A stretch of 64,000 nt of DNA from a candidate division WWE3 bacterium UBA1379 (GTDB lineage Bacteria > Patescibacteriota > WWE3 > UBA101185 > UBA10185). Below the pieces are notes generated by a model. That model was given only the letters and a program-made list of their open reading frames with translations, did no database searches and was not told the origin of the DNA. The position numbers were made by a program, and so were the translations under genes. Positions 1 through 64,000 of this stretch are shown one piece after another. The stretch covers positions 13,360-77,359 of the forward strand of contig DBRB01000003.1 of NCBI GenBank assembly GCA_002305475.1, written 5' to 3'. Numbering within the stretch: the first letter of the stretch is position 1; every line of letters starts with the position of its first letter.

Positions 1-1
1 T

Positions 2-1222
2 AAAGTTGTTGAGTTTCTAAAACCCTGTCATTTTTACAAACAATCCCACAGTAAAATCTATGAAGCAGTAATGAATTTGTATGAAAAAAGAGAACCAGCC
101 GATATGATCACGGTTCCTGGTGAATTGAAGAAGATGGGCGTACTTGATGAATGCGGAGGTGTGGCATATCTTACCGATTTGATAAATATTGTTCCTACAG
201 CAGCAAATATTGAATTTTATGCCCGCTTAATCAAAGACGATTCAACAAAACGGGAGTTAATGGGTGTGGCAAACCAGATTGGTGAGATGGTTTATGAGGA
301 ATCCGATGTCACAAATCTATTGGATCGTTCCGAACAATTATTATTTTCCATATCACAAGACAGGGTAAAACAGGATTTTGTTCCCGTAAAAGATACGCTG
401 GAAGTTACTTTTGAGCGTCTTGATGAACTGTCAAAGAAAAGGGGAGCATTGCGCGGGGTACCTTCTGGACTTAAAAGTTTAGATAAAATGCTTTCCGGAC
501 TGCAGAAAGAAAACCTGATCATACTTGCCGCAAGACCGTCCGTAGGTAAATCTTCTTTGGCTATTAATATGGGTCAGTATGCTGCAGTCAATTTTAAAAT
601 TGGTGTAGCAGTCTTTTCGTTGGAAATGGGTAGGGAATCCTTAGTGGATAGAATGATATCCGCACAAGGAAATATTGATAACTGGAGAATTGCTACAGGT
701 AATTTGGAAACAGAAGATTTTGAAAAATATAGTATAGCAGCAGGAGAGCTAGCAGAAGCCCCGATTTATATTGACGATACACCCGGTGTCAGTGTGATGG
801 AAATGCGTACGAAAGCAAGAAGACTGCAGGCGGAGCACGATATTGGACTTGTGATTGTTGACTATTTACAGCTTGTACGGGGAAGAAATTTGGAAAGCCG
901 AGTACAGGAAGTATCCGAAATATCCCAAGCTTTGAAGAATCTTGCCCGAGAACTCAAGGTGCCTGTTTTGGCGTTGTCGCAGTTGTCCCGTGCAGTAGAG
1001 CAAAGAGGGGGGGATAAGAAACCTCAATTGTCAGACCTCAGAGATTCTGGTTCTATTGAACAGGATGCGGATGTGGTGATGTTTTTGTACCGACCAAACG
1101 AAGATGACCGAGAAAACTACATGTTATTAGTAGCAAAACATCGTAATGGGGCTACCGGTGAAATTCCGTTATTCTTCAGAGGTGATAGAACCAAGTTTTA
1201 TGAAGTTGAAAACCGTAGCTAG
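2..1222 (+). CDS. dnaB: Replicative DNA helicase DnaB. The 5' end is truncated by the window edge; the frame is open from position 2 and the first ATG is at 71.
   Basis: A Walker A motif (AARPSVGKSSLAINM), then the DnaB C-terminal RecA-like motifs LVIVDYLQL and SQLSRAVEQR. The N-terminal HSKIYEAV helical region is also present. Length and motif order match DnaB. Confidence 0.9.
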   Translation, partial: KVVEFLKPCHFYKQSHSKIYEAVMNLYEKREPADMITVPGELKKMGVLDECGGVAYLTDLINIVPTAANIEFYARLIKDDSTKRELMGVANQIGEMVYEESDVTNLLDRSEQLLFSISQDRVKQDFVPVKDTLEVTFERLDELSKKRGALRGVPSGLKSLDKMLSGLQKENLIILAARPSVGKSSLAINMGQYAAVNFKIGVAVFSLEMGRESLVDRMISAQGNIDNWRIATGNLETEDFEKYSIAAGELAEAPIYIDDTPGVSVMEMRTKARRLQAEHDIGLVIVDYLQLVRGRNLESRVQEVSEISQALKNLARELKVPVLALSQLSRAVEQRGGDKKPQLSDLRDSGSIEQDADVVMFLYRPNEDDRENYMLLVAKHRNGATGEIPLFFRGDRTKFYEVENRS

Positions 1223-1439
1223 GGTCTACCCTAGATCATCCCTGTATTTGTTGTCATATTAACTAACCACCTGTGATTTATTATAACCGATTGGTACTTT
1301 CTTGTAACAACTCTATAAAGTAGGGATAAACCCGGGTTTATCCTTGGAAATCTTCTTATATTCACATTCAATAAATAATGAAAATTGTTCAATATGTAAT
1401 TACAAGGAAAAAGAGGGTCGAACTAGGTTGATCCCTAAA

Positions 1440-1527
1440 TGGTGCCGTGGGAGAGAGTCGAACTCTCACGGGAGTTGAATCCCAGTGGTTTTTGAGACCA
1501 CCGCGTATACCATTCCGCCACCACGGC
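1440..1527 (-). tRNA. tRNA-Leu, anticodon CAA. It is 88 nt with a long variable arm and an encoded CCA end.
   Basis: The reverse complement folds as a cloverleaf. The acceptor stem is GCCGTGG/CCACGGC, the D arm GCG...CGC, and the anticodon stem GTGGT/ACCAC with loop CTCAAAA. The T arm is GAGAG-TTCGACT-CTCTC, with a 17-nt variable arm, discriminator A and CCA. Confidence 0.85.
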
Positions 1528-1582
1528 ATGAAGCGTCAATGCATATTATACCCAATCTTTGAGGTGATCAACAGTAAATAAG

Positions 1583-1612
1583 AAAGCGGCCAATTATTAT
1601 TTGACCGCTTTA
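1583..1612 (-). terminator. Rho-independent terminator hairpin downstream of the minus-strand gene 1645..2061.
   Basis: An imperfect stem AAAGCGGcC/GaCCGCTTT with an 11-nt loop. On the minus strand it is followed by a T-rich run (TTTCTTATTT). Confidence 0.5.
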
Positions 1613-1644
1613 ATAGGTTAATACATAAGAGGTGAGATTACCGC

Positions 1645-2061
1645 TTATCTGATTATGCTTGTAATAGCATCTGAAATCTGTAGTTTCAAGTCTTCTTGCT
1701 TTAATCTTGCATCCACTACCCGAAGTTTTCGCATTCTTTTCGTCAGACTTTTAACTGTTTCAAACCGATTAGTAACAATTACGATAGGTTTTTTAGTCTT
1801 TGCCAGTTGGGTGATTACACTATCCGGTAAAGTTAATGATAATGCTGCATCTTCACTAGCTTTTTCGCATACAATCACCAATAGTTTGTCTTTACTGTTA
1901 AATACCGAAGGATTGTAATTGGCCTTATTACTTATGGTGAAGTATGTGAAGAATCTGATTCCTAACTTTCGCAGAACCGCTTCGATAAAATTAAAGTCTG
2001 TACCTAATGGCCTGATAATAACCCCAAGGTGTTCGTTCAGATTGTTACCACTTTGGTTCAT
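1645..2061 (-). CDS. Hypothetical 138-aa protein, possibly an alpha/beta-fold regulator.
   Basis: An ORF in the track with no motif I can assign. The segment LLVIVCEKASEDAALSLTLPDSVITQLAKTKKPIVIV suggests a Rossmann-like or L7Ae-like fold, but only weakly. Confidence 0.4.
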   Translation of the reverse strand: MNQSGNNLNEHLGVIIRPLGTDFNFIEAVLRKLGIRFFTYFTISNKANYNPSVFNSKDKLLVIVCEKASEDAALSLTLPDSVITQLAKTKKPIVIVTNRFETVKSLTKRMRKLRVVDARLKQEDLKLQISDAITSIIR

Positions 2062-2180
2062 ATCTGCTCTCCTTATTGTTAATATGTAATGGTGCTGACT
2101 TTTCTGCTACGAAGCATATCACATCAGGTTATGAAAGGTATAGATGTAAAAAGTAGCAAAAATCTGTATAATGCTTCGGT

Positions 2181-2735
2181 ATGTTAATTGCTACAGACTT
2201 AAAAACAGGAACTATATTCAAGGAGGACGGATATCCGTATCAGGTAGTTAAATATGAACACACAAAAACAGCCAGAGCAGGTGCAACGGTTAAAGTAAAA
2301 GCACGAAACCTGGTTACTGGTGCAGTTTTAGAAAAGGGGTATCTGGGATCAGCTAAAGTGGAAGAAGCTGATATTTCAAGAAGAAATGCCCAATACCTAT
2401 ATAAAGATAACGGATATGTATTCATGGATCCTCAATCTTATGAACAAATTACAATTTCGGCTGATGTATTGGGCGATCAGGTGAAGTTTTTGATGGAAGG
2501 TGAAAATGTAATTGTGATGTATTTTGAAGGACGTCCGGTTTCCGTCGATTTACCTATATCAATGGTATTCGAAGTTACCTACACAGAGCCGGGATTTAAA
2601 GGTAACACAGTATCCAATGTCTTAAAGGATGCAACTTTAAATAACGGAGCAACTGCAAAAGTGCCGACATTTATTAAAATCGGGGATAAAATAAAAGTAG
2701 ATACTCGTACCGGCGAGTATGTATCCCGGGCTTAA
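2181..2735 (+). CDS. efp: Elongation factor P.
   Basis: A 184-aa protein with a KOW-like N-terminus (GTIFKEDGYPYQVVKYEHTKTARAGATVKVKARNLVTG) followed by two OB domains. It is collinear with bacterial EF-P. Confidence 0.9.
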   Translation: MLIATDLKTGTIFKEDGYPYQVVKYEHTKTARAGATVKVKARNLVTGAVLEKGYLGSAKVEEADISRRNAQYLYKDNGYVFMDPQSYEQITISADVLGDQVKFLMEGENVIVMYFEGRPVSVDLPISMVFEVTYTEPGFKGNTVSNVLKDATLNNGATAKVPTFIKIGDKIKVDTRTGEYVSRA

Positions 2736-2754
2736 TTTCCGGTAGAACATCATA

Positions 2755-3684
2755 ATGGATATTCAACAAGTAATTGATATCAAAGGTTTTTCTGTTCCGA
2801 CCATTCTCCTTTTTATGCTGGTAGGGTTCTTTACTTTGAGTTTTGTTTTCTGGCGGCTAGGGAAGAAAGAAGGGTTTGATGAGGAAAAGCTCTTTGATCT
2901 TTTATTGATCAGCCTGGTTTTATCTTCAGGTGTATTAAAGGTAGATCCACTGATAGTTATTACGATTATAATATTTGCAGTTTATCTTAGGTCATATTTT
3001 TGGAAATGGTCCACTTTTAGAATTCTGGACGTCTATTCCTTAGCATTGATGTTAGGTGTTGTTCCTCCGGTAATCGGTTATTCAATAATCTATAATCAAC
3101 CGTTATACATTATGTTTGTTCCTGCATTAGCTATTATGTATATGTTTTTCTCACGTATCCGTAACATAAAAATAAAGTCGGGTTATTCATTTTCACTTAT
3201 TCTGTTATTCGCGATAGCGTTTGGGTTGATATTAAGCAGAGATACTAAGCATTTGCTTTTTTATTCCGTGTTATTTATCATAAGCCTAGCAAACATTTAT
3301 TTAAGAGAAAGAAAAGAAATGGCCACACCTAATTTACCATTAAATCTGATCAACAAATTAAGAAACGATTTACTAACTAAAAGAAAAAGATTAAAAATTG
3401 AACAGAAAGTATTGATAAAAGAAGACCCATATATGGAAGCTGATAGGACAGGGGATAACGCGGAATTGATGGATGAAGCTATACTTGAAGATCACTCAAA
3501 AGAGGTTCATGACGTGGTAAAAAGTTCAGTAGATAGCATGTTGATGCAGGTCAGGAAAGCTTTAGGTAGAATGCGTATAGGTAAATACGGTATGTGTGAA
3601 GTTTGCGGAAAATCTATCGATCCGGCACGACTGAAAGCTTATCCTGAGGCGACAACCTGCGTAGAACATGCGCCTAAGAATTAA
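2755..3684 (+). CDS. Fusion protein: an N-terminal polytopic membrane domain (weakly Lgt-like) joined to a C-terminal DksA/TraR-family C4 zinc-finger domain.
   Basis: The first ~190 aa contain at least five hydrophobic helices. The C-terminal ~110 aa carry a coiled-coil region plus CEVCGKSIDPARLKAYPEATTCVEHA, matching the DksA/TraR CxxC-(x17)-CxxC finger. The frame is continuous, with no stop between the two parts. Confidence 0.55.
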   Translation: MDIQQVIDIKGFSVPTILLFMLVGFFTLSFVFWRLGKKEGFDEEKLFDLLLISLVLSSGVLKVDPLIVITIIIFAVYLRSYFWKWSTFRILDVYSLALMLGVVPPVIGYSIIYNQPLYIMFVPALAIMYMFFSRIRNIKIKSGYSFSLILLFAIAFGLILSRDTKHLLFYSVLFIISLANIYLRERKEMATPNLPLNLINKLRNDLLTKRKRLKIEQKVLIKEDPYMEADRTGDNAELMDEAILEDHSKEVHDVVKSSVDSMLMQVRKALGRMRIGKYGMCEVCGKSIDPARLKAYPEATTCVEHAPKN

Positions 3685-3696
3685 TATATAAGTTAA

Positions 3697-4017
3697 ATGG
3701 TACAAAACTGCCAGTATTTTCTATTTGACTATATTCCATCAGCATACTTTTTAATCATCGCGTCTCTAATTTTGTTTAATATATGGTTTTTCAGACAAAA
3801 AAGTATATCATGGATAGCTTATTTTCTGGTAGTTGGCGGTTCCTTGTGGAATTTATCCGAAAGAATAATGAATAAAGGCTGTGTTAGAGATTACTGGGAT
3901 TTCTTTGGTTTATTCATATTTAATGCTGCGGATCTGATGATCATATTCGGACTAGTGATTGTTTTTTGCTTGCACAATAAAAAAAGTGTACTATTTACAA
4001 AGGAGGACTTATCATGA
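3697..4017 (+). CDS. lspA: Minimal (106-aa), divergent lipoprotein signal peptidase II (LspA-like).
   Basis: IAYFLVVGGSLWNLSERIMNKGCVRDYWDFFGLFIFNAADLMIIFG is collinear with E. coli LspA [29 protein letters not shown]...FNLADTAICVG. In this sequence the GNxxDR Asp is Glu (WNLSER), while the FNxAD Asp is kept. Four TM segments are present. Confidence 0.6.
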   Translation: MVQNCQYFLFDYIPSAYFLIIASLILFNIWFFRQKSISWIAYFLVVGGSLWNLSERIMNKGCVRDYWDFFGLFIFNAADLMIIFGLVIVFCLHNKKSVLFTKEDLS

Positions 4018-4448
4018 GCAAAACAGTATTAATAGTTGAAGATGAAGCCGATATCAGGGCACTATATTCTGAAGTCTTACGAGACGCAGGTTTCAACGTC
4101 ATAGAAGCTCCGGACGGTACAACGGGACTGGATAGGGCAGCGGAAGGTAATTGGGATATTCTTTTATTGGATATTATTCTTCCCGGAAGTGACGGCGTAA
4201 ACGTCCTGAAAAAGATTAAGGCTAATCCGGCAATAAACAACAAGCCGATCATTTTATTAACAAATTTAGGTGTAGAACACGTCATTAATGAGTGTTTCGA
4301 GATAGGGGCGGACGGATATTTAATTAAATCTGAAATCACACCCGATAAGATAGTTGAGGAAGTTGTCAATTATTTGGGTATACAGCCTAAATCCGGTGAA
4401 AATACTCAGCAAACCGAAAACACAGATACACAGCCATCCGATAACTAA
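4014..4448 (+). CDS. Stand-alone response-regulator receiver (CheY-like) with an acidic Q/T-rich C-terminal tail.
   Basis: The receiver motifs are present: VLIVEDE, the phospho-acceptor region ILLLDIILPGSDG, and the conserved Thr/Lys region PIILLTNLG. There is no output domain. An AAGGAGG RBS sits upstream. Confidence 0.8.
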   Translation: MSKTVLIVEDEADIRALYSEVLRDAGFNVIEAPDGTTGLDRAAEGNWDILLLDIILPGSDGVNVLKKIKANPAINNKPIILLTNLGVEHVINECFEIGADGYLIKSEITPDKIVEEVVNYLGIQPKSGENTQQTENTDTQPSDN

Positions 4449-4456
4449 AAAGCTAT

Positions 4457-5179
4457 ATGGAAATAATTTTTGAAGATAATGACTTGCTGGTTGTAAATAA
4501 GCCTGCAGGTTTAATTGTTAATAATTCTCATACATCCGGTAGCGATACACTGCAGAATATAGTCAGTGAAAACATAACTTTTGAAGAAATGTCTGGTGAA
4601 ATTGATACAGAAGAAATCTATGAAAGTGAATTTAAACAGCGTGGGGGAATTATCCATCGGCTTGATAAGGACACCTCAGGCATAATATTGATTGGAAAAA
4701 ACGAGCCAGCGTTTAATAGAATGCAAAAACAGTTCAAGGAAAGAAGTGTTGAAAAAGAATATTTAGCTATAGTGCTGGGCTTAGTGGAAGAAGAAAAATT
4801 TGAAATCAACGCTCCTATTAAGAGAAATCCTAATAACCGGACGAAGTACGCAATAGTGCGAGACGGTAAGGAGGCTATGACCTCATTTGAGAAAATCAGG
4901 TATTTTACTGACAATAATCAAAATAAGTACACTGTATTAAAAGCATACCCCAAAACAGGCAGAACACATCAGATCAGAGTTCACTTATCTGCTCTGGGCT
5001 TTCCTATAGCAGGGGACAAAATGTACTCAACAAGGCATCAGTTGGAAAATACAAATCATTTTGGAAGATTAATGCTTCATGCAAGAAGTATCAGGTTTAA
5101 TCACCCATCTAGCAATACTGAAATGTATCTAAAAGCAGATATTCCAAGAGAATTTCTGCCGTATTTAGAAAATTTGTAA
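4457..5179 (+). CDS. RluA-family pseudouridine synthase. It has no S4 domain.
   Basis: Catalytic motif HRLDKDTSGIILIGKN with the conserved Asp; also the downstream K(E/D)YLA motif and a basic RTHQIRVHL region, as in RluA/RluD. Confidence 0.8.
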   Translation: MEIIFEDNDLLVVNKPAGLIVNNSHTSGSDTLQNIVSENITFEEMSGEIDTEEIYESEFKQRGGIIHRLDKDTSGIILIGKNEPAFNRMQKQFKERSVEKEYLAIVLGLVEEEKFEINAPIKRNPNNRTKYAIVRDGKEAMTSFEKIRYFTDNNQNKYTVLKAYPKTGRTHQIRVHLSALGFPIAGDKMYSTRHQLENTNHFGRLMLHARSIRFNHPSSNTEMYLKADIPREFLPYLENL

Positions 5180-5276
5180 ATATCAGGTATTAAATAGGTA
5201 ATTGATGTAGGAATTTACTCGGGGACATGGAATAGTACTCGTCATTGTAAGATGTAAGTGATATATTATTCATAAT

Positions 5277-6422
5277 ATGTCTAGTACTGCTCGACGGACA
5301 TCCGCTGCATCAAGAAGATCAAAAACGTACTCAAAAGTTTACAAAAGAACTTCCGTATCAAAAGCGTCAAAAAAAACCATAAGAAAAAGCAGAATATCGT
5401 CCCGTCCTAATCTAGGAAAATCAAAAATAGGTAAAACAGTAAAAAAGATTGCTGCAGTACTGGGTCTTTTTATAATATCGGCTTTATTTGTACTGGCAGT
5501 AGGTTTTTATAAGAATCTGACAAAGAATTTTGCTTCAGCCGATTCGGTAAATTCGTATTCTGTACAGACCCAGGATATCTATTCAGTACTATATATATCG
5601 GTCAGTGACCTAGATCAGGCAGACAGTCCCGACGGCATCCTGGATGTACATTCCATGAGTTTTGTGATTGTAGATAAAAACAATAAAAAACTGGTGAAAT
5701 ATGATATTGATCCGAATATAACTATTGATGTACCGGGGAAGTTCGGAGATGAACAGGTAACAAAAGTCCTACATCTGGGATCATTAAACGCCAAGGATCC
5801 ATTAGAGGGAGGAGTCAGACTGGCTTCCAGAAGTGTTGCTAGGATATTTGGGTATCCGGTAGATAAATACATTATTACGGATGAAAATGTGAAAAATACT
5901 TATGATAGATTATTCAATCATGGCGTAGTGACTCTGGAGCTGGGTAAACCGGGCGGAAAGAAAACGGATTTCACTCTGGAAGAATTTTATAGCCTAGTTT
6001 CTTTTATAAGAACACTACCGTCTGATCGCTTTATTTTTAAATCATTTAATTATGATTACCTACAAAATCCGGATAAGATAAATACGGAAATCAGGGATGT
6101 AACTTTTGACAGCCAGATATCCCTGGAAAAAAAGAGTATATCGGTGTTGAATGGATCGGGACTATCGGGAGTAGCAGGCTATACTTCCAGACAGATTGAA
6201 AATATGGGGGGCAGGGTTGTAACGGTGGGAAATGCTGATAAATCATATGATAAAAGTATTCTTGTTGTGGATGACAAAGAATCAGAGACTGCCAGAAAAC
6301 TTGCCCATAGCTTTGATTTCAAACAGGTAATGACAAGGGAGGAATTCGGTCTGCAGGAAAATGAGGTAGGACGTTCCGATATTGTATTGATTATCGGACT
6401 TGACATTCAGGATATGTTGTAA
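5277..6422 (+). CDS. LytR-CpsA-Psr (LCP) family cell-envelope phosphotransferase with a LytR_C-type C-terminal domain.
   Basis: A basic N-terminus plus a single TM anchor. The LCP core block is VLYISVSD...DVHSMSFVIVDKNNKKLVKYDIDPNITIDVPG...DKYIITDENV. The C-terminus is ISVLNGSGLSGVAGYTSRQIENMGGRVV. Confidence 0.6.
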   Translation: MSSTARRTSAASRRSKTYSKVYKRTSVSKASKKTIRKSRISSRPNLGKSKIGKTVKKIAAVLGLFIISALFVLAVGFYKNLTKNFASADSVNSYSVQTQDIYSVLYISVSDLDQADSPDGILDVHSMSFVIVDKNNKKLVKYDIDPNITIDVPGKFGDEQVTKVLHLGSLNAKDPLEGGVRLASRSVARIFGYPVDKYIITDENVKNTYDRLFNHGVVTLELGKPGGKKTDFTLEEFYSLVSFIRTLPSDRFIFKSFNYDYLQNPDKINTEIRDVTFDSQISLEKKSISVLNGSGLSGVAGYTSRQIENMGGRVVTVGNADKSYDKSILVVDDKESETARKLAHSFDFKQVMTREEFGLQENEVGRSDIVLIIGLDIQDML

Positions 6423-6453
6423 TAACATAATGACATTGTCTCTCTCCTTTCTT

Positions 6454-6489
6454 CACCCCGGTCCCAAATTAGGGCCGGGGTTGTGTTTT
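6454..6489 (+). terminator. Rho-independent terminator after the LCP gene.
   Basis: A GC-rich hairpin CCCCGGTCCC-AAATTA-GGGCCGGGG directly followed by TTGTGTTTTTC. Confidence 0.7.
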
Positions 6490-6495
6490 TCTTAT

Positions 6496-9060
6496 ATGTC
6501 TATATACATCGGTATACCTTTATTACTGATCGGAATTCTAATAGCAATTATTTACAGGCGGATAAAAACCCAGCCACTGGATTTAGGTGCGGTCAGCAAT
6601 ACCCCTTTTGAAGTCCTTGAAATAAAAATGCCAAAGACACTGGAAGCTGAAAGGGAATCCCAGATGTCAGCTTTGTCGGCAGAAAATATGTTTGCCTCAC
6701 TGCACGGACTGTTAAAAGAGGATGCTACTGAACAGGAGCATTTTTCCTTTGAAATGGTGGCGGACGGAGCAAACGGTATCAAGTTTTATGTGGCAGTACC
6801 TCAAAATGTTTTAAAGTTTGTGGAAAGTCAGATCTATGCCCAGTACCCGTCCTGTCAGATCAGGGTAGTTGAGGATTACACTACTAGTGCTGATTTCAAA
6901 CAGGGGGAGTATGAAATATCCTCCGTAACATTAACAAAAGACTATTTCTTTCCTATAAAAACATTCAGAGATTTTGAAATAGACCCTCTATCGGCAATCA
7001 CTTCCGCTTTTTCCGGAGTATCGTTTGATGAACAGGTTTGGTTGCAGTTTCTAATAAAACCTATTCCTGACGGATGGCAGAAACCCGGATACAATTATGT
7101 GGATTTTGTGAGAACCGGAGTGGATAAAACAAATAAACCCGGTATTCTGGGAGAAGTTGGTAAAATATTCTTTAAGGAATTTGTTGATATCGGACTAGGA
7201 ATTCTTACCGGATTGTTTACACCGCATCCTCCTGAACCAAGACCCGGTGCAAAAGATGCTCCAAAGCCTGCTCTTGCACCAAGGCTCACTTCTGCCCAGG
7301 ATATGGAAGTAAAAGCGATAGAGAATAAGCTGTCTAAAATGGGATTTGAGGTGGAGATCAGGATACTATCATACAGCAAGGATAGAGCGAGACTGGAGAG
7401 TAATCTTAGATCTCTTACCGCGTCCCTAAAACAATATTCCACCAGCACTTTAAACGGATTTGTAACAAGTCGTGAAACGCACCGTACTGGAAGTCTGGAA
7501 AACTTTATAAAACGTACTTTCTGTGGAGATAAATCCTTCATTTTAAACGTGGAAGAAGTAGCTTCCGTCTACCATTTACCTACCGGACAGGTAGAAACTC
7601 CGAATATTCAATGGATTTATTCCAAAAAGTCCGAACCCCCCGCAGGGCTTCCCACACAGGATTGTTGCTATATCGGGGAAACCATATACAGAAGCCAGAG
7701 AGTAAAATTCGGTATCGCCAATAATGACGACAGACTCAGACATATGTATCTGATTGGTAAGTCAGGTACAGGAAAATCAACACTATTTGAAACCATGATC
7801 AGTCAGGATATTCAGAACGGTTTTGGAGTCGGTGTATTGGACCCCCACGGAGAAACAATAGATAAAGTAATGGAATATATACCGGATAATCGGCTTGATG
7901 ATGTGATATATTTTGACCCTTCAGATACGGAAAGACCTGTCGGTCTTAATCTTCTGGAAATGACCGATCCTTCACAGAAAAACCTCATGGCATCTGGATT
8001 GGTAGCAGCAATCAAACACCACTTTGATTACTCGTGGGGTCCTCGACTGGAATATCTTTTAAACTATAGTATCTTAACCTTGCTTGAAGTTCCCGGAACA
8101 ACTATGCTTAGCATTACCAGGCTCCTGGAGGATGATAATTATCGAAAATTCATTCTTCATTTTGTAAAAGATCCGGTAACCATCCGCTTCTGGGAAACGG
8201 AATTTAAGAATATGAAGAGTAATCAAAAAATGATCACGGAAGCGGTAGCTCCTATTCAGAACAAAGTTAACAGATTTTTGGCTTCAACTACCATCAGAAA
8301 TATTCTGGGACAGGCTAGGTCCACAATTGATATCTGGGATGCCATGAATAATGGGAAAATCCTGATGATGAATCTATCCAAAGGTAAAATAGGGGAGGAT
8401 AATGCAAATCTTTTGGGGGCACTCCTGGTATCCAGAATTCAGTTTATGGCATTACAAAGAGCAAAAATACCTCCTCAGGAAAGAAAACCGTTTTATCTTT
8501 ATGTAGATGAGTTCCAGAATTTTGCTACTGGTAGCTTTGAAAGTATTCTGTCTGAGTCCAGAAAATACGGCCTTGGTTTATACCTGACTCATCAATACAC
8601 TGCACAGCTGCCGGAGGATCTGATGAGGGCGGTATTCGGGAATGTGGGTACTATTGCCACCTACGCTTTAGGAGCTCCAGATGCAAAGCTTCTGGAAAAT
8701 GAGTTTTCTCCTTATTTCAACCAGGAGGATATTATTTCCCTGGAAAGGTTTAATATCTATATCAAACTAATGATGAATGGAATGACGTCATTACCTTTCT
8801 CTGCTAGAATACTCTTACCTTGGGTTGAGGGTGAAGCGGTGGTTCAAAAGACTCCCTACCATCAGAAAGTTATTGAAATGAGCAGGCATAAATTCGGTGC
8901 AGATCGTGAAATGGTTGAAAGTAAAATCAATAAGTGGGTAGAAACACCGTTTGATAAAGGAATAGCTATAGCTATAGAAAACCGGGAAAAGGCAGCAAAA
9001 GCGGCACAGGAAAAAAGCCTACCTCAGGTAGCCCAATCGGTTGAAGAAATTAAAAATTAG
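6496..9060 (+). CDS. Membrane-anchored FtsK/HerA/VirB4/VirD4-superfamily P-loop ATPase (AAA_10/DUF87-like). It has no neighbouring secretion genes.
   Basis: The track ORF begins with TTG at 6400 and overlaps the upstream terminator. The first ATG after the terminator (6496, MSIYIGIPLLLIGILIAIIY) opens with a TM helix. The Walker A motif YLIGKSGTGKST is followed by DPHGE, then the Walker B motif FYLYVDEFQNF. The downstream RKYGLGLYLTHQYTAQL block is typical of HerA and T4SS coupling-protein ATPases. Confidence 0.65.
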   Translation: MSIYIGIPLLLIGILIAIIYRRIKTQPLDLGAVSNTPFEVLEIKMPKTLEAERESQMSALSAENMFASLHGLLKEDATEQEHFSFEMVADGANGIKFYVAVPQNVLKFVESQIYAQYPSCQIRVVEDYTTSADFKQGEYEISSVTLTKDYFFPIKTFRDFEIDPLSAITSAFSGVSFDEQVWLQFLIKPIPDGWQKPGYNYVDFVRTGVDKTNKPGILGEVGKIFFKEFVDIGLGILTGLFTPHPPEPRPGAKDAPKPALAPRLTSAQDMEVKAIENKLSKMGFEVEIRILSYSKDRARLESNLRSLTASLKQYSTSTLNGFVTSRETHRTGSLENFIKRTFCGDKSFILNVEEVASVYHLPTGQVETPNIQWIYSKKSEPPAGLPTQDCCYIGETIYRSQRVKFGIANNDDRLRHMYLIGKSGTGKSTLFETMISQDIQNGFGVGVLDPHGETIDKVMEYIPDNRLDDVIYFDPSDTERPVGLNLLEMTDPSQKNLMASGLVAAIKHHFDYSWGPRLEYLLNYSILTLLEVPGTTMLSITRLLEDDNYRKFILHFVKDPVTIRFWETEFKNMKSNQKMITEAVAPIQNKVNRFLASTTIRNILGQARSTIDIWDAMNNGKILMMNLSKGKIGEDNANLLGALLVSRIQFMALQRAKIPPQERKPFYLYVDEFQNFATGSFESILSESRKYGLGLYLTHQYTAQLPEDLMRAVFGNVGTIATYALGAPDAKLLENEFSPYFNQEDIISLERFNIYIKLMMNGMTSLPFSARILLPWVEGEAVVQKTPYHQKVIEMSRHKFGADREMVESKINKWVETPFDKGIAIAIENREKAAKAAQEKSLPQVAQSVEEIKN

Positions 9061-9112
9061 CTGATGCGAAAGGAGACACCTTTTTATCGGCAAGAAAAAG
9101 GAGGAACATTTA

Positions 9113-9865
9113 ATGTCCGAAAATGTTAAAAAACTATACAAAATTTTAGACAACCTTGAGCGTGACGTTCGCTATGCAAAAAAGCTGTTGATAGAGGTGC
9201 AGCAGGAGACAAGGAAAGATTACTCCCAGGTACCCGGTGACGAAGGTGTTTATGACGGATTTCATCTTGTAAAGACAGATGGGACAAAGATTGAAGTTCC
9301 GGCTAACTATGCTGCAAAATCGCGTCTGGTATGGGGTGACACTTTGAAAATGATTGAAGAAGAAGGAAAGAAACTTTTTAAACAGATAGCAAAATCTCCC
9401 AGGAAAAGGGTTGAAGGTGTACTTAATAAAAAAGAAGGCAAGTGGTACGTATTGGCGGAAACAGGATCATACAGGGTCAGTGATGTTGCAGTAGATTTCA
9501 ATAATCTTCAGATAGGGGATAAAGTCACCATATTAATCCCAGAAAACAATTTAAATGCTCCATTTGCCACTCTGGATGTCAAACCGGCAGTCATTAAGAA
9601 AGTGGCACCTGAAATAACTACGGATAGTAAACCAATCGTCAAAAAGGTAGAAGTACCTGTTGGAGCAAAAACACCCGCAAAAGAACCGGTGAAAAAGGTT
9701 GTTCCGGCTAAGAGCCGCAGCACATCGGCTTCAAGCTCAGATAAACCCGTATTAAAAGGTTCAAGAAAGCCGGCAGTTAAAAAAGCTGATACCCAAACTG
9801 AGTCTGCGGAATCCAAGGAATATGTCAATCAGATAGGTGTATTAGGGGATGACGATTTAAGATAA
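9113..9865 (+). CDS. Hypothetical protein with a Lys/Pro/Ala-rich, histone-H1-like low-complexity C-terminal tail.
   Basis: A strong RBS (AAAAAGGAGG) sits upstream. The C-terminal 80 aa are KKV/PAK/KPAVKK repeats. Confidence 0.55.
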   Translation: MSENVKKLYKILDNLERDVRYAKKLLIEVQQETRKDYSQVPGDEGVYDGFHLVKTDGTKIEVPANYAAKSRLVWGDTLKMIEEEGKKLFKQIAKSPRKRVEGVLNKKEGKWYVLAETGSYRVSDVAVDFNNLQIGDKVTILIPENNLNAPFATLDVKPAVIKKVAPEITTDSKPIVKKVEVPVGAKTPAKEPVKKVVPAKSRSTSASSSDKPVLKGSRKPAVKKADTQTESAESKEYVNQIGVLGDDDLR

Positions 9866-9888
9866 GGGTCTTTTTTTGTTTATAATAT

Positions 9889-10569
9889 TTATTCTTCAAA
9901 TTCAGTAGGAATTTCAAGTTCCGGTTCATCAATTGAACCTGGTTTAATGTAAGGTTTAACTTCCTGGCGTTCTCCCTTGAATACAGGAATTGATGATCTG
10001 AGAAGTATATTAATGGATTTATCCTTTCCGTTAACAAAATTAGCTGATAAGGTTCCTTCTTGTTCTTTTACTTTATTCATTTTGTTTACAATATCTCCCT
10101 TTAATGAGGAAACCAAAAGATAATCTCCATGTGAGTCTTTCTTATAAAAGTCGGTTTTATTCTTGTATACTTTTACTTCCAGGGCTTCTGCAGGGGCAAA
10201 GCTATCAGCGGAGATCCTTTTAGCAGTAATTTCCATATTTACACTGGCTGTTGTACCTGGTTCTTTAATCAGGCTTTTTGGATCAACTGCTGTATTACCG
10301 TTTCTGTCATGTCTTTCTTCTTTTGCCAGCTTGAGATTTTTTAAAGCCACCGCATTAATTGGGTCTACTTCCAGGACCTCTTTAAAGATCTTTTTAGCCT
10401 TATTGAACTCTTTGGTCTGAAGATATGCGCGTCCTAAACGATTTTTTGCATCTATGTTATTGGGGAGTTTTTCTAATATTGCAAGATTGAGATGTATAGC
10501 TTCTTTCCAGCATCCTTTTAACGATGCCTCTATTGCCTTTTTGGTGAGGGCAGACGTACTGTCTTGCAT
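9889..10569 (-). CDS. TPR-repeat protein with an N-terminal TPR region and a C-terminal domain of unknown function.
   Basis: TPR-like helices AIHLNLAILEKLPNNIDAKNRLGRAYLQTKEFNKAKKIFKEVLEVDPINAVALKNL. Confidence 0.6.
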   Translation of the reverse strand: MQDSTSALTKKAIEASLKGCWKEAIHLNLAILEKLPNNIDAKNRLGRAYLQTKEFNKAKKIFKEVLEVDPINAVALKNLKLAKEERHDRNGNTAVDPKSLIKEPGTTASVNMEITAKRISADSFAPAEALEVKVYKNKTDFYKKDSHGDYLLVSSLKGDIVNKMNKVKEQEGTLSANFVNGKDKSINILLRSSIPVFKGERQEVKPYIKPGSIDEPELEIPTEFEE

Positions 10570-10955
10570 GAGTAGGAAGATATCAAATTTAATGAGGATG
10601 TCAAGAGTTTATATAATTATGAAATTAAATAGTTTATATGCCCTCAGGAAAAGTCAATTCCGGAGGGCATATATTTTTTGGATTAGGTAGTCCACTAAAC
10701 TCTGATTGTAACTCTATAAACAGTACGACAATGGGTAATAGTCATGGAATCACCGAAAAAGCTAATTTATTCAACCGTTCAAATAACTTATCCTCCCTTG
10801 CATCAGCTGTGATGTTATTATTTGGTGTATAGCCTTGAGTGTTGATTATTTTTAGAACTACTATATAAATTGTTGGATTTTTCAATATACCTATGGCCAT
10901 TACAACAAGAAACGTCAATTGGATTGTTGGAAGTCAAAGTGTTATCATTCAGTCT

Positions 10956-11498
10956 ATGAGTGGACATTCACACTGGGCAACAACAAAACGAGATAAGTTC
11001 GCTGCTGATGCAAAAAGAAGCAAAATATTTTCTTCGGTGAGTAGAAAGATTACTGTGGCTGCAAAAGAGGGTGGGGGAGACCCCTCAGCCAATCCGACTC
11101 TCAGACTAGCTATTGAAAAGGCTAAAGAAGCAAATATGCCTAAGGACAGAATTCAAAGGGCTATTGATAAGGGAACCGGACGAGGATCTTTGGGTCAGAC
11201 GTTTGAAGAAGTAGTATATGAAGGATATGGTCCTATGGGTGCTGCTTTCTATGTAAGAGCTATTACAGATAACAAGAACAGAACCGTAGCAGAGATAAGA
11301 AATATTTTCAGCAGAGCTGGCGGTTCAATGGGTGGTGCTGGAAGCACAGCATATATATTTGGGGATCCGGAAAACCCTTCCTTTTTGGTAGATGTTGAAG
11401 ATAGGAGTATGGCAGAAAAACTGGATGCATTGTATGATGAACTGGATGAACACGATGATATTCAGGCAGTATACTCTAACTACAAAGCTATTTCTTAA
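10956..11498 (+). CDS. yebC: YebC/PmpR-family transcriptional regulator. The likely start is MSGHSHW at 10956; the track ORF begins at 10893.
   Basis: [24 protein letters not shown]...[39 protein letters not shown] is collinear with the YebC N-terminus. Confidence 0.8.
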
Positions 11499-11518
11499 TG
11501 ATTCTGCAATAGATTATT

Positions 11519-12001
11519 ATGATTGTTTTAGGCATTGATCCTGGTACCGCACGTACCGGATACGCTATCGTACAACTTAAAAGCAAACCGATATTAATAG
11601 AGTCAGACACCATCATAACTCCTGCAGGGATTGATATGCCAAAGAGGTTGAAAATGCTGTATCGTGAGATGACTGATCTGGTAAAAAAGCACTCTCCGGA
11701 TGTAATGGTAATTGAAAGATTGTTTTTTAATACAAATGCAAAAACAGCTATTGCAGTAGGGCAGTCAAGAGGTGTAACCATGCTTGTTGCAGCAAATAAG
11801 AATTTGATGGTGGCGGAATATACCGCACTGGAAGCAAAGCTGGCATTAACCGGTTACGGACGTTCAGATAAAAAACAAGTGCAGGAAGCCGTAAAAAAGT
11901 ATCTGGGTCTGGATAAAATAGTTAAGTCTGATGATGCCAATGATGCAGTTGCCATAGCTCTGTGTTATCTTAAAAAGGAGTTCGCAGAGATATTTGTATG
12001 A
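11519..12001 (+). CDS. ruvC: Holliday-junction resolvase RuvC.
   Basis: MIVLGIDPGTARTGYAIV at the N-terminus, the conserved catalytic acidic residues, and the DANDAVAIALCY motif at the C-terminus. Confidence 0.9.
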   Translation: MIVLGIDPGTARTGYAIVQLKSKPILIESDTIITPAGIDMPKRLKMLYREMTDLVKKHSPDVMVIERLFFNTNAKTAIAVGQSRGVTMLVAANKNLMVAEYTALEAKLALTGYGRSDKKQVQEAVKKYLGLDKIVKSDDANDAVAIALCYLKKEFAEIFV

Positions 12002-12780
12002 TCTTACTAGATAAGAAATTCAGATATTTTATTCATTCTGTTGTCGTACTGCTATCGATATATCTGTTTTCTAAGGATTATGATTTTAAATATGCAATCC
12101 TAGCGATGGTGATTGCAGTTATGGGTACGGTCTTTGTTCATTATCCTAATGTAAATTGGAAGAATTTTTTTCTGAGTAATATTCTGCCTGCTCATCTGGT
12201 ATCTGGCACACTTCTTTCTCTTTATTATTTTCCAAACTTAGCATTGCCGGTAGAAATATTATTTATGTTATGTGCTGGAGCAGGATTCTATCTAGTATCT
12301 CTGGTTAATAATGTTTTTCTGGTGGTAGAGGATAAAAAAGAAATCATTCCTTTATATAGAGTAGCAGTAACTTGGAGTCAGATAATATTTGTTACGGTAT
12401 CTATTCCATTTTTTGCAGGAGTATTTAAATTACCGACAAATTCAATATTCCAGAATCTGATATCAACATTTTCAGCGATATCTTTCTCAACATATCTTAT
12501 TTGGATTTTGCATTTTGATCCCGATGTTAAGAAGGCTAGGGGATTGGAAATTGTAATATTGAATCTATTGAACGGTTTTTTTGTCTTTACCTCCGGCATA
12601 AGCTCTTCTTTTATCCCTGTTGAATCATTCCTAAGAGCTCTTTTTGTTTCATCAGTACTGATGTTTGGGATTAGCTACATCAGCTCACACTTAAAAAATA
12701 GTGTAACAAAACGCTCTCTTACGGAATCCATTATAATTACATTCGTATTTTTTGCGTTATTGTTGATATTTCAGGTATAA
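11998..12780 (+). CDS. Polytopic integral membrane protein, hypothetical.
   Basis: 260 aa with about 8 hydrophobic segments. Its start overlaps the ruvC stop (ATGA). Confidence 0.5.
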   Translation: MILLDKKFRYFIHSVVVLLSIYLFSKDYDFKYAILAMVIAVMGTVFVHYPNVNWKNFFLSNILPAHLVSGTLLSLYYFPNLALPVEILFMLCAGAGFYLVSLVNNVFLVVEDKKEIIPLYRVAVTWSQIIFVTVSIPFFAGVFKLPTNSIFQNLISTFSAISFSTYLIWILHFDPDVKKARGLEIVILNLLNGFFVFTSGISSSFIPVESFLRALFVSSVLMFGISYISSHLKNSVTKRSLTESIIITFVFFALLLIFQV

Positions 12781-12862
12781 AACGACATCAAATAGGCTAG
12801 GGAAGAGGGGAGTAGGGGCTCCGGACCGTGGGGTTGGGGATAAAACCTTAAATTTATTATCA

Positions 12863-13021
12863 TACTATAGGATAGACTGCTAACCTATAGTATAATTGTC
12901 ATATATTTTTTGTAGGATTGTCATAGTATTTAAATTAATTAATACGATGTCGCTCTAACAATTCTTTAACATTATACCCTGTAGTATTGTCATACTTTTC
13001 TCTGTAGGGTTGTCATACTTT
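12863..13021. repeat. Iteron-like repeat cluster inside an 870-bp AT-rich non-coding island. It holds a 10-bp inverted repeat and three or four direct copies of TGTAG-N3-TTGTCATA.
   Basis: The inverted repeat is ATACTATAGG (12863-12872) / CCTATAGTAT (12884-12893). There is a TTGTCATA core at 12896. Direct repeats TGTAGgATTGTCATAgTAT (12911-12929), TGTAGtATTGTCATAcTTT (12979-12997) and TGTAGgGTTGTCATAcTTT (13003-13021) follow. Confidence 0.6.
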
Positions 13022-13652
13022 CCCGAGATAGAGGAATGTGGATATCTTTTTACGCATCAGAAGCCTTCTACGGTTAAAAACGATACTGTGACAGCCTGAG
13101 AGAATTATTCAATTATAAGAAATATATTCCGCAATAAAATAAAAAATATATAAATAAATAATCTATTAATAGGAAATGATCGTGTAATATTTCTATTTAT
13201 TCTCCCCTCATAAATGATATATCTCTTTTTATATCCGGTAAACATGCCTTTGGCGGTCCTATTAGGATTCCCGGGATACAATGTCGTTAAACCGACATTA
13301 TACGAAGTCTCAGATCTCGGACTGTATCGATCCCCTCCGCTGTTTTGTATTCAAAAAAATAACTACCTATTTAAAAAATAAAATAAGAAAAAAACAATCG
13401 AAAATATTTTATTGATTTTATTTACCTATTATTAATTACCTTTTAATTTTTTATTTACTGAAAAATTATTGCTCATTTCCCTAACAATTTTCCCGCAAAT
13501 ATTTATCCTGCCATTTACACAAACTTCTCTCCCCTACTATTCCTTACTGCTACAAGGATTACCTATTATTACTAATGATTAATTTAATTATTAATTTATA
13601 ATTAAATAGAAACTAGTAGACAGCCATAATATATAAAGAAAAAGGAGAGGTT

Positions 13653-13958
13653 ATGGAAGATGAGATGCTGACTCGGCTGGCTCTAAAGACAGGTCTATGT
13701 GTCAGGATAAGAGGACTGGGCAAGAAAGGCGTTGTAATTCTTCCTGTGGAGCGTGTAGTTATAGAGGAGGGTGTAGATGGAGGTAAAGCTGTATATCTGG
13801 TATTAACACCTCATCTCTTACTGGAAAATCCCGTTATTGTTAATTATAGAGATGTAATTAACTGGGTGAACAAACATTGTGAAGCAAATATGAATTGGGC
13901 GGTTTTAGGTGAAGATGGAAGAGTGCATGTGGATTGTTTTAAAACAATTTCGAAATAA
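13653..13958 (+). CDS. Hypothetical 101-aa protein.
   Basis: An RBS AAAAAGGAGAGG 4 nt upstream of the ATG. No recognisable motif. Confidence 0.5.
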   Translation: MEDEMLTRLALKTGLCVRIRGLGKKGVVILPVERVVIEEGVDGGKAVYLVLTPHLLLENPVIVNYRDVINWVNKHCEANMNWAVLGEDGRVHVDCFKTISK

Positions 13959-14143
13959 AAAATGGCTGAAATATTTTTTTACCAAGCCGGTTAGAACATC
14001 CGATGTTTCTGACCGGCAGTTTTTTTATGGTAATATTAATTTAGTGAGTATTTACTGTAGGTATGAATCGGTTTTTCGGCGTGGTTGAGCCAATATCCCG
14101 AATCAGGCCCCAGAATGCCCCAGAATCAATTTTTATTTTTAAG

Positions 14144-15109
14144 ATGAGTAAAGTATCGTCTAAAACAAGTATAAGTGATCTGATTATCCGTTATCTTGAG
14201 CATTGTGAGGTAGAAAAGAACCTCTCACAGAATACCATCAAGATGTATCATTTTTATCTGAATGATTTTGCCGACTGGAGTTCAAAATTTTTAGACAAGG
14301 AATATATTATTTCATCTGACATTGATAGCGAGTTGATTAAAAAATACCGATTAGATTTAAATCGTAGAATCAGTTCAAAGTCCAATGAGGAGTTTAAACG
14401 TTCAACGCAAAAAACATTTCTGGTGGCCCTCAGAGCCTTTCTGAAGTATCTGATTGTAGAAGAAGGTTTGCAGGTACTACCTCCCGATCAGATTATTCTG
14501 GGAAAGTCTGAGGATAGGATACCTAAGGTATTGGAAGAAGATCAATTAAAGAAGTTGTTGGAAGTACAGGACCTAAATAAAAAATCTGGTCTTAGAGATA
14601 AGGCTATCCTTGTTACCTTATTTAGTACCGGTCTTAGGGTCAGTGAGCTGGTGAAACTGAATATTGAGGATATCAACCTGGAAACCGGAGAATTTCCGGT
14701 GATCGGAAAGGGACGTAAGGTCAGAACCGTCTATTTAAGTCCTGCAGCCATAGATTGTATACGTCGTTATTTAAATACGCGTCACGACCCGTTTAAACCG
14801 CTCTTTCTTAGGTATAGTGGCAAACATATGGCTCCCCAGGACTTTGAAGGAGAGTCATTAAGATTAACAGTTAGAAGTGTACAAAGACTGGTAAAAAAGT
14901 ATGTACTGCGTGCCGGTATAGCTGTTGATGCCACACCACATACTCTCCGACATACATATGCAACAGACCTTTTAAGAAACGGTGCCGATCTCAGATCCGT
15001 TCAGGAGCTTTTGGGTCATTCCAATGTCTCCACTACTCAGATATATACTCATGTTACCAATAAACAGCTCAAAGAAATCCATAAGAAATTCCACAAGGAT
15101 ATTGAATAA
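14144..15109 (+). CDS. XerC/XerD-type tyrosine site-specific recombinase. The track ORF starts at 14063; the start is probably the Met at 14144.
   Basis: A core-binding N-domain, then the catalytic block GLRVSELVKLNIEDIN...HTLRHTYATDLLRNGADLRSVQELLGHSNVSTTQIYTHV. This carries the R..HxxR...Y signature. Confidence 0.85.
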   Translation: MSKVSSKTSISDLIIRYLEHCEVEKNLSQNTIKMYHFYLNDFADWSSKFLDKEYIISSDIDSELIKKYRLDLNRRISSKSNEEFKRSTQKTFLVALRAFLKYLIVEEGLQVLPPDQIILGKSEDRIPKVLEEDQLKKLLEVQDLNKKSGLRDKAILVTLFSTGLRVSELVKLNIEDINLETGEFPVIGKGRKVRTVYLSPAAIDCIRRYLNTRHDPFKPLFLRYSGKHMAPQDFEGESLRLTVRSVQRLVKKYVLRAGIAVDATPHTLRHTYATDLLRNGADLRSVQELLGHSNVSTTQIYTHVTNKQLKEIHKKFHKDIE

Positions 15110-15237
15110 AAAGTTGCATTGACATATTAATAAGTGATAACCTACACAGGGTTTAAATATAAGGCCCGGTAATAGTACTATAGGTTACAGACAGCGTTCT
15201 CTTTTCTACATAACAATATATTGTAAGGAGGTATCCC

Positions 15238-15543
15238 ATGACTTACAGACTTGCTTCAGATAGTAAGCAGTCTCCTGGTAATGGATCGAATGCTTTTCTC
15301 TGTTGGCGTGCCAGAATGTCTATGGAGGAGCTACAAAGGGTTTTGGAGGAGATTGGTATAGATCTCAGTGAAATTTCTTACTTAAAAGAGATAAGAACAG
15401 GAGATTATATTCTGTTTTTCAAAGATTCTGTTGAAGGTTTGAAACTTATTGAATATAACAGAAAAATGGGATCAAAATCATCTTTTATTCCTCTAAGAAG
15501 TAAAAGTGGAATGAAAATGATCAAAGGGACGAATAAAAGATAG
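15238..15543 (+). CDS. Hypothetical 101-aa protein.
   Basis: An RBS TAAGGAGG upstream. No recognisable motif. Confidence 0.45.
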   Translation: MTYRLASDSKQSPGNGSNAFLCWRARMSMEELQRVLEEIGIDLSEISYLKEIRTGDYILFFKDSVEGLKLIEYNRKMGSKSSFIPLRSKSGMKMIKGTNKR

Positions 15544-15614
15544 TTAAGAGAGACCAATAAAAGGGGTTCTTAAGTTGTTATATTACGATTTGAGAACCTT
15601 TAATTATTAATACA

Positions 15615-16694
15615 CTATATATTAAGTACCGCCACTACATCGTGAGCTCCGTTTTCTTTTAGACCTCCCGCTGTAACTCTCACAAATTTTGCTTTAGTCC
15701 ATGCTTCTTCAATAGTTCTTGCCCCGATATAGCTCAAGCCAGATCTGACACCGGCTAGAATCCCCTCCACATAAGGAGCTAAAGGACCTTTGTATTCAAT
15801 TAAAGAACTAATACCTTCAATCTGTATTGTGTAGTTTTTATTCTTATCTGAAGCATCTTTTTCCACATGTATTTTCTTTTCGGTCAAGGATGCTGATCCG
15901 TTATATGTCTTTAAAATCTTTCCGTCTACTTCCACCTTTTTTCCTGGTGCTTCATCTGTTCCGGCGAAAAGAAACCCACAAACGACAGCTGATGCTCCCG
16001 CCGCTAATGCTTTAACTATATCCCCCGATCCTCTAATACCGGCATCCGGCATGAATGTTTTTCCATGTTTTCTTGCTGCTTTTGATACTTCTATTAAAGA
16101 TGCAAATCCCGGTAAACCGCATCCCGTTACCAATCTGGTTGAACAAATCGGGCTGGCACCTATTCCCACCAGTATTGCATCTGCTCCGGCATTATATAAA
16201 TCTACAGCACATTCAGCTGTGGCGGCAATACCGGATAGTATGGTAATGTGATCCCCGAATCGGTTTTTGATTGCTTTGGTAACTTCAATAGTCTTTTTCA
16301 TATGTCCGTGGGCCACATCAATGTCCAGTACAGTAGCTCCGGCATTTACTAATGCTTCCGCTCTTTCCATATATCCTTCTTTAACCCCGATAGCCGCAGC
16401 AGTAATCTGTTCTGCTTTAGCAACCTGATTGGCCTTATCTGCCTGTTTTTCAATGGAGTCAAACCTGGGAAGAATACCCATACCACCCAATTTTCCTAAA
16501 GCTATAGCCATCTCAACACCCGTAACACTGTCCATTTTCGTGCTGATTAAAGGTATTTTTAAAGTTAAGTTAGGAGAGATTTTTGTAGTGAGATTTACCT
16601 CACTTCGGGAGTCAATATCCGAATATTGAGGTACAAGTAACACGTCATCATATGATAATGCCAGGGGGAATTCATTGTCCACGTGAATTATCAT
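15615..16694 (-). CDS. IMP dehydrogenase / GMP reductase family TIM-barrel enzyme. It lacks the CBS domain, so the GuaB versus GuaC assignment is uncertain.
   Basis: YDDVLLVPQYSD at the N-terminus, the catalytic Cys loop GIGASPICSTR, and phosphate-binding GGMGIL and AGIRGSGDIVKALAAGASAV. At 359 aa it is too short for a CBS pair. Confidence 0.8.
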   Translation of the reverse strand: MIIHVDNEFPLALSYDDVLLVPQYSDIDSRSEVNLTTKISPNLTLKIPLISTKMDSVTGVEMAIALGKLGGMGILPRFDSIEKQADKANQVAKAEQITAAAIGVKEGYMERAEALVNAGATVLDIDVAHGHMKKTIEVTKAIKNRFGDHITILSGIAATAECAVDLYNAGADAILVGIGASPICSTRLVTGCGLPGFASLIEVSKAARKHGKTFMPDAGIRGSGDIVKALAAGASAVVCGFLFAGTDEAPGKKVEVDGKILKTYNGSASLTEKKIHVEKDASDKNKNYTIQIEGISSLIEYKGPLAPYVEGILAGVRSGLSYIGARTIEEAWTKAKFVRVTAGGLKENGAHDVVAVLNI

Positions 16695-17482
16695 ATCATA
16701 GATTTGATAGGTTCAAAAGATTTTCTGTGCAGATCGCATATTCCATAATCGTGTATTACTTTCAAGTGGTTTTTTGTGCCGTATCCCTTGTGCTCATCAA
16801 ATCGGTATATACGGTAGATTTCCCGTGTATTATGCAATTCAGTCATCAGCTCATCCCGAAAGACTTTGGCGATGATTGATGCTGCAGCAATTGTAATACT
16901 TTGTGCGTCACCCGAAATAATATTAGTCTGATACACCTCGGGTAAAGCATTAATTTTAAAGGCATCTGTTAATACATGATCAGGTTTTTGTTTTAAGTTT
17001 TTTATTGCATTAAAAAATCCTATCTGAGTACTTTTTGTGATCCCCCATTCATCAAGCTGATGGTTCTGTATGATTTCAAAAGAATAGGATAAGGCATGAA
17101 TTTTAATAAAATCAGAAAGTTCTTTCCGTTTTTTCGCTGTGAGTTTTTTTGAATCTTTGATGTCTGAATAAAGTTTTAATGTTTCTACCAGGTCATTAAC
17201 TGATTCAACGTCGTTATTTATCATCCTTAAGTGTTTGGGGTTTAATATTACGGCTCCGATAACCATCGGCCCTGCCAGGCATCCCCTGCCCACTTCATCC
17301 ACGCCTGCAATTAAGTTCACACCATTATTGAATAGTGATAATTCATGATTAAGCATCATTTGTATTTTAACAGATACCGTGGAAGAAGATTTATACTCCT
17401 TTCCACGGTATAGTCTAGTGTCTGTTACGTTATTAGAGGTGGCAGAAGTTCTGAAGGGTTGCCGTCTTTTGATATCAGCCAT
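16691..17482 (-). CDS. rnhB: Ribonuclease HII with a ~40-aa N-terminal extension (or a later real start).
   Basis: LIAGVDEVGRGCLAGPMVIGAVIL matches the RNase HII DEAGRG catalytic motif. The ORF overlaps the downstream guaB-like start by 4 bp. Confidence 0.85.
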   Translation of the reverse strand: MADIKRRQPFRTSATSNNVTDTRLYRGKEYKSSSTVSVKIQMMLNHELSLFNNGVNLIAGVDEVGRGCLAGPMVIGAVILNPKHLRMINNDVESVNDLVETLKLYSDIKDSKKLTAKKRKELSDFIKIHALSYSFEIIQNHQLDEWGITKSTQIGFFNAIKNLKQKPDHVLTDAFKINALPEVYQTNIISGDAQSITIAAASIIAKVFRDELMTELHNTREIYRIYRFDEHKGYGTKNHLKVIHDYGICDLHRKSFEPIKSMI

Positions 17483-17811
17483 GCCCTTTTTGCAAGAGAA
17501 ATTGCACTATCTTTTGAGCTTTCTACTAGATACAGATACGGCGGTTTACCTTCCAGTTGTACTTTTTCCACATCATTAGGGATGACGAAAGACACATTGC
17601 TGACAATTCTTTTGTTGTCTGACTGTACTATATATCCCTGAATATATATACTCTCCTGATGTTTTTACTGTCGGATTAAATTCATATCCCGGTACCGAAC
17701 ATGTAATTGTGACCATAATCACTCTCCCAGATTAGATTTACGATTTATGATGGGATAACAATATCTTATAAATGAAAGTATTTATTAAAGTTTGAGTTAA
17801 GGAATAGAGGT

Positions 17812-20400
17812 TTATTCTTCGCCGTTTCCGTTACCTTCCGGTTCATCTTCTAGCAAAGCTACAGAGGTTACTCGATCACCCTCATCAATTCTGATCAGAC
17901 GTACACCCACAGTTGCTCTTCCCAGTTTTGGAACCTGAGAGCTTGATAATCTGATCACTTTTCCACTGGTAGTGGCAATCAGAAGATCACTCTTTGTATC
18001 GTGAGCCTGCCCTCTTGCGGTAACCAGTTGTCCGGTTTTTTCCGTTACCTTATAAGTAAGAATACCCGATCCTCCCCTATTTTGTACTTTATATTCACTC
18101 AAAGAAGTTCTCTTGCCAAATCCCCGGGAAGTTACGACCAATAGATCCATTTTTGTACTGCTTTTGGGAATTATTACGGTACCTACAACACAATCACCCT
18201 CTTTAGCCAATCTGATCCCTGTCACACCGGCAGCGGCTCTTCCCATCGGTCTGACATCATCCTCACTGAATCTGATCGACTGTCCCTGAGATGTAGTTAA
18301 GAGAATATCATCCGTACCGCTGGAAAATCCTACACTGGTAAGATAATCATCTGATGCCAGTTTTATTGCTAGAATACCGTTGCTTCGAATATTGGCGAAC
18401 TCTTCTAGTGAAGTCTTTTTTACCTGCCCCTTTTGAGTAACAAATACCACGTATCCTTCTCCACTATCCAGAGTATCTGCAGATATGGTCAAAAATTCTT
18501 CGACTTTTTCACGTTGTGAAATATTTAAAAAGTTTACAAGAGCAGTTCCTTTAGCCGTTCTTGAGCTTTCAGGTATTTCCCATATTCTTAATTTATAAAC
18601 CTTTCCTGTATTGGTAAAGAAGAATGCATAGTCATGTGTGGAACAGGTCTTTATTGTTGCAACCTCATCTTCTTCTCGTAGAGTCTGACCACTGATACCT
18701 TTACCTCCCCTGCTCTGTTTTCGGTAGGTATCTTCCTTAAGTCTTTTGATATATCCGTTTTCACTGATAGTGATGATACATGTTTCATCTACTACCAAAT
18801 CTTCTTCAGTTAATTCTCCGACCTTACCTTTTACAACTTTGGTTCTTCTGGTATCACCGTATTGTTCTTTCAATTCGATCATCCCATTTTTTACGATTTC
18901 AATTACTCTTTGTGGGGAAACTAAGATATCTTCGTAATCCTTGATGGTAAGCTGAATCTGCTTTAATTCATCCTCAATTTTCTGTCTTTCCAGTGCTGCC
19001 AGTCTTCTTAATTGCATGTCCAGGATTGCCTGAGCCTGTATCTCGGATAGTCCGAATTTTTCCATTAAACCAGTCTTTGCAGTATCTACATCCTTACTGC
19101 TTCTGATTAGCTTAATAACGGCATCCAGGTTATCAAGGGCTATTTTTAACCCAAGTAGGATATGTTCTCTTTCTTTTGCTTTTTTGAGTAAATATATTGT
19201 TCTTCTGACAACAATTTGCTGTCTATGCTTTATAAATTCTTCAAGAATTGTTTTTAATGGCATTAGCTTCGGTTCATTGTCCAGTAATGCCACCATATTT
19301 GCGTTAAAAGTATTTTGCAAAGAGGTATATTTATATAATTGGTTTTCGATTTTTTTCGGAACCGCCTCTTTTTTGAGTTCAATTACTACTCTAATACCCA
19401 ATCTGTTTGATTCGTCCCGCAAATCTGAGATGCCGTCTATCTTTTTATCTTTCACCAGGTCTGCAATTTTGGATACCAAAGTGGCTTTGTTAATCTGATA
19501 TGGGATTTCCGATACGATAATTCTGGTTTTCCCCTTTTTATCTTCTTCAATGTTCACTTTAGCACGAGTAACAACTTTACCCTTTCCGGTAGCATACATC
19601 TGTATTATCTCTTTTTGATCATAAATGATCCCTCCGGTTGGAAAATCCGGTCCTTTTATATACTGAATCAGATCTTCCACGGTGGCATCCGAGGAAAAGT
19701 CAGTTTTTACTATCTGCTCCGGATCATCTTTTTTGGGAGCTGTGCCAATATTATCAGCTTTATCAATCATAAAGATCATCCCATCCACAACTTCACCCAG
19801 GTTATGAGGTGGGATATTTGTTGCCATACCAACGGCAATACCTTGTGATCCGTTTAAAAGAATATTGGGAAGTAATGCAGGAAGATAAGTAGGTTCGTCA
19901 TTCTGGAGGTCATTCATCACAAAATCAACAGTGTCTTTATCTATATCGCCATACAATTCCTCAGCAATCTTTGCCAGCTTTGATTCTGTGTATCTCATGG
20001 CTGCCGGAGGATCTCCGTCGATTGAACCGAAATTACCCTGAGGAACAATTAACGGATATCTCAAGCTGAAATCTTGTCCCATACGAACCAGTGCATCATA
20101 AACAGACATATCACCGTGAGGATGATACTTTTTCAGCACTTCTCCTACCACAGCAGCACATTTATGGAATTTGCTGCTAAAGGTCATTCCCTGATCCTGC
20201 ATAGCGTAAATAATACGTCTGTGAACAGGTTTTAACCCGTCCCGTACATCAGGCAATGCCCTGGATACAATGACGCTCATAGCGTAATCCATATAGGCTT
20301 TTTCCATTTCTTCCGTGATATCTACGGGAAAAATGTTGCTTGGTGCTGGTGTCTTTTCATCTCCGTTTATTAAACTGGTTATACCATTCTTATCAGCCAT
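17812..20400 (-). CDS. gyrA: DNA gyrase subunit A.
   Basis: [29 protein letters not shown] with the active-site Tyr region. An 862-aa protein with C-terminal beta-pinwheel repeats. Confidence 0.95.
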
Positions 20401-20534
20401 AGAACTTCATAATATTACCATATTTTAAGGGTTAATGTGTAGGTTTTTATCTAATATTAAAGGAAAAACCACTCCCCTATCCCCTGCTCTATCCATTGTG
20501 TCCCGTTTTTCATTTACAGTCTTGACAATAAAAG

Positions 20535-20562
20535 AACAGGCTTCCGAATCCGAAAGCCTGTT
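20535..20562 (-). terminator. Rho-independent terminator for hppA.
   Basis: A perfect 9-bp stem AACAGGCTT/AAGCCTGTT with a 10-nt loop, lying 25 bp past the hppA stop. The minus strand has a T-run after it (plus-strand CAATAAAAGAAC). Confidence 0.7.
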
Positions 20563-20587
20563 ACCCCGTTTACGTTACGTTTATTGC

Positions 20588-22612
20588 TTAGGCACCGATC
20601 AAAGCCATGACCAGAGGGGCTACCAAAAGAGCCACAATCTGGACAATCTTCATCATCGGGTTAAGAGCCGGACCTGAGGTATCTTTTAATGGATCTCCCA
20701 CAGTGTCACCTACAACTGCTGCTTTGTGCGATACTCCGCCTTTTCCGCCGAAGTTACCGTCTTCAACATACTTTTTAGCGTTATCCCATGCACCGCCGGT
20801 ATTACACATGAAAAATGCCAGCATTAATCCGACTACCACCGTACCGCCCAAAAATCCTCCCAGGGATTCTGCGCCTAAAAGACCTGCAACTACAGGAGCA
20901 AGTACTACTATAAGTGCTGGTATTACCAGCTCTTTCTGAGCAGCAGAAGTGACAATATCCACTGCTTTTGAGTAATCAGGTTTGTTAGTTCCTTCCATGA
21001 TTCCGGGTATTTCTCTGAATTGTCTTCTTACTTCTTCAACCACGCTAAATGCTGCACGGCCTACTGAACCGACTAATCTGGAGCTGAACAGGAAGGGTAA
21101 TGCGCCACCCAAAAGCACTCCTACAAATACTTTCGGTTCGGCAATATCAATGGTTGATAATCCGGTGGTTTCAAAGTATGTAGCAAACAAAGAGCTTGCT
21201 GCAACTGCAGCGGATCCGACTGCAAATCCCTTTGTTAAGGCTTTTGTAGTATTACCTACAGCATCAAGACCGCTGGTAACTTCAGCTGCTTTACCTGATA
21301 AACCTCCCATTTCTACCAGTCCCTGAGCATTATCGGAGATTGGTCCGAATGTATCCAATGCCATGATAATTCCGGTGGTAGCAAGCATACCCATACCAAC
21401 TAATGAAATTCCGTAAAAACCAAGTAGTGAATATCCGACCATGATTGAAATGGCAACAACCACCACGGATACAAAGGTGGATTCCATTCCGTATCCCAGA
21501 CCTGAAATCAGGTTAGTTCCCGCACCGGTCTGAGAGGATGATGCAATAGCCACAACTGGCTTTTCCCCGGGTCCGGTGTAGTACTTAGTGATATACAAAA
21601 GAGCCATCATGGCCACAATACCTGCAATTGCCGCATATCCTGCCCTTGGTTCTTGTAATAAGTACACTGCCAGTCCTATGAATATTACGATGGCAGAAGC
21701 TGCGGAAATAATAAATCCTCTGATTAAAGGTTTAATAGGATCTTCCTGGTCATTTTTTGCCTTAACGAAAAATGTTCCAAGAATAGAGGTAATGATGGCA
21801 CCTGATCGTGCTAGAAGCGGGAAAACCACTCCGGGAAGACCGAACAAAGCACCTCCTAAAATCATAGCGGCAACAATCGTTAATGCATAAGATTCAAAGA
21901 CATCTGCTGCCATACCGGCACAGTCTCCGACATTATCTCCTACATTATCGGCAATCACGGCAGGATTTCTGGGATCATCTTCAGGAATCCCCTGCTCTAC
22001 TTTACCAACTAGATCAGCACCTACATCAGCGGCTTTAGTGAAAATCCCACCTCCGACTCTCATAAAAAGTGCTAACAGTGCAGCACCAAAACCGTATCCG
22101 ACTAAAACATCGGTAGCATGTTCAGCTACAGCTTCAGCACCTTCTGATATAAAGGAAAAATAAGACCAAACGTAGATTAAGGAAACACCTAAAAGTCCCA
22201 GACCTACCACCAGCATTCCATTGACCGTACCAGCCCCGAATGCCACTTTAAGTGCAGGATTTAATCCTTGTAATGCGCTATTTGCAGTTCTGACGTTTGC
22301 TTTAACAGCAACCCACATCCCTGCGTAACCGATAATTCCGCTGAATACAGCACCTAATAAAAAGGTAGCAGCAGTACCAATATTGATTCCTATGGCAATT
22401 AGAACTGTCAAAACTGCCATGATAGGTATAACTATTTTAAACTGGCGTCTTAAATACGCCATTGCACCGTCACTGATTGCTGTTGCAATATTTTGTAACT
22501 CCTGGCTTCCGGCATCCTGTTTAACAATTTGTTTAACAAGGTAATAGCCGTAAGCTAAAGCAATCAAGGCGGTCAAAGGAGCAGTGAAGAGTGCGATTAG
22601 TTGTATGTCCAT
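20588..22612 (-). CDS. hppA: Membrane-bound proton-translocating pyrophosphatase, probably the K+-independent type. The start is refined to MDIQL; the track ORF extends to 22696.
   Basis: Diagnostic motifs GDNVGDCAGMAADVFESY and VGDTVGDPLKDTSGPALN. GNTTKA carries Lys at the K+-dependence position. An AAGGAGG RBS lies 6 nt before the ATG at 22610-22612. Confidence 0.9.
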   Translation of the reverse strand: MDIQLIALFTAPLTALIALAYGYYLVKQIVKQDAGSQELQNIATAISDGAMAYLRRQFKIVIPIMAVLTVLIAIGINIGTAATFLLGAVFSGIIGYAGMWVAVKANVRTANSALQGLNPALKVAFGAGTVNGMLVVGLGLLGVSLIYVWSYFSFISEGAEAVAEHATDVLVGYGFGAALLALFMRVGGGIFTKAADVGADLVGKVEQGIPEDDPRNPAVIADNVGDNVGDCAGMAADVFESYALTIVAAMILGGALFGLPGVVFPLLARSGAIITSILGTFFVKAKNDQEDPIKPLIRGFIISAASAIVIFIGLAVYLLQEPRAGYAAIAGIVAMMALLYITKYYTGPGEKPVVAIASSSQTGAGTNLISGLGYGMESTFVSVVVVAISIMVGYSLLGFYGISLVGMGMLATTGIIMALDTFGPISDNAQGLVEMGGLSGKAAEVTSGLDAVGNTTKALTKGFAVGSAAVAASSLFATYFETTGLSTIDIAEPKVFVGVLLGGALPFLFSSRLVGSVGRAAFSVVEEVRRQFREIPGIMEGTNKPDYSKAVDIVTSAAQKELVIPALIVVLAPVVAGLLGAESLGGFLGGTVVVGLMLAFFMCNTGGAWDNAKKYVEDGNFGGKGGVSHKAAVVGDTVGDPLKDTSGPALNPMMKIVQIVALLVAPLVMALIGA

Positions 22613-22770
22613 GTCATACCTCCTTTTTTCCTTACGGAAATACTCTAAATAAAATAAATAAAATTCTCGGACTTTATGCCCGAGGTAATTTCCCAAAACT
22701 GGAAAATATTAGCAGTGTCATTATACATTAGGATGGCTGAATATCAACATAAAACAAGATGGAAAGAAAA

Positions 22771-22795
22771 AACCCGGCTTTAAAACCGGGTTTTT
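22771..22795. terminator. Bidirectional terminator-like hairpin.
   Basis: AACCCGG-CTTTAAAA-CCGGGTT flanked by an A-run on one side and a T-run on the other. It lies downstream of the minus gene 22834..23088. Confidence 0.6.
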
Positions 22796-22833
22796 CTCAT
22801 ATATGCAATATATCTATTATTTCATTTTGCTTT

Positions 22834-23088
22834 TTAGAAAGCTCTGGACAGTGCTCTACCAATCAGTATAAGCACTACTGCTCCGATCAGGGCTACTATA
22901 ATGCTGTATATATTAAAACCAGTAACCCCCGGCTGACCAAAAAAATCCATCAGCAGTCCTCCGGTTAAAGCTCCCAGCGTACCTAGGATGATATCTCCTA
23001 AGAGTCCCTGCTGCGAATTAGTTTTCATCAGTACGGAGGCCAGCCAGCCCACTAAGGCTCCGAAAATTAAGAATACTATGATGTTCAT
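22834..23088 (-). CDS. GlsB/YeaQ/YmgE-family small membrane protein.
   Basis: An 84-aa protein with two to three glycine-rich TM helices: MNIIVFLIFGALVGWLASVLM...GDIILGTLGALTGGLLMDFFG. Confidence 0.6.
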   Translation of the reverse strand: MNIIVFLIFGALVGWLASVLMKTNSQQGLLGDIILGTLGALTGGLLMDFFGQPGVTGFNIYSIIVALIGAVVLILIGRALSRAF

Positions 23089-23240
23089 TCACATCACCTC
23101 CTTCGCCTTATATCCATCCTATGAAAACCTATTTAAATACCAATTAGAGGATTGTAATTGAACTGTAAGGTCAGCGGATTTAATAAACTACATATAGATA
23201 ACTATTGAAATATTAATCATGATTAAGTATATTCAATCGT

Positions 23241-23450
23241 ATGGATATAGAATTGGTGTTGAAGGTTCGAAAAATAATTCATGATATTAATTCCCCCCTT
23301 ACTTCCGTAATTGGGTATTCTCAGTTGCTTGAACGAAAACTTCCTGAAGGAAAAGAAAAAGAGTGGTCGCGGAAACTTCATGAAGATTCACTAAGATTAA
23401 AAGATTTAATGCTTGAGTTATCTGATACTGTACCCAAACCCTCTGATTGA
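23241..23450 (+). CDS. Orphan 69-aa HisKA (dimerisation/phospho-acceptor) domain protein with no ATPase domain.
   Basis: The H-box HDINSPLTSVIGYSQLL has the conserved His, and a second helix follows. It overlaps the 3' end of the convergent OmpR regulator by 33 bp. Confidence 0.4.
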   Translation: MDIELVLKVRKIIHDINSPLTSVIGYSQLLERKLPEGKEKEWSRKLHEDSLRLKDLMLELSDTVPKPSD

Positions 23451-24086
23451 ATGGATTAGTTTCTTTTTGAATCCCTTATCCACTTTTTTTCTCAGATAGC
23501 TTATATATACATCCACTACTCTTGTTTCAATATCAAATGAATTCGGCCAGATTCTGTTTAACAGTGTTTCTCTGGATAATACCTTTTCCCTGTTGTTCAT
23601 TAAATGTTCCAGAAGTTTGTATTCCTGCGGTGTAAGCTCAATTTTTCTTGATCCCCGTTTGACCTCCATAGTATCCGTATTGATCTGAAGGTCTTCCACT
23701 TTAAGTATATTATTTTCCGGTTGGTTCTCTTTTAGGCGTGCCTTTACCCTCAGCAAAAGTTCTTCTGAGATAAACGGTTTAGTAACGTAATCATCTGCTC
23801 CGGTTTCAAAAGCATTAATTTTATCCATAGGAGTATTCTTACCGGTTAGAATAATAATAGGTAAAGTCGGCCATTCCTTTTTAATCTGCATCAGAACAGA
23901 CTCACCTTTTACCAGAGGAAGTCCCAGATCCAAAATTACTAGATCAGGTCTGATTCGTTCAATTACTTCCACGGCTTTGGTTCCATCATCCAGAGTTTTA
24001 ACGGAATAACTTTCTTCGACGAATAATTCTTTCAGGTATTCCTGGAGATTCTTATCGTCTTCGATTACTAGAAGTGTTTTGTTCAT
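23418..24086 (-). CDS. OmpR/PhoB-family response regulator (receiver plus winged-helix DNA-binding domain).
   Basis: Receiver LLVIEDD...LVILDLGLP...IIILTGK. The trans_reg_C domain is LTPQEYKLLEHLMNNREKVLSRETLLNRIW...VDVYISYLRKKV...IRGFGY. Confidence 0.9.
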   Translation of the reverse strand: MNKTLLVIEDDKNLQEYLKELFVEESYSVKTLDDGTKAVEVIERIRPDLVILDLGLPLVKGESVLMQIKKEWPTLPIIILTGKNTPMDKINAFETGADDYVTKPFISEELLLRVKARLKENQPENNILKVEDLQINTDTMEVKRGSRKIELTPQEYKLLEHLMNNREKVLSRETLLNRIWPNSFDIETRVVDVYISYLRKKVDKGFKKKLIHSIRGFGYSIR

Positions 24087-24152
24087 AGGCGCATAATATT
24101 ACAATAAATAGTTAATTTCAATTTTATACAGACTTTAATCTTTCAATATATT

Positions 24153-24183
24153 CATATAAAAACACATCCCCAATAACGGGGAT
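24153..24183 (-). terminator. Terminator hairpin between the histidine-kinase and response-regulator genes.
   Basis: ATCCCC-AATAAC-GGGGAT (24166-24183). On the minus strand a T-run follows (plus-strand AAAAACA at 24154-24160). Confidence 0.55.
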
Positions 24184-24440
24184 ATGTTTCTGGTCGCTCT
24201 ATATTTTTTATAGGTAATATTAATTACCATGGTATCTCTCGACACCTTTTATATGCTCTCACTTCCTTGCTGAGAACACATCATCGTAAAGTTGATGTAT
24301 CTCAACCGTACATTTGAAAAATGCGGTTAAGCAGATTTCATCTGTATAGTGAAGATTATCTATATGTTAAAAGCACTGAATTAAGGTGGTGTGATACAAA
24401 TGTTAAAAATATGTTATAAAGGAAACGTTGTTATAGCGCA

Positions 24441-26087
24441 TTATTTCAGGCATGGTAGAAAAACATAGAAGGTACTGCCTTCGCCCAGATCACTTTCCAC
24501 CCAGATATTTCCTTTATGAGCGGAAGCTATTGCTTTTGAAATAAACAACCCCAAACCCAATCCGAAAGTTTTTTGAGTATTTCCTCCGTTTGCCCGGTAG
24601 AAAAGATCAAAAATATGGTTGAGATGCTTTTTCTCTATTCCGATTCCGAAATCTCTGATGGAAATTGTTATGCCACTTTTATCTAGTGATGTGTTAATGA
24701 CCACTTTATCCGCATTCTCAGAATATTTAATTGCATTGTTTAGCAGATTCGATAAAAGATGCGAGATTCTTTTTTCGTCAACATCAACTATACAATCCTC
24801 TTTATTTTCATATATTATTTGGTGGGTGGGATTAATAGGTTGAATGGTGCTGATTACTTTTTTCACCACATCTTTAATATTGATTTTCTGGGTATTAATT
24901 TCCAGACCTCCCGATTTAATTTTTGTAACGTCCAGAAGATCATTTACCAGATCGGACATATCATCAGTTAAGGTATTAATTTTATCGAGATATTCCACAA
25001 ATTCCTCAAGCTCAAGTTTTTTTGCTTTCTGGGTCATGATCTGTGTAAATGCTTTTACTCCGGTCAATGGTGTTTTTAATTCATGGGTTGCGATACCCAT
25101 CCATAAGTCTTTTTGTTTTTCCATGTAGTATCGTTCTGTGACATCCCTTACTATTCCGATTCGTTCTATTGTGCCATCCTGATGCTGAATGGTTTTTTCC
25201 ATTACTTCCCCTACCAGATCTTCATCTCCCTGTTTTTCAATATTAGCTTCCAGAAATACTTCACCTCCGGAGTTTCTTTGTTCATCCAGTAGGTGTTTAA
25301 CATGCGTCCTATCATCCGGACAAATAATACTGATAAAAGGTTTTCCGATCAGATGCTCCCTTTTCACACCTGTAAGAACTTCCGCAGTAGGATTAAGAGA
25401 AGTAATGATGTTTTTTTCATTTAATGTATAGACCATTGCCGGTGCGACTTCAGCTAAGGTCTTTGATCTTTCTTCACTATGCAGAAGCTTAATATCCGTT
25501 TTTACTTTTTTAATATAGTGGCTGATGTGGGTTTCTAGGATTTTGGTTATTTCCATCAGTTCTTTATCTGATTTTGATCGTTTATTGCCGAGGAATTCAA
25601 TTGCTCCTTGTACTTCTTTACCTACATATAAAGGTACAACAAATGCGGTATTTAAATTCAGACTTCTTGCGGGAATAGCCCGGGCTTTACTGGCAGTGTG
25701 GGTAAAGTTTCCAGTCCATTTCGGTTTTCTGGTAAGTACCGCTTTTCCGATACTGCCTTCGCCGGGAGTAAACACGCGTTGTTTAGTGGCTCTTATAAAC
25801 TCAGTATTCTCAAATTCAGGTAAATACCAACCGGTTGTATAAACAATGTTGCTATCATCTCCGCACATCCATAAAAAGACGCTCTTCCATCGATAACTTT
25901 TGCCCAGGATTTTAATAATCCTGTTAAGAGTATCCTCCATGTTGCTGCCATAAGCGAAAGCTTTGGTAATCTGACTGAGAATTCGGAGTTTCTTTTTGGC
26001 ATTTTTCAGCTCGACAATACTAGAGTGTTCGTCTTTCTTTTTTGTCCCCTCAATATTTTGACGAGCTTTCAGATCTGTTAAGCTCAT
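24441..26087 (-). CDS. Cytoplasmic sensor histidine kinase (GAF plus PAS plus HisKA plus HATPase_c), with no TM segment.
   Basis: H-box IATHELKTPLTGVKAFTQIM, N-box NLLNNAIKYS, G1 IRDFGIGI and G2 GLGLGLFISK. The N-terminal 180 aa are GAF-like, followed by a PAS region (VLTGVKREHLIGKPFISIICPDD). Confidence 0.85.
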   Translation of the reverse strand: MSLTDLKARQNIEGTKKKDEHSSIVELKNAKKKLRILSQITKAFAYGSNMEDTLNRIIKILGKSYRWKSVFLWMCGDDSNIVYTTGWYLPEFENTEFIRATKQRVFTPGEGSIGKAVLTRKPKWTGNFTHTASKARAIPARSLNLNTAFVVPLYVGKEVQGAIEFLGNKRSKSDKELMEITKILETHISHYIKKVKTDIKLLHSEERSKTLAEVAPAMVYTLNEKNIITSLNPTAEVLTGVKREHLIGKPFISIICPDDRTHVKHLLDEQRNSGGEVFLEANIEKQGDEDLVGEVMEKTIQHQDGTIERIGIVRDVTERYYMEKQKDLWMGIATHELKTPLTGVKAFTQIMTQKAKKLELEEFVEYLDKINTLTDDMSDLVNDLLDVTKIKSGGLEINTQKINIKDVVKKVISTIQPINPTHQIIYENKEDCIVDVDEKRISHLLSNLLNNAIKYSENADKVVINTSLDKSGITISIRDFGIGIEKKHLNHIFDLFYRANGGNTQKTFGLGLGLFISKAIASAHKGNIWVESDLGEGSTFYVFLPCLK

Positions 26088-26138
26088 AATTGGAGTTTAC
26101 CACATGATTTTTTATGAATATAGAAATGCGGCATATAA

Positions 26139-26660
26139 CTATATGTTTAATTTCATTTGATCTATATGTTTTGCTCCATGCTTTTCCAAAACATTTTTCA
26201 CTTCTGTTTCATTTCCTGGACTGGGAACCACCATCAATAAAATATCTCCTTGTTTAATTCTTTCTTCCATCACTCTGGCCTGTACATCATCAACACCGAT
26301 ACCTTTTAATGCACCCAGTAGTCCTCCAGCCAAAGCTCCGGTAATTGCTCCTGATGCTGTAGATGCAGCCGCACCAGTGATACCAAAAGCTGCAGCTAGT
26401 GGGCCGGCAATAAACAAAGCACCTATTCCGGGAATCGCTAAAGCACCGATCCCCACCAACAGACCCACAATCCCGCCGACAATTCCTCCTGTTTTTGCTC
26501 CTGTTTTAATATCTTCTCCCGTCTGGCTGTTCATCTTTACATTATCTTCCTTAGTAATCACTGAAACATCTGCTTCCGTGTATCCTGCATTTGCAAGTTC
26601 CTGAAGTGCCATATTTGCAAGTTCCGCACTTCCAAATAGTCCGACAATTGTATCCTTCAT
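26139..26660 (-). CDS. Glycine-zipper membrane/stress protein (YflT/DUF1269-like).
   Basis: An N-terminal soluble domain MKDTIVGLFGSAELANMALQELANAGYTEADVSVI, then a long Gly/Ala-rich segment GGIVGGIVGLLVGIGALAIPGIGALFIAGPLAAAFGITGAAAS. Confidence 0.4.
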   Translation of the reverse strand: MKDTIVGLFGSAELANMALQELANAGYTEADVSVITKEDNVKMNSQTGEDIKTGAKTGGIVGGIVGLLVGIGALAIPGIGALFIAGPLAAAFGITGAAASTASGAITGALAGGLLGALKGIGVDDVQARVMEERIKQGDILLMVVPSPGNETEVKNVLEKHGAKHIDQMKLNI

Positions 26661-26681
26661 ATTAGTCCTCCTTAAATTAAT

Positions 26682-27098
26682 TTAATTTTCATCTGATTGG
26701 ATTTCTTTTCGAAGTGCCGCCAATATATTTTCGATAGTGGCCAGCGCCTCGGCTGAACCATTTCTTAACTGTTGTTCCAGCTGATTTAATTGAAATTCCA
26801 CACTGGGATCAATATTTAATTCTCTTGCTTCCTGTCTGATTTCACTTAATAGATTTCGTGTTTCATCAGTGACGTCATTATTCTGAATATCCGATTCGAT
26901 TTGGATTAATTTTCTTTGTATATCAAGTGTATTAATGGTTTCCTCTATATTCTGTTGCGCCTCTCCGAAAATACTTCCCGCTTCATTTGTTATATTCCGT
27001 CCGGTGCGATTATATGCTTCTACTGCTACCAATATCGCAATGACACTGACGATCAGTGCACCTATGGATAATAACGTATGGGTTGATTTTTGATTCAT
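26682..27098 (-). CDS. Membrane-anchored coiled-coil protein, hypothetical.
   Basis: An N-terminal TM helix (LLSIGALIVSVIAILVAV) and Gln/Glu-rich heptad-like repeats. Confidence 0.45.
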   Translation of the reverse strand: MNQKSTHTLLSIGALIVSVIAILVAVEAYNRTGRNITNEAGSIFGEAQQNIEETINTLDIQRKLIQIESDIQNNDVTDETRNLLSEIRQEARELNIDPSVEFQLNQLEQQLRNGSAEALATIENILAALRKEIQSDEN

Positions 27099-27207
27099 AA
27101 CAACTCACCTCCTCATGGGTTAGGATGGGTTAATAATATAAAGGGATAATTAAAAGGCAGTTTATCAGTTGTTATAACTAAGTTAATGATGAAATGTTGG
27201 ATTAGCG

Positions 27208-27609
27208 TTACTGCTGAGCCTTTGTAAATGAACTGACGGTTTCCACTAGCTCGGTTAGCTCAAATGGTTTTCTGATGTAATCATCGGCTTTACTCTCTTT
27301 TATTTCATCTGTAGAGCAATTGTTTGCAGACATCAAAACGATATTCAGATCTCTGTTTTCGGATTTAAGTATTCTGGCAATTTCTCTGCCATCTTCATTA
27401 CCCAATACAATATCTAAAAGAATTAAATGCGGAGAATAGTTTTTAAGACAGGTCAAAAGAGTCTGTGAATCTTCAAATACCGTTGTCTGATAACCTTCTT
27501 CCTCAAGAATGATTTTTATAGCTTCTTTTATAGATGGATCGTCATCAACAATCCAAACAGTCTTCTTATAGTTAAGATTATTAGAATCCGATTTCATGTC
27601 TGAGCACAT
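27208..27609 (-). CDS. Stand-alone response-regulator receiver domain (Spo0F/CheY-like).
   Basis: VWIVDDD, the phospho-acceptor region LILLDIVLGNEDG, and NIVLMSAN; 133 aa with no output domain. Confidence 0.8.
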   Translation of the reverse strand: MCSDMKSDSNNLNYKKTVWIVDDDPSIKEAIKIILEEEGYQTTVFEDSQTLLTCLKNYSPHLILLDIVLGNEDGREIARILKSENRDLNIVLMSANNCSTDEIKESKADDYIRKPFELTELVETVSSFTKAQQ

Positions 27610-27716
27610 ACTAATAATTTTATTACTCTTTACTTTTTTTCACAGTTAAGAATCTGTTAGAAATATATTAAAGGAGTTTTATCCATTGTAAAAGGTATAG
27701 GTGCAGGAAATAACCT

Positions 27717-29777
<2,061 letters not shown>

Positions 29778-29804
29778 TTATATTATTGTCTAACATTTTA
29801 GTAT

Positions 29805-30476
29805 ATGAATAAAGTACGCCCTGTCCTATTTTTTGTAATTATTCTTGGTTTAATCTCAATATTAGGTATCCTATATATAGTATATTTCAGAGTGGCAGAA
29901 ATTGATCCTAATGCTGCAAATCCATTTGCACAAAAGGTAGACTATGAGAAAATCTTTAAGGATATAAAAGATGAAGATATGATAATAACCTATGTGACTC
30001 CATCTCTCTATCGTGCAGATTCTATTGAGACTAAAGGGATAGTGGTAATTACTACCGGTGAGTTATATGATCTTGATATTCAGGAAGCAAGCAGTGGTAC
30101 AACAATTGCTAAGGCACGGGTGGCGAAAACCGTCACCAAAGATCCGTCAGGAAATATAATTCCGATCGAATGGATCGTTTCATTATATCCAATTGATAAT
30201 AATACAGAAAATTACCTGGACGGAGTATTGAGCAGTTTTCTTACGATAAATAAAAAATCTTCATTGGAAGAGAATTTTATCAATGGAAACTTATGGATAT
30301 TTAGGCCCTACATTCCTTTTGAGAATCTTGAAGTTGATGAAAGACTAAAGAATCTAGCCGTTGCATATTATGGTGATGAGACATTTCTCAGGGATATTTT
30401 TTATGATAAATATTTAAAAGAAATTAAAAAACCGATTATTTTGTCAGGTGTTGATCAATTTCAATCTTATGAATAG
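29805..30476 (+). CDS. Membrane-anchored hypothetical protein.
   Basis: An N-terminal signal-anchor (VLFFVIILGLISILGILYIVYF). The rest has no recognisable motif. Confidence 0.45.
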   Translation: MNKVRPVLFFVIILGLISILGILYIVYFRVAEIDPNAANPFAQKVDYEKIFKDIKDEDMIITYVTPSLYRADSIETKGIVVITTGELYDLDIQEASSGTTIAKARVAKTVTKDPSGNIIPIEWIVSLYPIDNNTENYLDGVLSSFLTINKKSSLEENFINGNLWIFRPYIPFENLEVDERLKNLAVAYYGDETFLRDIFYDKYLKEIKKPIILSGVDQFQSYE

Positions 30477-33111
30477 ATTAAACAATACAAATAAAATATT
30501 CTTCTTTTTTATTATTCTTGTATTTACATTTTTGCTCCAAAACGCCACAAAACAGTTTTATGCTGTTTCTTATGAACTATGTAGACCTGACTGGGAAGAA
30601 TGCAGATGCTGTACTACCGGAGATATTGATGATTTCTTGTGTAGAAATGTTAATTGCTGTGAAGCTTACGATGGAACACCCTGTGATTGTTCCAGGCAAG
30701 TCAGTATACCTGATGGTTGTACAACCTGGGGTACTTCAGCACCAGGATGGACTATACCCACACAAAGATTTCGAACGGAATATATTACTTGTAGGAATGA
30801 TAACGATAGAATGTGTAGAGATAATAATTCGCGAACAGCACGTTATTGTAACATCAACGGGAATGTCATTACTGCTACTGCCAACTATAATTGTACGTTA
30901 AATCCTCATTTAGAAGAACTCAATAGAACAGACGGATATAGAAATATGGACGAAAGACTTTATGAGCCGGATGATACAAGAACTTTTTCCTGTCCAGCAA
31001 ATATAAACGGTTATCTTAAAGTCAGAAGATGGTGGAATAATGCTTCTGCTCCCGCAGGTATGTATGATGCCCAGTATTATACGCCAGCACCTTTTGATAG
31101 ACCTGAGCATATTGCAACAGATCAATGGTGGACAGCACATTATTCAGGATATATTTATATTCCAGCCGGCTGGCGAAGAATACAAGCATGGGGTGCTGAA
31201 GATTGGATTGCAGAATGCCGCCAATTCTGTCAGGGACGCCCTTTTGTAAATTGTGGAACTAATTATAGTGCGTGTGGCTTACCAACTGAAAGATTTACGA
31301 TATATTTGGGTTATAGTAATGTGGATTCGAATACCATAGCCCCATCCGGCCAGATCCTTCCTAACGGAAATATGAGTGGTATGACAAGTATCGAGGTAAC
31401 CGGGGGAAGGAATTATTTTCAGAAATACTTTCAGGAAGGCTGGTATCCTTTACTTATTGATTATCGTCATACTGGTACATATACAAATAGTATTCAGGAA
31501 GTTGATGATGAATCCAGAATGCGAACCAGCACGTCATCTGATGGAAGTACATGGTCTGGATGGGGAGATTTTTCGGCATATCAGTTTAATTCCTGCCAGC
31601 CCGGACCTACCCTGGGACCTGTATGCACAGGTATTACCGGTCCGGCGTCCGTAAACAGAAGCACACCAGCAACATTTACAGCGAATGCCACAGATAGTGA
31701 TACTCCTGCGACTAATCTCCGATACACTTGGTCTGCTACCTGCGGTACAATTACATCTGCAAATCCGCGAACTGGCAATGCAACAATGTCTTGGGGATCA
31801 TCAACCACACCAGGTACCTGTACTATAGGTGCAACCGTCAGCGATGGCACACGCACTGGAGTCTGTCCTTCATTAAATGTGTCGGTTGGAAACAGACCGC
31901 CTGCCACCTGTAATATTTCTGATACTTTTACAGAAATTTATGTGGGTTCATCACGTACTCTGACTATAAATGGTACCGATCCGGATGCTGATCAATTATC
32001 TTATGTCACTTCATTTAATGTTTCACCTCAATGTGGAACTTTAGCTCCGGTTTCTTATTCAACGGTTCCGTCAGGTGCAAATAGGACATTTACGTATACT
32101 GCACCTAATACCAGCAGAAACGGTTGTACTTTGACTGCAACTATTCGTGATCCTTATAACGCTACAAGGACATGTTCATTCAATTTTGATGTGAAAAACA
32201 GAGAGTTTAACTGGTTCATCGGTGTAGACGGTGATATCTTTTCTGGAGATCGTACGGATATGCGTATCGGATTAACTAGCTCAGATAGTTTTTCTACTTC
32301 GTCACGATTTATCGGAAGGGATTATGCCAGTGTCTTTGGGAGGGGTGCATTTGATGTTGTTCGATATCTTTCTAACAATGCTACTCAGAATGCGGAAGTT
32401 GATACGAACAAATCAAATTTTATTGTCAGATATTCGACTGACAATTCCAATAATTATTGGAAAGATTTTCCGGATACGTTTACAGATTCTTCAAGTATTC
32501 CATCATGTAGTGTAAGCGGAGGTATATATATACTTGATGCTGGAGCTGTTTGTAAAATTGGTGTTGGCAATAATGGTTTAGCAGCAAATGTATATCGGGT
32601 TACCGTTCCTGGGTCTGATACTACTGCAAGCAATGATGTTGCATATATTATTGACGTGGGAACATCGGGGGATCTTGTTTTTTCAACCGACTTCAAACCT
32701 GCCGGAAATGGTTATGGACGCGCGGTATTGATTACACAAAGGAATGTGATAATTAGAAAGGATGTAGGTTATGCCAATTGGAATGCGCTGGACTTTAGGT
32801 TTAATATTCCTACCCTTGCACCAGATCTGAATAAGGATATGAAACCTAATATTGCCGCATCGATAATTACTACCGGTAATATTGTAGTTGAATCATCCGG
32901 AGATCCTTCAACAGAAAAGGTATTGTATGTTGATGGGCCATTGGTTGCAAAAGGTAGAATTCAAATGAATCGTTTCCCATACAACAATGCACCGGGTATG
33001 ATTGTCCGTTATCTGCCATGGTACTTAACCAGGATGGCCAATCAGGGCAGTAGTATTATGCTGGATTATGGAATATTAGATTCGGAAATTAAATGGGTTG
33101 GAGAAAATTAA
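30469..33111 (+). CDS. Large secreted Cys-rich protein with a PA14-like region and tandem Ig/PKD-like repeats. It is a candidate adhesin, possibly pilus-associated.
   Basis: A signal peptide (MNRLNNTNKIFFFFIILVFTFLLQNA) and an N-terminal Cys-dense module (CRPDWEECRCCTTGD...CRNVNCCEAYDGTPCDC). A PA14-like stretch is GWYPLLIDYRHTG. Two ~95-aa repeats (...TFTANATDSD... / ...TLTINGTDPDADQ...) are each rich in Thr/Ser/Cys. The track ORF starts at 30448. Confidence 0.55.
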   Translation: MNRLNNTNKIFFFFIILVFTFLLQNATKQFYAVSYELCRPDWEECRCCTTGDIDDFLCRNVNCCEAYDGTPCDCSRQVSIPDGCTTWGTSAPGWTIPTQRFRTEYITCRNDNDRMCRDNNSRTARYCNINGNVITATANYNCTLNPHLEELNRTDGYRNMDERLYEPDDTRTFSCPANINGYLKVRRWWNNASAPAGMYDAQYYTPAPFDRPEHIATDQWWTAHYSGYIYIPAGWRRIQAWGAEDWIAECRQFCQGRPFVNCGTNYSACGLPTERFTIYLGYSNVDSNTIAPSGQILPNGNMSGMTSIEVTGGRNYFQKYFQEGWYPLLIDYRHTGTYTNSIQEVDDESRMRTSTSSDGSTWSGWGDFSAYQFNSCQPGPTLGPVCTGITGPASVNRSTPATFTANATDSDTPATNLRYTWSATCGTITSANPRTGNATMSWGSSTTPGTCTIGATVSDGTRTGVCPSLNVSVGNRPPATCNISDTFTEIYVGSSRTLTINGTDPDADQLSYVTSFNVSPQCGTLAPVSYSTVPSGANRTFTYTAPNTSRNGCTLTATIRDPYNATRTCSFNFDVKNREFNWFIGVDGDIFSGDRTDMRIGLTSSDSFSTSSRFIGRDYASVFGRGAFDVVRYLSNNATQNAEVDTNKSNFIVRYSTDNSNNYWKDFPDTFTDSSSIPSCSVSGGIYILDAGAVCKIGVGNNGLAANVYRVTVPGSDTTASNDVAYIIDVGTSGDLVFSTDFKPAGNGYGRAVLITQRNVIIRKDVGYANWNALDFRFNIPTLAPDLNKDMKPNIAASIITTGNIVVESSGDPSTEKVLYVDGPLVAKGRIQMNRFPYNNAPGMIVRYLPWYLTRMANQGSSIMLDYGILDSEIKWVGEN

Positions 33112-34166
33112 CTAATATGAGTAAATATATTTATAAAAATGATAATAGATTTAAGAAGGGTCAGGCTCTTTTATTGGTGGTAGTAGCCATGACTGTAGCT
33201 TTAGCATTAGGCGTAAACGTATCCGTCAGAACTATATCCAACCTGTCACGTACAACAAGAAGCGATACCGCTTCAAGAGTTCTATCTGCTGCGGAAGCAG
33301 GCGCTGAGCGTTTTCTTTCTCTTGCAGCAGCAGATTTAGAAACTGCCGCCGGCGGAGATATCACATCAGCTTGTAATAAAGTCAATGGGACATCGTCACC
33401 AGACAAAAGTAAATGTACACTTCAGTTCGTAGGTGCAGATGATGTCAATGTAGTTGTAGATGTAAGTGTAGGTAGAGGAGGGCAGGATGAATATACATTT
33501 ATTCTTGAACAGGATACCACCACGGAGGTTCGTGTTAATCAGAACCCAGGTGATGGCGGATACAGATTTGCGAAAGTGTGCTGGAAAAGTATTAACCCTT
33601 CTTATAGAACAGATTTGTACTTAGTAACTTTGGGTACTACTAATACTGATGGAACTCATAGGGTATTAGGTAAACGCGTGCTAAGGCAATCATCAACTAA
33701 TCCATACAAGCCAGGAATGAGTAGTTATTCCTTAGTATCATCTGGGGGTACCGGTCAAATAATTAGTGCAGATTACTCGTCTTCTGATAGTGCTTACTGT
33801 AAAACTTTAGTTACACTTAAAGATGTTGCTGCAGATACAATACGAGCAGTGCGGTTTAGGGCTATTGGAGGAGATGCGGAAGTAACAATAACGGATGTCG
33901 GACGTTTGCCTGCTCAGGGATATACAATTACCGCATTAGGAACTTTATCTCAACCAGGCGGTAATATCATCAGAGAAGTTGAAGTATTCAAATCATATCC
34001 ATATCCCTCAGGTATCTTTGATTTTTCGATATTTTCGGGATCTGGTGGTTGGATAAATCACACCGGACAAACTCCCCCTCCTCCGGTTACACCATTTCCT
34101 ACACCTAGAAATGCCATTCCATTACCGTCGGTACCAACAGTCACTCCTACCCATTCAACTAGTTAA
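33093..34166 (+). CDS. PilX-N/GspK-like pilus-associated protein (paralog 1).
   Basis: The N-terminus KKGQALLLVVVAMTVALALGVNVSVRTISNL...AEAGAERFLSL matches the PilX_N pattern. It is paralogous to 44291..45094, which carries AEAGAERLLIR. Confidence 0.55.
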   Translation: MGWRKLTNMSKYIYKNDNRFKKGQALLLVVVAMTVALALGVNVSVRTISNLSRTTRSDTASRVLSAAEAGAERFLSLAAADLETAAGGDITSACNKVNGTSSPDKSKCTLQFVGADDVNVVVDVSVGRGGQDEYTFILEQDTTTEVRVNQNPGDGGYRFAKVCWKSINPSYRTDLYLVTLGTTNTDGTHRVLGKRVLRQSSTNPYKPGMSSYSLVSSGGTGQIISADYSSSDSAYCKTLVTLKDVAADTIRAVRFRAIGGDAEVTITDVGRLPAQGYTITALGTLSQPGGNIIREVEVFKSYPYPSGIFDFSIFSGSGGWINHTGQTPPPPVTPFPTPRNAIPLPSVPTVTPTHSTS

Positions 34167-34200
34167 AGTAAAATAAATGGAAATATAAATATTACTTTAG

Positions 34201-34845
34201 TTAATGTAAGTTTATTATCAATGTTTCCAAGGCGAGTCTTGTATTGATATTAGTTTTTGATAAGTCGTCTGAAATCCTTGTGATTAACGCTATGTTATTT
34301 ACAGCCCTATCATTGATAAGTAAATGTGATCTTTCTATGCTGATCCATTGATCCAGCATATCCAGAATAACCTCTTTTTCTTCCTTGGCTGTCTCCTGTG
34401 CCCAGCTGAATTTCTCCTCAAAACTCATATATTTGACCTTCTCATATAATTTACTGTCTTCTGAGGTAAATGTGCTATCTGTCATCTTTATATCTTTCAG
34501 TATGCATCTGGACTGTATGGTTTCAAGCAGTGCATTTAATGTGGGAGTGCAAATTATAAAAGAGACATAAGAAGGGAGTTCTTCCAGAGTTTTTAATAAG
34601 GCATTCTGAGCATCTTTTGTCATTTTCTCTCCGTTTGTGATTATTATCCCCTTTTTCTTACCGATTATGGGCTTGTTTGCTGTGAATTTTATTGCTTCCC
34701 TTATTTGTTCAATTCCTATACTATTTTTATCTTTGGGAACATTGATTTGAAGATACTCTTCATCCTCTACTTCATCCGTGTATTCTTTAACCTTTGCTTT
34801 TCGTTCTTTTAATGTACCTCCGTACAGGATAACTGGACCGTTCAT
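34201..34845 (-). CDS. holB: DNA polymerase III delta-prime subunit-like (HolB-like, short form).
   Basis: QNALLKTLEELPSYVSFIICTPTLNALLETIQSRC corresponds to the clamp-loader QNALLKTLEEPP...SRC motif. The protein is 214 aa. Confidence 0.6.
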   Translation of the reverse strand: MNGPVILYGGTLKERKAKVKEYTDEVEDEEYLQINVPKDKNSIGIEQIREAIKFTANKPIIGKKKGIIITNGEKMTKDAQNALLKTLEELPSYVSFIICTPTLNALLETIQSRCILKDIKMTDSTFTSEDSKLYEKVKYMSFEEKFSWAQETAKEEKEVILDMLDQWISIERSHLLINDRAVNNIALITRISDDLSKTNINTRLALETLIINLH

Positions 34846-34934
34846 AATCTAGAAACTATCTTCAACCATGTTTCTTGTCAATACTTTGTATGATATTATT
34901 TTCATAGCATGTGAAGTAAAAACATGCTGATGAT

Positions 34935-34950
34935 TCTCACAATTGTGAGA
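34935..34950. promoter_or_regulatory. Perfect 16-bp palindrome TCTCACAATTGTGAGA, 8 bp upstream of the pilB start codon. It is a candidate operator.
   Basis: Perfect dyad symmetry. The half-site AATTGTGAG resembles the lac-type operator half-site AATTGTGAGC. It overlaps the RBS region of the first pilus gene. Confidence 0.5.
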
Positions 34951-34957
34951 CCTGCCT

Positions 34958-36721
34958 ATGTTTAAAGTAGATACAAATACAAGAGGAATTGAAGAGGTAC
35001 TTTATGATAAGAAACTTATTACCTCCGATCAGTTATCCGCAATAAAATTTGAGCATGTAAATACCGGAAAAAGCATTGAATCTATTATTAAAGAGAGGGC
35101 TTATGTCAGTAATGATGATTTTGTAAAAGCATTGGGAGAGGCTTATGGTTTTGATTATGCTCCCCTTTCAGAAGAACAGGTCGATTCGAATCTTTTGGAC
35201 CTCATTCCATTAAGCTCAGCTAAAAAATACAATGTAGTGCCATTTAATTTAAATGGTAATAATCTGGCTGTGGCGATGGTTGATCCGCTTGATTTGCAGA
35301 CCATTGAATTTATTGAAAGAAAAACCGGGTATAAAGTAGTCCCCTTTATTACTACAGAAAAAAATATCGAACGAATTCTTGAAGAGCAGAAAGGTAAAGC
35401 AATCGGCGAAGAAATCAGTGCTGCAATGGAAGAAATCAGTCAGACCACTTTAAAACTTGATGAAACCTCAGGTGAACTTACTGATGCCACTATCCGTGAT
35501 GCTCCTATTGCCAGAATTGTGGGAATGATTCTGGAGACAGCGGTAAAAACTGGAGCATCTGATGTGCATTTGGAGCCGGGTGAAGATGTATCCAGACTCA
35601 GATATAGAGTAGACGGTATTCTGGAAGAAAAAAGAAAACTTCCTAAGGAGATGCATGATTCCATAGTTGCCCGTATTAAAATTCTGGGTAAGATGAAGAT
35701 TGATGAAAAGCGTTTACCTTTGGACGGTCGATTTAAAGTACAGGTTGGAAATACTTCAACCGATCTTAGAATTTCAACTCTTCCTACCATATATGGGGAA
35801 AAAGTTGTGATCAGATTATTAAAAGAAGAAGGAGCGGCCTTCTCATTTAAAGATCTAGGATTAAGGGGTCTATCTTTAAAACGTCTGGAGGAAGCAATTC
35901 TAAAACCAAACGGTATGGTGCTGGTAACCGGACCTACCGGATCTGGTAAGACTGTTACACTGGCTTCCGCATTAAGTAAATTAAATACCATCAGAGTGAA
36001 TATTGTTACTCTTGAAGATCCGGTGGAAATTCGTGTTCCGGGTGTAAATCAGGTGCAAATCAATCCTCAGGCAGGTTTAACATTTGCCACAGGGCTTAGA
36101 GCTTTTCTTAGACAAGATCCTAACATCATCATGGTTGGTGAGGTCAGAGACGGTGAAACTGCTGAGCTGGCTATTCATGCGGCTTTAACAGGTCACCTGG
36201 TTTTGTCCACTTTGCATACCAACTCTGCATCAGGTGCTTTACCTCGACTTTTAGATATGGGTGCGGAAAACTTTTTGCTGGCTTCCACGGTTAATGTGGT
36301 GGTTGCCCAAAGACTTGTGCGTAAAGTATGCAGCAACTGTGCTGAAGAATACGATCCTCCGGAGGAAGTTGTACAGGATATCAAAAGAGTGGTATCAGGT
36401 ATATCCAATGCCATGCTGGCACAGAATAAAGATCCGGATATTATGAAAGCCGTGAAGAAATCCCAGGAAAACAAAATCACTTTGAAAAAAGGCACGGGTT
36501 GTGACAAGTGTGCCAATACCGGATACAAAGGACGACTTGGAATATTTGAAGTATTAAATATATCCAATGAGATTTCACATATGACGCTAGAAAATGCACC
36601 CGCAGCAAAAATAGAAGCTATTGCTGTTGAGCAGGGCATGATAACATTAATGCAGGATGGTTATCTGAGAGTGTTGGAAGGCGCAACAACACTTGAAGAA
36701 GTACTTAGAGTCGCCAAATAA
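34958..36721 (+). CDS. pilB: Type IV pilus assembly ATPase PilB (GspE family).
   Basis: An N-terminal T2SSE_N domain, Walker A VTGPTGSGKTVT, Asp/His boxes, Walker B IIMVGEVRD, and the tetracysteine motif CSNCAEEY...CDKCANTGYKGR. Confidence 0.9.
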   Translation: MFKVDTNTRGIEEVLYDKKLITSDQLSAIKFEHVNTGKSIESIIKERAYVSNDDFVKALGEAYGFDYAPLSEEQVDSNLLDLIPLSSAKKYNVVPFNLNGNNLAVAMVDPLDLQTIEFIERKTGYKVVPFITTEKNIERILEEQKGKAIGEEISAAMEEISQTTLKLDETSGELTDATIRDAPIARIVGMILETAVKTGASDVHLEPGEDVSRLRYRVDGILEEKRKLPKEMHDSIVARIKILGKMKIDEKRLPLDGRFKVQVGNTSTDLRISTLPTIYGEKVVIRLLKEEGAAFSFKDLGLRGLSLKRLEEAILKPNGMVLVTGPTGSGKTVTLASALSKLNTIRVNIVTLEDPVEIRVPGVNQVQINPQAGLTFATGLRAFLRQDPNIIMVGEVRDGETAELAIHAALTGHLVLSTLHTNSASGALPRLLDMGAENFLLASTVNVVVAQRLVRKVCSNCAEEYDPPEEVVQDIKRVVSGISNAMLAQNKDPDIMKAVKKSQENKITLKKGTGCDKCANTGYKGRLGIFEVLNISNEISHMTLENAPAAKIEAIAVEQGMITLMQDGYLRVLEGATTLEEVLRVAK

Positions 36722-36732
36722 TTACTGCCTAT

Positions 36733-37821
36733 ATGAGATTAGATGCAACACAAATATTGGAGCAAGTTGTAAGTAATAATGCATCAGATTTGCATTTATG
36801 CGTTGGAGTTTCTCCGCATATCAGGGTGAATACAGTACTCAGCCCTCTTGCTGATTATCCCCCATCGACAACGGAAGATATTGAATATTTCCTCAGTCAG
36901 GTTCTTGATGAAGATCAAAAATCCTTGTATGAAATTAATCGTGAGTTGGATTTTTCCATTGCCTTAGGTAATAAAGCACGTTTCAGAGTAAATGCCTTTT
37001 ATCAAAGAGGATACCCCTCGGTTGCCCTGCGTTCCATTCCCATGACAATACCTACTTTGGAGGACCTTAATTTACCGGAGATACTCGGAAAACTTTGTGA
37101 TCTTAAGCAGGGGTTGATATTGGTTGTCGGACCTACCGGGCATGGTAAATCCACAACCATTGCATCTATGATAGATAAAATCAACAACAGCAGGGCGGAA
37201 CATATCATAACAGTGGAAGATCCTATAGAATATGTGTATACAAATAAATCATCATTTATTGAACAAAGAGAAATGTATATTGATACTCATGATTGGGATA
37301 TTGCATTAAAATCAGTTCTTAGACAGGATCCTAACATCGTGATGATCGGAGAAATGCGGGATATTGAAACAATGACAGCCGCACTTCAGGTTTCTGAAAC
37401 CGGTCACCTGGTTTTTGCAACACTTCATACAAACTCAGCTGCCCAAACCGTAGAAAGAATTATTAACTCATTTCCGGAAGGATCAAAAGCCCAGGTACGA
37501 CTTCAGCTTGCCCAGGTATTAGAAGTGATCATTTCACAAAGACTACTCCCCTCCTCTACCAAAGGTATGGTTCCTGCGGTAGAAATAATGCTGGCAACCG
37601 ATGCAATCCGTAATCTGATTCGGGAAAACAAGACGCACATGATTGATAATACAATCCGAACCAGCATGTCGGTGGGTATGCAGCCGATTGAACGAGGTCT
37701 GGCACTTCTGGTGGAAAAAGGCTGGGTGGATGTATCTGATGCAATGAAATATGCCATTCTTCCGGATGAATTGGCAAGACTTTTAAAAAATTCAAAGTAT
37801 GTGAAACCTGAAAAACGCTAA
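36733..37821 (+). CDS. pilT: Type IV pilus retraction ATPase PilT.
   Basis: Walker A VVGPTGHGKSTT and the block IVMIGEMRDIETMTAALQVSETGHLVFATLHTNSAAQTVERII; a 362-aa protein typical of PilT. Confidence 0.9.
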   Translation: MRLDATQILEQVVSNNASDLHLCVGVSPHIRVNTVLSPLADYPPSTTEDIEYFLSQVLDEDQKSLYEINRELDFSIALGNKARFRVNAFYQRGYPSVALRSIPMTIPTLEDLNLPEILGKLCDLKQGLILVVGPTGHGKSTTIASMIDKINNSRAEHIITVEDPIEYVYTNKSSFIEQREMYIDTHDWDIALKSVLRQDPNIVMIGEMRDIETMTAALQVSETGHLVFATLHTNSAAQTVERIINSFPEGSKAQVRLQLAQVLEVIISQRLLPSSTKGMVPAVEIMLATDAIRNLIRENKTHMIDNTIRTSMSVGMQPIERGLALLVEKGWVDVSDAMKYAILPDELARLLKNSKYVKPEKR

Positions 37822-37825
37822 GCCT

Positions 37826-39028
37826 ATGCCTTTGTTTAAGTATACAGCAACAGATACCAACGGGAATAGAAAAGAAGGAACCGTAGACGCGCGTTCTGAA
37901 GAACTAGCTGTATCTCTTCTAAAATCTCAGGGCTTTTTTGTCATAAATGTAGCAGAACAGAAAAGCGGTATTTTAGGATCAATTTCGGCAGTCAGAGGAA
38001 TTTCCGAAAGTGAAATAGTGGCTTTTACCAGACAGTTTTCCACCATGATTTCAGCTGGTCTTCCGATATCAAGAGCATTAGATGTTTTGGCGGAACAGTC
38101 TCCAAATAAAAATTTCAGGATTATGATGGGAAGTATATTGCGAGATGTTGAGGGTGGTTCTCCTTTATCCGCATCAATGGGACGTTATCCTAAGTATTTC
38201 AACCCTACCTACCAGGCATTAGTCAGAGCCGGAGAATCCTCAGGTAAACTTGATGAAATTCTTAAACGATTAGCTGCTACTATGGAAGCAAATCGGGAGC
38301 TTAAAGCTAAGTTCAAAACCGCCATGATCTATCCCACTATCGTCATGATTGCGATGGTAGGTGTGTTTTTCCTTTTGATGTTTACCGTTGTTCCAAAGTT
38401 GGCGGAAATGTATGAAAGCTTAAACATTGATCTTCCTCTGCCTACAAAAATAATGATCGCAATTTCCGATTTCATGGTTCACCGTTTTTATATTATGGCT
38501 TTGGTAATTGCAGGAGTAGTGTATTTAGTCAAAAGTTTTTTGAAGACGGAAACTGGCCGTGGATATATATCACGTTTAATGTTTTCCCTACCGGTTTTCG
38601 GACGTTTAAACAGATTAAGAGATATCACTCAGTTTTCCAGAACCTTAGGTCTTTTAATAGGTTCTGCGATTCCTATAGTTGAAGCATTAAAGATTGTATC
38701 TAATGTGGTAGCCAATGATTATTACAAAGATGCTGCTTTGTCCGCAGCAACAGTTGTGGAAAAAGGAGGAGCTTTATCCGAATATTTTAAACGTAATAAA
38801 GAATTCCCTCCTCTTCTGGGACAGATGGTAGGTGTGGGAGAAGAAACCGGTCAGCTGGATGAAGTATTGGAAAAAGTTGCAAATTATTTCAACAGTGAAG
38901 TAGACCATGCAATTGAAGGTTTATCAGCTTCACTTGAACCATTTATCCTTATCTTTTTGGGGAGTATGGTAGGTCTTCTTATTGTTTCGATTATTACGCC
39001 TATTTATAAGATTACAACATCTATTTGA
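37826..39028 (+). CDS. pilC: Type IV pilus inner-membrane platform protein PilC (GspF family).
   Basis: Two GspF repeats (FTRQFSTMISAGLPISRALDVL... and FSRTLGLLIGSAIPIVEALKIV...) and three TM segments. Confidence 0.9.
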   Translation: MPLFKYTATDTNGNRKEGTVDARSEELAVSLLKSQGFFVINVAEQKSGILGSISAVRGISESEIVAFTRQFSTMISAGLPISRALDVLAEQSPNKNFRIMMGSILRDVEGGSPLSASMGRYPKYFNPTYQALVRAGESSGKLDEILKRLAATMEANRELKAKFKTAMIYPTIVMIAMVGVFFLLMFTVVPKLAEMYESLNIDLPLPTKIMIAISDFMVHRFYIMALVIAGVVYLVKSFLKTETGRGYISRLMFSLPVFGRLNRLRDITQFSRTLGLLIGSAIPIVEALKIVSNVVANDYYKDAALSAATVVEKGGALSEYFKRNKEFPPLLGQMVGVGEETGQLDEVLEKVANYFNSEVDHAIEGLSASLEPFILIFLGSMVGLLIVSIITPIYKITTSI

Positions 39029-39074
39029 TGTCATCGGTGTGCAAAAGTATATTAAAGCACCTATAATATTTAAT

Positions 39075-39599
39075 ATGAACTCGAAAAACTTCCTCAGAAG
39101 AAGAAATAAATATACAGTCGGATTCACACTTCTTGAATTAATATTAGTTATGGCAGTTATTTCTATATTATCCGGATTGTTGATTGCGGTTATCAATCCC
39201 AGGGAAATAATGGCGAAAGGCCGTGACGCTCGCAGAATGACCAATTTGGATGTTATTCATAAAGCAATATCACTGGGACTTACGGAAGAAGAAATCAATT
39301 TGGTGGCAACCGGATCGTGCTCAGACTGTTCAAGTGCTACAGGTTCTCAGGCAGTGGACGGTACAGGATGGGTAAAATTTACTATCCCGACAGGTAAAAC
39401 AGGACTATCAAGATACATTCCGGCACTACCTCTTGATCCCAAAAACTCGGAGGGTAATATTTATACCTTTGGTTCTACTGCAACATCTTATGAGTTGAAT
39501 GCCATTCTGGAGGCAGAGGATAATGCAAGTATTATGAGTACGGACGGCGGAGATGATGTAAATGTGTACGAGGTAGGCACTTCTTTGAGTATCTTATGA
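39075..39599 (+). CDS. Type IV pilin/prepilin with a class III signal. The start is refined to MNSKNF; the track ORF begins at 38982.
   Basis: MNSKNFLRRRNKYTVG|FTLLELILVMAVISILSGLLIAVI has Gly at -1, Phe at +1 and Glu at +5. There is a C-terminal Cys pair (CSDCSSA). Confidence 0.8.
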   Translation: MNSKNFLRRRNKYTVGFTLLELILVMAVISILSGLLIAVINPREIMAKGRDARRMTNLDVIHKAISLGLTEEEINLVATGSCSDCSSATGSQAVDGTGWVKFTIPTGKTGLSRYIPALPLDPKNSEGNIYTFGSTATSYELNAILEAEDNASIMSTDGGDDVNVYEVGTSLSIL

Positions 39600-40477
39600 T
39601 CTTCATTTTTTACTATATTCTTTTGTTTATTCTGGGGTTATTTGTCGGATCTTTTTTAAATGTTATAGCAGACCGTTCCATCGTTGATGAAACTTTTATT
39701 AAAGGACGTTCCAGATGCGATAACTGTAAAAAAACATTATCGGCAAAGGATCTTATCCCGGTATTCTCATATCTGTTTTTGCAAGGAAAGTGCAGATATT
39801 GCAAGATAAAGTTATCAATCTGGTATCCGCTGGCGGAAATAATGACAGGAATTTTATTTACAGGATCGGCTTATATTTCACAGGTATTTACGGATTTTTC
39901 AATTCATTCTCTTTTTCTGTTCATATTTCTGATTACGGTATCAAGTTTTTATATGATACTGTTTCTCAGTGATGCCAAATACAAACTGATTCCTTCCAAT
40001 GTAATATATACATCAATCATTGCGGTATTTATATTTTTAATAATCATCCAGGGGTATACCCTATTTTCCACATACAGAAGTTTGAAAATTGATGAGTTTG
40101 GACAATACTTAATAAAAGCAGGGTATTTTAATGCTCAACTGATTGAAAGTGCAAAGTATTTTGGAATATTGCTGGCTAGTTCTTTAGGCTTGGGTGCTTT
40201 TTTTTGGTTTCTGGTATGGATAACCAGAGGAAAAGGTATGGGAGATGGAGATATAACACTTGCTGTACTTATCGGGCTTGTGAATGGTTTTCCTAATAAT
40301 ATTTTGGCAATATTTTTAGGATTTTTATTCGGAGCAGTGTTTTCCCTTCCCCTGGTTTTATTTAAAACAAAAGGTTTAAAAGATACCATTGCATTCGGCC
40401 CGTTTTTGTTAATCGGCAGTGCTGTAGCGTTTATCTGGGGATCGAGAATTCTTGATTGGTATCTACAGTATCTTTAG
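39596..40477 (+). CDS. pilD: Prepilin peptidase / N-methyltransferase PilD (A24 family).
   Basis: An N-terminal Zn-binding motif CDNCKKTL...CRYCKIK, catalytic Asp motifs including GMGDGDITL, and multiple TM helices. Confidence 0.9.
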   Translation: MIFIFYYILLFILGLFVGSFLNVIADRSIVDETFIKGRSRCDNCKKTLSAKDLIPVFSYLFLQGKCRYCKIKLSIWYPLAEIMTGILFTGSAYISQVFTDFSIHSLFLFIFLITVSSFYMILFLSDAKYKLIPSNVIYTSIIAVFIFLIIIQGYTLFSTYRSLKIDEFGQYLIKAGYFNAQLIESAKYFGILLASSLGLGAFFWFLVWITRGKGMGDGDITLAVLIGLVNGFPNNILAIFLGFLFGAVFSLPLVLFKTKGLKDTIAFGPFLLIGSAVAFIWGSRILDWYLQYL

Positions 40478-40600
40478 TAACGTCCTTGACAGTGTATCTG
40501 AACTGAATCATACTTAATGTATAAAAGTTATTACCTGCCCATGGAAAATATAAATCAAATAGGAAAATTGAATATAAAGAAGAAAGGGGGTGTAGAGAAT

Positions 40601-41047
40601 ATGAGAAATCGAAAAGGTTTTACACTTATTGAACTTTTAATCGTTATCGTTATTATCGGTATCTTAGCAGGAGTAGTACTTGCGGTTATGAACCCTGCTG
40701 AGCAAAGAAGAAAAGCAGCAGTTAGCGTTATGCGAGCAAATTTAGACAAGATGTGTTTAGCGATGAGCGCATGTGCATCAACTGTTACTAGTGCAGCAAG
40801 TTGTGATACAGCAGCTGAAATTGGTATCACTGTTGATGGTTCAGGTAATCCTACTATGAATGGTGTCCCTGTAGGGGCAGCTTACACAATAGGCGCAAGC
40901 GGTCAGGAGCTTACTGCAACAGCAACAGGAACGAATTTGGGAACAGGAGGTACGGTTGATTGTATATATACATGTACACACGACGTTGATACTGGTGAAT
41001 CCACACCTATTACGGCAGACAATCCCGCAAACTGCTTTAACCTTTAA
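40601..41047 (+). CDS. Type IV pilin, a candidate major pilin. The start is refined to MRNRKG.
   Basis: MRNRKG|[20 protein letters not shown] with a GGG-rich RBS upstream. The C-terminus is Cys-containing ([13 protein letters not shown]...CFNL). Confidence 0.75.
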
Positions 41048-41150
41048 TCATTGGCTTGATAATACTAAAGTATCCCCGGTTAACCGGGGATATTTTCTTT
41101 TCTTGACAAATCACCTACTTAGTCTTCATACTATTCATAACATACTGTCC

Positions 41151-41813
41151 ATGAAAAATACTTATAAATCTATTTTTAAAACACATCAACAATCCGCGGT
41201 CACATTAGTTGAATTATTAATTGTTATTACTATTTTGGGGATTTTGGGGAGTGTTATAGTGGCTATTATAAACCCCAGAATTCATAAAGATAAGGTAAGT
41301 GAAGCCGTAAGACTTTCCAATATGAGAAGAGTAATTGAAGTAATTGAGACGGTCAGGACTATAGAAGGTGTGTATCCTGATGATATCGATGATATTCAGA
41401 GCTATATACAGGGAGATGTACTGGAGTCTATAGGTGATTTCACTTATAATTCAACCGGCGGTTCTGATTTTTGTTTATATAGTAATGATCAAGCTGCAAT
41501 TTTGGATGGGTATATGGCATATTCTACTCAATGGACAGATACTGAGATTATGACTTGTAGGAATAAGAGTTCTTTATGTAATAGTATTACTGAGTGCTCG
41601 CCGGTCACTATTCCTTCAGCTTCACCGACTCCTTCTCCAACTCCGTCGATAACTCCCACACCAACTCCAAGACCGAGTACAACACCAACACCAGTACCTA
41701 CACCAACGCCGGTTCCTACACCAACTCCTACACCAACACCAGTACCTACGCCAAGACCAAGTCAGACACCGATACCTATACCGACGGTTACACCTACCAG
41801 CTCAAAAAGTTAA
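41151..41813 (+). CDS. Pilin-like protein with a C-terminal Pro/Thr-rich low-complexity tail.
   Basis: The prepilin-like N-terminus [25 protein letters not shown] has Glu at +5. The last ~63 aa are a (PTP/TPTP) repeat [41 protein letters not shown]. Confidence 0.65.
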
Positions 41814-41866
41814 GTATAGGTGAATTTTGTAACGAATTACTTAATTGAAAATTTGGTTGATAAATT

Positions 41867-42397
41867 ATGTTAAAAAAACGATATCAGACAAGCAATATAA
41901 AATCATTTACTTTAATAGAATTAATGATAGTTGTTGTAATTCTTTCTATCTTAAGTGGTGCCACTATTGCTGTAATTAACAGCGCCGGATTTCAGGGAAG
42001 AGCTAGAGACTCACAACGTGCCGCAGATATAAAAAAGATACAAACCGCTTTAGAACTTTATTTTGCAGACAATCGAAAATATCCACCAAATACTAGTTTT
42101 CAACGAGTTACAGCTACTGCATTAACTAATACATTGGTAAATGGTGGCTATATTAGTTCTATACCTCAGGATCCAAAATTTCCTAACACTGGTGCTACAA
42201 ATACTGCATGTTCGAATGACCGCGATTACCTATACAGAAGTGATAGTAATGGAAGTATTTATGTATTATCAGCTAGTATGGAGTTAGAAGCTTCTGCTGC
42301 CAGCAGCAGGTGTCTTACAACTGTTGTACCAAACTGCAGCACTTTTTCATGTAACTGTACTGGATATACCAGAGCGTATTGTGTTCAAAACCCCTAA
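41867..42397 (+). CDS. Pilin/pseudopilin (GspG/PilE-like).
   Basis: KSFTLIELMIVVVILSILSGATIAVI then RAADIKKIQTALELYFADNRKYP, the classic pseudopilin helix. Confidence 0.8.
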   Translation: MLKKRYQTSNIKSFTLIELMIVVVILSILSGATIAVINSAGFQGRARDSQRAADIKKIQTALELYFADNRKYPPNTSFQRVTATALTNTLVNGGYISSIPQDPKFPNTGATNTACSNDRDYLYRSDSNGSIYVLSASMELEASAASSRCLTTVVPNCSTFSCNCTGYTRAYCVQNP

Positions 42398-42409
42398 GGA
42401 TTATTACAG

Positions 42410-42757
42410 ATGAAACATAAGTCTTTTACTCTCATCGAACTCATGATATGTGTAGGTATCATCACACTATTGCTCGGTGTGGTAATGGTATTAATTAATC
42501 CCAGAGAACTATTAGCCAAAGCACGTGATGAAAAACTTCTGTCTAAAGTAACGGAATTTGATGCTTACATACTTGAGCACAAAATAGATAATGGTGTGTA
42601 TCCCGATCTTACTCCTCCACCCGGAATAATTTATATGCATACCCCTTCTTCCTATGAAATAAATGTGGTATTGGAATTTCTTGTTGAACAGGCACAGAAT
42701 GACGGCGGAAATGATCCCGGAGTGTACGAAACAGGTAATGATTTAACCCTTATTTAA
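42410..42757 (+). CDS. Minor pilin/pseudopilin.
   Basis: MKHKSFTLIELMICVGIITLLLGVVMVLINP with an AAGGA RBS upstream. Confidence 0.75.
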   Translation: MKHKSFTLIELMICVGIITLLLGVVMVLINPRELLAKARDEKLLSKVTEFDAYILEHKIDNGVYPDLTPPPGIIYMHTPSSYEINVVLEFLVEQAQNDGGNDPGVYETGNDLTLI

Positions 42758-42772
42758 TGATATTATTTATAT

Positions 42773-43270
42773 ATGAACTTATCTGTCCAAAGTTCAAAAG
42801 CATTTACACTCATTGAACTTCTTGTTGTCGTCTCATTAATTCTTATTTTAACTGCTGCAACGATTCCTAACTACAATAATTACTTAGATAATCAGATGTT
42901 AAAACAGGCACAGGAAGCAGTGAAGAATGATCTCAGATCTGTACAAAACCGGGCATTAACCGGTACTAATGCGGACACTGTAGATTATTGGGGTATAAAA
43001 TTTTTTAGTAATACAAACACTTATCGAATTATTAGTGGTTCAGGTAATCCAAACTGTTCGACCTTTACCAATACCAGTGGTGCTCCCAGTCAGAGATTGC
43101 CGGCGAATACAACTATTGGAACAAACGGTTGCGTTTTCTTTAGTACTAATAATGGAGATCGTATAGCTGGTGTTGACAATATTAGTGTTGTTTCAGATGC
43201 CGGATCCAAAGTGGTATGTATAAACCCTGCTGGACTGATTTACTCCAGGGATTCTTCAGGTGGTTGTTAA
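42773..43270 (+). CDS. Minor pilin/pseudopilin (GspH/FimT-like).
   Basis: KAFTLIELLVVVSLILILTAATIPNYNNYLDNQMLKQAQEAVKNDL. Confidence 0.75.
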   Translation: MNLSVQSSKAFTLIELLVVVSLILILTAATIPNYNNYLDNQMLKQAQEAVKNDLRSVQNRALTGTNADTVDYWGIKFFSNTNTYRIISGSGNPNCSTFTNTSGAPSQRLPANTTIGTNGCVFFSTNNGDRIAGVDNISVVSDAGSKVVCINPAGLIYSRDSSGGC

Positions 43271-43760
43271 TATTACTGGCATGATAATAAAATCTTTTAA
43301 AAACAAAAGAATTAAACATAAAAATGGCTTTGGACTGATTGAAACTGTGGCAGCATTAGGTGTGACTATGATAGTTGTAACCTCAATGGTGTCCATGTCT
43401 TTGTATGCTCTTAGATCTACGCAACAGAGTCAGCTGATGCTTGCAGCTACTAAACTGGCTAATGAAGAGCTAGAACGTGTTAGAGCAAAGAGAGATACAA
43501 CTACCTGGTCCGCTTTTCTTACTGCAGTAAACGGCTGCACACAATTATCACCATGTTCAATGAATGAATTAAATGTTGTTGGTTCTCAAAATACTTTTAC
43601 ATATAACAATGTAGATTTTAGAAGAAGTTTTGTAGCGTCTTATCCGATTCCTAGTGATACGAATGTAGTGAGAATCGGAGTAACTGTGTCATGGAAGTTC
43701 GGGTCTTCTACTTATAACAAGTCCGTATACAATTATACAGATTTGTCTAATTGGAGATAA
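43260..43760 (+). CDS. Minor pilin (PilV/GspI-like).
   Basis: KNGFGLIETVAALGVTMIVVTSMVSM has Gly-Phe at the cleavage site and Glu at +5. Confidence 0.65.
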   Translation: MVVNITGMIIKSFKNKRIKHKNGFGLIETVAALGVTMIVVTSMVSMSLYALRSTQQSQLMLAATKLANEELERVRAKRDTTTWSAFLTAVNGCTQLSPCSMNELNVVGSQNTFTYNNVDFRRSFVASYPIPSDTNVVRIGVTVSWKFGSSTYNKSVYNYTDLSNWR

Positions 43761-43764
43761 TATT

Positions 43765-44304
43765 ATGGTAACTAACCTGATAAAGGTAAAAGGATACAAT
43801 CAGAAATATCTGAAAAAAAGTTTTACCTTGATTGAACTTATGGTTGTGATTGCAATATTAACAATCACCGCTGGGTTAACTACCAGTGTTATCGTATCCA
43901 TTACCAGAAGCTATAGTAAAACTCAGATTACAAATGAATTAGAGCAAGCTGCAGGTTTTGCATCACAGAAACTCACTAAAGAATTACGAAATGCTGTTGC
44001 TATTACCAATATTTCTTCAACTAGTATCTCTTTTAGTGATCATACAAATGATGTGATCACATATAGAGTAAATGCAAATCAATTGCAGAGGAGATCACAA
44101 TTAGCAGGTACAGCTTTTCGTGCTTTAACCGACACAAATACAACTAGTGTTTCTTGTCCTTCCGGTTGTTTTAGTGAACTAAATAGTAATCCTAAGGTTA
44201 TAAGTATTAAAATGAAGTTCACCTCTGCAGGAACTGAGGGTGGAACTGCGTTCACTGGTAGCGTAGATATTAATGATACTGTCGTAGTGCGTGGCACCTA
44301 TTAA
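43765..44304 (+). CDS. Minor pilin (PilW/GspJ-like).
   Basis: KKSFTLIELMVVIAILTITAGLTTSVIVSI then ELEQAAGFASQKLTKELRNA. Confidence 0.7.
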   Translation: MVTNLIKVKGYNQKYLKKSFTLIELMVVIAILTITAGLTTSVIVSITRSYSKTQITNELEQAAGFASQKLTKELRNAVAITNISSTSISFSDHTNDVITYRVNANQLQRRSQLAGTAFRALTDTNTTSVSCPSGCFSELNSNPKVISIKMKFTSAGTEGGTAFTGSVDINDTVVVRGTY

Positions 44305-45094
44305 TATGTTTCTCGACCCTGTAACAAAAAAACAATATAGAAGTGATCAAACTAAAAAGGCACAGACTTTAATAATAATTATTGCCGTGATGGTTATAGC
44401 CATGTCTGTTGGGGCTGCCTTATCTACCCGGTTTATTAAAACTCTGAAGGATACAGCTTATATTGATATGTCTAGCAGAGCCTTAGCTGTGGCAGAAGCA
44501 GGAGCGGAAAGACTTTTGATACGTCCTTTATCCGAACTTGAACAGTTTATCGCAAATGATAGTTGTGGTTCAAATTGTCTGATAGAAATAATCGGAACGG
44601 ATGGAGTTACAGCTACAGCTTCAGTAGTTTTAAGTTATGATGGTAATACATCGGGTCCCTACCCCCTATCTCTGGAAACTAATAAAACCAAGGAAGTGTA
44701 TATGAATTCATACCCCTCGAATACTTCATTCAATATCTGTATCGACAGTAAATCGGTGTCAAACCCGATTGCCGTATCTGTTTTGTTTGCTTATGGCAGC
44801 ACCGGTAATTATCAAATTGAAAACTATCTATTGGAGAGTTTCGGATGTCATACCATACCCGGTAAATCAAATCCTGCTTTGCTCCGGATTACCTCTATTT
44901 ATGATGATTTTACAGGTCAGTTAGTTCCGGTGGTGGGAGCCTCTATTCCATCACAGGGAGTATTAATTGAGTCAACAGGTAGACTTAACGATGTTGTAAA
45001 GATAGTCAGAGTTTTAAAAACATATTCATATGTACCAAGTGATTTTGATTATATTTTGTATTCAAAATCCGAAGATGAACCATTGTCCAACTAG
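44291..45094 (+). CDS. PilX-N/GspK-like pilus-associated protein (paralog 2).
   Basis: KAQTLIIIIAVMVIAMSVGAALSTRFIKTL...ALAVAEAGAERLLIR. It shares the AEAGAER motif and overall architecture with 33093..34166. Confidence 0.55.
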   Translation: MAPINMFLDPVTKKQYRSDQTKKAQTLIIIIAVMVIAMSVGAALSTRFIKTLKDTAYIDMSSRALAVAEAGAERLLIRPLSELEQFIANDSCGSNCLIEIIGTDGVTATASVVLSYDGNTSGPYPLSLETNKTKEVYMNSYPSNTSFNICIDSKSVSNPIAVSVLFAYGSTGNYQIENYLLESFGCHTIPGKSNPALLRITSIYDDFTGQLVPVVGASIPSQGVLIESTGRLNDVVKIVRVLKTYSYVPSDFDYILYSKSEDEPLSN

Positions 45095-45117
45095 CAAACT
45101 TCTTGTAAAATTTAAAC

Positions 45118-46149
45118 ATGCCCATCATCGGTTTAGATTTAGGAAGACATAATTTCAGAGCCGTTGAATTAGATTCTCAGAAGAACAAATTCGTTCTTCT
45201 CAGATATGGAACCTATGAGAACCCCAAACTAAATCTTGAATCAGAATCCAAAGATGACATGAATATATATTCCCAGGCTATCCGGGATTTTTTTGATGAA
45301 ACAGGGTTTAAAACGGCTAATACCGTTGTATCTCTGCCTGAGCAACAGGTGTATATGAGAATAATAAAGATACCGGCTCTCAGTGATAAGGATCTGAAAA
45401 ATTCCATTCAGTTTGAAGCAGAACAGTATATTCCCCTACCCTTAAAGGAAGTAAGTATTTCCTATCAGAAGATTGATGTGGATGCCTTTGATAAAAACAA
45501 GATAAATGTTCAGCTGGTTGCCGCCAAAAAAACCACTTTGGAAAAATATGTTCAGATACTAAGGCAAGCTAAACTCATACCTAAAGGTATAGAACCTGAA
45601 ACTTTAGCGGTAGGACGTATTCTAGGAGATACAGAAGACCATCCTTCTGCTAGCATAATTTTGAATATCGGTTTTTCACAGACTTTGATATGTATAACTT
45701 ACAGGGGATTCGTCCGGTTTACCCGTAGCATATCAATAGGTGGAGATACAATTACTCGTGCCATATCTCAGTCTTTAGGTTTTGATTATTCCCAGTCTGA
45801 AGAATACAAAAAAACTTACGGTTTGGATTCCTCCCAGGTAGAAGGAAAGATATTTGAAGTAATAAAGCCGTTGTTTGATTCGGTTATCCAGGAAGTCAAG
45901 AGGTCAAAAATGTTCTTTACAACACACAATCCAAACATTACTATTAACAGAGTAATACTATCTGGAGGTACTGCCCTGATGCCTGGCTTATTTATATACA
46001 TGGCAAATAATTTAGATTTAGAAGTTGAACTGGCTAATCCCTGGAAGAATATTGAATTCTCTGACAGACTCGCATCCAAAAAAGATTCCCTTTTACAGGA
46101 AGGACCGTTATTTGCAACCAGCGCAGGTCTTGCGCTTAAGGAGGTCTAA
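45118..46149 (+). CDS. pilM: Type IV pilus assembly protein PilM (actin-like ATPase fold).
   Basis: MPIIGLDLGRHNFRAVEL at the N-terminus and 343 aa length. It lies immediately upstream of the pilN-like and pilO-like genes. Confidence 0.8.
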   Translation: MPIIGLDLGRHNFRAVELDSQKNKFVLLRYGTYENPKLNLESESKDDMNIYSQAIRDFFDETGFKTANTVVSLPEQQVYMRIIKIPALSDKDLKNSIQFEAEQYIPLPLKEVSISYQKIDVDAFDKNKINVQLVAAKKTTLEKYVQILRQAKLIPKGIEPETLAVGRILGDTEDHPSASIILNIGFSQTLICITYRGFVRFTRSISIGGDTITRAISQSLGFDYSQSEEYKKTYGLDSSQVEGKIFEVIKPLFDSVIQEVKRSKMFFTTHNPNITINRVILSGGTALMPGLFIYMANNLDLEVELANPWKNIEFSDRLASKKDSLLQEGPLFATSAGLALKEV

Positions 46150-46160
46150 AGGAGGATTAT

Positions 46161-46715
46161 ATGTATTCACAAAGCGTTAACCTCATACCACAGGAAGAAG
46201 TACACGAACAGGTAAAAGAACAAGTAGTAAAAATGAGTACGGTATTTTCTGTTCTACTCTTTTTGATTGTAGGGGGGATTTCTTTCTATTTTTATAACAC
46301 TGTCAATTCATTAAAAAGCGATATTAAAAAAACCGACTCCGAAATTGAATCATTCAGAAAAGAAATCAGTAGCATGGCGAATGTAGAAATTAGTGCCCGA
46401 AATTTATCCACAAAATACAATATATTAAAGGATCTTATGAAATCAAGAGAAAAATACTCAATTCTTCTGGCAAATCTGAAAGAAAAAACACCTTCAACAA
46501 TCGTGGTAGCTAATATGACCGATTCTGCAAACAATAGTCTGGCAATTTCTGGAACCGGCGAAACATACACATCGATTGCCGATTTTGCAAATTCTCTTAC
46601 TGATGGCGAGACTGTTTTCAGTAATGTTTCTCTTAATTCAGTTTCCTATGAGAATAAATCCAGCCGGGTGTCATATTCCATAGTAGTTACTTATATTCCG
46701 GAGAAGTTGAGGTAA
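46161..46715 (+). CDS. pilN: Type IV pilus assembly protein PilN.
   Basis: An N-terminal VNLIPQEE motif (the INLLP-like motif), a single TM helix, then coiled-coil; 184 aa. Confidence 0.65.
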   Translation: MYSQSVNLIPQEEVHEQVKEQVVKMSTVFSVLLFLIVGGISFYFYNTVNSLKSDIKKTDSEIESFRKEISSMANVEISARNLSTKYNILKDLMKSREKYSILLANLKEKTPSTIVVANMTDSANNSLAISGTGETYTSIADFANSLTDGETVFSNVSLNSVSYENKSSRVSYSIVVTYIPEKLR

Positions 46716-46719
46716 TACT

Positions 46720-47523
46720 ATGCAGATAAACAGTTCTACATTTAAAGAATTTCTCTTAAATTTTATCATTCCGCTTATTGCTATAGCTGCTACCGGAGCT
46801 TTGGGTTTTTTTATATTGTATCCTTCGTATACTGCATTGGAACCTACACGCGCGGAATTAAGTACCAAAAAAGCACTTCATAATCAACTAAATTCCAAGC
46901 TTACCACACTGCATGATCTGGTGGAGTTCAAAGCAGTAGTCGATGAAAATGCATCCTTAGTACATCGTGTTATCCCTGATGAAGCTGCAGTCCCCTTCCT
47001 CTTAACCCAGATAGACTTGATTGCTAAAGAAGCAGGGCTGGAAGTGACGAAAATGAGCTATACATATTCCACGCCTACTAAAACAACTGCTCCTCAACCC
47101 ACATCTGCTGAGATTAGTGAGTCCGACGAGACTGCAGAAAAAAGTCCAAAGTATCTGATTGTTGATGTATTACTTGGTGCAACAGGAAATCTGGATCAGC
47201 TTCAGGAATTTTTCAATAAAATTGAGACATCCGCTCGATATGTTGATATTGATACTTTCCGGTTTGAAGCTGAAAATGAACAGGATGGAGAAGCTGTCAG
47301 CGGTAGCTCCCGTCTGGCTATCACATTTGGTCTGCGTGCTCCGCACATCAGAGTTCAGTCAAATGCGGTGACCGATGATCCCATTGATCTGAACATTTCT
47401 GATGATGAATTTCTGGGGGTAATTAATACTATTAAAGGGATGAAGTACTATGATATTACTGAGGAAAGTATAAATCAGGCACTGCTGGAAGAAACCAGGG
47501 AAACAACTGAATCAACCAGTTAA
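46720..47523 (+). CDS. pilO: Type IV pilus assembly protein PilO-like.
   Basis: A single N-terminal TM helix (IIPLIAIAATGALGFFILY), coiled-coil, then a ferredoxin-like C-terminal domain. Its position after pilM and pilN supports the call. Confidence 0.55.
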   Translation: MQINSSTFKEFLLNFIIPLIAIAATGALGFFILYPSYTALEPTRAELSTKKALHNQLNSKLTTLHDLVEFKAVVDENASLVHRVIPDEAAVPFLLTQIDLIAKEAGLEVTKMSYTYSTPTKTTAPQPTSAEISESDETAEKSPKYLIVDVLLGATGNLDQLQEFFNKIETSARYVDIDTFRFEAENEQDGEAVSGSSRLAITFGLRAPHIRVQSNAVTDDPIDLNISDDEFLGVINTIKGMKYYDITEESINQALLEETRETTESTS

Positions 47524-48170
47524 TTATCTGTATCACTTATTTTTTTGGAGTTTTCTTCTTTCCATTTTTCTATTTCTTTATGATTTCCTGATAATAGTAC
47601 TTCCGGTACTATCCATCCTTTAAAGTCTTCCGGTCTTGTATACTGTGGATGTTCCAATGTATCGTTTTCAAATGACTCCTTGGATGATGCATCCTCTTTT
47701 TCCAATATTCCAGGAAGCAGGCGGGTTATGCTTTCCATGATGACCAGAGCTGGTAGCTCTCCGCCGGATAATACATAGTTTCCGATAGATAAAGATTCAT
47801 CACAAAGATATTTCTCTACTCTGGCATCCACACCTTCATAACGCCCGCAGATCAGAGTAATCTGATTTAAATTCTTTAATTCTTTTACCTTGTTCTGATC
47901 GAACTTTTTTCCGGAAGGTGACATTAGGATGGTATGTTGTTTATTTTCAATATTTTCCAATGCTTTATATATCGGTTCGATCATTAATACCATACCTGTA
48001 CCTCCTCCGTACGGTTTATCATCAACCATTCCGTAGGAGTTTAATGCATAATCTCTCAAGTTATGCAGGTTTACCTTAATCAGACCCTTCTGAATAGCTT
48101 TTTTGAAAGGGAGATTATTTAAATGTTCATTAAATAGGTTGGGAAATAGAGTTATGATGTCAAACGTTAT
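47520..48170 (-). CDS. trmD: tRNA (guanine37-N1)-methyltransferase TrmD. The start is refined to MITFDII; the track ORF extends to 48254.
   Basis: MITFDIITLFPNLF at the N-terminus, the SPOUT knot motifs ILMSPSGKKF and LICGRYEGVDARV, and YVLSGGELPALVIMESITRLLPG. Confidence 0.9.
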   Translation of the reverse strand: MTFDIITLFPNLFNEHLNNLPFKKAIQKGLIKVNLHNLRDYALNSYGMVDDKPYGGGTGMVLMIEPIYKALENIENKQHTILMSPSGKKFDQNKVKELKNLNQITLICGRYEGVDARVEKYLCDESLSIGNYVLSGGELPALVIMESITRLLPGILEKEDASSKESFENDTLEHPQYTRPEDFKGWIVPEVLLSGNHKEIEKWKEENSKKISDTDN

Positions 48171-48474
48171 CATTTTCTTGAGGCTCCTGTGTTTCCGGCT
48201 GTGTATCCTCTTCGATATTTCCCCGTGCACCTTCCGTAGCTTCATTGAGTTCAATATTAATCCTTATTCCGTCTTTAATAGCTTTTGCCCGGGCGAGATT
48301 ACGCAAACTCTTGATGGTTCTTCCCTCTTTACCGATGATCATTCCCATATCGTCCTGGGCTACATTTATTCGATAAATATGTGTATTAGTTTCAGGATCT
48401 TGTTCCTCGTCGATTCTGAGTGATTCGGGTTTGGATACTATTTGTCTGATTAGGTAGTCAATAAATTCTTTCAT
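48160..48474 (-). CDS. KH-domain RNA-binding protein (YlqC/UPF0109 family).
   Basis: The KH GXXG loop is GMIIGKEGRTIKSLRNLA. It sits in the conserved slot between rpsP and trmD. Confidence 0.8.
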   Translation of the reverse strand: MKEFIDYLIRQIVSKPESLRIDEEQDPETNTHIYRINVAQDDMGMIIGKEGRTIKSLRNLARAKAIKDGIRINIELNEATEGARGNIEEDTQPETQEPQENDNV

Positions 48475-48503
48475 TGTTTATTTAGCTTTGATTTATTACG
48501 TTT

Positions 48504-48809
48504 TTATGCTTCGGGTGTAGATTCAGCCTGCTGGGCTTCTTTCTTGTCACCCTTTGGATTGTACTTTACGTATTTGTATTCACCTGCTGCAATTTTTACC
48601 ACTGCTTCCGTAGTTAATGCACCTTTGGCTTTCCAATCAGCATACTTTTTCTGGTCAATCTTTGACTCCGCAGGAGTTGTCTGCGGGTTGTAGTATCCCA
48701 GAATATCCAGAAACTTTCCGTTTCTTTTATCTCTGGTATTTGCCACTACCACTTTATAAGTGGGTGCATTCTTTTTACCTGTTCTTGCTAATCTTATTGT
48801 TACGCTCAT
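48504..48809 (-). CDS. rpsP: 30S ribosomal protein S16.
   Basis: MSVTIRLARTGKKNAPTYKVVVANTRDKRNGKFLDILGYYNP is collinear with S16. Confidence 0.9.
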   Translation of the reverse strand: MSVTIRLARTGKKNAPTYKVVVANTRDKRNGKFLDILGYYNPQTTPAESKIDQKKYADWKAKGALTTEAVVKIAAGEYKYVKYNPKGDKKEAQQAESTPEA

Positions 48810-48882
48810 ATGTTGTTTTTCTGTTAATTATCTGTATTTTTTTTGCGAACATGCTTTGAGCCGTTCTGACTTTGAGATTGTA

Positions 48883-49584
48883 TCAGACCAATTTTACTTT
48901 GTCTATCGCATTTAAGGCTGCAGCCTGTTCGGCTTTTTGCTTGCTTCTTCCCTCACCCTCACCAACTAGTTTCTTTCCCAGATAAACCCCTACTTTAAAT
49001 GTCTTTTCATGATCTGCCCCCCAGGACTCCAATACTTCATAAACGGGTGTAATACCGTACTTTTCCTGGGAAAACTCCTGAAAGGTTGATTTGGCGTCCT
49101 TATAGGCATTATTCTGGACGATGTCATCCATCTTATATAGCAGTTCCCTAACTACAAATTCTCTGCAGACATCCAGTCCTTTTTCTTTATATAGTGCCCC
49201 CAAAACTGCTTCAAACGTGTTTGCCAGTATATATTCCCTGTTTCTTCCCCCTGTGGCTTCCTCACCATGGGATAAAAGCAGAAATTCCCCATATCCCAGC
49301 CGTCTGGATTCTGCTGCCAAGGACTGGGTATTCACAATTGCTGCCCGATAATTAGTGAGATCTCCTTCGGGTTTTTCAGGATATTTGTGATAAAGATACT
49401 CAGAGGATAATAGCTGCAATACAGCATCTCCGAGAAACTCCAGTCGTTCATTGGAAGGATTAGGGTATCCCGGATGTTCATTTAAAAAAGAGCGATGAGT
49501 AAATGCGGTTATGAACAGTTCTTTATTTTTGGTGTCCACTTTTAGTATTTGAGATAGTTTTTCAAGATCAATCTCCGAATGCAT
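48883..49584 (-). CDS. rnc: Ribonuclease III.
   Basis: The RNase III signature ERLEFLGDAVLQL plus a C-terminal dsRBD (KDAKSTFQEF...). Confidence 0.9.
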   Translation of the reverse strand: MHSEIDLEKLSQILKVDTKNKELFITAFTHRSFLNEHPGYPNPSNERLEFLGDAVLQLLSSEYLYHKYPEKPEGDLTNYRAAIVNTQSLAAESRRLGYGEFLLLSHGEEATGGRNREYILANTFEAVLGALYKEKGLDVCREFVVRELLYKMDDIVQNNAYKDAKSTFQEFSQEKYGITPVYEVLESWGADHEKTFKVGVYLGKKLVGEGEGRSKQKAEQAAALNAIDKVKLV

Positions 49585-49612
49585 AGTAACTCCTAAGATA
49601 TAAAAATTGATT

Positions 49613-49849
49613 TTAATCCAGCTTCTCTGACAGAATATCCAGCAAATCAGCTATTGATTCAATATTTTCCCTTTCATCCAAAAGTTCAATGTGAAAAGAT
49701 TCTTCGAGTTCCTGAAGAATCTCAATTAATTCCATTTCACTGACATTTAAGTCATCTTCGAAAAAAGCTTCAGGAGTAACCTCTTCAGGCTCAATTCCCA
49801 ATTTATCTTCAATTATTTCTTTTACTTTATTAAAATAATTATTACTCAT
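49613..49849 (-). CDS. Acyl carrier protein-like, with a divergent phosphopantetheine site.
   Basis: A 78-aa acidic protein. [18 protein letters not shown] aligns with ACP DLGADSLDTVELVMALEE and retains the Ser. Confidence 0.5.
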
Positions 49850-50270
49850 TTTCTTTTTCCAGGTAACTTACTACTGTACCTAAAACCCCGTTCACAAATT
49901 TCGGAGAAGTGTCGTTTCCGAATTCCTTTGCCAGTTCGACTGCTTCATCAATTGCTACTTTCTGTGGGGTCTGTTTATGGTATTTAAGTTCATAGATGGC
50001 GATTCTTAATATAACAAGATCAACTTTTGATATTTTATCCAAGGGCCACTCCGGTGCGCAGGTTTCAATTATTCGGTTAATATCGTCATTATTTGTTTTT
50101 ACCCCTTCAATTATTGTGTTTGTCAGGTCAGTATCTACTTCACTCTCTTCCAGTAAATCTCTGGATAGAAGTTTGCATGCTTCTTCATCCGTTTCCGAAA
50201 ACAACCAGCAGAATATACTGGCCATAGATAGTTTTCTTGCAGCATGTCGTGGGTCAGATTTATTTCTCAT
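49842..50270 (-). CDS. nusB: Transcription antitermination factor NusB.
   Basis: A 142-aa all-helical protein. [13 protein letters not shown] and [13 protein letters not shown]...[17 protein letters not shown]...FVNGVLG match NusB. Confidence 0.75.
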
Positions 50271-50294
50271 CTAAATAACCTCAAACGCAATAAT

Positions 50295-50441
50295 TTAGAG
50301 TTCGATGCGTTCCTCAACGTGAGGTCTTTTATAAGCCTTACCGTCTTTGGTTTTTACCGCAACTACTCTTTTTCTTCTTTCATGGGCATTTCTGTTTTGT
50401 CTGGTTGCACTTTTACTTTTTCTTCTTTTTGGTACTGCCAT
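50295..50441 (-). CDS. rpmF: 50S ribosomal protein L32. It is 48 aa and absent from the ORF track.
   Basis: The minus strand translates to MAVPKRRKSKSATRQNRNAHERRKRVVAVKTKDGKAYKRPHVEERIEL, opening with the canonical L32 MAVPKRR(T/K)SKS motif. Confidence 0.8.
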   Translation of the reverse strand: MAVPKRRKSKSATRQNRNAHERRKRVVAVKTKDGKAYKRPHVEERIEL

Positions 50442-50620
50442 ATATTTATCTTCGGGATAATCGGTATTTTTACCGGTTATGCCTTAAATTAGTACGACTT
50501 TTTATCCGATTATTTAAGTTTATGAAACTTAGATTGATTGGTCAATAAGCGATTATTAGGCAAAAATCCTTTACTGACTGGGTTAATATAGTGTGGATTG
50601 GGGGGTTTGTCAAATAGTTT

Positions 50621-50664
50621 GCGAAAAATAAAGGCGTCTGCATTTTTGATGATACAGACGCCTT
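50621..50664 (-). terminator. Rho-independent terminator for the minus gene 50681..51031.
   Basis: A 10-bp stem AAGGCGTCTG/CAGACGCCTT. The minus strand has a T-run after it (plus-strand GCGAAAAATAA). Confidence 0.7.
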
Positions 50665-50680
50665 TGGCTCTCAAAAAAGA

Positions 50681-51031
50681 TTAGTACATTCTATATGGCT
50701 TAACTTTACTTCTTGGAGGAGGTTTATGGCATGGAGTTTGAGGTTTAATTTTTTCAATCTCCCGTTTGACCTCCTTATTGAAACGATGGATCATTGCTTG
50801 AAATTCCATCTCTTCCACTTCACGATAGACTGTTTTACCATTTTCCTTAACCATCAGAGACTTATTCTCTCTTAGGAATATCCTCATCGCTTCGAGATCA
50901 TCATCACCCAGGGTTTTGTGACCTGTCATTTTTTGTCCGTTAGGAGCAATTAATGACCAGCCGTTTCGTTCGTTCACCTGAAGAACATACGTTGCCTTAA
51001 GTTCACCTATTTTTGCCGAATTGGTTGTCAT
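50681..51031 (-). CDS. Hypothetical small protein, tandem paralog A.
   Basis: NGWSLIAPNGQKMTGHKTLGDDDLEAMRIFLRENKSLMVKENGKTVYREVEEMEFQAMIHRFNKEV aligns with the neighbouring ORF 51052..51354. Confidence 0.55.
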   Translation of the reverse strand: MTTNSAKIGELKATYVLQVNERNGWSLIAPNGQKMTGHKTLGDDDLEAMRIFLRENKSLMVKENGKTVYREVEEMEFQAMIHRFNKEVKREIEKIKPQTPCHKPPPRSKVKPYRMY

Positions 51032-51051
51032 GTTCGAATCCCTTCTTTGTA

Positions 51052-51354
51052 TTAGAAATTGGGGCGTTTCGGATTGTTTGCCGTACGGGAGAGTTCAATA
51101 AATTTCTTCCTGAATTGAGAGATGAGGTATTCCATTTTCTCAGAGTCCACCTCCAAATATTGGATTGTATCACCGTCCCTTACAGCCTTGATTCTGTTTT
51201 CCCATAGCATCTGCTGAATTCTTTGTAGATCGGATGGGTCTGGTTTGACACTAGACGTATACTTTTCACCATTGGGAAAAACAACAGTATAACCCACCCC
51301 ATCCTGTCTCGGGATCAACTTAATCACCGGATTTGGCATTTTAACAGTGTCCAT
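51052..51354 (-). CDS. Hypothetical small protein, tandem paralog B.
   Basis: GYTVVFPNGEKYTSSVKPDPSDLQRIQQMLWENRIKAVRDGDTIQYLEVDSEKMEYLISQFRKKF aligns with ORF 50681..51031. Confidence 0.55.
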   Translation of the reverse strand: MDTVKMPNPVIKLIPRQDGVGYTVVFPNGEKYTSSVKPDPSDLQRIQQMLWENRIKAVRDGDTIQYLEVDSEKMEYLISQFRKKFIELSRTANNPKRPNF

Positions 51355-51465
51355 GGCTTTCTCCTTTGTGACACTAATTCTTCTCCTTCTTTATAATGAC
51401 CGTGAACATAATATCAAAAACTATAAGTTTTACCAAATTTAGAACCTGGGATCGGATTGTATTAA

Positions 51466-51500
51466 GATAAAAAAGCGCTGAATATTGATCTTCAGCGCTT
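51466..51500 (-). terminator. Rho-independent terminator for the minus gene 51519..51722.
   Basis: Stem AAGCGCTGAA/TTCAGCGCTT with loop TATTGATC. The minus strand has a T-run after it (plus-strand GATAAAAA). Confidence 0.65.
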
Positions 51501-51518
51501 TATGGTAGAAATATTTTA

Positions 51519-51722
51519 TTAACCATCCTTCATATGATCTTGGCATTTTGCCAGTGAACCACAATATGCAGTTGGTAACTTGCATGTTTCTCGAATGGTA
51601 CATTTTAGAGGGCGGATAGATGTATACCCTGATCCTTGGCTAGATGTAAGTGACCACAAATTAATACCCGATGGAACAAAAAGTTGTACCGCACATTTAG
51701 ATTTATTTTTTTTCTTGGCCAT
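51519..51722 (-). CDS. Small basic Cys-rich protein, hypothetical.
   Basis: A 67-aa protein with six Cys (C..., LKCTIRETCKLPTAYCGSLAKC), a Lys-rich N-terminus, and its own terminator. Confidence 0.4.
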   Translation of the reverse strand: MAKKKNKSKCAVQLFVPSGINLWSLTSSQGSGYTSIRPLKCTIRETCKLPTAYCGSLAKCQDHMKDG

Positions 51723-51829
51723 GATTGTCTCCTTCCACTTAGGATTTTAATTATTGAATAGGATAACTGAAAAATTACTCAGTGGAAAATAATACCATGT
51801 ATTGTATGCTCCATTCAAGGAATAAGGTG

Positions 51830-52384
51830 TTATGAGGATATAAAGTTAAGGATGCTTTTTCCGTATTTTCTTTCATCTATGATTTTTAGATTAGTTCCTT
51901 CAGTTAGTTTTTCTATTTTGAGTTTGTCTCCATGCAAAAAGATGATTGTACCACCCGGATTTAAGATTTCTTCCAGATTTTTCATCAGGAATTTATGGGA
52001 TAGGTCATCATAAAACGGATCAGCAAAGATTATAGTGTATTTTTTATCGGTATTTGCAACATACTTTACTGCGTCACTGAAAAATACTTCCGATTTATCT
52101 TCAAACCCACAACTTTTGATATTTTTTGTTATTGCCTGGCGTGCATTGTAGTTATCATCAACAAAATCGCACCACTGTGCTCCCCTGCTTAATGCTTCCA
52201 GCCCTAAATTTCCGCTTCCGGCAAATAAATCCAGGACCATAGCGTCATCTACTTTTTCACCAAGAATAGAAAAAATTGCCAGTTTAACCACTTCCTGCAC
52301 TGCCCGAATACCGGGTACATCCGGAACTATAAGTTTTTTATTTTTTGCTGTACCACTGGTTATTCTGATCATACTACTACGCAT
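51830..52384 (-). CDS. rsmD: 16S rRNA (guanine966-N2)-methyltransferase RsmD.
   Basis: The SAM motif VLDLFAGSGNLGLEALSRGA and the substrate motif FADPFY (a DPPF/Y variant); 184 aa and collinear with E. coli RsmD. Confidence 0.85.
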   Translation of the reverse strand: MRSSMIRITSGTAKNKKLIVPDVPGIRAVQEVVKLAIFSILGEKVDDAMVLDLFAGSGNLGLEALSRGAQWCDFVDDNYNARQAITKNIKSCGFEDKSEVFFSDAVKYVANTDKKYTIIFADPFYDDLSHKFLMKNLEEILNPGGTIIFLHGDKLKIEKLTEGTNLKIIDERKYGKSILNFISS

Positions 52385-52425
52385 TATAGCAAGTAATCTT
52401 CATAAATAGAGATATATAAGGATAA

Positions 52426-54453
52426 TTAATTGTTACCAACTGTTTCTTGCAGATTATCGTTGAGTTTCTTTTTCAGATTAGTATAACTATCCAATTCACT
52501 AAATAACTGCTGGGCTTCCAACTTTACGGTTTCCAGCATTTCCAGATCATTGATATCTGCACATTTAAATTTTTTAAATCCATGCTGCATAGTCCCATAT
52601 AGGTCACCCTGACCTCTGGTCCGAAGGTCAAATTCCGCAAGCTGCAGACCGTCACTTATATCTTCCAGATTCTTTAATCTCTGATAAGATGTAGTTGAAT
52701 TATTGGACATAAAGACCAGACAAATCCCCGGTTTATCTCCTCTTCCTACCCTTCCTCTAAGTTGATGTAAGGATGCCAATCCATATCTTTCTGCGCTTTC
52801 AATTACCATGACGGTAGCTTCCGGAATATCAATTCCTACTTCAATTACAGGAGTAGATACCAAAACTTTTATTTCACCGCTTTTGAATTTATCAACAACT
52901 TCCTGTTTTTCTTTGGATTTCATTCTACCGTGCAAAAGACCAATATTAATATCCTTAAATACGCCGTTTTTTAATCGGATATATTCAGCTTCCGCTGCTT
53001 TCACATTTTCCAGAATCAGACTCTCGGATTCTTCGATCAAAGGACAGACAATAAACGTAGGTTCTCCCTTATTCCTTATGGCTTCATAAGCTTCATCTCT
53101 TTTCGATTCCGGGATTACTTTGGTGGTGATTTTCTTATTCTTATTAGGTGGTGTTTTTAAAATAGAGATATTCAAATCTCCAAATAAAGTCAGAGCAAGA
53201 GTTCTGGGGATTGGGGTTGCTGTCATGGTTAATAAATGGGGTATGAAATCATTTTTACCCATTTGCATGATTCGCGTTCTTTGCTCTACTCCAAATCTGT
53301 GTTGTTCATCAACTACCACCAAACCGATATTTTCGAATTTCTCTTTAGAATAAAGCAGAGCATGGGTGCCAACGATAATATCTGTAGTATGTCTATCGGA
53401 CTTTTTTGTGCTTCCTGTCATGAGACTGACGGAAATGCCAAGAGGTTTTAGAAGATTTAAATAAGTATTGTAGTGTTGATTTGCCAGAATTTCTGTTGGA
53501 GCCATGTATAACACCTGATGTTTATTGAGTACCGTAAAATATGAAGCAATAATTGCCACTATTGTCTTTCCTGTTCCCACATCACCTTCCAGAAGCCTGT
53601 TCATCGGATGTTCCATTGTCAGATCCGACATAATTTCTTCTACTGCAGTTTCCTGTGAATTGGTAAGTTTAAACGGCAGAGAATCAACAAAATCATCAAG
53701 TTTCTCCCTATGCAATATTTTTTCAAAAGCTTTGCCTTTAAGGGAATTCTTCCATTCATACTTTCTTTGTTCTACTTTAAGTAGTTCCAATAGAAGCTCT
53801 TCGAAAGCAAATCTTCGTCTAGCCATATTTGACTCATTTCGATTATTTGGGAAATGAATACTTCTTAATGCATGGTCCAGATCCATCAATTTATGTTTTT
53901 TTAAAGTATTTTCCGGAAGAAATTCCTCAAAGGATTTTACATCGGATAAGATGTCGTTAATCCTGTTACGTAGATATTTTGAACTAAGGCCTGCCGTTTC
54001 AGGATAAACCGGTACCAGTCTGCCCGTGTGAAGCAATCCGTTATTTTTTGATAATTCCTCGTAATCAGGGGATATCAGACAAAGTTTGTTATTAAACCTA
54101 CCTACTTTACCACTAAACCGGTATCTCTTCCCTACTCTGAATGTCTGTTTCAGATAGTGCTGGTTAAACCAGACAATATTAACCTTTCCGGTCTGATCTG
54201 AGATTTGTACATTAGTAAGTTTTTTCCCGTATTTTGTATAAATGTTTCGAATATCATCAAGATCACCCTCTATAGTCACAACCTCACCATCAAGCAGATC
54301 AGCTATCTGTTTTGTCATTGAGTAATCCTCGTAACGGAAAGGAAAATGATAGAGAAGGTCCTCTATTGTTTCTATACCTAGATTTTTCAGACGTCCTTTA
54401 AACTTAGGTCCGACTTTGGGTAAAGTTGCAATTTTATCGGAAAGTTCTATCAT
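52426..54453 (-). CDS. recG: ATP-dependent DNA helicase RecG.
   Basis: An N-terminal wedge/OB domain, Walker A GDVGTGKTIVA, DEQHRFGV, and the helicase motif VI QLRGRVGRG. Confidence 0.9.
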   Translation of the reverse strand: MIELSDKIATLPKVGPKFKGRLKNLGIETIEDLLYHFPFRYEDYSMTKQIADLLDGEVVTIEGDLDDIRNIYTKYGKKLTNVQISDQTGKVNIVWFNQHYLKQTFRVGKRYRFSGKVGRFNNKLCLISPDYEELSKNNGLLHTGRLVPVYPETAGLSSKYLRNRINDILSDVKSFEEFLPENTLKKHKLMDLDHALRSIHFPNNRNESNMARRRFAFEELLLELLKVEQRKYEWKNSLKGKAFEKILHREKLDDFVDSLPFKLTNSQETAVEEIMSDLTMEHPMNRLLEGDVGTGKTIVAIIASYFTVLNKHQVLYMAPTEILANQHYNTYLNLLKPLGISVSLMTGSTKKSDRHTTDIIVGTHALLYSKEKFENIGLVVVDEQHRFGVEQRTRIMQMGKNDFIPHLLTMTATPIPRTLALTLFGDLNISILKTPPNKNKKITTKVIPESKRDEAYEAIRNKGEPTFIVCPLIEESESLILENVKAAEAEYIRLKNGVFKDINIGLLHGRMKSKEKQEVVDKFKSGEIKVLVSTPVIEVGIDIPEATVMVIESAERYGLASLHQLRGRVGRGDKPGICLVFMSNNSTTSYQRLKNLEDISDGLQLAEFDLRTRGQGDLYGTMQHGFKKFKCADINDLEMLETVKLEAQQLFSELDSYTNLKKKLNDNLQETVGNN

Positions 54454-54879
54454 AGGGGTATTCTATCAGGTCTAATCTACTGAGAAAGGAGATTATCATG
54501 CCCCCCTGTGATGATGTTGAAGCATGTCATTGTGGCGTAATAGTTCTCTGCCAACCGAAAAGTCGTCTATTAAATGTTCATTGAGTGAGTATTTACCAGA
54601 GTGATGGAAAGCTGACCGTTCACGTTGATTGTAACCCTATTGAAAACGGAACCGGCTTAATTCATGAATCTGATGTACAGGAATTTCTTTTGGATATTAA
54701 AATCAGGTGCTTGTATTTGGGTGTTTTCAATGTATCAGAACCTGGAACAGTACCGAGTAACGAGGTCATAAAAAACCATATTCTAGCATTAAGACATTTA
54801 CACTTTGTAGGTTGAGGACAGTAATATCTTAAATCTTGAAGGAACCCCTAGTCTTATACCTGGCAAGGTGTTATTACAT

Positions 54880-55002
54880 TCAAAGGATAAAAGGCAATAC
54901 GCTGGTTGCCAGTAAAGCTAAAGTGGCTAATACAACAACCGCTTTGCTTAACACACCGTTTTTACGCCATATTCTGAGTGTTTTTTTAATCTTCTTTATC
55001 AT
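54880..55002 (-). CDS. Candidate 40-aa small membrane protein 11 bp downstream of tyrS. It is not in the ORF track.
   Basis: The minus strand translates to MIKKIKKTLRIWRKNGVLSKAVVVLATLALLATSVLPFIL: a basic N-terminus then one TM helix. A GGAGA RBS lies 5 nt before the ATG. Confidence 0.35.
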   Translation of the reverse strand: MIKKIKKTLRIWRKNGVLSKAVVVLATLALLATSVLPFIL

Positions 55003-55013
55003 ATTTTCTCCAA

Positions 55014-56222
55014 TTATATAACTTTAATAAAATCTCTTTTCCCGAATTTTATTACATCCCCACTTTTAACCTGTTGGAATCTATCTGTAACCTTTATACC
55101 ATTTACTTCCACTCCGTTTTGTTCCATTACTCTTCTTATTTCACTGTTTGAGTATTTACTTCCCAGTGATCCTGTTAAAATGTCGAATAATGTGGATGTA
55201 TTCTGACTATTAGTATCCCATTCAGTTATATTTTCATCAGGAATTTCTTTCTGTTGGACGGTTTTTTCAAAATACTCCTGCGCTTTAACGGCTTCTGATT
55301 CCCCCCGCAGTATTTTTACAATCTCATAAGCCATGAGCTTTTTAAATTGCATGGGATTTGCTCCTTGCTTCATTTCTTTATCTATTTCTTCTATCTGTTC
55401 CATGGGGAAATCTGTCAGAAGCTCCAGGCCTTTAGTTATAAGATTATCTGAGTACGACATAGCTTTACCGTATATGTCAAAAGAAGAATCAATCAGATTG
55501 ATTCCGTTGCCTTTTGTCTTACTCATCGTTCTTCCGTCAGGCGCATCCATCATTTTGTTTGTTCTGACAAATTTTTCCTTGTTTAAATATATTCTGCTAA
55601 GAGTTCTTCCCATCAGCATATTAAATGTCTGATCAGTTCCGCCAATTTCCATATCTACTTCCATTGCTACACCGTCAAAACCCTGCATGAGTGGATAGAT
55701 AAATTCCTGCAGACCGATCGGATCTTTTTCTGCCCATCTTTTAGCAAACATATCACGTTCTAACATTTGGGAGACAGTAGCATTAGACATCAGTTGAATA
55801 AGATCCGCCAGATTGAGTTTTGATAGCCATTCATAATTTCTTTTGAAGATGACAGGATTTTCCCCTTCGAATTCAATTAGTTGTGCTGCCTGTTCTTTCC
55901 ACCCCTGCATATTCTTTTCAATTTCCTCATCGCTTAGCATTTTTCTTGCTTTATCCTTGTCGGGATCACCCACTTTAGAGGTGAAATCACCTACTAAAAA
56001 AATTACTTCATGCCCCAGCTGTTGAAGAATTCTTAAAGCCCTAATACCCATTGCATGACCAATATGTAGATAAGGACCGGTGGGGTCAAATCCCTGATAC
56101 ACTCGGATACGATCACCTGATAGTAGTTTCTTTTTTAATTCCTCCTTTGAAGGATAGATTTGTTCTACTCCCCTATTAAGGAATTTATCAATAAGTTTTT
56201 CATCTTTATAAACTTTAACCAT
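55014..56222 (-). CDS. tyrS: Tyrosine--tRNA ligase.
   Basis: The HIGH motif (LHIGHAMGI), the KMSKS-type motif TMSKTKGN, and a C-terminal S4-like domain (GVEVNGIKVTD). Confidence 0.9.
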   Translation of the reverse strand: MVKVYKDEKLIDKFLNRGVEQIYPSKEELKKKLLSGDRIRVYQGFDPTGPYLHIGHAMGIRALRILQQLGHEVIFLVGDFTSKVGDPDKDKARKMLSDEEIEKNMQGWKEQAAQLIEFEGENPVIFKRNYEWLSKLNLADLIQLMSNATVSQMLERDMFAKRWAEKDPIGLQEFIYPLMQGFDGVAMEVDMEIGGTDQTFNMLMGRTLSRIYLNKEKFVRTNKMMDAPDGRTMSKTKGNGINLIDSSFDIYGKAMSYSDNLITKGLELLTDFPMEQIEEIDKEMKQGANPMQFKKLMAYEIVKILRGESEAVKAQEYFEKTVQQKEIPDENITEWDTNSQNTSTLFDILTGSLGSKYSNSEIRRVMEQNGVEVNGIKVTDRFQQVKSGDVIKFGKRDFIKVI

Positions 56223-56315
56223 ACTAAGCCTAATTATATAGTTTTTTGTAATAAAAAAATACAGAGCAGGTGTTATTGATGTGTATTTAACAATTTGCCG
56301 GGAAAAAGGTAAAAT

Positions 56316-56525
56316 ATGTTAAAGGAGGGAGATATCATGAGAACAGCTGAGAAAGTTTTGATAAAAGTGTTTTTGTATTTTTCCACGCTGGTATTGATCC
56401 TAGTTTTAAATGTTGTGTCCGGGGAAAAGTCATTCTTATATACCGTTCTGATGTTTATGTTGGTTTTAACATTATTTACAAGTTTTCGTAGGATAAAAGT
56501 CCGGAAAATTCTTCATCGGAGATAA
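56316..56525 (+). CDS. Small membrane protein, hypothetical.
   Basis: A 69-aa protein with two hydrophobic helices and an AAGGAGG RBS upstream. Confidence 0.4.
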   Translation: MLKEGDIMRTAEKVLIKVFLYFSTLVLILVLNVVSGEKSFLYTVLMFMLVLTLFTSFRRIKVRKILHRR

Positions 56526-56637
56526 GAGCAGGAATTTTTAAATTAGATATCCGGTTTTTTACAATCTCAAACAAATAGTGAAAAACCGGATAAAATCAAG
56601 TAAAAAGTTTACCTCACTTTAATGATATAATTTCACC

Positions 56638-59271
56638 ATGCGCCTTTTGCCTTTAAATAAACCTAAGGTAAATTACCGGCCCCGAAAGTATAGTGCCAGG
56701 AAATTTCCTAAGGTTTCAAATTCAAAAAAGTTGATAATACTTACCTATCTGGCTTCATTTACTCTTATATCTCTTGTTTTAGGTATTTTTAGTACTTTAA
56801 TAGTGGCAGCTGCCTTCTCCAGAGAACTCCCAAACCCGAACACTCTTCTTGAAAGAAGTACGGAACTATCCACAAAGCTTTATGACAGAAACGGCACCCC
56901 AATATTTGAAGTATATGGTGATAAGAATCGACAGCTGATCACTCTGGATAAAGTATCTCCCAACATCATTCATGCTACGCTGGCAACTGAAGATGCGGAG
57001 TTTTATCTTCACAGAGGGTATTCGCTCAGAGGTATGGCAAGAGCGGTCAAAAATATGATCAAAGGCGGCGAAACTCAAAGCGGATCTACTATCACCCAGC
57101 AGGTGGTAAAAAATGCAGTTTTATCTCAGGAGCAGACCTTAAGCCGTAAAATAAAGGAATTAATTCTATCCCTTCAGATTGAAAATAAATATGATAAAGA
57201 CCAGATTTTACAGATGTATTTGAATGAAACTCCTTACGGAGGACAGAATTACGGTATTGTTACGGCAGCAAAAACCTATTTCAATAAAGATCCGATGGAT
57301 TTAACAATAGCGGAAGCCGCTTATCTAGCCGGACTTCCACAAAGACCCAGTTATTACTCACATTTCGGAGCTCATCCTGAAGCTGGAATTGAAAGAAAGA
57401 ATTATGTTTTGTATCTGATGAAAGAACGTGGGTGGACTCAGGGAGATGGAAAGCGTTATTTCTTAAGCGAGGAAGATTACGAAGCAGCTAAGAATGAAGA
57501 ATTAAAATTCCAGGCTGCTATGACTCCTTTTAAAGCTCCGCATTTTGTTTTCTATGTGAAACAGCTTTTGGCTGAAAAATTTGGTGAGGAGGCTGTAGAA
57601 CAAGGAGGTTTACAGGTTACTACTACGATTGATCTTAATCTCCAGGATAAAGCACAGGAAATTGTCTATCAGGAAGTGGAAAATACGAAAAATCTCAATA
57701 TGAATGTAGGAAACGGAGCTCTGATTGCCATTGATCCTAAAACCGGACAAATTATTGCTATGGTTGGATCAAAAGGTTACTTTTTACCGATGGAGCCGGA
57801 AGACTGTATCTCTGGTACTACGGGAGAAAACAGCTGTACTTTTGAGCCAAATCTGAATGTGACGCTTGCCAGTCGACAACCAGGTTCAACAATTAAACCG
57901 ATTACATATGCCAATATGCTGATGCAAGGATACACAGCTGCATTTCCATTTCTGGATGTACCTACTACTTTTGAAGGTGCATCCCCCGATAAACCATATG
58001 TTCCGGTAAATTATGATGGTAAATTCCGCGGTCCGATGTCTCTAAGAAAATCACTGGGTAATTCATTGAATATTCCTGCCGTAAAAGCCTTAAAAATTGG
58101 TGGTATAGATTCGATGATAGACCTGGCTGAGAAAATGGGTATCTCTACACTTAAAGAACGGGAAAGATACGGTCTGGCGTTAACTCTGGGAGGTGGAGAA
58201 ACAAAACTTCTGGAGATGACAAATGCTTTTGGAGTATTTGCCAATAAAGGTATCTATCATGAACCGGTAGCAATTCTTGAAGTAAAAGATGGCAAGGGAA
58301 ATACATTATATAAATGGAGAGATAACGGTGGATCAAAAGCTTTAACTGAAGAAGTGGCGTTTTTAATTTCGGATATTTTATCGGATGATGGAGCGCGTTC
58401 CGAAGCATTCGGATTTGGGAGTCTTTTGCATATCTCTGGATATCAGGTGGCGGTTAAAACCGGTACAACGGATGATAAGAGAGATAACTATGCTATCGGA
58501 TTTACTCCGTCGATATCTGTTGGTGTATGGGTAGGAAACAATAACAATGATCAGATGAATCCTTCCGTTGCATCAGGTATTACTGGTGCTACACCGATCT
58601 GGAATAAGTTCATGAAGGAGTTTTTAAAAGAAAAGGAAAGTGAAAAATTCGAACCGCCTAAAAATGTTAAAAAAGTAGAAGTGGATCAGCTAACAGGCAT
58701 GCTTCCTTTTGAAGATTTTCCTACCAGAACAGAGTGGTTTATTGAAAGAACCGAACCCACTGCCAGAAGTGCGTGGTATTCAAAATTGGAAGTTTGTGAA
58801 GATGACGGTAAACTGGCTAATGATTCCTGCAAGGATGCTGATAAGTCGGATGTTAAAACATACGTGAAAATTACAGCGGAACTGCCAGAATGGCAAGATG
58901 ATGTAGATAAATGGGTTTATGAACACTATAAAGATGACAATAAGTACTTTCCTCCGTCTTCCGTGTCTCATTTGAAATATGATGATGATGGAGATGTGGA
59001 AAATGACGATGAGATATATGTTGATATCGTAGGATTAGAGGATGGAGATAAGGTATCAAAGAGTTTCAGACTGCAGGCTGAGGTTTCGGCTGCTTCCGAT
59101 ATCCGGGAAGTCAGGATATATGATAATGATGAGTTGGTAACCCGGGATTCCTCAGAGCCATACGGTTACAATTTCTCTTTCGATAAATCTGGTGATCACA
59201 GTTTCAAGATTGTAGCGGAAGATAAAAATGGCAACAAAGGAGATAAGACTATTAAACTAAGGGTTCAGTAA
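56638..59271 (+). CDS. Class A penicillin-binding protein (PBP1A-type bifunctional transglycosylase/transpeptidase) with a C-terminal extension.
   Basis: A TM anchor; the GT51 motifs EDAEFYLHRG and GSTITQQVVKN; the transpeptidase motifs SRQPGSTIKP (SxxK), SLGNSLN (SxN) and KTGTT (KTG). About 200 aa of acidic C-terminal domain follow. Confidence 0.9.
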   Translation: MRLLPLNKPKVNYRPRKYSARKFPKVSNSKKLIILTYLASFTLISLVLGIFSTLIVAAAFSRELPNPNTLLERSTELSTKLYDRNGTPIFEVYGDKNRQLITLDKVSPNIIHATLATEDAEFYLHRGYSLRGMARAVKNMIKGGETQSGSTITQQVVKNAVLSQEQTLSRKIKELILSLQIENKYDKDQILQMYLNETPYGGQNYGIVTAAKTYFNKDPMDLTIAEAAYLAGLPQRPSYYSHFGAHPEAGIERKNYVLYLMKERGWTQGDGKRYFLSEEDYEAAKNEELKFQAAMTPFKAPHFVFYVKQLLAEKFGEEAVEQGGLQVTTTIDLNLQDKAQEIVYQEVENTKNLNMNVGNGALIAIDPKTGQIIAMVGSKGYFLPMEPEDCISGTTGENSCTFEPNLNVTLASRQPGSTIKPITYANMLMQGYTAAFPFLDVPTTFEGASPDKPYVPVNYDGKFRGPMSLRKSLGNSLNIPAVKALKIGGIDSMIDLAEKMGISTLKERERYGLALTLGGGETKLLEMTNAFGVFANKGIYHEPVAILEVKDGKGNTLYKWRDNGGSKALTEEVAFLISDILSDDGARSEAFGFGSLLHISGYQVAVKTGTTDDKRDNYAIGFTPSISVGVWVGNNNNDQMNPSVASGITGATPIWNKFMKEFLKEKESEKFEPPKNVKKVEVDQLTGMLPFEDFPTRTEWFIERTEPTARSAWYSKLEVCEDDGKLANDSCKDADKSDVKTYVKITAELPEWQDDVDKWVYEHYKDDNKYFPPSSVSHLKYDDDGDVENDDEIYVDIVGLEDGDKVSKSFRLQAEVSAASDIREVRIYDNDELVTRDSSEPYGYNFSFDKSGDHSFKIVAEDKNGNKGDKTIKLRVQ

Positions 59272-59279
59272 ATTAAGTG

Positions 59280-59314
59280 AGTACGAAGCTAATATTAATA
59301 ATCAACTTCGTACT
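59280..59314. terminator. Bidirectional terminator between the PBP gene and the convergent minus-strand gene.
   Basis: A 9-bp stem AGTACGAAG/CTTCGTACT with a 17-nt AT loop and T-rich flanks. Confidence 0.6.
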
Positions 59315-59326
59315 CTATTTCACTGA

Positions 59327-59692
59327 TTAATTATTTGATGCCCCGCAGTTAACGTGATGATTGATCTGGAGAAAAATTACTGATTTACTGACAACAATGC
59401 TTTCATCATCCCATTCTGTACTATCTAAAAGCAGATAAGATCCCCCGAAATTTAAACATAGAATTTTGAGAGTACCTAGACGTTTTTCCTGTTCCTCACT
59501 GAATATTCCTTCCCTGATAATTAGATATACAGGGGAAGATCTCTGAAGTAGATCAAATATCTCGGTTTCATTAATCAATAAATTTATGTCGATATACTCG
59601 TTTGAAACACCTTTTTCTTCACAAGACTGTTCAACAAGGCTTATGATGGGAGTTGTGTCGTAATCAACAGCAATAACTGACCAGCGGATCAT
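59327..59692 (-). CDS. Hypothetical 121-aa protein.
   Basis: An ORF with no recognisable motifs. It is convergent with the PBP gene. Confidence 0.4.
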   Translation of the reverse strand: MIRWSVIAVDYDTTPIISLVEQSCEEKGVSNEYIDINLLINETEIFDLLQRSSPVYLIIREGIFSEEQEKRLGTLKILCLNFGGSYLLLDSTEWDDESIVVSKSVIFLQINHHVNCGASNN

Positions 59693-59815
59693 GATATGAC
59701 CTCCTCTTCCTTTCTTATTAAATTAACATAAGCAAATATTTAGCTACTTCAAGGAAAAGTGGGGCATATAACTGAGTTATAGATATGTAACAACAATAAG
59801 TGTTAAATTGTTGCC

Positions 59816-61669
59816 TTATTTTAAGCTTTCCAGAAGTTTTTCTTTTATTTCAGCAGCTTCTTCCTTAGTAGTTTCTTTTTCCAGGAATTCAAGTTTTACG
59901 GATACTGATCTGGTATTTTGTTTTTTGTTGATATATTCTCCGACAACATAAGCATTATTGATTTTACTGTTGAAATTTAGAATTTTATCAAATATCGGAC
60001 CAAACGGTATGTTCAGTGGTACGGGAATTGTTGCTTCCTCTATTACCAGGTTTTGATAGCTATCCAACACTTTCATATTAGTTTTTTCTGTATTCATTAA
60101 TTCTTCGGTATCAAGTGTGAATGAATTCCATTGAATATTTATATTTTTTAAGACTGAAGAAGATCTGATGCCAAGATCTAAAAGCAAACCTGAAAGAATT
60201 TCCCTTAGTCTGATTGAATTATCATAAGGAGAAAGTTCTGATTCGTATATTACGGTGACTCTGCGGGGCTCCGAATAACTGTTTATATTCTCAGGATTAC
60301 CTTTGAGTTTGTACACTTTGCCAATTTCAAATATTCCTACCTCAGGTATTCTGTGTTTTCTATATTCCTCAACAATCGAATGCAGCGTATCGAATATACT
60401 TGTTCGCAGAGCATTCTTATCGGAACTAAGTGCATTTTCCAATACTACCTGATTGCTATTTTTCGCGTTACGGGAAACGATCGGATCGCTGATATGTTCA
60501 TGCAATCCCAGTCTGGTTAACGAATCCCTGATTTTATCCTCGAATTTATATAATTCAGGTGTAATATCTTTTGGCGGTGCTGTTTGGATTAATTGTGCGG
60601 GTATTTTGTGATAACCGTTTATACGTAAAATATCGGCTGCAATATCATCCTCAACTTCGATATCCGTTCTAAAAAATGGGATTTTTAATCTCAGACTGTC
60701 ATTCTCCTCTTCAATAATTTCATAATCCAGAGCTGTAAGAATTCGTTTTATAACGTTCATATTAAAATCCAATCCGCTTAGTTTTTTAATACGGGACAAT
60801 CGTAAGGTCATATCTTTTTTTGGATAGGGTTTAGGATAATAATCCTCATTTTCATAGTATTCCCCGCCTGCTAGTTCCAGAATTAACTGAGTTGCCCGGG
60901 CAATTGCCCATTCCGTCAGTTTAGGATGCAGATATTTATCATATCTAAGTACTGTTTCGTTCTGTATTTTTAATTTTCTTGCGGTTTTTCTGACACTAGC
61001 CTGGCTGTAATTACCGGCATCCAGCACAATATCTGTAGTATTGAAATCAACGGCAGTAGAAAGACCACCTACTATCCCTCCAATCACAATAGGCTTATCA
61101 TTCTGGGTGAGGACAAAAGTGTTCTTATCCAGCTTAACAACCGTCCCGTCCAGGGTAGTGATTTCTTCACCGTCCTTGGCAATTCTGATAATAATTTCCT
61201 GTTTTTGGAATTTGGAGAGATCCTGGGCATGAAGCGGGTTGCCAATTTCAATCATTACGTAGTTTGTGATATCTACAATATTGTTAATTGGTGTCATTCC
61301 ATATTCCATCAGTCTATTCTTTAGCCACTTCGGAGATTCCTTTACCTTTACACCTCTGAATACTCTAGTATTAAATCTATGAACTAACTGTGGACATTCC
61401 ACCCTAACTTTCACTCCTCCGTTATCTTTACCTTTTTTGTTATACATTTCAGGAAGTTTAAATCGTGCATTTTCATAAGCCGCAAGATCCCGAGCGCACC
61501 CAATAATGGACAGCCAGTCCGAACGATCCATTCTGTGTTCCAGTTCCAAAATATCATCAGAGATCTGTTTTTCAAGCATTAGTCCCAGTGAAGTAAACGA
61601 TTCAGCCATATCCTTGGCACTTTTATCTATTTCAATATACTGTTTTAGCCATTCAAGAGGTATTCTCAT
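59816..61669 (-). CDS. pheT: Phenylalanine--tRNA ligase beta subunit, a short form lacking the N-terminal tRNA-binding domain.
   Basis: It is translationally coupled to pheS (4-bp overlap). B3/B4 and B5-like regions and the C-terminal catalytic-like fold are present. At 617 aa it is far shorter than the ~800 aa of typical bacteria. Confidence 0.8.
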   Translation of the reverse strand: MRIPLEWLKQYIEIDKSAKDMAESFTSLGLMLEKQISDDILELEHRMDRSDWLSIIGCARDLAAYENARFKLPEMYNKKGKDNGGVKVRVECPQLVHRFNTRVFRGVKVKESPKWLKNRLMEYGMTPINNIVDITNYVMIEIGNPLHAQDLSKFQKQEIIIRIAKDGEEITTLDGTVVKLDKNTFVLTQNDKPIVIGGIVGGLSTAVDFNTTDIVLDAGNYSQASVRKTARKLKIQNETVLRYDKYLHPKLTEWAIARATQLILELAGGEYYENEDYYPKPYPKKDMTLRLSRIKKLSGLDFNMNVIKRILTALDYEIIEEENDSLRLKIPFFRTDIEVEDDIAADILRINGYHKIPAQLIQTAPPKDITPELYKFEDKIRDSLTRLGLHEHISDPIVSRNAKNSNQVVLENALSSDKNALRTSIFDTLHSIVEEYRKHRIPEVGIFEIGKVYKLKGNPENINSYSEPRRVTVIYESELSPYDNSIRLREILSGLLLDLGIRSSSVLKNINIQWNSFTLDTEELMNTEKTNMKVLDSYQNLVIEEATIPVPLNIPFGPIFDKILNFNSKINNAYVVGEYINKKQNTRSVSVKLEFLEKETTKEEAAEIKEKLLESLK

Positions 61670-62673
61670 AGGTAGATCATTCCCCCTCCGTATAATTTTC
61701 TAATGTCCCCTATTCCGTATTTTGCCATCACCAAACGATCCAGACCCATTCCGAATGCAAAACCGGTATATTCCTCAGGATCAATTCCGCACATTTTCAA
61801 AGTATTGTAGTGGATCATTCCTGAGCCTAACACTTCAATCCATCCTCTGTATTTACATACCTCGCACCCCTTTCCTTTACAGAACTGGCATTTTACGTCA
61901 GTTCCCATACCCGGTGATACTTCCGGATAGTATTTATATCTGAATCTAAGTTCAATGTTTTCATCATTAAACAGATACTGATGGAAAAGAGTAAGGGTTG
62001 CCTTAAGATTCTGGATAGTGATTCCCTTGTCCACTACTACACCCTGATACTGATGAAAAAAGGAGGAGTTTGTTTTACTAGCGGTTTCATTTCTAAAGAC
62101 TTTACCCGGTACAACTACCCTTATTGGTGGTTTGTTATCAGTTAGGATGCGGGATTCCACGGATGAAGTGTGAGTTCTTAATAAGATATCCGGTTCATTA
62201 ACAAATAATGTGTCCTGAAGGTCTGTTGCAGGGTGATCTTCCGGTAAGTTCAGCTTTCTGAAATTATTTTCCACGGTCTCAATTTCCGGTCCTTCCGCGA
62301 TGGAAAATGAGTAGTACCTGAAAAATTCATTCATTTCCCTAATAATCTGAGTTGTTGGGTGCAGCATACCGGAGCTTTTTGCTTTCATTGGTATGCTTAA
62401 GTCTATGGAAGGATCATTGGTTTGTCTGATTAAATATTCTTTCTGTGTCTGTTCTATTCTACTTTTTATTTCATTCTGCAGGTTATTTATGACCGGACCA
62501 TATATTTTTTTCTCTTCTGGAGAAAATTTAGGGACTTCTTTCATAAGAAGGGTGATGATTCCCTGGGTTTTTGAAAAATATTTCAGATAAAGGTCATCAA
62601 AAGATCCGTTTTGAGAGGTTTTCTCTATGTCATGTTCAAACATCTCTTTAATTTCATTAATACGTTTATCCAT
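61666..62673 (-). CDS. pheS: Phenylalanine--tRNA ligase alpha subunit.
   Basis: The class II motifs (motif 2 FRYKYYPEVSPGMG..., motif 3 GFAFGMGLDRLVM) and a C-terminus typical of PheS. Confidence 0.9.
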   Translation of the reverse strand: MDKRINEIKEMFEHDIEKTSQNGSFDDLYLKYFSKTQGIITLLMKEVPKFSPEEKKIYGPVINNLQNEIKSRIEQTQKEYLIRQTNDPSIDLSIPMKAKSSGMLHPTTQIIREMNEFFRYYSFSIAEGPEIETVENNFRKLNLPEDHPATDLQDTLFVNEPDILLRTHTSSVESRILTDNKPPIRVVVPGKVFRNETASKTNSSFFHQYQGVVVDKGITIQNLKATLTLFHQYLFNDENIELRFRYKYYPEVSPGMGTDVKCQFCKGKGCEVCKYRGWIEVLGSGMIHYNTLKMCGIDPEEYTGFAFGMGLDRLVMAKYGIGDIRKLYGGGMIYL

Positions 62674-62780
62674 TATGTACGCAATTATAACTCAAATCAG
62701 CTTTGGGATGAACAGTATAATGGGTAATTAAGAGGGAGGTAAATGAAAAGAGGTGCAGACAATCTATGTGTGCACCTCGC

Positions 62781-63068
62781 TTATGTTCTTAATAGAAAAA
62801 AGTATTTTCTTACTTCCGGTTTATTGATTGGGTTGACTAATACAATGTCATCCACTTCTCTGTTTGCAAAAACTGCAAAATCTTTGGGAATCCTTTTCTT
62901 TCGAATTATCATCATTCTATGAGTGTTTATACCATCCGAAAAATCCAGATAATTGGGAACTTTATATGTATCGGAGATATAACAGAAACTTGGAAAATAC
63001 CCAAGTTCATCTCCATACAAAACTTTTACAGCATCTCTGATTGCACTGACTATGTGATCTGTTGTCAT
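62781..63068 (-). CDS. Hypothetical 95-aa protein.
   Basis: An ORF with no recognisable motifs. Confidence 0.4.
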   Translation of the reverse strand: MTTDHIVSAIRDAVKVLYGDELGYFPSFCYISDTYKVPNYLDFSDGINTHRMMIIRKKRIPKDFAVFANREVDDIVLVNPINKPEVRKYFFLLRT

Positions 63069-63123
63069 AACCTCTCCTTTTACCTGATTTGTTCTTTTAA
63101 TATATCATTATTTGAGAAACTAT

Positions 63124-63145
63124 AAAACCTCCGTTTGGAGGTTTT
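63124..63145 (-). terminator. Rho-independent terminator after rplT.
   Basis: AAAACCTCC-GTTT-GGAGGTTTT. The minus strand has a T-run after it. Confidence 0.7.
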
Positions 63146-63176
63146 AGCATTCATACTAAGGTAATTCCCGAGCTAT

Positions 63177-63533
63177 TTATTTAATAGCACTTTTTACTTT
63201 TTCGACCACTGTCTTAAATCCGTTTGCATCGTTGACTGCCATCTCAGAGAGGGCTTTTCTGTCCAGTTCAATATTTGCCTTTTTTAAACCATTAATAAAT
63301 GTACTGTATCTTATATTGTGATCGGTTAATGCACCGTTAATTCTGGTAATCCAGAGTCTTCGTAGGTCTCTGCGTCTCTGTCTGCGTCCGGCAAATGCAT
63401 GTTCACCCGCTCTAATTACAGCCTCCGCAGCTCTTTTATAGAGTCTGTTTCTAGTTCCCCGATAACCTTTAGCCAGGGATAATATTTTTATATGTCTTCG
63501 GTGTCCTCTAGGACCTCCTTTTACGCGTGTCAT
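63177..63533 (-). CDS. rplT: 50S ribosomal protein L20.
   Basis: [35 protein letters not shown]... is collinear with L20. Confidence 0.95.
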
Positions 63534-63534
63534 A

Positions 63535-63756
63535 TTATTTTATATACCTTCCGTGTTTACCAAGTAATTTTTTGAATTTTTTTGTATGTCCGGTATCAGC
63601 TTGTTCGATCAGACTGCTTTTTCTGGTTCTTCTGCTGGCGTCCATTTTTATTTTCAAATGTCCGGTTCTATTTTGTTTTTTCAAAACCTTACCTGTTTTG
63701 GTAATTTTGATTCTTTTCATTAAGGTTTTTTTCGTTTTCATGTTTATATCTTTCAA
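63535..63756 (-). CDS. rpmI: 50S ribosomal protein L35.
   Basis: [30 protein letters not shown]... is L35-like. It is coupled to rplT with a 1-bp gap. Confidence 0.85.
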
Positions 63757-63765
63757 ATTGCTGTA

Positions 63766-64000
63766 TTACAGCTTAACAAATGTTACATTAATCATGTTTC
63801 CGTGTCTTTTAGGTTCCGCTTCAGTTCTGGCGATGTCTTTTAATTCCTGAGTAAATTTGTTAATTCTTTCCAAGGCAACTTCAGGGTGTTCACCTTCCCT
63901 GCCTTTCATTTTTACCGTGACTTTTACTCTATTTCCGTCTTCCAGAAATCCTCTTGCTCTTTGAATTCTATTATTCAGATCCCCAGCATCAATGGTGGGT
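63766..64000 (-). CDS. infC: Translation initiation factor IF-3, C-terminal portion. The gene continues beyond the window end.
   Basis: The minus strand translates to ...TIDAGDLNNRIQRARGFLEDGNRVKVTVKMKGREGEHPEVALERINKFTQELKDIARTEAEPKRHGNMINVTFVKL, the IF-3 C-domain. It follows the canonical infC-rpmI-rplT order. Confidence 0.85.
   Translation of the reverse strand, partial: PTIDAGDLNNRIQRARGFLEDGNRVKVTVKMKGREGEHPEVALERINKFTQELKDIARTEAEPKRHGNMINVTFVKL

Follow-up and report, generated by a model that had tools for sequence, protein, structure and literature searches.

DksA-type transcription factors are soluble proteins that reach the active site of RNA polymerase through its secondary channel. 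In DksA, the coiled-coil tip follows a DxxDxA pattern in which D74 and A76 are essential (PMC4010833), and deletions of yteA, yocK and ylyA, the three B. subtilis homologues, left rrn P1 promoters unaffected (PMC3113569), so that membership of the family does not guarantee DksA-like activity. For the envelope enzyme Lgt, mutagenesis has defined the essential residues, the R143/N146/E151 signature among them, a deltaN-9 form of the E. coli enzyme is inactive, and catalysis does not involve its cytosolic side (PMC4728403). In LspA, the catalytic dyad consists of Asp118 and Asp136 (S. aureus numbering), and the Asp of the GNxxDR motif, Asp109, is non-catalytic (PMC6952399).

Here we analysed a 64-kb stretch of DNA (the window) from a bacterium of WWE3, a lineage of ultra-small Patescibacteria, in which a 309-aa reading frame (ORF1) is followed by one of 106 aa (ORF2). 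ORF1 is a genuine in-frame fusion of an Lgt-fold membrane domain and a cytoplasmic DksA/YteA-like module, and ORF2 is, judged by its sequence, a truncated three-helix homologue of LspA. The literature that we searched contains no description of a membrane-anchored DksA or of an Lgt-DksA fusion and nothing relevant on WWE3 lipoprotein processing or ylyA-lspA synteny; as far as that search reaches the fusion architecture is new, and its function we infer. The features of the locus, in window coordinates, are these:

2181..2735, + strand: efp (Pfam EFP domains), 19 nt before ORF1 and a member of the conserved gene string
2755..3684, + strand: ORF1, the pseudo-Lgt::DksA-like fusion, 309 aa (ORF call, homologues, AlphaFold, Foldseek)
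2755..3315, + strand: ORF1 residues 1-187, Lgt fold without catalytic residues, with a beta-hairpin (6-15) and seven membrane helices
3313..3339, + strand: ORF1 residues 187-195, linker from helix 7 to the coiled coil, short and of low model confidence
3340..3684, + strand: ORF1 residues 196-309, DksA/YteA-like coiled coil (196-222, 239-275) and zinc finger (PF01258, TIGR02890)
3463..3480, + strand: coiled-coil tip E237-L-M-D240-E-A242, equivalent of DksA D71-x-x-D74-x-A76 by alignment to 2kq9
3595..3669, + strand: predicted zinc ligands C281, C284, C302 and H305 (CxxC-x17-CxxH)
3697..4017, + strand: ORF2, minimal three-helix LspA homologue, 106 aa (LspA H2-H4 and the Asn52 strand; Peptidase_A8)
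3709..3711, + strand: ORF2 C5 of the N-terminal NC motif, whose N4 is LspA Asn52; its proposed disulfide partner is C62
3880..3882, + strand: ORF2 C62 in GCVRD, just before V63 (LspA Val116), invariant in family alignment A2
3889..3891, + strand: ORF2 D65 on the V-x-D strand, catalytic Asp118 (S. aureus) or Asp124 (P. aeruginosa) by HMMER alignment to 6ryo/5dir
3931..3933, + strand: ORF2 D79, catalytic Asp136 of FNxAD by the same alignment
4014..4448, + strand: receiver-only response regulator (PF00072, 81 bits), its start overlapping the ORF2 stop (ATGA)
4457..5179, + strand: RluD-type pseudouridine synthase (PF00849, 122.6 bits), a conserved gene downstream of lspA

Spacing across the locus is operon-like, with 19 nt between efp and ORF1, 12 nt between ORF1 and ORF2 and a 4-nt overlap of ORF2 with the receiver gene. 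No terminator-like site lies on the + strand from efp to rluD, and a promoter/terminator scan gave no signal beyond shuffled expectation. Related loci repeat the arrangement: efp stands upstream of the fusion gene in 40, an LspA-like ORF follows it immediately 3' in 40 of 41, rluD belongs to the string in 37, and 23 carry a receiver-only response regulator, in some duplicated, between the mini-LspA and rluD. ORF1 and ORF2 share a reading frame, and the two in-frame stops between them (TAA, then TAT ATA AGT TAA) rule out their joining by readthrough or frameshift and, standing immediately before the ATG, leave no coding room for the first LspA helix (H1) in ORF2.

The ORF1 fusion and its two modules

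The fusion is widely conserved, with 151 ORF1 homologues, mostly full length, and the fused type present in more than 100 independent assemblies. Clustering at 50% identity left the fused architecture in 64 of the best 150 representatives, and the intact fused ORF occurs at 35-53% identity in JGI, ENA, NCBI and Logan assemblies, its distribution so far being confined to WWE3 and related Patescibacteria. The AlphaFold model of ORF1 has a pLDDT of 87.1, and its Foldseek matches in the PDB place Lgt (5azb) first and DksA structures next. The linker is 10 residues long in 97 of 118 family members and falls below pLDDT 50 at residues 190-192. These results bear out an earlier note on this DNA, which had described a membrane region, weakly Lgt-like at its N-terminus, joined in frame to a DksA/TraR module, had called such a membrane-tethered protein unusual and had proposed looking for the same fusion in relatives; no frameshift separates the modules, the Lgt relationship is present, and ORF2 passes the Peptidase_A8 profile.

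The N-terminal ~190 residues of ORF1 form, in the AlphaFold model, the hairpin at 6-15 and seven predicted membrane helices. The ORF1 family profile (A3) matches E. coli Lgt (5azb) with E=1.6e-4, aligned to Lgt residues 14-140, and Foldseek pairs the same structure with ORF1 at probability 1.00 (TM 0.44/0.48; rmsd 9.2 A, which reflects a query of two domains). On the evidence of family profile and Foldseek together, the Lgt relationship of the membrane domain is true homology. The suggested search with the LGT profile (PF01790) succeeded in part, in that 12 of 15 relatives pass it, with matches limited to its N-terminal half, whereas the window protein itself has no match at E<=1, owing to a deletion of ~25 residues in its subclade.

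Comparison with the enzyme revealed that every residue known to inactivate E. coli Lgt on mutation (Y26, G27, H103, G142, R143, G145 and E151) is substituted or unalignable in ORF1, as are N146, G154, R239 and E243, with no counterpart identified for the last two. At the positions of Lgt Y26/G27/H103/R143/N146/E151 the window has I17/L18/L66/V106/Y109/N114, and those of Tyr26/Gly27 (TM1) and His103 (TM3) are hydrophobic in the family consensus. The profile alignment stops at Lgt residue 140, before the signature motif; with the register set by D92=D129, the signature G142-R-L-G-N-F-I-N-G-E-L-W-G154 falls opposite window P105-V-I-G-Y-S-I-I-Y-N-Q-P-L117. A loose R143-type signature (G[RK]xG[NC]) was found in none of the 64 fused representatives and none of 120 family proteins (P0001-P0120), and signature variants of the GR[LIV]GCF type occur in four of the best 150 (P0220, P0236, P0253, P0264), all unfused. 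The domain is also missing the periplasmic head and beta1 of Lgt (~190 aa vs 291 aa), the subclade of the window has also lost arm-2, and its outer loops measure 3 aa each in the AlphaFold model. Neither the 64-kb window nor the related loci contained a second Lgt-like ORF.

Conservation within this domain reaches 2.56 bits in the cytoplasmic half vs 1.77 in the outer half (Mann-Whitney p=5e-9). Identity is >=90% at 17 positions, and 14 of these lie at inner loops or inner helix ends; the cytoplasmic loops (EGFDEEK, WKWSxFRILD, RNxKxKSG) are strongly conserved. The positive-inside charge distribution fits an N-out/C-in topology. Because conservation concentrates on a face irrelevant to Lgt chemistry, the membrane domain is best read as a pseudo-enzyme that presumably serves as an anchor or docking platform.

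The C-terminal module exceeds the gathering cutoff of zf-dskA_traR (PF01258) at residues 276-304, with 34.6 bits against 24.9, as the check suggested in the earlier note required, and its best NCBIfam match is TIGR02890 yteA over residues 200-308. It remains below the NCBIfam trusted cutoffs for yteA (53.9 bits vs 134.4), DksA_like (43.8 vs 105) and dksA (36.9 vs 115.5). Its family profile matches 2kq9, 6ptg, TraR and DksA, and the coiled coil and finger superpose in Foldseek on RNA polymerase-bound DksA (7khi_M) with an rmsd of 2.5 A over 114 columns. At the tip, D240 is present in 118 of 118 family members, position 237 has Glu in 108 and Asp in 10 of them, and Ala occupies position 242 in 82 of the 89 sequences without a gap there; D240 precedes the first Cys by 40-41 residues, against 40 in E. 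coli DksA. The predicted zinc site has canonical spacing in the window, but it is of the CxxC...CxxH type and not the C4 finger that had been reported. Across the family the first three Cys are invariant and the fourth position has Cys in 75 of 118 sequences and His in the other 43, and some fused relatives (P0154, P0158) have no zinc ligands at all. The C-terminal helix of DksA (E. coli residues 135-151) is missing, the tail after the finger having a median of 7.5 aa and only 4 aa in the window, and the N-terminal globular region of DksA is replaced by the membrane domain.

The minimal LspA homologue

ORF2 passes Peptidase_A8 (PF01252) with 37.5 bits against a cutoff of 25, over profile positions 57-137 of 142 only (H2-H4), and scores 33.5 on NCBIfam TIGR00077 (lspA), below its cutoff of 73.95. 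Alone it gave no candidates in a word-index search and no matches to PDB sequences with phmmer; family alignments, built from the ORFs 3' of the fusion in related loci, yielded a profile (A2) that matches 6ryo at 8.9e-9 and 5dir at 2.4e-8. The AlphaFold model (pLDDT 79) has helices at 15-33, 37-58 and 77-103 and one hairpin; the four transmembrane helices and beta-cradle of LspA were not seen in it, and Foldseek relates it weakly to 6ryp (E=1.8, TMq 0.44). Family members span 100-113 aa and, with both catalytic Asp in place, are the smallest LspA-type proteins encountered so far. The prior description of a minimal 106-aa LspA-like product that keeps the FNxAD Asp (here FNAAD) and carries WNLSER thus holds.

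What does not hold is the further claim of altered catalytic residues, because the Asp of GNxxDR is the non-catalytic one. The dyad D65/D79 is intact, invariant in the 28- and 19-sequence family alignments (A2 and A5) and aligned also to the E. coli LspA dyad, and the Glu of WNLSER (E55) aligns with Asp109, a position at which the family varies (E/Q/K/N/F/M/Y/S). Of 14 highly conserved LspA residues (D21, K25, N52, G54, G102, N106, D109, R110, V116, D118, F132, N133, A135, D136), ORF2 keeps ten, namely N4, G48, N52, R56, V63, D65, F75, N76, A78 and D79, which correspond to LspA Asn52, Gly102, Asn106, Arg110, Val116, Asp118, Phe132, Asn133, Ala135 and Asp136. Equivalents of D21, K25 and G54 are missing, D109 has become E55, and the Arg110 position is W, L or F in some family members. 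Asp109 is kept as Asp only in P0127 and P0128, both of which still have H1, and we conjecture that its relaxation in the mini forms reflects a lost contact with that helix.

A pair of cysteines sets the family apart. N4 is nearly invariant in alignment A5, an N-terminal Cys is present in 38 of 41 mini-LspAs (34 as NC or CN), and the C62-type Cys is found in 40 of 41 and in none of the canonical-length LspAs in the set. C5 and C62 are probably joined by a disulfide outside the cytoplasm, in place of the scaffold that was lost, and ORF2, with its dyad predicted to lie on the outer side, has probably kept the function of an aspartyl signal peptidase. No second LspA was found in the 64-kb window or the related loci, nor any lipobox protein, the latter among ~55 real genes from one housekeeping neighbourhood, which form a biased sample.

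Origin of the pairing and its possible role

Neighbouring genes in relatives bear on how the locus came together. The same degenerate Lgt-like protein adjoins a separate DksA-like gene in other Patescibacteria (L042-L044, L047), the two modules are split, overlapping ORFs in L040 and L041, and the stand-alone partner in L042 shares 46% identity with the DksA module of the window; this adjacency indicates a partnership older than the fusion. The pair occurs with no LspA nearby in L040, L042-L044 and L047, and elsewhere (L027, L031, L034, L037) the same fusion lies upstream of an LspA that still has its N-terminal helix. A soluble zf-dskA_traR gene stands immediately upstream of a 142-aa LspA in L052, canonical lspA is followed by rluD in L053, and B. 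subtilis ylyA is presumably likewise upstream of lspA. The S. coelicolor lsp paper makes no mention of a DksA-like neighbour. An old dksA-like/lspA/rluD order would account for the adjacency of ORF1 and ORF2, and explains it better than the lipoprotein-processing pair that had been suggested, since the Lgt-like domain has neither essential residues nor head, is conserved on its cytoplasmic face and pairs with DksA-like genes without LspA.

We favour, with moderate confidence, a reading in which ORF1 is a membrane-anchored RNA polymerase secondary-channel factor, ORF2 is a probably active truncated LspA, and the dksA-like/lspA/rluD string is old. The Lgt-derived seven-helix domain, devoid of active site and periplasmic head, holds the DksA/YteA-type module at the inner membrane face through the ~10-residue linker, with the N-terminus probably out and the C-terminus in. 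Its conserved cytoplasmic loops would offer a surface on which either the globular end of the DksA module or a partner of that module could dock, and the tip E237-x-x-D240-x-A242 would point off the membrane and could enter the secondary channel, so that transcription might be modulated at the membrane, or as a function of it. ORF2 has lost H1 and most of the beta-cradle, kept the dyad and gained C5/C62, and the pseudo-Lgt would have joined the DksA-like gene as a neighbour before fusing with it in WWE3. Against a secondary-channel role, by the alignments, speak the missing C-terminal helix, the Glu in place of the first tip Asp and the NCBIfam scores below cutoff, and steric hindrance may impede the docking of a ~400 kDa polymerase on a factor that is only ~10 residues away from the bilayer. 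Against ORF2 as an LspA speak its weak Foldseek likeness, the replacement of Arg110 in some members and the lipobox proteins that went unseen in the biased sample of window and related loci.

A bolder form of this reading, which we offer only tentatively and think rather doubtful, makes the Lgt-derived domain a lipid or prolipoprotein sensor that would signal the state of membrane or envelope through its cytoplasmic face to a DksA-like coiled coil on the same polypeptide, which would gate RNA polymerase directly by way of the secondary channel, with the disulfide-stapled three-helix LspA as a minimal catalytic core. If true, regulator-poor bacteria of tiny genome could control transcription globally with neither DNA-binding factors nor ppGpp; no secondary-channel factor integral to the membrane would have preceded this one, nor any pseudo-enzyme of Lgt fold with a signalling role.

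Other explanations start from the same observations. The modules might be separate genes joined by a frameshift, as the split ORFs of two subclades (L040, L041) could suggest, or ORF2, so much shorter than canonical LspA, might be a pseudogene fragment of a full-length lspA; the 64 fused representatives, the intact ORF across four assembly sources, the invariance of the ORF2 catalytic residues and Cys pair over about 40 divergent orthologues, and the two stops with no upstream coding space for H1 leave this artefact a negligible probability, and the conservation data effectively refute it. A streamlined lipoprotein pathway, with ORF1 as a divergent but active diacylglyceryl transferase, ORF2 as its signal peptidase and the DksA tail as a regulatory add-on, would fit the true Lgt homology and fold, the lack of another Lgt-like ORF in the window or related loci, the tight linkage that the two genes keep in 40 of 41 loci and the intact dyad, which implies diacylglyceryl-modified substrates somewhere. 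We nonetheless hold it to be very unlikely: all inactivating Lgt positions are substituted or unalignable, the head and beta1 are gone (and deltaN-9 Lgt is inactive) and arm-2 is gone too in the subclade of the window, conservation of the domain is lowest in its outer half, the same domain sits beside DksA-like genes with LspA not nearby, and the Lgt search covers 64 kb of genome, so that a canonical lgt may lie elsewhere.

The near-obligate adjacency, with reading frames overlapping or almost abutting, could instead point to a two-gene peptidase complex, in which the pseudo-Lgt is a non-catalytic subunit replacing the lost H1/beta-cradle of the mini-LspA, for example in presenting substrate or lipid, and the DksA-like part does not act on polymerase but is a cytoplasmic structural or regulatory appendage. 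Canonical Lgt and LspA share substrates, the mini-LspA has no H1 and no D21, K25 or G54, and the pseudo-Lgt retains the N-terminal beta-hairpin arm of Lgt on the outer face. That face and the outer helix halves are, however, poorly conserved, the pseudo-Lgt/DksA-like pair exists in the five LspA-free loci above, the same fusion accompanies LspAs that keep their N-terminal helix, and the family-specific Cys pair looks like an internal remedy for the lost scaffold, all of which makes such a complex unlikely. Sequestration and release, a variant of the membrane-anchored factor and not an exclusive rival to it, would have the membrane domain hold the DksA-like factor inactive until linker proteolysis or dissociation frees it for nucleoid-associated RNA polymerase, much as in anti-sigma or regulated-proteolysis circuits. 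It draws on the short, low-confidence linker of conserved length, the natural split versions (L040-L044) in which the DksA polypeptide is separate and has a Lys-rich N-terminus, the conserved cytoplasmic docking face and the receiver-only regulator in the gene string of 23 loci; but neither a protease site nor a dedicated protease of the site-2 type can be recognised, and the mini-LspA active site at the outer leaflet is on the wrong side to cut the linker, and we consider this variant improbable as well.

Significance and comparison with known systems

Under the membrane-anchored reading, a DksA-type factor built into the membrane opens several options, namely polymerase recruited to the membrane, a factor stored and released, or a second, polymerase-independent job, any of which would alter the view of the DksA family. 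The Lgt fold, that of an essential envelope enzyme and antibiotic target, offers here a clean natural example of repurposing as a pseudo-enzyme. LspA is an antibiotic target too, and its forms of 100-113 aa, in which the dyad and the majority of the residues that contact inhibitors survive, mark out the smallest catalytic core and suggest that a disulfide can stand in for H1 and the beta-cradle. As all members of the family seen so far belong to WWE3 and related Patescibacteria, the findings bear on transcription regulation and secreted-protein processing in reduced organisms.

With E. coli Lgt (5azb/5azc), ORF1 shares the seven-helix body, the N-terminal beta-hairpin arm, homology over Lgt 14-140 and the cytosolic structural Asp129, kept as D92. 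The conserved half is periplasmic in Lgt and cytoplasmic in ORF1, and the enzyme has 291 residues with a periplasmic head, whereas the ORF1 domain has ~190, is headless and is fused at its C-terminus to the DksA-like module. With the DksA/TraR/YteA-YlyA family (1tjl, 7khi, 2kq9, 6ptg), ORF1 has in common the two-helix coiled coil, the acidic tip and a four-ligand finger at the right distance, and its gene lies upstream of lspA like that of the soluble homologue in L052; members of that family are soluble, while the ORF1 module is covalently tethered to a polytopic membrane domain and differs in its ExxDxA tip, the His as fourth zinc ligand in the window's subclade, the absent C-terminal helix and the replaced N-terminal region. 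The ligand-free fused relatives are reminiscent of Zn-free DksA2.

ORF2 is homologous to LspA (6ryo/6ryp of S. aureus, 5dir of P. aeruginosa) over H2-H4, with both Asp of the dyad and with rluD downstream, but LspA has ~160 residues and four helices where ORF2 has 106 and three, H1 (Asp21, Lys25) and most of the beta-cradle (Gly54) being gone, and the Cys pair flanking the Asn52/Val116 equivalents is specific to the ORF2 family. ToxR/CadC and anti-sigma-factor tethering provide a functional analogy only, in that a cytoplasmic module acting on transcription is held by a transmembrane part capable of envelope sensing; ToxR/CadC-type regulators have no sequence relationship to ORF1. Those systems pair DNA-binding or sigma-binding domains with a single-pass anchor, whereas ORF1 pairs an effector of the secondary-channel type with a seven-helix pseudo-enzyme anchor.

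The gene string and the spread of the fusion

The window carries a tightly packed forward-strand string that runs from efp through ORF1, ORF2, a response regulator and rluD to a LytR_C protein and an ATPase.

Genes of the string and its 5' neighbourhood
1440-1527, minus strand: tRNA-Leu(CAA), between dnaB and a 138-aa minus-strand ORF
2181..2735, plus strand: efp, 19 nt 5' of ORF1
2755..3684, plus strand: ORF1, 309 aa, membrane domain fused to a DksA-like module (zf-dskA_traR by Pfam)
3697..4017, plus strand: ORF2, 106 aa, mini-LspA (Peptidase_A8 by Pfam), after a 12-nt gap
4014..4448, plus strand: receiver-only response regulator, 144 aa (PF00072), its ATG overlapping the ORF2 stop by 4 nt
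4457..5179, plus strand: RluD-type pseudouridine synthase
5277-6422, plus strand: membrane-anchored LytR_C-domain protein
6400-9060, plus strand: DUF8128/DUF87 (HerA/TrwB-like) ATPase, ~880 aa

ORF1 and ORF2 share a reading frame with two stops between them (TAA TAT ATA AGT TAA ATG). No terminator-like sites were found on the plus strand of the efp-to-rluD interval, and a promoter scan gave signal at shuffle level. Related loci keep the LytR_C protein and the ATPase in order 3' of rluD (>30 loci) and a regulator counterpart between the mini-LspA and rluD (23 loci), with the regulator gene duplicated in several (L002, L010, L027, L029, L034-L037); this receiver-only protein could be an input to the adjoining membrane-tethered DksA-like protein. 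The tRNA is the sole tRNA or Rfam match within the 64-kb window, and a family search with the 138-aa ORF (1645-2061) gave no significant match. In one related locus (L052) a soluble 118-aa zf-dskA_traR gene lies directly 5' of a 142-aa LspA, and in another (L053) rluD comes next after a canonical lspA; B. subtilis has the order ylyA-lspA-rluD. Because these orders match, the window looks like an ancient dksA-like/lspA/rluD string whose 5' gene was joined by an Lgt-like domain.

The in-frame union of a membrane region with a DksA/TraR module, read by the earlier note from this sequence, was borne out by 151 ORF1 homologues from independent assemblies (JGI, ENA, NCBI and Logan), nearly all of them full length (306-367 aa) and, where named, from WWE3 or 'Patescibacteria group' hosts. 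One match on a 2.7-kb contig (P0001) is 100% identical to the window; the others share only 35-53% identity with it, and because of this divergence we judge the fusion to be an architecture of long standing, kept by selection, rather than a frameshift; we give next to no credence to an artefact. PF01790 (LGT) and PF01258 occur together in ~16 of the listed homologues. When 1.84 billion cluster representatives were searched exhaustively by HMMER with a membrane-domain profile, 1,516 proteins matched at E<=1e-3, of which 50 reached E<=1e-30; the best 150 of the 1,516 include 64 with a DksA-like C-terminus and 34 unfused ones that cover the whole domain. Only four of the 150 carry an R143-type Lgt signature, all unfused and weak-scoring. 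These four (P0220, P0236, P0253, P0264) are canonical-looking short Lgt proteins of 208-259 aa with GR[LIV]GCFxxGCCYG as signature and YGG instead of HGG. They show that variation in the Lgt signature goes beyond the E. coli motif, and that strict motif expressions miss real Lgts.

All three domain families are already known, and the proteins have database entries with automatically assigned names ('TraR/DksA C4-type zinc finger protein', 'prolipoprotein diacylglyceryl transferase family protein'); the literature searched yielded no account of an Lgt-DksA fusion, a three-helix LspA or any DksA-like protein integral to the membrane. Both the fusion and the mini-LspA would be unexpected to specialists and are directly testable. 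Several MAG records with a Patescibacteria-type locus (L043, L044 and many other related loci) are titled 'Actinomycetota', 'Gammaproteobacteria' or 'Candidatus Saccharibacteria', yet in their genes and gene order they correspond to WWE3/Patescibacteria loci, and these labels probably reflect mis-binning or coarse automatic taxonomy.

The membrane domain and its DksA-like partner

The Lgt resemblance that the earlier note saw at the N-terminus stood up as homology, with the domain profile matching E. coli Lgt (5azb, E=1.6e-4, Lgt residues 14-140 only), Lgt ranking first and DksA structures next in a Foldseek search of the PDB, and 12 of 15 relatives passing PF01790 (best 1.6e-16), but the window's own ORF1 fails that model, its subclade having lost the ~25 residues equivalent to Lgt arm-2. 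A confident AlphaFold model (pLDDT 87.1, 118 sequences) predicts a beta-hairpin (6-15), seven helices and a disordered linker (187-195) ahead of a coiled coil and finger. Lgt requires Y26, G27, H103, G142, R143, G145 and E151, together with the signature G142RLGNFINGELWG154 and the beta1 strand (Mao et al., PMC4728403). With D92 (Lgt D129), the only residue conserved, setting the register, Lgt Y26, G27, H103, R143, N146 and E151 are replaced in the window by I17, L18, L66, V106, Y109 and N114; each outer loop spans three residues, the head domain is absent, and the catalytic apparatus of Lgt is gone. Lgt D129 itself is cytosolic and non-essential, on a side without a role in catalysis (PMC4728403). 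When conservation across the 118-sequence alignment was projected onto an N-out/C-in topology, which the K/R distribution supports, the cytoplasmic half came out as significantly more conserved, at 2.56 bits versus 1.77 for the outer half (Mann-Whitney p=5e-9), and 14 of 17 residues at least 90% identical (F30, W33, G40, F41, D48, W85, S86, R89, D92, V93, R136, S142, G143, F146) belong to three cytoplasmic loops or to inner helix ends. We conclude that the domain is an Lgt-fold pseudo-enzyme (pseudo-Lgt) whose selected surface faces the cytoplasm.

The same two modules also pair outside the fusion. In loci from other Patescibacteria (L042-L044), a 242-244-aa protein matching PF01790 in its N-terminal half only, with F at Y26, A at H103 and 'GFFLGQFLVSQ' at the signature, has a DksA-like gene of 139-141 aa as its separate, immediate 3' neighbour. 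The stand-alone L042 protein and the DksA module of the window share 46% identity. At L047 such a pair adjoins the mraZ-rsmH-ftsL cluster, and two WWE3 subclades (L040, L041) encode the modules in ORFs of their own that overlap and have conserved tails. An LspA-like gene was looked for near L040, L042-L044 and L047 and none was found. The partnership is thus older than the fusion, and this Rosetta-stone pattern argues that pseudo-Lgt and the DksA-like protein act together, with or without LspA.

The overlapping arrangement (L040 5938-6892, L041 1177-2173; proteins P0141, P0142, P0190, P0192, P0193), in which the membrane part bears a conserved basic C-terminal tail, is apparently gene fission or a pre-fusion state, and L040 has lost the mini-LspA. 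In other Patescibacteria a stand-alone DksA-like gene also lies immediately 5' of the mraZ-rsmH-ftsL-ftsI division/cell-wall cluster in L045 (73-411) and L047 (5965-6300), which hints at a link of this lineage to envelope or division genes.

The mini-LspA

ORF2 passes the Peptidase_A8 model (37.5 bits against a cutoff of 25), covering only profile positions 57-137 of 142, and is nearest to lspA in NCBIfam, below the trusted cutoff. Of 41 related loci, 40 have an LspA-like ORF directly 3' of the fusion, and a profile of these ORFs matches 6ryo (8.9e-9) and 5dir (2.4e-8). The catalytic dyad of S. aureus LspA is Asp118 and Asp136, and its 14 highly conserved residues include Asp109 and Arg110 of 'GNxxDR' (Olatunji et al., PMC6952399). 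In the profile alignment D65, D79 and E55 correspond to Asp118, Asp136 and Asp109; D65, N76, D79 and C62 are invariant in the family, while the residue at Asp109 differs among members (E, Q, K, D, N, F, M, Y, S). The dyad is intact, so the description of ORF2 as having altered catalytic residues was incorrect.

Helix H1 (Asp21, Lys25) and the greater part of the beta-cradle (Gly54) are absent, with the N-terminal N4 aligning with Asn52; within the lineage, sizes range from 134-145 aa in forms that have an N-terminal helix (P0127, P0128, L027, L031) to 100-113 aa in three-helix forms, the window's among them. A Cys directly before the V-x-D strand occurs in 40 of 41 mini-LspAs and an N-terminal Cys in 38 (as NC or CN in 34), neither being found in canonical-length LspAs. 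The pair adjoins the Asn52 and Val116 equivalents (N4-C5, C62-V63) on the predicted outer face, and we infer a C5-C62 disulfide staple in place of the lost scaffold. The AlphaFold model has three helices and a hairpin (pLDDT 79), with LspA as its best, weak Foldseek match (E=1.8). No catalytic Lgt or lipobox protein, the point of most weight for ORF2, was seen in the 64 kb or the related loci, a small and biased sample of these genomes.

The DksA module and competing readings

The zf-dskA_traR model is passed at ORF1 residues 276-304 (34.6 bits, cutoff 24.9), and residues 200-308 are nearest to the yteA subfamily and DksA in NCBIfam, below trusted cutoffs. Three features define DksA: a C-terminal helix, a Cys4 finger and a tip with the motif DxxDxA, in which D74 and A76 are essential, and the tip motif is the better predictor of DksA-like function (PMC4010833).

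DksA features in the ORF1 family
Tip motif: E237 (E in 108, D in 10)-x-x-D240 (118 of 118)-x-A242
Tip-to-finger spacing: D240 lies 40-41 residues before the first Cys, versus 40 in E. coli
Zinc site: invariant Cys at the first three ligands; at the fourth, Cys in 75 and His in 43, the window among the latter
C-terminal helix: absent; tail after the finger median 7.5 aa

The finger earlier called a C4 module has His as the window's fourth ligand. The modelled coiled coil and finger superpose on RNA polymerase-bound DksA (7khi_M) at 2.5 A over 114 columns, and the module thus has the requisites for secondary-channel entry, from which we infer RNA polymerase binding. For the B. subtilis homologues no effect on rrn P1 promoters was detected (PMC3113569).

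The best supported reading, to which we give somewhat better than even chances, is that ORF1 would be a factor of the secondary-channel type, anchored in the membrane by an Lgt-fold platform without catalytic function, and that ORF2 would be a signal peptidase II of minimal size that is probably active. That ORF1 is instead a divergent, still active Lgt in a streamlined pathway with ORF2 would fit the Lgt fold, but all residue-level tests contradict it and we hold it improbable. A pseudo-Lgt/mini-LspA complex, with which their adjacency is consistent, seems slightly less improbable, although the outer face of pseudo-Lgt is poorly conserved and pseudo-Lgt occurs without LspA; a sequester-and-release variant is rated about as unlikely as the complex.

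Some fused family members (P0154, P0158, P0168, P0145) have lost some or all of the zinc-binding Cys of the finger and keep the surrounding YPEAT motif (e.g. 'YGISEISGKPI...TTLVDE'). These Cys-losing proteins resemble the Zn-independent DksA2 paralogues of Pseudomonas.

Follow-up and report, generated by a model that had tools for sequence, protein, structure and literature searches.

T4SS coupling proteins (T4CPs) such as TrwB, VirD4, TraD and DotL combine a membrane anchor with a TraG-D_C region and a P-loop domain that carries an all-alpha insertion. Classical T4CPs carry two TM helices, and coupling proteins are often dispensable for assembly of the T4SS pilus. VirB4, exemplified by TrwK of R388, is built in a two-domain layout, and TrsD of the pGO1-type monoderm T4SS is a stand-alone protein that is remotely related to the N-terminal part of VirB4 and is found beside the T4SS ATPase. 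According to a 2025 survey of Patescibacteria, 2,918 of 3,035 genomes (96%) encode VirD4-type T4CP homologues, 2,417 (80%) encode VirB4 and 103 encode relaxases. The VirB4 proteins are a monophyletic group of their own, 148 of the 5,713 VirD4-type T4CP homologues lie near virB4 with most being far away, and the authors leave room for exaptation (Quinonero-Coronel et al. 2025; PMC12102498).

SEML1_0293 is a 921 aa protein of Southlakia epibionticum in which PF10412, PF12696 and PF01935 match from about residue 400. Its gene lies far from virB4, and its family is marked both as core and as Patescibacteria-enriched. SEML1_0293 is non-essential, whereas the T4SS genes of Southlakia are essential, and its Tn-seq reads drop about fourfold across two passages.

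The window, a stretch of 64,000 nucleotides, comes from a WWE3-type CPR (Patescibacteria) bacterium and contains a real two-gene unit composed of an ATPase and a small tail protein (Table 1). With over 1,500 homologues at E<=1e-5 (word-indexed matches exceed 1,581), the ATPase gene is far beyond chance. The open reading frame extends upstream to position 6400 (6400..9060, forward strand), which would give a protein of 886 aa. Homologues are 815-870 aa long, and their alignment to the 854-aa form begins at its residue 3-5; a terminator-like hairpin at 6455-6481 lies between the 5' end of the frame and ATG 6496. The start is therefore placed at this ATG, in agreement with an earlier note on this DNA.

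Table 1. Features of the ATPase/tail unit and its flanks, in window coordinates
Feature	Position	Strand	Basis
Upstream neighbour: basic N-terminal tail, TM helix, LytR_C domain	5277..6422	+	Pfam LytR_C 5.5e-8
Intergenic leader/terminator element: C/U-rich motif GTCTCTCTCCTTTCTTCACC, 10-bp G+C hairpin (6455-6481), T-run	6438..6491	+	terminator-like prediction
Membrane-anchored DUF8128 + T4CP-type ATPase gene, 854 aa	6496..9060	+	ORF, homologues, AF2
N-terminal TM helix, aa 2-25, then RRIK	6499..6570	+	hydropathy, AF2
DUF8128 domain, aa 38-360	6607..7575	+	PF26449 precomputed; VirB4-N-terminal-domain-like fold in model
Hydrophobic helix insertion in DUF8128, aa 217-239, modelled poorly	7144..7212	+	AF2
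P-loop nucleotide-binding domain, TrwB/VirD4 type, aa ~388-790	7657..8865	+	Pfam, PDB profile search, Foldseek
Walker A, GKSGTGKST	7756..7782	+	direct reading; G421, G424, G426, K427 invariant in 26 diverse members
All-alpha insertion between Walker A and Walker B, aa 492-604	7969..8307	+	AF2, Pfam
Walker B, FYLYVDE	8491..8511	+	direct reading; D671, E672 invariant in 26 diverse members
RKYGLGLYLTHQ = RKYGLGLYLTHQYTAQ box, candidate arginine finger/sensor	8560..8607	+	direct reading
Ribosome-binding site GGAGG of tail gene	9100..9104	+	sequence motif
250-aa tail/adaptor protein gene	9113..9865	+	ORF, alignment; 52 nt past ATPase stop, same orientation
Beta-rich conserved domain of tail protein, aa ~40-157	9230..9583	+	alignment A1
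Lys/Pro/Glu-rich linker, presumably disordered	9584..9838	+	composition
Conserved acidic C-terminal peptide DDDLR-COOH	9848..9862	+	sequence motif, family alignment
Convergent TPR protein gene	9889..10569	-	Pfam; syntenic neighbour in WWE3 only

The layout read by the earlier note, with one N-terminal TM helix, an N-domain and a C-terminal P-loop ATPase, agrees with hydropathy, AF2 and Pfam. The N-terminus forms a single hydrophobic helix (KD 2.65 over residues 1-19), and an N-terminal TM-like segment recurs in 24 of 26 diverse members of the family but is absent from plasmid homologues. The RRIK that follows the helix predicts an N-out/C-in orientation, so that the remainder of the protein would be cytoplasmic. 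The motifs quoted in the same note (Walker A, DPHGE, Walker B and the RKYGLGLYLTHQ box) are all present by direct reading. R689, K690, Y691, Q700 and Q704 of the box are invariant across the 26 diverse members, and a catalytic role as arginine finger and sensor is put forward as a candidate from sequence. With both Walker motifs and the RKY/Q box invariant, the ATPase is predicted to be an active NTPase. In the AF2 model seven helices, from H492-509 through H598-604, make up the all-alpha insertion, which is covered by the TrwB_AAD_bind match and appears to sit where coupling proteins have their all-alpha domain.

Pfam places the protein in the HerA/FtsK/VirB4/VirD4 superfamily to which the earlier note had assigned it, with matches to DUF87 (3e-9), TrwB_AAD_bind (1e-8) and TraG-D_C (1.7e-4) over residues ~424-761 of the 886-aa frame. 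The first two are above their gathering scores and TraG-D_C is exactly at its own; PF10412 reaches 34.5 bits against a cut-off of 20.5. The note had also named AAA_10 as a candidate family, which gave no match. A profile search of the PDB returned TrwB (6e-9, 38 bits), DotL (1e-5) and HerA (3e-3), with VirB4 absent from the matches, and by single sequence TrwB itself is weakly similar at 16 bits. Foldseek matches of the ATPase model include TrwB, Cag-beta, DotL and HerA.

A further link to conjugation comes from an 886-aa protein of the B. subtilis plasmid NZ_CP032854, with which the family aligns by hhalign with Prob 100 and E 1.2e-53 over columns 72-781. Its gene adjoins a Replic_Relax relaxase, TcpC, TcpE and an AAA_10 VirB4 in a Tcp-type Bacillus conjugation module. 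The family is thus homologous end to end, DUF8128 included, to a relaxase-adjacent gene of this module, a relationship that is new here. In Parcubacteria-type lineages and haloarchaeal plasmids the DUF8128 and ATPase halves are separate genes. In Parcubacteria-type lineages the TM helix is on the DUF8128 half, and the ATPase of split forms would be soluble; one haloarchaeal plasmid cluster encodes a T4SS pilin together with a split N-domain and ATPase pair. The Bacillus homology and the split forms in T4SS-like haloarchaeal clusters place the family in a lineage of T4CPs from the conjugation systems of monoderms and archaea. Judged from the TrwB and DotL profiles and the relaxase-adjacent homologue, the window ATPase is specifically closest to coupling proteins. 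Unlike classical T4CPs such as pLS20 VirD4, which is listed with 2 TM helices, it has one TM helix and an extra cytoplasmic N-domain of ~330 aa (DUF8128). Moreover, its gene is chromosomal and has no relaxase or T4SS channel gene within the 64-kb window, whereas the plasmid homologues do have such linkage.

The window ATPase represents the WWE3 lineage in a family of membrane-anchored P-loop ATPases that spans the Patescibacteria, is chromosomal and is inherited vertically. This family amounts to 6,233 clusters (50% identity) at E<=1e-30 and more than 600 GTDB species spread over at least 15 CPR lineages. It is already catalogued in Pfam as DUF8128 plus TrwB_AAD_bind, and its VirD4-type homologues have been discussed as T4CP homologues (PMC12102498). 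The combination PF26449, PF10412 and PF01935 is annotated on an entry 100% identical to the window protein (P0001) and on 120 of the 120 homologues listed, the PF26449 assignment being precomputed annotation. SEML1_0293 has the same Pfam set and layout, a putative kinship that is based on shared architecture and Saccharibacteria family members; the window gene differs in having a LytR_C neighbour in place of Sigma70_r4/HARE-HTH and its C-terminal tail as a separate gene.

Housekeeping synteny around the gene is conserved in WWE3. Elsewhere the flanks differ by lineage, with SecDF in Parcubacteria-type genomes and DprA plus TopA upstream in Saccharibacteria, while the LytR_C neighbour stands upstream only in WWE3 and Dojkabacteria. 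The description of the ATPase as an orphan was therefore misleading, as a whole bacterial radiation has it as a core gene passed on vertically. That no secretion, conjugation or defence genes adjoin the pair holds in a Pfam scan of the window genes, the rest of the window consisting of housekeeping genes and, at ~35-47.5 kb, a type IV pilus locus. The LytR_C and TPR genes are neighbours by synteny and are listed apart from the ATPase/tail unit.

The 250-aa downstream gene encodes a detachable C-terminal module of the ATPase, because sister lineages (L005 and P0121) carry the same beta-rich domain as a C-terminal fusion to the ATPase. In two further loci (L010, L045) it forms a small gene of its own beside paralogous ATPases, L080 likewise has it as a separate small gene, and in relatives the tail gene starts 2-3 nt past the ATPase stop codon. 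The beta-rich domain has no match in Pfam or the PDB. Family-wide the linker consists of 19.7% K, 12.7% P and 11% E, with a median net charge of +8 and a median length of 88 aa, and the motif [DE][DE]DL[RVFI] forms the C-terminal end in 113 of 119 tail-family members. The Lys/Pro-rich tail described in the earlier note is thus present, while its label of a histone-H1-like protein reflects composition only and gives way to that of a detachable ATPase tail module. Besides the Bacillus homology, the detachable DDDLR tail, the split halves and the VirB4-like fold of DUF8128 are new here.

The most likely role of the window ATPase, proposed with moderate confidence, is that of a motor of coupling-protein type for a T4SS whose genes lie elsewhere in the genome. 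By analogy with TrwB, VirD4 and VirB4 it would form a ring at the inner membrane face, with the VirB4-N-domain-like DUF8128 as a putative membrane-proximal docking platform. The tail protein may recruit a substrate or partner, using its beta-rich domain together with the basic, disordered linker and the acidic tip DDDLR, in a manner that would resemble the C-terminal tails of TraD and DotL. Driven by ATP hydrolysis, the substrate, either a nucleic acid or a nucleoprotein, would then pass to a translocon. This translocon is most likely the Patescibacterial T4SS, which is inherited vertically, lacks a relaxase and is encoded at another site of the genome. Against T4SS coupling stand the lack of T4SS genes in the 64-kb window, the rarity of homologues beside virB4, the dispensability of SEML1_0293 next to essential T4SS genes and the occurrence of T4CP homologues in 96% of genomes compared with 80% for VirB4. 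The single TM helix and the 330-aa N-domain are foreign to classical T4CPs, NCBIfam matches are all far under their cut-offs, and the resemblance to the VirB4 N-domain has no counterpart at the sequence level.

Some of these observations also fit a T4SS-independent motor, an ancestral coupling protein that was exapted in CPR and would now translocate or remodel DNA or RNA at the membrane, which is possible yet on the whole unlikely. It could be the missing ComFA-like motor that pulls DNA through ComEC, or act on scavenged nucleic acids or the chromosome, with the HTH protein or the tail protein supplying the nucleic-acid grip. The gene is chromosomal, core and almost never beside virB4, the family occurs in more genomes than VirB4, and the authors of the survey allow exaptation (PMC12102498). 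In Southlakia, where the T4SS is essential, the ATPase is non-essential like comEC and dprA, and 'ComFA' has no text match in the supplementary tables, in which a ComF-family protein was matched. A Sigma70_r4+HARE-HTH protein is encoded immediately upstream in 37 of 80 loci, other members have basic tails or tails that bear S1 domains or Zn ribbons, and DprA and TopA lie upstream in Saccharibacteria. This last linkage is, however, confined to Saccharibacteria and may be lineage synteny only, and the HTH neighbour is essential in Southlakia although the ATPase is not, which argues against an obligate pair. The sole apparent HTH-ATPase fusion is an artefact of masked bases. The pilus locus of the window is 25 kb distant, and the idea in the earlier note of a partner for the pilus system is left without support by this distance and by the restriction of the dprA linkage to Saccharibacteria.

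A broader version of the same idea is offered as a speculation of low probability. The family would be no T4SS accessory at all; exapted from a coupling protein of conjugation, it would work throughout CPR as a core translocase of nucleic acids that is anchored in the membrane, for example as a motor for DNA or RNA uptake or scavenging. The interchangeable tails (DDDLR, S1, Zn ribbons) or the HARE-HTH neighbour would be substrate adaptors, and the VirB4-like N-domain would mark an evolutionary intermediate between VirB4 and VirD4. If true, such a motor would serve auxotrophic epibionts that depend on nucleic-acid uptake.

The fold of DUF8128 raises the question of whether the protein is an assembly ATPase of VirB4 type that serves a second, cryptic machine of the envelope. 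It would then be a divergent VirB3-VirB4-like fusion, joining the TM helix to a VirB4-like N-domain and the ATPase, and not a substrate receptor. The whole-length model finds TrwK/VirB4 as its best Foldseek matches (E 1.7e-12, ~950 aligned columns), and architecture and size (~850 aa) are like those of VirB4. In the full-length AF2 model DUF8128 has a pLDDT of ~90. A DUF8128-only model matches TrwK/VirB4 with all of its top 14 (E 1e-6 to 3e-4, TMq 0.40-0.49; next E 0.012), so that TrwK/VirB4 is the only significant PDB match of the fold in two independent models. The prediction that the earlier note had proposed for the N-domain hence yields models with a VirB4-N-terminal-domain-like fold, on structural evidence only. 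The other ATPase of a Halorussus cluster has two TM helices in the manner typical of T4CPs, and the split pair could be the VirB4 equivalent there. However, TM-scores are low (0.3-0.49), hhalign of the N-domain against a Firmicutes VirB4 N-domain gives Prob 0.1, the AAA_10 and CagE_TrbE_VirB signatures have no Pfam match, and the profile search finds TrwB and DotL and not VirB4. No VirB3-, VirB6- or VirB8-like gene is present among the Pfam-matched neighbours, the Bacillus module has a separate AAA_10 VirB4 with the family member by the relaxase, and Patescibacteria have their own monophyletic VirB4 (PMC12102498). A VirB4-type role is therefore improbable. DUF8128 genes that stand alone, as in Parcubacteria-type lineages and haloarchaea, are by description comparable to TrsD; 1,664 of 2,272 Patescibacterial TrsD homologues adjoin virB4, whereas DUF8128 genes mostly do not.

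It is very improbable that the ATPase works on the chromosome as a HerA/FtsK-like motor, whether in segregation, in the resolution of dimers or in the repair of double-strand breaks. The DUF87/HerA match exceeds its gathering score, HerA structures are among the Foldseek and profile matches, and RuvC, YebC and an Xer-like recombinase are encoded nearby in WWE3. This synteny is nevertheless confined to WWE3 and Dojkabacteria, and T4CPs outscore HerA in the PDB profile search. The NCBIfam HerA model NF040819 gives 19.9 bits against a cut-off of 970, no NurA neighbour was found, and in Foldseek the fold of the DUF8128-only model is not a HAS-barrel. The FtsK alpha domain and the 4-TM N-terminus of FtsK are lacking, the FtsK_SpoIIIE motor and gamma domain have no Pfam match, and Southlakia has a canonical, essential FtsK alongside the non-essential SEML1_0293; the FtsK-like reading is thus without support.

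The undescribed anti-phage defence module suggested earlier can hardly be upheld, as the PADLOC matches (mad8 5e-12, HerA 3e-7, DndH 6e-4) span the generic P-loop region only and give no full system, PADLOC has no match in the downstream and TPR proteins, no nuclease, methylase or sensor partner adjoins, and the gene is core, single-copy-like and syntenic across the radiation, and a 'core family' in Southlakia, the opposite of patchy defence genes.

The intergenic element upstream of the ATPase gene has a T-run that stops 5 nt short of the start codon. A 12-nt core, TCTCTCCTTTCT, is present in 0 of 83 other loci and once each in L001-L005 at the same intergenic position. The predicted RNA fold of the element has an energy of -22.1 kcal/mol (z -3.1), and the hairpin of L001 departs from that of the window at two pairs, one of them compensatory (G-C to C-G) and the other a change from U-G to C-G.

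The ATPase first noticed from the sequence of the window is real and its superfamily placement correct: all motifs quoted for it are found by direct reading, and the single N-terminal TM helix claimed by the earlier note corresponds to a single hydrophobic helix (see the table). The start given there also agrees with the homologues; the true start is placed at the ATG at 6496, for a protein of 854 aa, since homologues are 815-870 aa long, their alignments begin at residue 3-5 of this form and a strong terminator-like hairpin lies in the 73 nt that separate the upstream stop codon (6422) from this ATG. A Pfam search, as proposed beforehand, placed DUF87/HerA (3.4e-9) and TrwB_AAD_bind (1.4e-8) above their gathering scores and TraG-D_C (1.7e-4) exactly at it. 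NCBIfam returned sub-threshold matches alone (e.g. CedD, 35.6 bits against a cut-off of 600), and no equivalog can therefore be assigned.

Features at and around the ATPase locus, in window coordinates unless a relative's locus (L001, L003, L005) is named
Feature	Position	Strand	Basis or description
LytR_C upstream neighbour	5277-6422	+	strongly basic N-terminal tail rich in Ser/Lys/Arg, a single TM helix, C-terminal LytR_C
ATPase ORF	6400..9060	+	ORF read in window
N-terminal hydrophobic helix, single, then RRIK	AF2 helix aa 2-25		hydropathy and AF2
Walker A GKSGTGKST	7756-7782	+	direct reading
DPHGE motif	within ATPase	+	direct reading
Walker B FYLYVDE	8491-8511	+	direct reading
RKYGLGLYLTHQYTAQ box	8560-8607	+	direct reading
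Tail-protein gene, 250 aa	9113..9865	+	GGAGG ribosome-binding site; conserved N-terminal part; Lys/Pro-rich tail
TPR protein, convergent	9889..10569	-	Pfam
Type IV pilus locus	~35-47.5 kb		
Equivalent of the spacer before the ATPase gene, in relatives	L001 7940-7995; L003 ~7829; L005 ~7883		

With an E cut-off of 1e-5, a word-indexed protein search with the ATPase gave at least 1,581 proteins, the best 120 of which are 59-73% identical to it, are all annotated with PF26449 (DUF8128) and DUF87, nearly all with TrwB_AAD_bind as well, and come, where a source is named, from candidate division WWE3 or Patescibacteria. An exhaustive search of 50%-identity representatives returned 23,145 clusters at E<=1e-3, of which 6,233 reach E<=1e-30, and a scan of one genome per GTDB species at least 600 matches. 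The best 80 of these at least 600 loci are near-full-length and belong to Saccharibacteria and to Dojka-, Nomura-, Uhr-, Buchanan-, Peri-, Peregrini-, Magasanik-, Gracili-, Doudna-, Morani-, Falkow-, Shapiro-, Davies- and Wildermuthbacteria. Judging by these homologues, the window ATPase is not an orphan, as the earlier note had it, and belongs to a catalogued, phylum-wide family. In CPR bacteria (Patescibacteria) the family is core, and such VirD4-type homologues have already been flagged as possibly exapted: 5,713 VirD4-type T4CP homologues were found in 2,918 of 3,035 Patescibacteria genomes (96%), ~2 per genome and mostly at a distance from any T4SS, with only 148 of the 5,713 near virB4, VirB4 in 2,417 of the genomes and relaxases in only 103, and for the t4cp gene the authors write that exaptation 'cannot be ruled out' (Quinonero-Coronel et al. 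2025, PMC12102498). SEML1_0293 of Southlakia epibionticum, linked to the family by shared architecture and by its Saccharibacterial members, is a 921-aa protein with the same Pfam set from ~residue 400 and is flagged as a core and Patescibacteria-enriched family. It was called non-essential at three of three time points, with normalised Tn-seq reads of 5,817, 2,940 and 1,372 in succession; the T4SS genes of Southlakia are essential, the true VirB4 SEML1_0008 included, and so is its canonical FtsK, SEML1_0096 (Wang et al. 2023, PMC10633639).

By sequence profile the family is closest to coupling proteins in the PDB (TrwB 6e-9, DotL 1e-5); HerA comes next at 3e-3, and VirB4 is absent from the matches. 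A HerA/FtsK-like motor, to which the DUF87/HerA domain and the HerA match would point, is a much less probable reading than a coupling motor. The AF2 model of the ATPase (pLDDT 75) predicts a helix bundle (aa 492-604) between Walker A and Walker B, the position at which coupling proteins carry an all-alpha domain. A tblastn search of plasmids returned 553 records, mostly the ATPase half alone, with at least 80% of the query covered at one place in 39 of them. The 24.7-kb B. subtilis plasmid NZ_CP032854 encodes an 886-aa 'DUF87 domain-containing protein' directly followed by a Replic_Relax relaxase and then by TcpC, TcpE and an AAA_10 VirB4; hhalign of the diverse family alignment against this protein gave a probability of 100 (E 1.2e-53) over columns 72-781, which comprise DUF8128 and the ATPase. 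Gene order and end-to-end match together place the entire architecture, by homology, in a bona fide conjugation module, in the coupling-protein position and beside a separate VirB4. The Bacillus homologue is not of the pLS20 type, because the VirD4 of pLS20 has a different architecture (two TM helices, 786 aa). DUF8128 and the ATPase are encoded as halves by adjacent genes on ~35 haloarchaeal plasmids, and in Halorussus limi the split pair is preceded by a T4SS pilin (PF18895) and by another ATPase with two TM helices. A TM helix is absent from the plasmid homologues. The closest matches outside the CPR, at 31-33% identity over both domains, are on megabase 'plasmids' of Bacillaceae: that of Priestia megaterium (L086; pFDU301A, NZ_CP045273, 1.08 Mb), whose record has a single annotated feature, bears a homologue in three pieces, and that of Pontibacillus sp. 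(L088; NZ_CP062975, 0.90 Mb) a fragmented one in the vicinity of a conjugal pilin gene of Mbov_0395 type and of another DUF87 protein.

The full-length model gives DUF8128 (aa 38-360) a confident fold (~pLDDT 90), and structure prediction of this N-terminal domain, suggested at the outset, points to TrwK/VirB4. With the whole model the top Foldseek rank goes to TrwK/VirB4 of R388 (E 1.7e-12 to 4.5e-8, ~950 aligned columns), the match to TrwB being confined to the ATPase half, and with an independent model of DUF8128 alone (pTM 0.70) places 1-14 are all TrwK/VirB4 (E 1e-6 to 2.8e-4, TMq 0.40-0.49), the place after these 14 chains having an E of 0.012. The fold match has no support at the sequence level, because hhalign of DUF8128 against the N-domain of a Firmicutes AAA_10 VirB4 gave a Prob of 0.1. 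That the protein is itself a VirB4-type assembly ATPase would suit the modelled fold; the profile matches and the separate VirB4 beside the Bacillus homologue suit a coupling protein, and the assembly reading has a much lower probability. Split and fused patterns were taken from ORF clustering of 84 loci. Parcubacteria-type lineages have two adjacent genes, one for DUF8128 (~415-490 aa) and then one for the ATPase (~540-760 aa), a split also visible as an 'ATPase-first' class in the search of 50%-identity representatives, and TrsD of monoderm T4SSs is a precedent for a VirB4-N-domain-like module as a separate gene. Since the split forms have a soluble ATPase and carry the TM helix on the DUF8128 protein, DUF8128 looks like a membrane-proximal platform. 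A poorly modelled hydrophobic helix, GKIFFKEFVDIGLGILTGLF, is inserted in DUF8128 at window 7144-7212 (aa 217-239); it has a TM-like score in the homologues P0125, P0146, P0155 and P0177, is missing from the Bacillus plasmid homologue and may be a CPR-clade-specific element that dips into the membrane.

The tail protein encoded downstream belongs to a family of 119 proteins that is essentially WWE3-only, a few of them misnamed 'L7/L12', and it has no match in Pfam, NCBIfam, PADLOC or the PDB. Family members comprise a conserved domain (~aa 40-157) together with a linker rich in K/P/E (median 88 aa, net charge +8), and 113 of the 119 end in [DE][DE]DL[RVFI], which is DDDLR in the window protein. 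The conserved domain is fused to the ATPase C-terminus in the locus L005 and the protein P0121, with no masked bases there, and forms a small gene between tandem paralogous ATPases in the loci L010 and L045; because of these arrangements the window gene pair is read as one unit of a motor and its split-off tail. The label 'histone-H1-like' in the earlier note fits the linker composition only. About half of the ATPase-family representatives have long, low-complexity C-terminal tails. Shared tail motifs did not hold as family features, being confined to a minority (GG.KWY in 4 of 142, a terminal G-E-x-I-x-L in 19 of 142). P0116 (aa 871-941) and P0148 (last ~100 aa) carry instead of a tail a C-terminal S1 RNA-binding domain, a hint that the substrate may be a single-stranded nucleic acid; between the S1 tail of P0116 and the tail protein there is no similarity. 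The tails of the ATPase-first proteins P0196, P0198, P0203, P0228, P0239 and P0257 share a zinc-ribbon-like motif, C-x2-C...(V/I)PF-x-P...RP(V/I)YC-x2-C, inside long K/E/P/Q-rich low-complexity stretches, and a Pfam scan of long family tails other than these six found no domains.

The other genes of the window are housekeeping genes (DnaB, EF-P, RluD, YebC, RuvC, an Xer-like recombinase, GyrA/B, RecG, aminoacyl-tRNA synthetases and PBP1). Gene-neighbourhood conservation, also put forward for checking, holds in WWE3: the ~15-kb stretch from DnaB to the Xer-like recombinase is syntenic throughout in WWE3 relatives. The ATPase locus is thus core chromosome and not a mobile element. Rfam and tRNA scans gave no match near it. 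Directly upstream of the ATPase lies a TM + LytR_C gene in WWE3 and Dojkabacteria and a HARE-HTH protein in other CPR lineages. This partner, a Sigma70_r4 + HARE-HTH protein of ~350 aa, occupies that position in 37 of 80 loci, with DprA-TopA as its flank in Saccharibacteria and SecDF in Parcubacteria-type lineages; the Southlakia gene at this position, SEML1_0294 (349 aa, annotated RpoS), is essential (PMC10633639). A search of the 64-kb window with the partner's profile found no match, so the WWE3 locus does not include the partner. Only in L010 (2858-11024) and L045 (3752-11204) is the tail domain found together with the HTH partner: there, two small genes, for a tail-domain protein (175-187 aa) and then for a Sigma70_r4/HARE-HTH-type protein (326-346 aa), separate tandem paralogous ATPases. 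An apparent HTH-ATPase fusion, the 1,340-aa ORF of the locus L030 (6765-10787), is an artefact: a masked run of N joins two genes there. It made single-linkage clustering merge the two families and is a caution for automated fusion analysis.

The ATPase is an active-looking, membrane-anchored motor of the T4CP lineage with a tail module, and its N-domain as modelled matches VirB4 only. A ring of it would form at the membrane, with DUF8128 docking onto the membrane or onto a VirB3/VirB8/VirB4-type platform; the tail might recruit a nucleic-acid or nucleoprotein substrate or a partner, by analogy with the C-terminal tails of TraD and DotL, and ATP hydrolysis would drive the substrate into a translocon, in the simplest case the Patescibacterial T4SS that is encoded elsewhere. 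That it is the coupling motor for such a T4SS has about an even chance. Non-essentiality in Southlakia is compatible with this role; coupling proteins are often dispensable for T4SS pilus assembly. The main rival, if an unlikely one, is a nucleic-acid role independent of T4SS, with which the missing linkage of the ATPase genes to virB4, a distribution of the family wider than that of VirB4 and the recurrence of nucleic-acid-binding partners agree. The defence module entertained in the earlier note, far less probable, is rejected because the PADLOC matches are to generic P-loops only.

Patescibacteria, which account for a large part of bacterial diversity, are obligate epibionts with tiny genomes. 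If the ATPase feeds their essential, relaxase-less T4SS, it would be a pointer to the cargo that this machine carries to or from the host; if it acts on its own, it would be a new use for a conjugation motor. The VirB4-like docking domain, the split and fused forms and the detachable tail with its conserved acidic tip offer testable handles in genetically tractable Saccharibacteria. For the window itself the outcome is mostly a re-filing, from orphan oddity to member of a catalogued family, and the interest lies in the family, not the locus.

Elsewhere in the window, two large ORFs on the forward strand (30448-33111, 887 aa; 33093-34166, 357 aa) have no Pfam match; they precede the type IV pilus locus, which is on the same strand, by ~0.8 kb, with an opposite-strand ORF of 214 aa in between. 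The ~870 nt at 12781-13652 (low G+C, ~0.33) contain no ORF of at least 60 aa and gave no match in Rfam and tRNA scans; a similar gap follows a homologous membrane-protein gene in L001 and L003. The ATPase gene has no Shine-Dalgarno sequence of its own. In the spacer before it (6438-6491) is a C/U-rich motif with the core TCTCTCCTTTCT, which resembles the anti-Shine-Dalgarno sequence and occurs once, at the same spot, in all WWE3-lineage loci and in none of the 83 other loci. In the window and L001 it is followed by a 10-bp G+C hairpin and a T-run, one pair change between the two hairpins being fully compensatory, and a promoter-like TTGACA-17-TAACAT lies at 6400-6428. This short spacer is under selection and could hold either a terminator for the gene upstream or a leader that regulates the ATPase gene.

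Follow-up and report, generated by a model that had tools for sequence, protein, structure and literature searches.

A conserved intergenic island of WWE3 bacteria with a dif-like palindrome, iterons and a DnaA box: a possible Xer recombination locus

Introduction

Xer systems which operate with one recombinase and have its gene beside the site are known from streptococci and lactococci (XerS/difSL) and from epsilon-proteobacteria (XerH/difH). In E. coli, the 28-bp dif core with its 11-6-11 layout is served by two recombinases, XerC and XerD, and KOPS, G-rich octamers of the GNGNAGGG type, aim FtsK at the site from both sides. In the plasmid sites cer and psi the accessory DNA of about 180 bp abuts the Xer core and binds PepA with ArgR or ArcA; the latter, a known Xer accessory protein, is a response regulator which binds direct repeats. 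Integrative mobile elements exploiting Xer (IMEX) comprise the CTX and TLC phages of Vibrio and the gonococcal island; a related case is phage P1, which is cyclised by lox-Cre.

Iteron-type origins of replication are found in the plasmids pSC101, P1, F, RK2 and R6K and in oriCII of Vibrio cholerae chromosome 2. They combine several direct repeats of 16-22 bp, spaced by about two helical turns, with one DnaA box and AT-rich DNA and have an adjacent initiator gene (rep, rctB). Origin and terminus are not always far apart. Unidirectionally replicating Pseudoalteromonas chromids encode RepA and have their dif2 at a distance of 4-27 kb from ori2 (PMC7858055). In three complete Microgenomates genomes the cumulative GC skew is monotonic, and it was proposed that origin and terminus are close together (Kadnikov et al., 2020, PMC7143001).

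The window analyzed here is a stretch of 64 kb from a WWE3 bacterium. It contains an intergenic island in which a dif-like core is coupled to an iteron array and a DnaA box. We tentatively identify this island as the Xer recombination locus of the chromosome, an identification which we hold to be somewhat short of probable.

The Island and Its Genes

The gap at positions 12781-13652 measures 872 bp. As stated in an earlier note, it is the longest non-coding stretch of the window; the runner-up among the inter-ORF gaps has 721 bp. An ORF scan detected no reading frame of ≥60 aa in it, and its GC content is 0.31 compared to 0.38 for the whole window. The note had further described about 600 bp of very AT-rich DNA. 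AT-rich tracts do exist, yet the region is not uniform: two tracts are separated by GC-normal DNA which contains a 28-bp palindrome.

In >70 WWE3 species a common series of DNA blocks is present between the upstream gene, mem260, and the gene of the XerC/D-type recombinase. From left to right, these are a G-rich motif, a ACTATAGG box, 3-4 iterons, a consensus DnaA box, an AT tract, the 28-bp palindrome with 11-6-11 layout (termed core in the following), and a second AT tract. The distance between mem260 and Xer is 675-1475 bp in the WWE3 species loci, and the only variable part of the island is 13309-14100, between the core and the recombinase gene. On one contig of 925 kb the locus sits at about 690 kb, a position which would be informative only in relation to that of dnaA.

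The gene mem260 (11998-12780, + strand) codes for a conserved polytopic membrane protein of 260 aa without a Pfam or NCBIfam match. All homologues which carry a name or title, a minority of the hits, are from Patescibacteria/WWE3. It adjoins the island in 27/27 WWE3 relative loci which reach far enough upstream (of 30) and also in other CPR lineages. The AlphaFold model (pLDDT 93) predicts 10 helices and has no fold match in the PDB. Gene order was judged in WWE3 loci wherever the contig was long enough, with 27 relatives spanning the gap. The conserved order is T4CP-like ATPase, hyp250, TPR(-), YebC, RuvC, mem260, gap, Xer, RNase HII(-), GyrA(-), where hyp250 is predicted to consist of tandem OB folds and a basic tail. 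Genes of recombination and DNA translocation, i.e., RuvC, YebC and the HerA/TrwB-type ATPase, thus belong to its conserved neighborhood.

Downstream of the island a small ORF and a tyrosine recombinase had been noticed, and both are confirmed. The recombinase (14144-15109, + strand) belongs to the XerC/D family and has only a SAM-like N domain and a catalytic domain (Pfam Phage_integrase, 9e-43). It scores 251 bits with the XerD model and 248 bits with the XerC model, both under the equivalog cut-offs, and 130 bits with XerS. Among PDB structures it is closest to E. coli XerD (2e-42); the match to XerH is distant. The protein is 70-84% identical across 30 WWE3 species. Neither in the window nor in any of the loci examined was a second XerC/D-family recombinase found. 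The small ORF (13653-13958, + strand; 101 aa) has a good ribosome-binding site and is followed by a terminator-like hairpin at 13986-14027. It is an orphan: tblastn found no match in any relative, and a search among 5.8 billion proteins returned only itself. It lies outside the conserved element in the variable zone between core and Xer, where relatives hold other species-specific ORFs. A reading of the two 101-aa ORFs which flank Xer as paralogues was rejected. At 14107-14130 (+ strand), 14 bp before the Xer start codon, two tandem copies of GCCCCAGAAT are followed by CAAT and a T-run. Within WWE3 the tandem is kept as GCCCTAGAATCGATTTT, whereas other CPR lineages have GGCCTAGAATCG.ATCCT; in L005 it is non-coding; it may be an operator or a half-site.

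Iterons beside a tyrosine recombinase appear plasmid-like at first sight, and the orphan ORF in the core-xer zone fits such an impression. The whole island might then be the remnant of an integrated plasmid or phage, with origin iterons and an integrase; the scar of an integrated element had in fact been among the suggestions of the earlier note. An integrated element should possess a duplicated att core and be absent from relatives. The opposite is seen here: the segment is present in all relatives, gene order and ordered blocks are kept across the lineage, and in about 30 species locus and recombinase retain their synteny with core genes. The core and its arms are not duplicated in att-like fashion on either side of the island, and neither iterons nor core are found elsewhere in the window. 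A remnant is thereby largely refuted already and in our view barely credible.

On the + strand purines prevail to the left of the core and pyrimidines to its right. Pairing would be possible between the mirror motifs AGTAGGGG (12811-12818) and CCCCTACT (13532-13539), and the inverted repeat upstream of the iterons can fold as a hairpin. This would suit one or two structured non-coding RNA genes in which the G- and C-rich motifs pair and the repeats are protein-binding RNA motifs. However, Rfam 15 yielded no match at gathering scores in the window and, in 12700-14250, none with E below 2 and none upon relaxation to E 5. The blocks are split by spacers variable in length and sequence, AT tracts included, and the most conserved elements are a motif of double-stranded DNA, the DnaA box, and a recombinase-type palindrome common to phages. 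RNA genes are, we believe, very improbable.

The dif-Like Core

No other stretch of the gap is nearly as conserved as the core, ATGTCGTTAAA-CCGACA-TTATACGAAGT (13281-13308, + strand), in which two inverted arms of 11 bp enclose a centre of 6 bp. Dif sites measure 28-31 bp with inverted arms of about 11 bp and a centre of 6-8 bp, and the palindrome has precisely this layout. It also displays the dif-typical combination of conserved arms and free centre: in 28/30 WWE3 loci plus 86 metagenome loci the arms are invariant and the centre is variable, with five chromosomal variants (CATACA, CCGACA, TCGACA, CCTACA, TATACA); phages have further ones. In these 28/30 WWE3 loci the core is always in + orientation, roughly 300-950 bp upstream of Xer. 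It is single in the 64-kb window, where 0 copies are expected by chance, and each chromosomal locus examined has one copy. The lineage-consensus arms (right arm TTATACGACGT) match as inverted repeats at 8/11 positions; the core of the window has one substitution in the right arm, and its arms match at 7/11 positions. When the core is read as its reverse complement, ACGTCGTATAA-TGTATG-, it agrees with proteobacterial dif, ..GCGCATAA-TGTATA-, in the XerC arm and the centre.

The linkage of site and gene extends beyond WWE3. In other CPR lineages the Xer loci contain a related site, ATGTCG[CT]ACAA-N6-TT[TG]T[AG]CGACAT, at 0.3-5 kb from the gene, either in the corresponding locus or elsewhere near Xer, and in some deep CPR lineages the core is inverted, with the linkage to the DnaA box retained. 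Contigs do not break off at the core with striking frequency (10/106 ends within 200 bp).

Judged by its sequence, the palindrome at 13281-13308 is the best candidate for dif, and quite probably it is a target of Xer. The earlier note had considered a dif-like or att site. A probable recombination core is indeed present, yet the note had looked for it in the wrong place: its inverted repeat ATACTATAGG/CCTATAGTAT was rejected as a dif site in favor of the 28-bp palindrome.

As in XerS/difSL and XerH/difH, the near-palindromic dif-type core has the gene of one XerC/D-family recombinase for a neighbor, and gene and site travel as a module. Unlike in these systems, the WWE3 core is roughly 300-950 bp away from the gene instead of immediately adjacent and has other arm sequences, and the module is enlarged by two AT tracts and by a conserved array of ACTATAGG boxes, iterons and a DnaA box. 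A further difference from XerS is that the recombinase scores like XerC/XerD (about 250 bits). The likeness to E. coli dif concerns the 11-6-11 layout as well as left arm and centre; unlike those of E. coli, the WWE3 arms mirror each other, suited to one recombinase and not to two. We propose that the adjacent recombinase would bind both arms of the core, swap strands across the centre and resolve dimers to monomers. A single enzyme may serve both arms because these are near-palindromic, as in other one-recombinase systems. Binding and cleavage at the core are thus predictions.

Phages and Small Elements

The exact arms are also present at 7 intergenic sites of tailed-phage contigs from a viral collection, one of which is identical to the chromosomal site of another lineage, centre included. 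Terminase genes were identified on 5/5 sampled phage contigs and portal genes on some. A tblastn search with the Xer protein found no Xer-family recombinase within roughly 5 kb around the phage sites. In 4/7 phage copies ACTATARG is positioned 50-100 nt upstream of the core; all are devoid of iterons. The phage cores adjoin genes of the terminase small subunit, so they may have a packaging-related role. A different arrangement is seen in contig L221, where three direct copies of the core separate related units of 3.3-3.7 kb. Two of these units carry an ORF of the excisionase type (HTH_17) just past the preceding core copy, and Pfam scans of 10 ORFs identified no integrase. L230 and L294 had been regarded as a prophage junction at dif; they were dropped as their PHROG matches looked chromosomal.

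We suggest that phages and small elements would borrow the host enzyme at the core, be it for integration, circularisation or multimer resolution. They would then resemble IMEX and the P1 lox-Cre system, i.e., elements with a dif-like site in which no Xer-family recombinase gene is detected, with tandem arrays (L221) and a small HTH protein by the site. Unlike IMEX, the carriers of the WWE3-type site include tailed phages, with the site beside terminase genes.

p-Box and Iterons

The inverted repeat which the earlier note had described with 10 bp per arm is real and actually longer. In this p-box module, ATCATACTATAGGATAG-ACTG-CTAACCTATAGTATAAT (12859-12896, no strand), the arms at 12859-12875 and 12880-12896 have 17 nt each, are 88% complementary and are 4 nt apart. 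An alignment of the module from 17 loci shows that (T)CA-w-mCTATAGG-N5-AGTGCTAA is its conserved part, with another CTATAG behind it. The number of ACTATAGG boxes upstream of the iterons is one or two. CTATAGG is found in 23/28 loci, at a median of 365 bp before the dif-like core.

The iteron array (12889-13017, + strand) has the consensus CTGTAnGwTTGTCATA. Three or four direct repeats within 130 bp had been reported; there are four copies of TGTAnGnTTGTCATA, all on the + strand, at 12889-12903 (2 mismatches), 12911-12925, 12980-12994 and 13003-13017. They form two pairs with an AT-rich spacer of 54 bp in between. A search for the repeat unit, as had been recommended, retrieved elsewhere in the 64 kb only two matches to TGTAnGnTTGTCATA, each with 2 mismatches. 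Since the chance expectation is only 2.5 per window, four copies within 130 bp are not accidental. The array is conserved in relatives: about 100 iteron copies (≤1 mismatch in the octamer TTGTCATA) occupy the same place in 28 WWE3 loci, 27 of them from related species. When one mismatch is allowed, each position of the octamer is 90-100% conserved, and all copies are co-oriented. The spacing is mostly 23-25 bp, i.e., about two helical turns, and the loci usually have 2-4 copies, most often 3. The earlier note had named unconserved repeats and a lack of evidence for a recombinase site as the outcome which would speak against it; the repeats are conserved and a candidate core was found.

What could bind to the iterons? 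They do not look like arm-type integrase sites, because the recombinase has only SAM-like and catalytic domains and the phage cores come without iterons. By eye they were rejected as weak DnaA boxes (≥5/9 mismatches), and a reading as Xer half-sites was unconvincing, as only TGTC is common to iterons and arms. A scan of the viral collection for iteron pairs produced single chance matches only. The structure predictions for the modelled conserved neighbors, mem260 and hyp250, furnished no iteron-binding candidate.

DnaA Box and AT-Rich Tracts

The DnaA box of the window (13037-13045, - strand) reads TGTGGATAT on the + strand and ATATCCACA on the - strand and has one mismatch. Most relatives carry the consensus box TGTGGATAA (TTATCCACA on the - strand), and TGTGGAT is found in 27/28 loci. 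In 74 non-redundant loci the box is located 24-28 bp past the last iteron (mode 26), and its distance to the core has a median of 217 bp, with 204-230 bp in most loci. Other CPR lineages likewise possess the box (L033, L037, L299). One might read the box as a micro-ORF (NTG-TGG-ATA-A, 'MWIT...' peptides of 5-13 aa behind GGAG). This was rejected and the constraint attributed to DNA, because the Ile codon is always ATA and conservation ends after four codons.

AT-rich tract 1 (13101-13180, no strand; GC 0.14) is positioned between DnaA box and core, and tract 2 (13351-13480, no strand) just past the core; 13369-13448 in tract 2 (GC 0.11) and 13101-13180 are the most and second most AT-rich 80-bp stretches of the window. 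Most relatives have an AT tract in the place of tract 1, and the position of tract 2 is conserved in relatives. Contigs L003, L012 and L014, short-read assemblies by name, end in or near tract 1.

The G-rich block at the left end of the island (12800-12843, + strand) is in the same position in almost all relatives. It contains GGGGAGTAGGGG at 12807-12818, within which the KOPS/SRS-like octamer GAGTAGGG is situated at 12810-12817, and a DnaA-box-like TGGGGATAA with one mismatch at 12835-12843. Two C-rich motifs are on the opposite strand. The first, TTCTCCCCTC (- strand GAGGGGAGAA; 13200-13209), about 80 bp before the core, is conserved as TATTT..CTCCCCT according to flank alignment and block map. 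The second, CTCTCCCCTACTATT (- strand AATAGTAGGGGAGAG; 13527-13541), mirrors the G-rich motif of 12807-12818; most relatives have C-rich motifs downstream of the core.

In model bacteria single conserved DnaA boxes are operators or transcription roadblocks, e.g., at the E. coli guaB, nrd and dnaA promoters. By this precedent DnaA box and iterons might be operators, for DnaA and a transcription factor, of a gene-control region near dif, not necessarily at the terminus, and have no direct role in replication or Xer recombination. For instance, they could block transcripts of the mem260 operon, or AT tract 1 could hold a promoter which fires toward xer in time with the cell cycle. The array is indeed located upstream of xer, where a long operon of co-directional genes ends, some species, e.g., L005 and L004, have a GC hairpin and T-run after the DnaA box, and the missing sign switch of the skew (see below) would fit a location in mid-arm. 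On the other hand, a promoter scan was unconvincing (13 promoter-like matches, 11.8 expected), and the distance to Xer is 0.9-1.3 kb and frequently includes further ORFs. The distance of about 217 bp between box and core is roughly constant, and the two are linked across deep CPR lineages even when the core is inverted. Such constancy and linkage suggest that box and core act together. Nor would gene control explain the converging polar motifs described below. We consider it improbable.

Terminus or Origin

A dif site is expected where the chromosome arms meet. There, a sequence-specific protein on the iterons together with DnaA would build a fixed nucleoprotein block beside dif, at which replication forks could be halted, or transcripts which arrive from the long operon upstream. 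As another option, the array may represent accessory sequences for the control of Xer synapsis, comparable to those of the plasmid sites cer and psi. The latter also have a Xer core with conserved protein-binding DNA (predicted in our case) on one side at a roughly fixed distance; unlike in cer and psi, the conserved sites of WWE3 are 190-420 bp from the core, and one of them is a DnaA box. We know of no precedent for a DnaA box and iterons beside a dif site, and for this reason either role of the array is a guess, which we advance with less than even confidence. The iterons are co-oriented and confined to one side, unlike the known two-sided fork traps (Tus-Ter, RTP-Ter), where polar sites in opposed groups flank the terminus, and no Tus or RTP family was detected among the neighbors; nor do the iterons resemble the E. 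coli Ter sequence.

Polar motifs fit a terminus. G[AG]GNAGGG occurs in the window as +3/-0 left and +3/-12 right of the core, small counts for a KOPS-like motif which was chosen after the G-rich block had been seen. Of the copies within genes, 14 are directed at the core and 3 in the opposite sense, compared to 5.7 and 2.7 expected from synonymous-codon shuffles. As in the E. coli FtsK/KOPS system, G-rich octamers aim at the site from both sides; unlike in E. coli, no FtsK gene was seen in the window, and the linked translocase candidate is the HerA/TrwB-type ATPase.

Strand composition presents a different picture. Raw GC skew flips its sign at the gap in 19/21 species, and the cumulative GC skew of the window peaks near 15 kb in a maximum, not a minimum; both are confounded by gene orientation. 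Raw-sequence GC skew was rejected as evidence because it follows gene orientation. When gene-strand effects are separated at four-fold sites in 74 loci, r_GC is +0.135 and r_AT -0.083 left of the gap, and +0.034 and -0.143, respectively, right of it, i.e., the same sign on both sides; in the window r_AT right of the core is -0.077 (p = 0.004). This should speak against a classical terminus, where a flip is expected.

It would be accommodated if origin and dif/terminus resided within the same ~500 bp and the 0.8-0.9 Mb WWE3 chromosome, and probably that of related Microgenomates, were copied one way, as many iteron plasmids and the Pseudoalteromonas chromids are. Iterons, DnaA box, GC-rich spacer and AT tracts would constitute the origin and the core, 220 bp away, the point of return of the fork. 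One strand would then be leading everywhere, in keeping with the unchanged sign in the 74 loci and the window. The architecture is that of iteron origins, with direct repeats about 22 bp or two turns apart, one DnaA box and AT-rich DNA within about 350 bp, and DnaB, GyrA, GyrB, HolB and RNase HII are clustered here. However, iteron origins have an adjacent initiator, whereas Pfam/NCBIfam scans of the neighbors disclosed no Rep family and the modelled ones are a membrane protein and an OB-fold protein. Unlike the known iteron origins, the WWE3 array is chromosomal and conserved across a class-level lineage, and its AT tract is beyond the DnaA box, not between box and iterons.

This geometry matters for unwinding. 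The published pattern is TTATCCACA, a spacer of ≤16 bp, NAN trinucleotide repeats (DnaA-trios, ≥3) and then AT-rich DNA (PMC8287927). In 41/70 loci the trios are on the predicted side, behind a C-rich spacer of 9-13 nt; the mean run is 3.34 compared to 2.67 in shuffles, a small enrichment, and the median on the other side is 1. Yet the main AT tract is on that other side, the wrong one for canonical unwinding.

An ordinary oriC should have clustered DnaA boxes, a minimum of the cumulative skew and dnaA nearby. The origin-like element envisaged by the earlier note gains support insofar as a consensus DnaA box lies 24-28 bp past the last iteron in >70 species, next to the AT tracts, where the DNA of the window should melt most easily; it loses support in that there is one box, no dnaA nearby and no origin-type skew switch. 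The one conserved consensus box is accompanied only by the non-conserved one-mismatch copy at 12835, and DnaA boxes are not enriched in the window (27 compared to 22.8 expected). No dnaA was found in the window, its 8.7-kb right extension, from -13 to +60 kb, or in 81 Xer loci. The cumulative skew has a maximum here, and r_GC is higher left than right. This drop across the gap, and KOPS-like motifs which converge instead of sharing one direction, also weigh against an origin beside the terminus.

The Pseudoalteromonas chromids (PMC7858055) and the Microgenomates Ch65, Collierbacteria and Beckwithbacteria (PMC7143001) share with WWE3 the proximity of origin-like and dif elements, which for the Microgenomates is a proposal, and the absence of a sign switch in strand asymmetry; Microgenomates are the sister group of WWE3 within CPR, and their monotonic skew as well as the chromid arrangement lend support to one-way copying. 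In the chromids, unlike here, the distance is 4-27 kb and RepA is encoded (PMC7858055). The Microgenomates proposal, unlike the present analysis, gave no sequence elements (PMC7143001), and the WWE3 window has no overall G/C disparity of the Ch65 kind. L049, which displays an extreme one-strand G/C disparity like Ch65, has no such module beside its Xer. On balance we deem an origin beside the terminus unlikely.

Conclusion

Replication and segregation of CPR chromosomes are almost uncharted, although CPR account for a large share of bacterial diversity. The lineage-wide map of cis-elements presented here provides a testable candidate for a dif core and its recombinase and shows that, unexpectedly, this core is coupled to an iteron array and a DnaA box. 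The question whether some CPR chromosomes replicate unidirectionally becomes answerable at a named locus by coverage or skew of any complete WWE3 genome. If true, an origin beside the terminus would give a physical locus to an idea which was raised from GC skew alone (PMC7143001). The common core ties uncultured phages and small elements to their CPR hosts and suggests a route to genetic tools, i.e., dif-carrying vectors which would rely on the host Xer. Lastly, the locus is a natural anchor for the orientation of assemblies and for coverage-based estimates of growth rate.

A conserved non-coding island upstream of xer

The island between mem260, encoding a 260-aa membrane protein (11998-12780), and the recombinase gene xer (14144-15109) spans 12781-13652. 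With 872 bp it is the longest inter-ORF gap of the window, as an earlier note had stated, and contains no ORF of at least 60 aa. Its GC content is 0.31 compared to 0.38 for the window. Next in length is the gap 22697-23417 (721 bp), in front of paired genes for an OmpR-type response regulator and a histidine kinase. The earlier note also described about 600 bp of AT-rich DNA. The AT-richness is real, yet it does not form a single stretch: two tracts, 13101-13180 (GC 0.14) and 13369-13448 (GC 0.11), are parted by ordinary DNA, and no other 80-bp stretch of the window is as AT-rich as either. Three assemblies of related loci (L003, the 460-kb contig L012, and L014) terminate within the island near the first tract, probably reflecting assembly trouble in extremely AT-rich DNA.

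When loci from WWE3 species are compared, the gap is seen to be a conserved mosaic of matching blocks with order and orientation kept in each species; its length varies from 675 to 1475 bp. The mosaic begins with a G-rich motif (in the window GGGGAGTAGGGG, 12807-12818), followed by one or two ACTATAGG boxes around AGTGCTAA, three or four iterons, a G-rich spacer with a DnaA box, 60-100 bp of ordinary DNA and AT tract 1. Then follow a C-rich motif, a 28-bp palindrome (the core), a C-rich motif with AT tract 2, a variable zone, a tandem GCCCTAGAAT motif and xer itself. The inverted repeat reported previously is the ACTATAGG/AGTGCTAA block; it is longer than had been noticed, with 17-nt arms at 12859-12875 and 12880-12896. 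The direct repeats are likewise genuine: four TGTAnGnTTGTCATA copies are on the + strand at 12889-13017, and a search for the repeat unit gave no further good match in the 64-kb window.

The tandem motif is represented in the window by two copies of GCCCCAGAAT and a T-run (14107-14130) just 5' of the Xer start codon. It also precedes Xer in L004, L005, L006, L007, L035, L037, and L038, and is clearly non-coding in L005. The WWE3 form is GCCCTAGAATCGATTTT, that of other CPR lineages GGCCTAGAATCG.ATCCT; its CCTAGAAT part equals the left arm of the Bacillus subtilis dif.

The recombinase and its neighbors

The window DNA is also found on a 90-kb Logan contig. Downstream of the island a 101-aa ORF and a tyrosine recombinase are present, as the earlier note had it. 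No relative has a counterpart of the small ORF, which is also an orphan in a set of 5.8 billion proteins. The recombinase shares 70-84% identity with those of about 30 species of candidate division WWE3 (CPR/Patescibacteria). The XerC and XerD models each give it about 250 bits, and among solved structures it comes closest to Escherichia coli XerD. For these reasons its sequence identifies it as a housekeeping Xer and not as a mobile-element integrase.

In loci whose contigs extend far enough the gene order is conserved: HerA/TrwB-type ATPase, hyp250, TPR(-), YebC, RuvC, mem260, gap, Xer, RNase HII(-), GyrA(-); 27 relatives span the gap, and on longer contigs the order extends from DnaB to GyrB. 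Gene order and DNA blocks being thus conserved, and the island being unlike att-bounded islands, the previously considered scar of an integrated element is not borne out. No Rfam family matches the island. RNA genes, an element scar and chance are, even taken together, very improbable explanations.

The 886-aa ATPase (6400-9060, +) combines a membrane helix at its N terminus with a DUF8128 domain and a HerA/TrwB motor of coupling-protein-like type. Its linkage to RuvC, YebC, dif and Xer is conserved across WWE3. No FtsK was seen in the window; the ATPase might serve as the DNA-translocating partner of Xer. The protein mem260, which always precedes the island and whose linkage to the DnaA box and dif reaches other CPR lineages, is confidently predicted as a 10-helix membrane protein (pLDDT 93); the model has no significant match among solved structures. 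In the model of the conserved 250-aa protein hyp250 (9113-9865, +), a long helix at the N terminus precedes two OB/cold-shock-like domains, and the tail is disordered and basic, rich in Lys, Pro and Ala. Foldseek matches it to RNase II/R N-terminal domains (E = 5e-4). Its named homologues are all from WWE3/Patescibacteria, and the name ribosomal protein L7/L12 that it bears in some databases is wrong. Neither of these two modeled neighbors is an obvious iteron binder. Further right, 34958-47523 holds all of a type IV pilus cluster (PilB, PilT, PilC, prepilin peptidase, several pilins, PilM, PilO); no other long block of + strand genes exists on this side of the island.

The 28-bp core, a putative dif

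Nowhere is the gap better conserved than in ATGTCGTTAAA-CATACA-TTATACGACGT, which has two 11-bp inverted arms and a 6-bp center. The window has a single copy in its 64 kb (13281-13308, center CCGACA, one change in the right arm). The core is present in 28 of 30 WWE3 loci, in one orientation throughout, roughly 300-950 bp upstream of xer. Its arms are invariant among WWE3 loci while the center varies, as expected if a recombinase recognizes the arms and strand exchange takes place across the center. In structure the core agrees with a dif. Other CPR lineages possess a related 11-6-11 site, ATGTCG[CT]ACAA-N6-TT[TG]T[AG]CGACAT, at the same locus or a few kb from the Xer gene. The reverse complement, ACGTCGTATAA-TGTATG, resembles the XerC arm and center of proteobacterial dif. 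The dif-like site suggested earlier is most probably this core; the inverted repeat is another block.

The core is not confined to chromosomes. Searching a viral collection with the exact arms yielded eight contigs, with the site intergenic in seven; a tblastn search with the Xer protein, covering about 5 kb around these sites, gave no recombinase of the Xer family. Terminase genes are on all five contigs sampled and portal genes on some. The IMG/VR contigs L082 and L084-L089 are tailed-phage contigs with the host-type 28-bp site in intergenic DNA; it adjoins the terminase small-subunit gene in L085 and L088 and an HTH_17 ORF in L087. In four of seven phage copies a ACTATAGG box precedes the core by 50-100 nt, and one phage site equals the chromosomal site of another lineage including the center. 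These sites suggest that the host's Xer circularizes terminally redundant phage DNA, much as P1 uses lox-Cre, or that the phages integrate at dif.

A metagenome scan retrieved 120 core loci, 86 of them WWE3 chromosomal with the center CATACA and 34 in other contexts. Contig L221 (Ga0255346_1006175) has three direct site copies (4814, 8500, 11808) separated by units of 3.3-3.7 kb which are 79-92% identical to each other. In two units an HTH_17 (excisionase-type) ORF directly follows the preceding site copy, TTGGACAT repeats are upstream of each copy, and Pfam scans of 10 ORFs detected no integrase. L221 looks like a tandem array of small elements, the pattern known for those exploiting Xer. Because of the core pattern and the sharing with mobile elements taken together, the 28-mer is quite probably a Xer target; binding and cleavage we infer.

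Iterons and DnaA box

The iterons (consensus CTGTAnGwTTGTCATA) are mostly spaced 23-25 bp apart, in a single orientation, usually two to four per locus and most commonly three. Their octamer TTGTCATA is 90-100% conserved per position in about 100 copies, one mismatch allowed, and the left half resembles the ACTATAGG box. At 24-28 bp after the last iteron TGTGGATAA is found, the exact complement of the DnaA-box consensus (in the window TGTGGATAT, 13037-13045). The box is present in 27 of 28 loci. Across 74 non-redundant loci its median distance to the core is 217 bp, and most values fall between 204 and 230 bp. In deeper CPR lineages without these iterons it is still beside the core, even where the core is inverted. 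Presence, near-constant distance and recurrence therefore make the box appear to be under DNA-level selection and linked to the core.

In L299 and L308, from another CPR lineage, mem260, the G-rich motif, the ACTATAGG boxes, the DnaA box and the core are arranged in the same way, but TTGTCATA iterons are missing and the core is turned around with respect to the DNA on either side of it. Other short repeats are found in L033, L037, and L038, TTTTCAC[GA], in place of the iterons.

Origin or terminus

The earlier suggestion of an origin-like element holds for the DNA layout, which is like that of iteron origins, although an adjacent initiator gene is missing. The locus falls short of an oriC in three respects: a dnaA gene is absent from the window, its 8.7-kb right extension and 81 Xer loci; there is one conserved DnaA box and no cluster, boxes are not enriched in the window, and an origin-type skew switch is lacking. 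The unwinding-signature rule of DnaA box, spacer and NAN runs (PMC8287927) was applied to 70 loci: in 41, a C-rich spacer of 9-13 nt and then a NAN run of three or more lie on the side that the rule predicts, only slightly above shuffles. The largest AT tract is on the opposite side.

Raw GC skew, proposed earlier as a check, does change sign at the gap, yet it tracks gene orientation. We therefore split the skew at four-fold sites into gene-strand and fixed-strand parts, pooled over 74 loci. The gene-strand part does not differ between the two sides. For the fixed-strand part, the left side gives +0.135 (GC) and -0.083 (AT), the right side +0.034 (GC) and -0.143 (AT); in the window alone, the right-side AT part is -0.077 (p = 0.004). 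The + strand is rich in T left and right of the island alike (r_AT about -0.08 to -0.14), and r_GC goes from +0.135 on the left to about neutral on the right (between -0.03 and +0.03). The unchanged sign speaks against a bidirectional terminus, or origin, of the classical kind. The drop of the GC part from left to right is in the terminus-like direction.

The G-rich block of the island contains GAGTAGGG, which fits the FtsK/SpoIIIE guide-motif family (GGGNAGGG, GAGAAGGG). In the window G[AG]GNAGGG occurs left of the core three times on the + strand (628, 6209, 12810) and never on the - strand; to the right, three copies are on the + and 12 on the - strand (e.g., 17291, 29368, 40351, 44664, 45441). 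Within genes, counted over the window and its 8.7-kb right extension (L090), 14 copies are directed at the core and three away from it, with 5.7 and 2.7 expected from synonymous shuffles. In right-side + strand genes the copies favor the template strand, 6 vs 3. Two hexamers of the conserved G-rich motif rank third and eighth of 4096 for consistent right-side strand bias. The motif is also extremely polar in relatives, where gene strand is a confounder. Such convergence fits a dif where two chromosome arms meet; that the island is instead a gene-control region with its dif in mid-arm we consider distinctly improbable.

Origins close to a terminus or dif have been proposed or described elsewhere. 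Monotonic GC skew in complete Microgenomates genomes led to the proposal that both are close together (Kadnikov et al., PMC7143001), and in unidirectional Pseudoalteromonas chromids dif is beside the origin (PMC7858055). For the WWE3 locus this arrangement is unlikely, if less so than a mid-arm dif. L049, a 12.9-kb Xer locus of another CPR genome, shows a GC skew of -0.32 in each of its 1-kb windows, a one-strand disparity of the extreme kind that is known from Microgenomates Ch65; neither a dif-like palindrome nor a DnaA box is beside its Xer.

Our own reading is that the island may be an Xer/dif locus at which the chromosome arms meet, and that the array beside the core would bind DnaA and a second, iteron-binding protein. 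The array would either block forks or transcription, or assist Xer as accessory DNA. For this whole picture, in which replication behavior too is something we infer, belief falls a little short of doubt. In its working the locus is closest to the one-recombinase modules XerS/difSL and XerH/difH; two-sided fork traps are no match. While dif/Xer itself is already known, the literature searched gave no published description of dif in CPR. New is a dif core at a fixed distance from a DnaA box and iteron array, CPR-class-wide and common to phages. If origin and terminus coincide here, the locus would be far more than a variant of dif/Xer.
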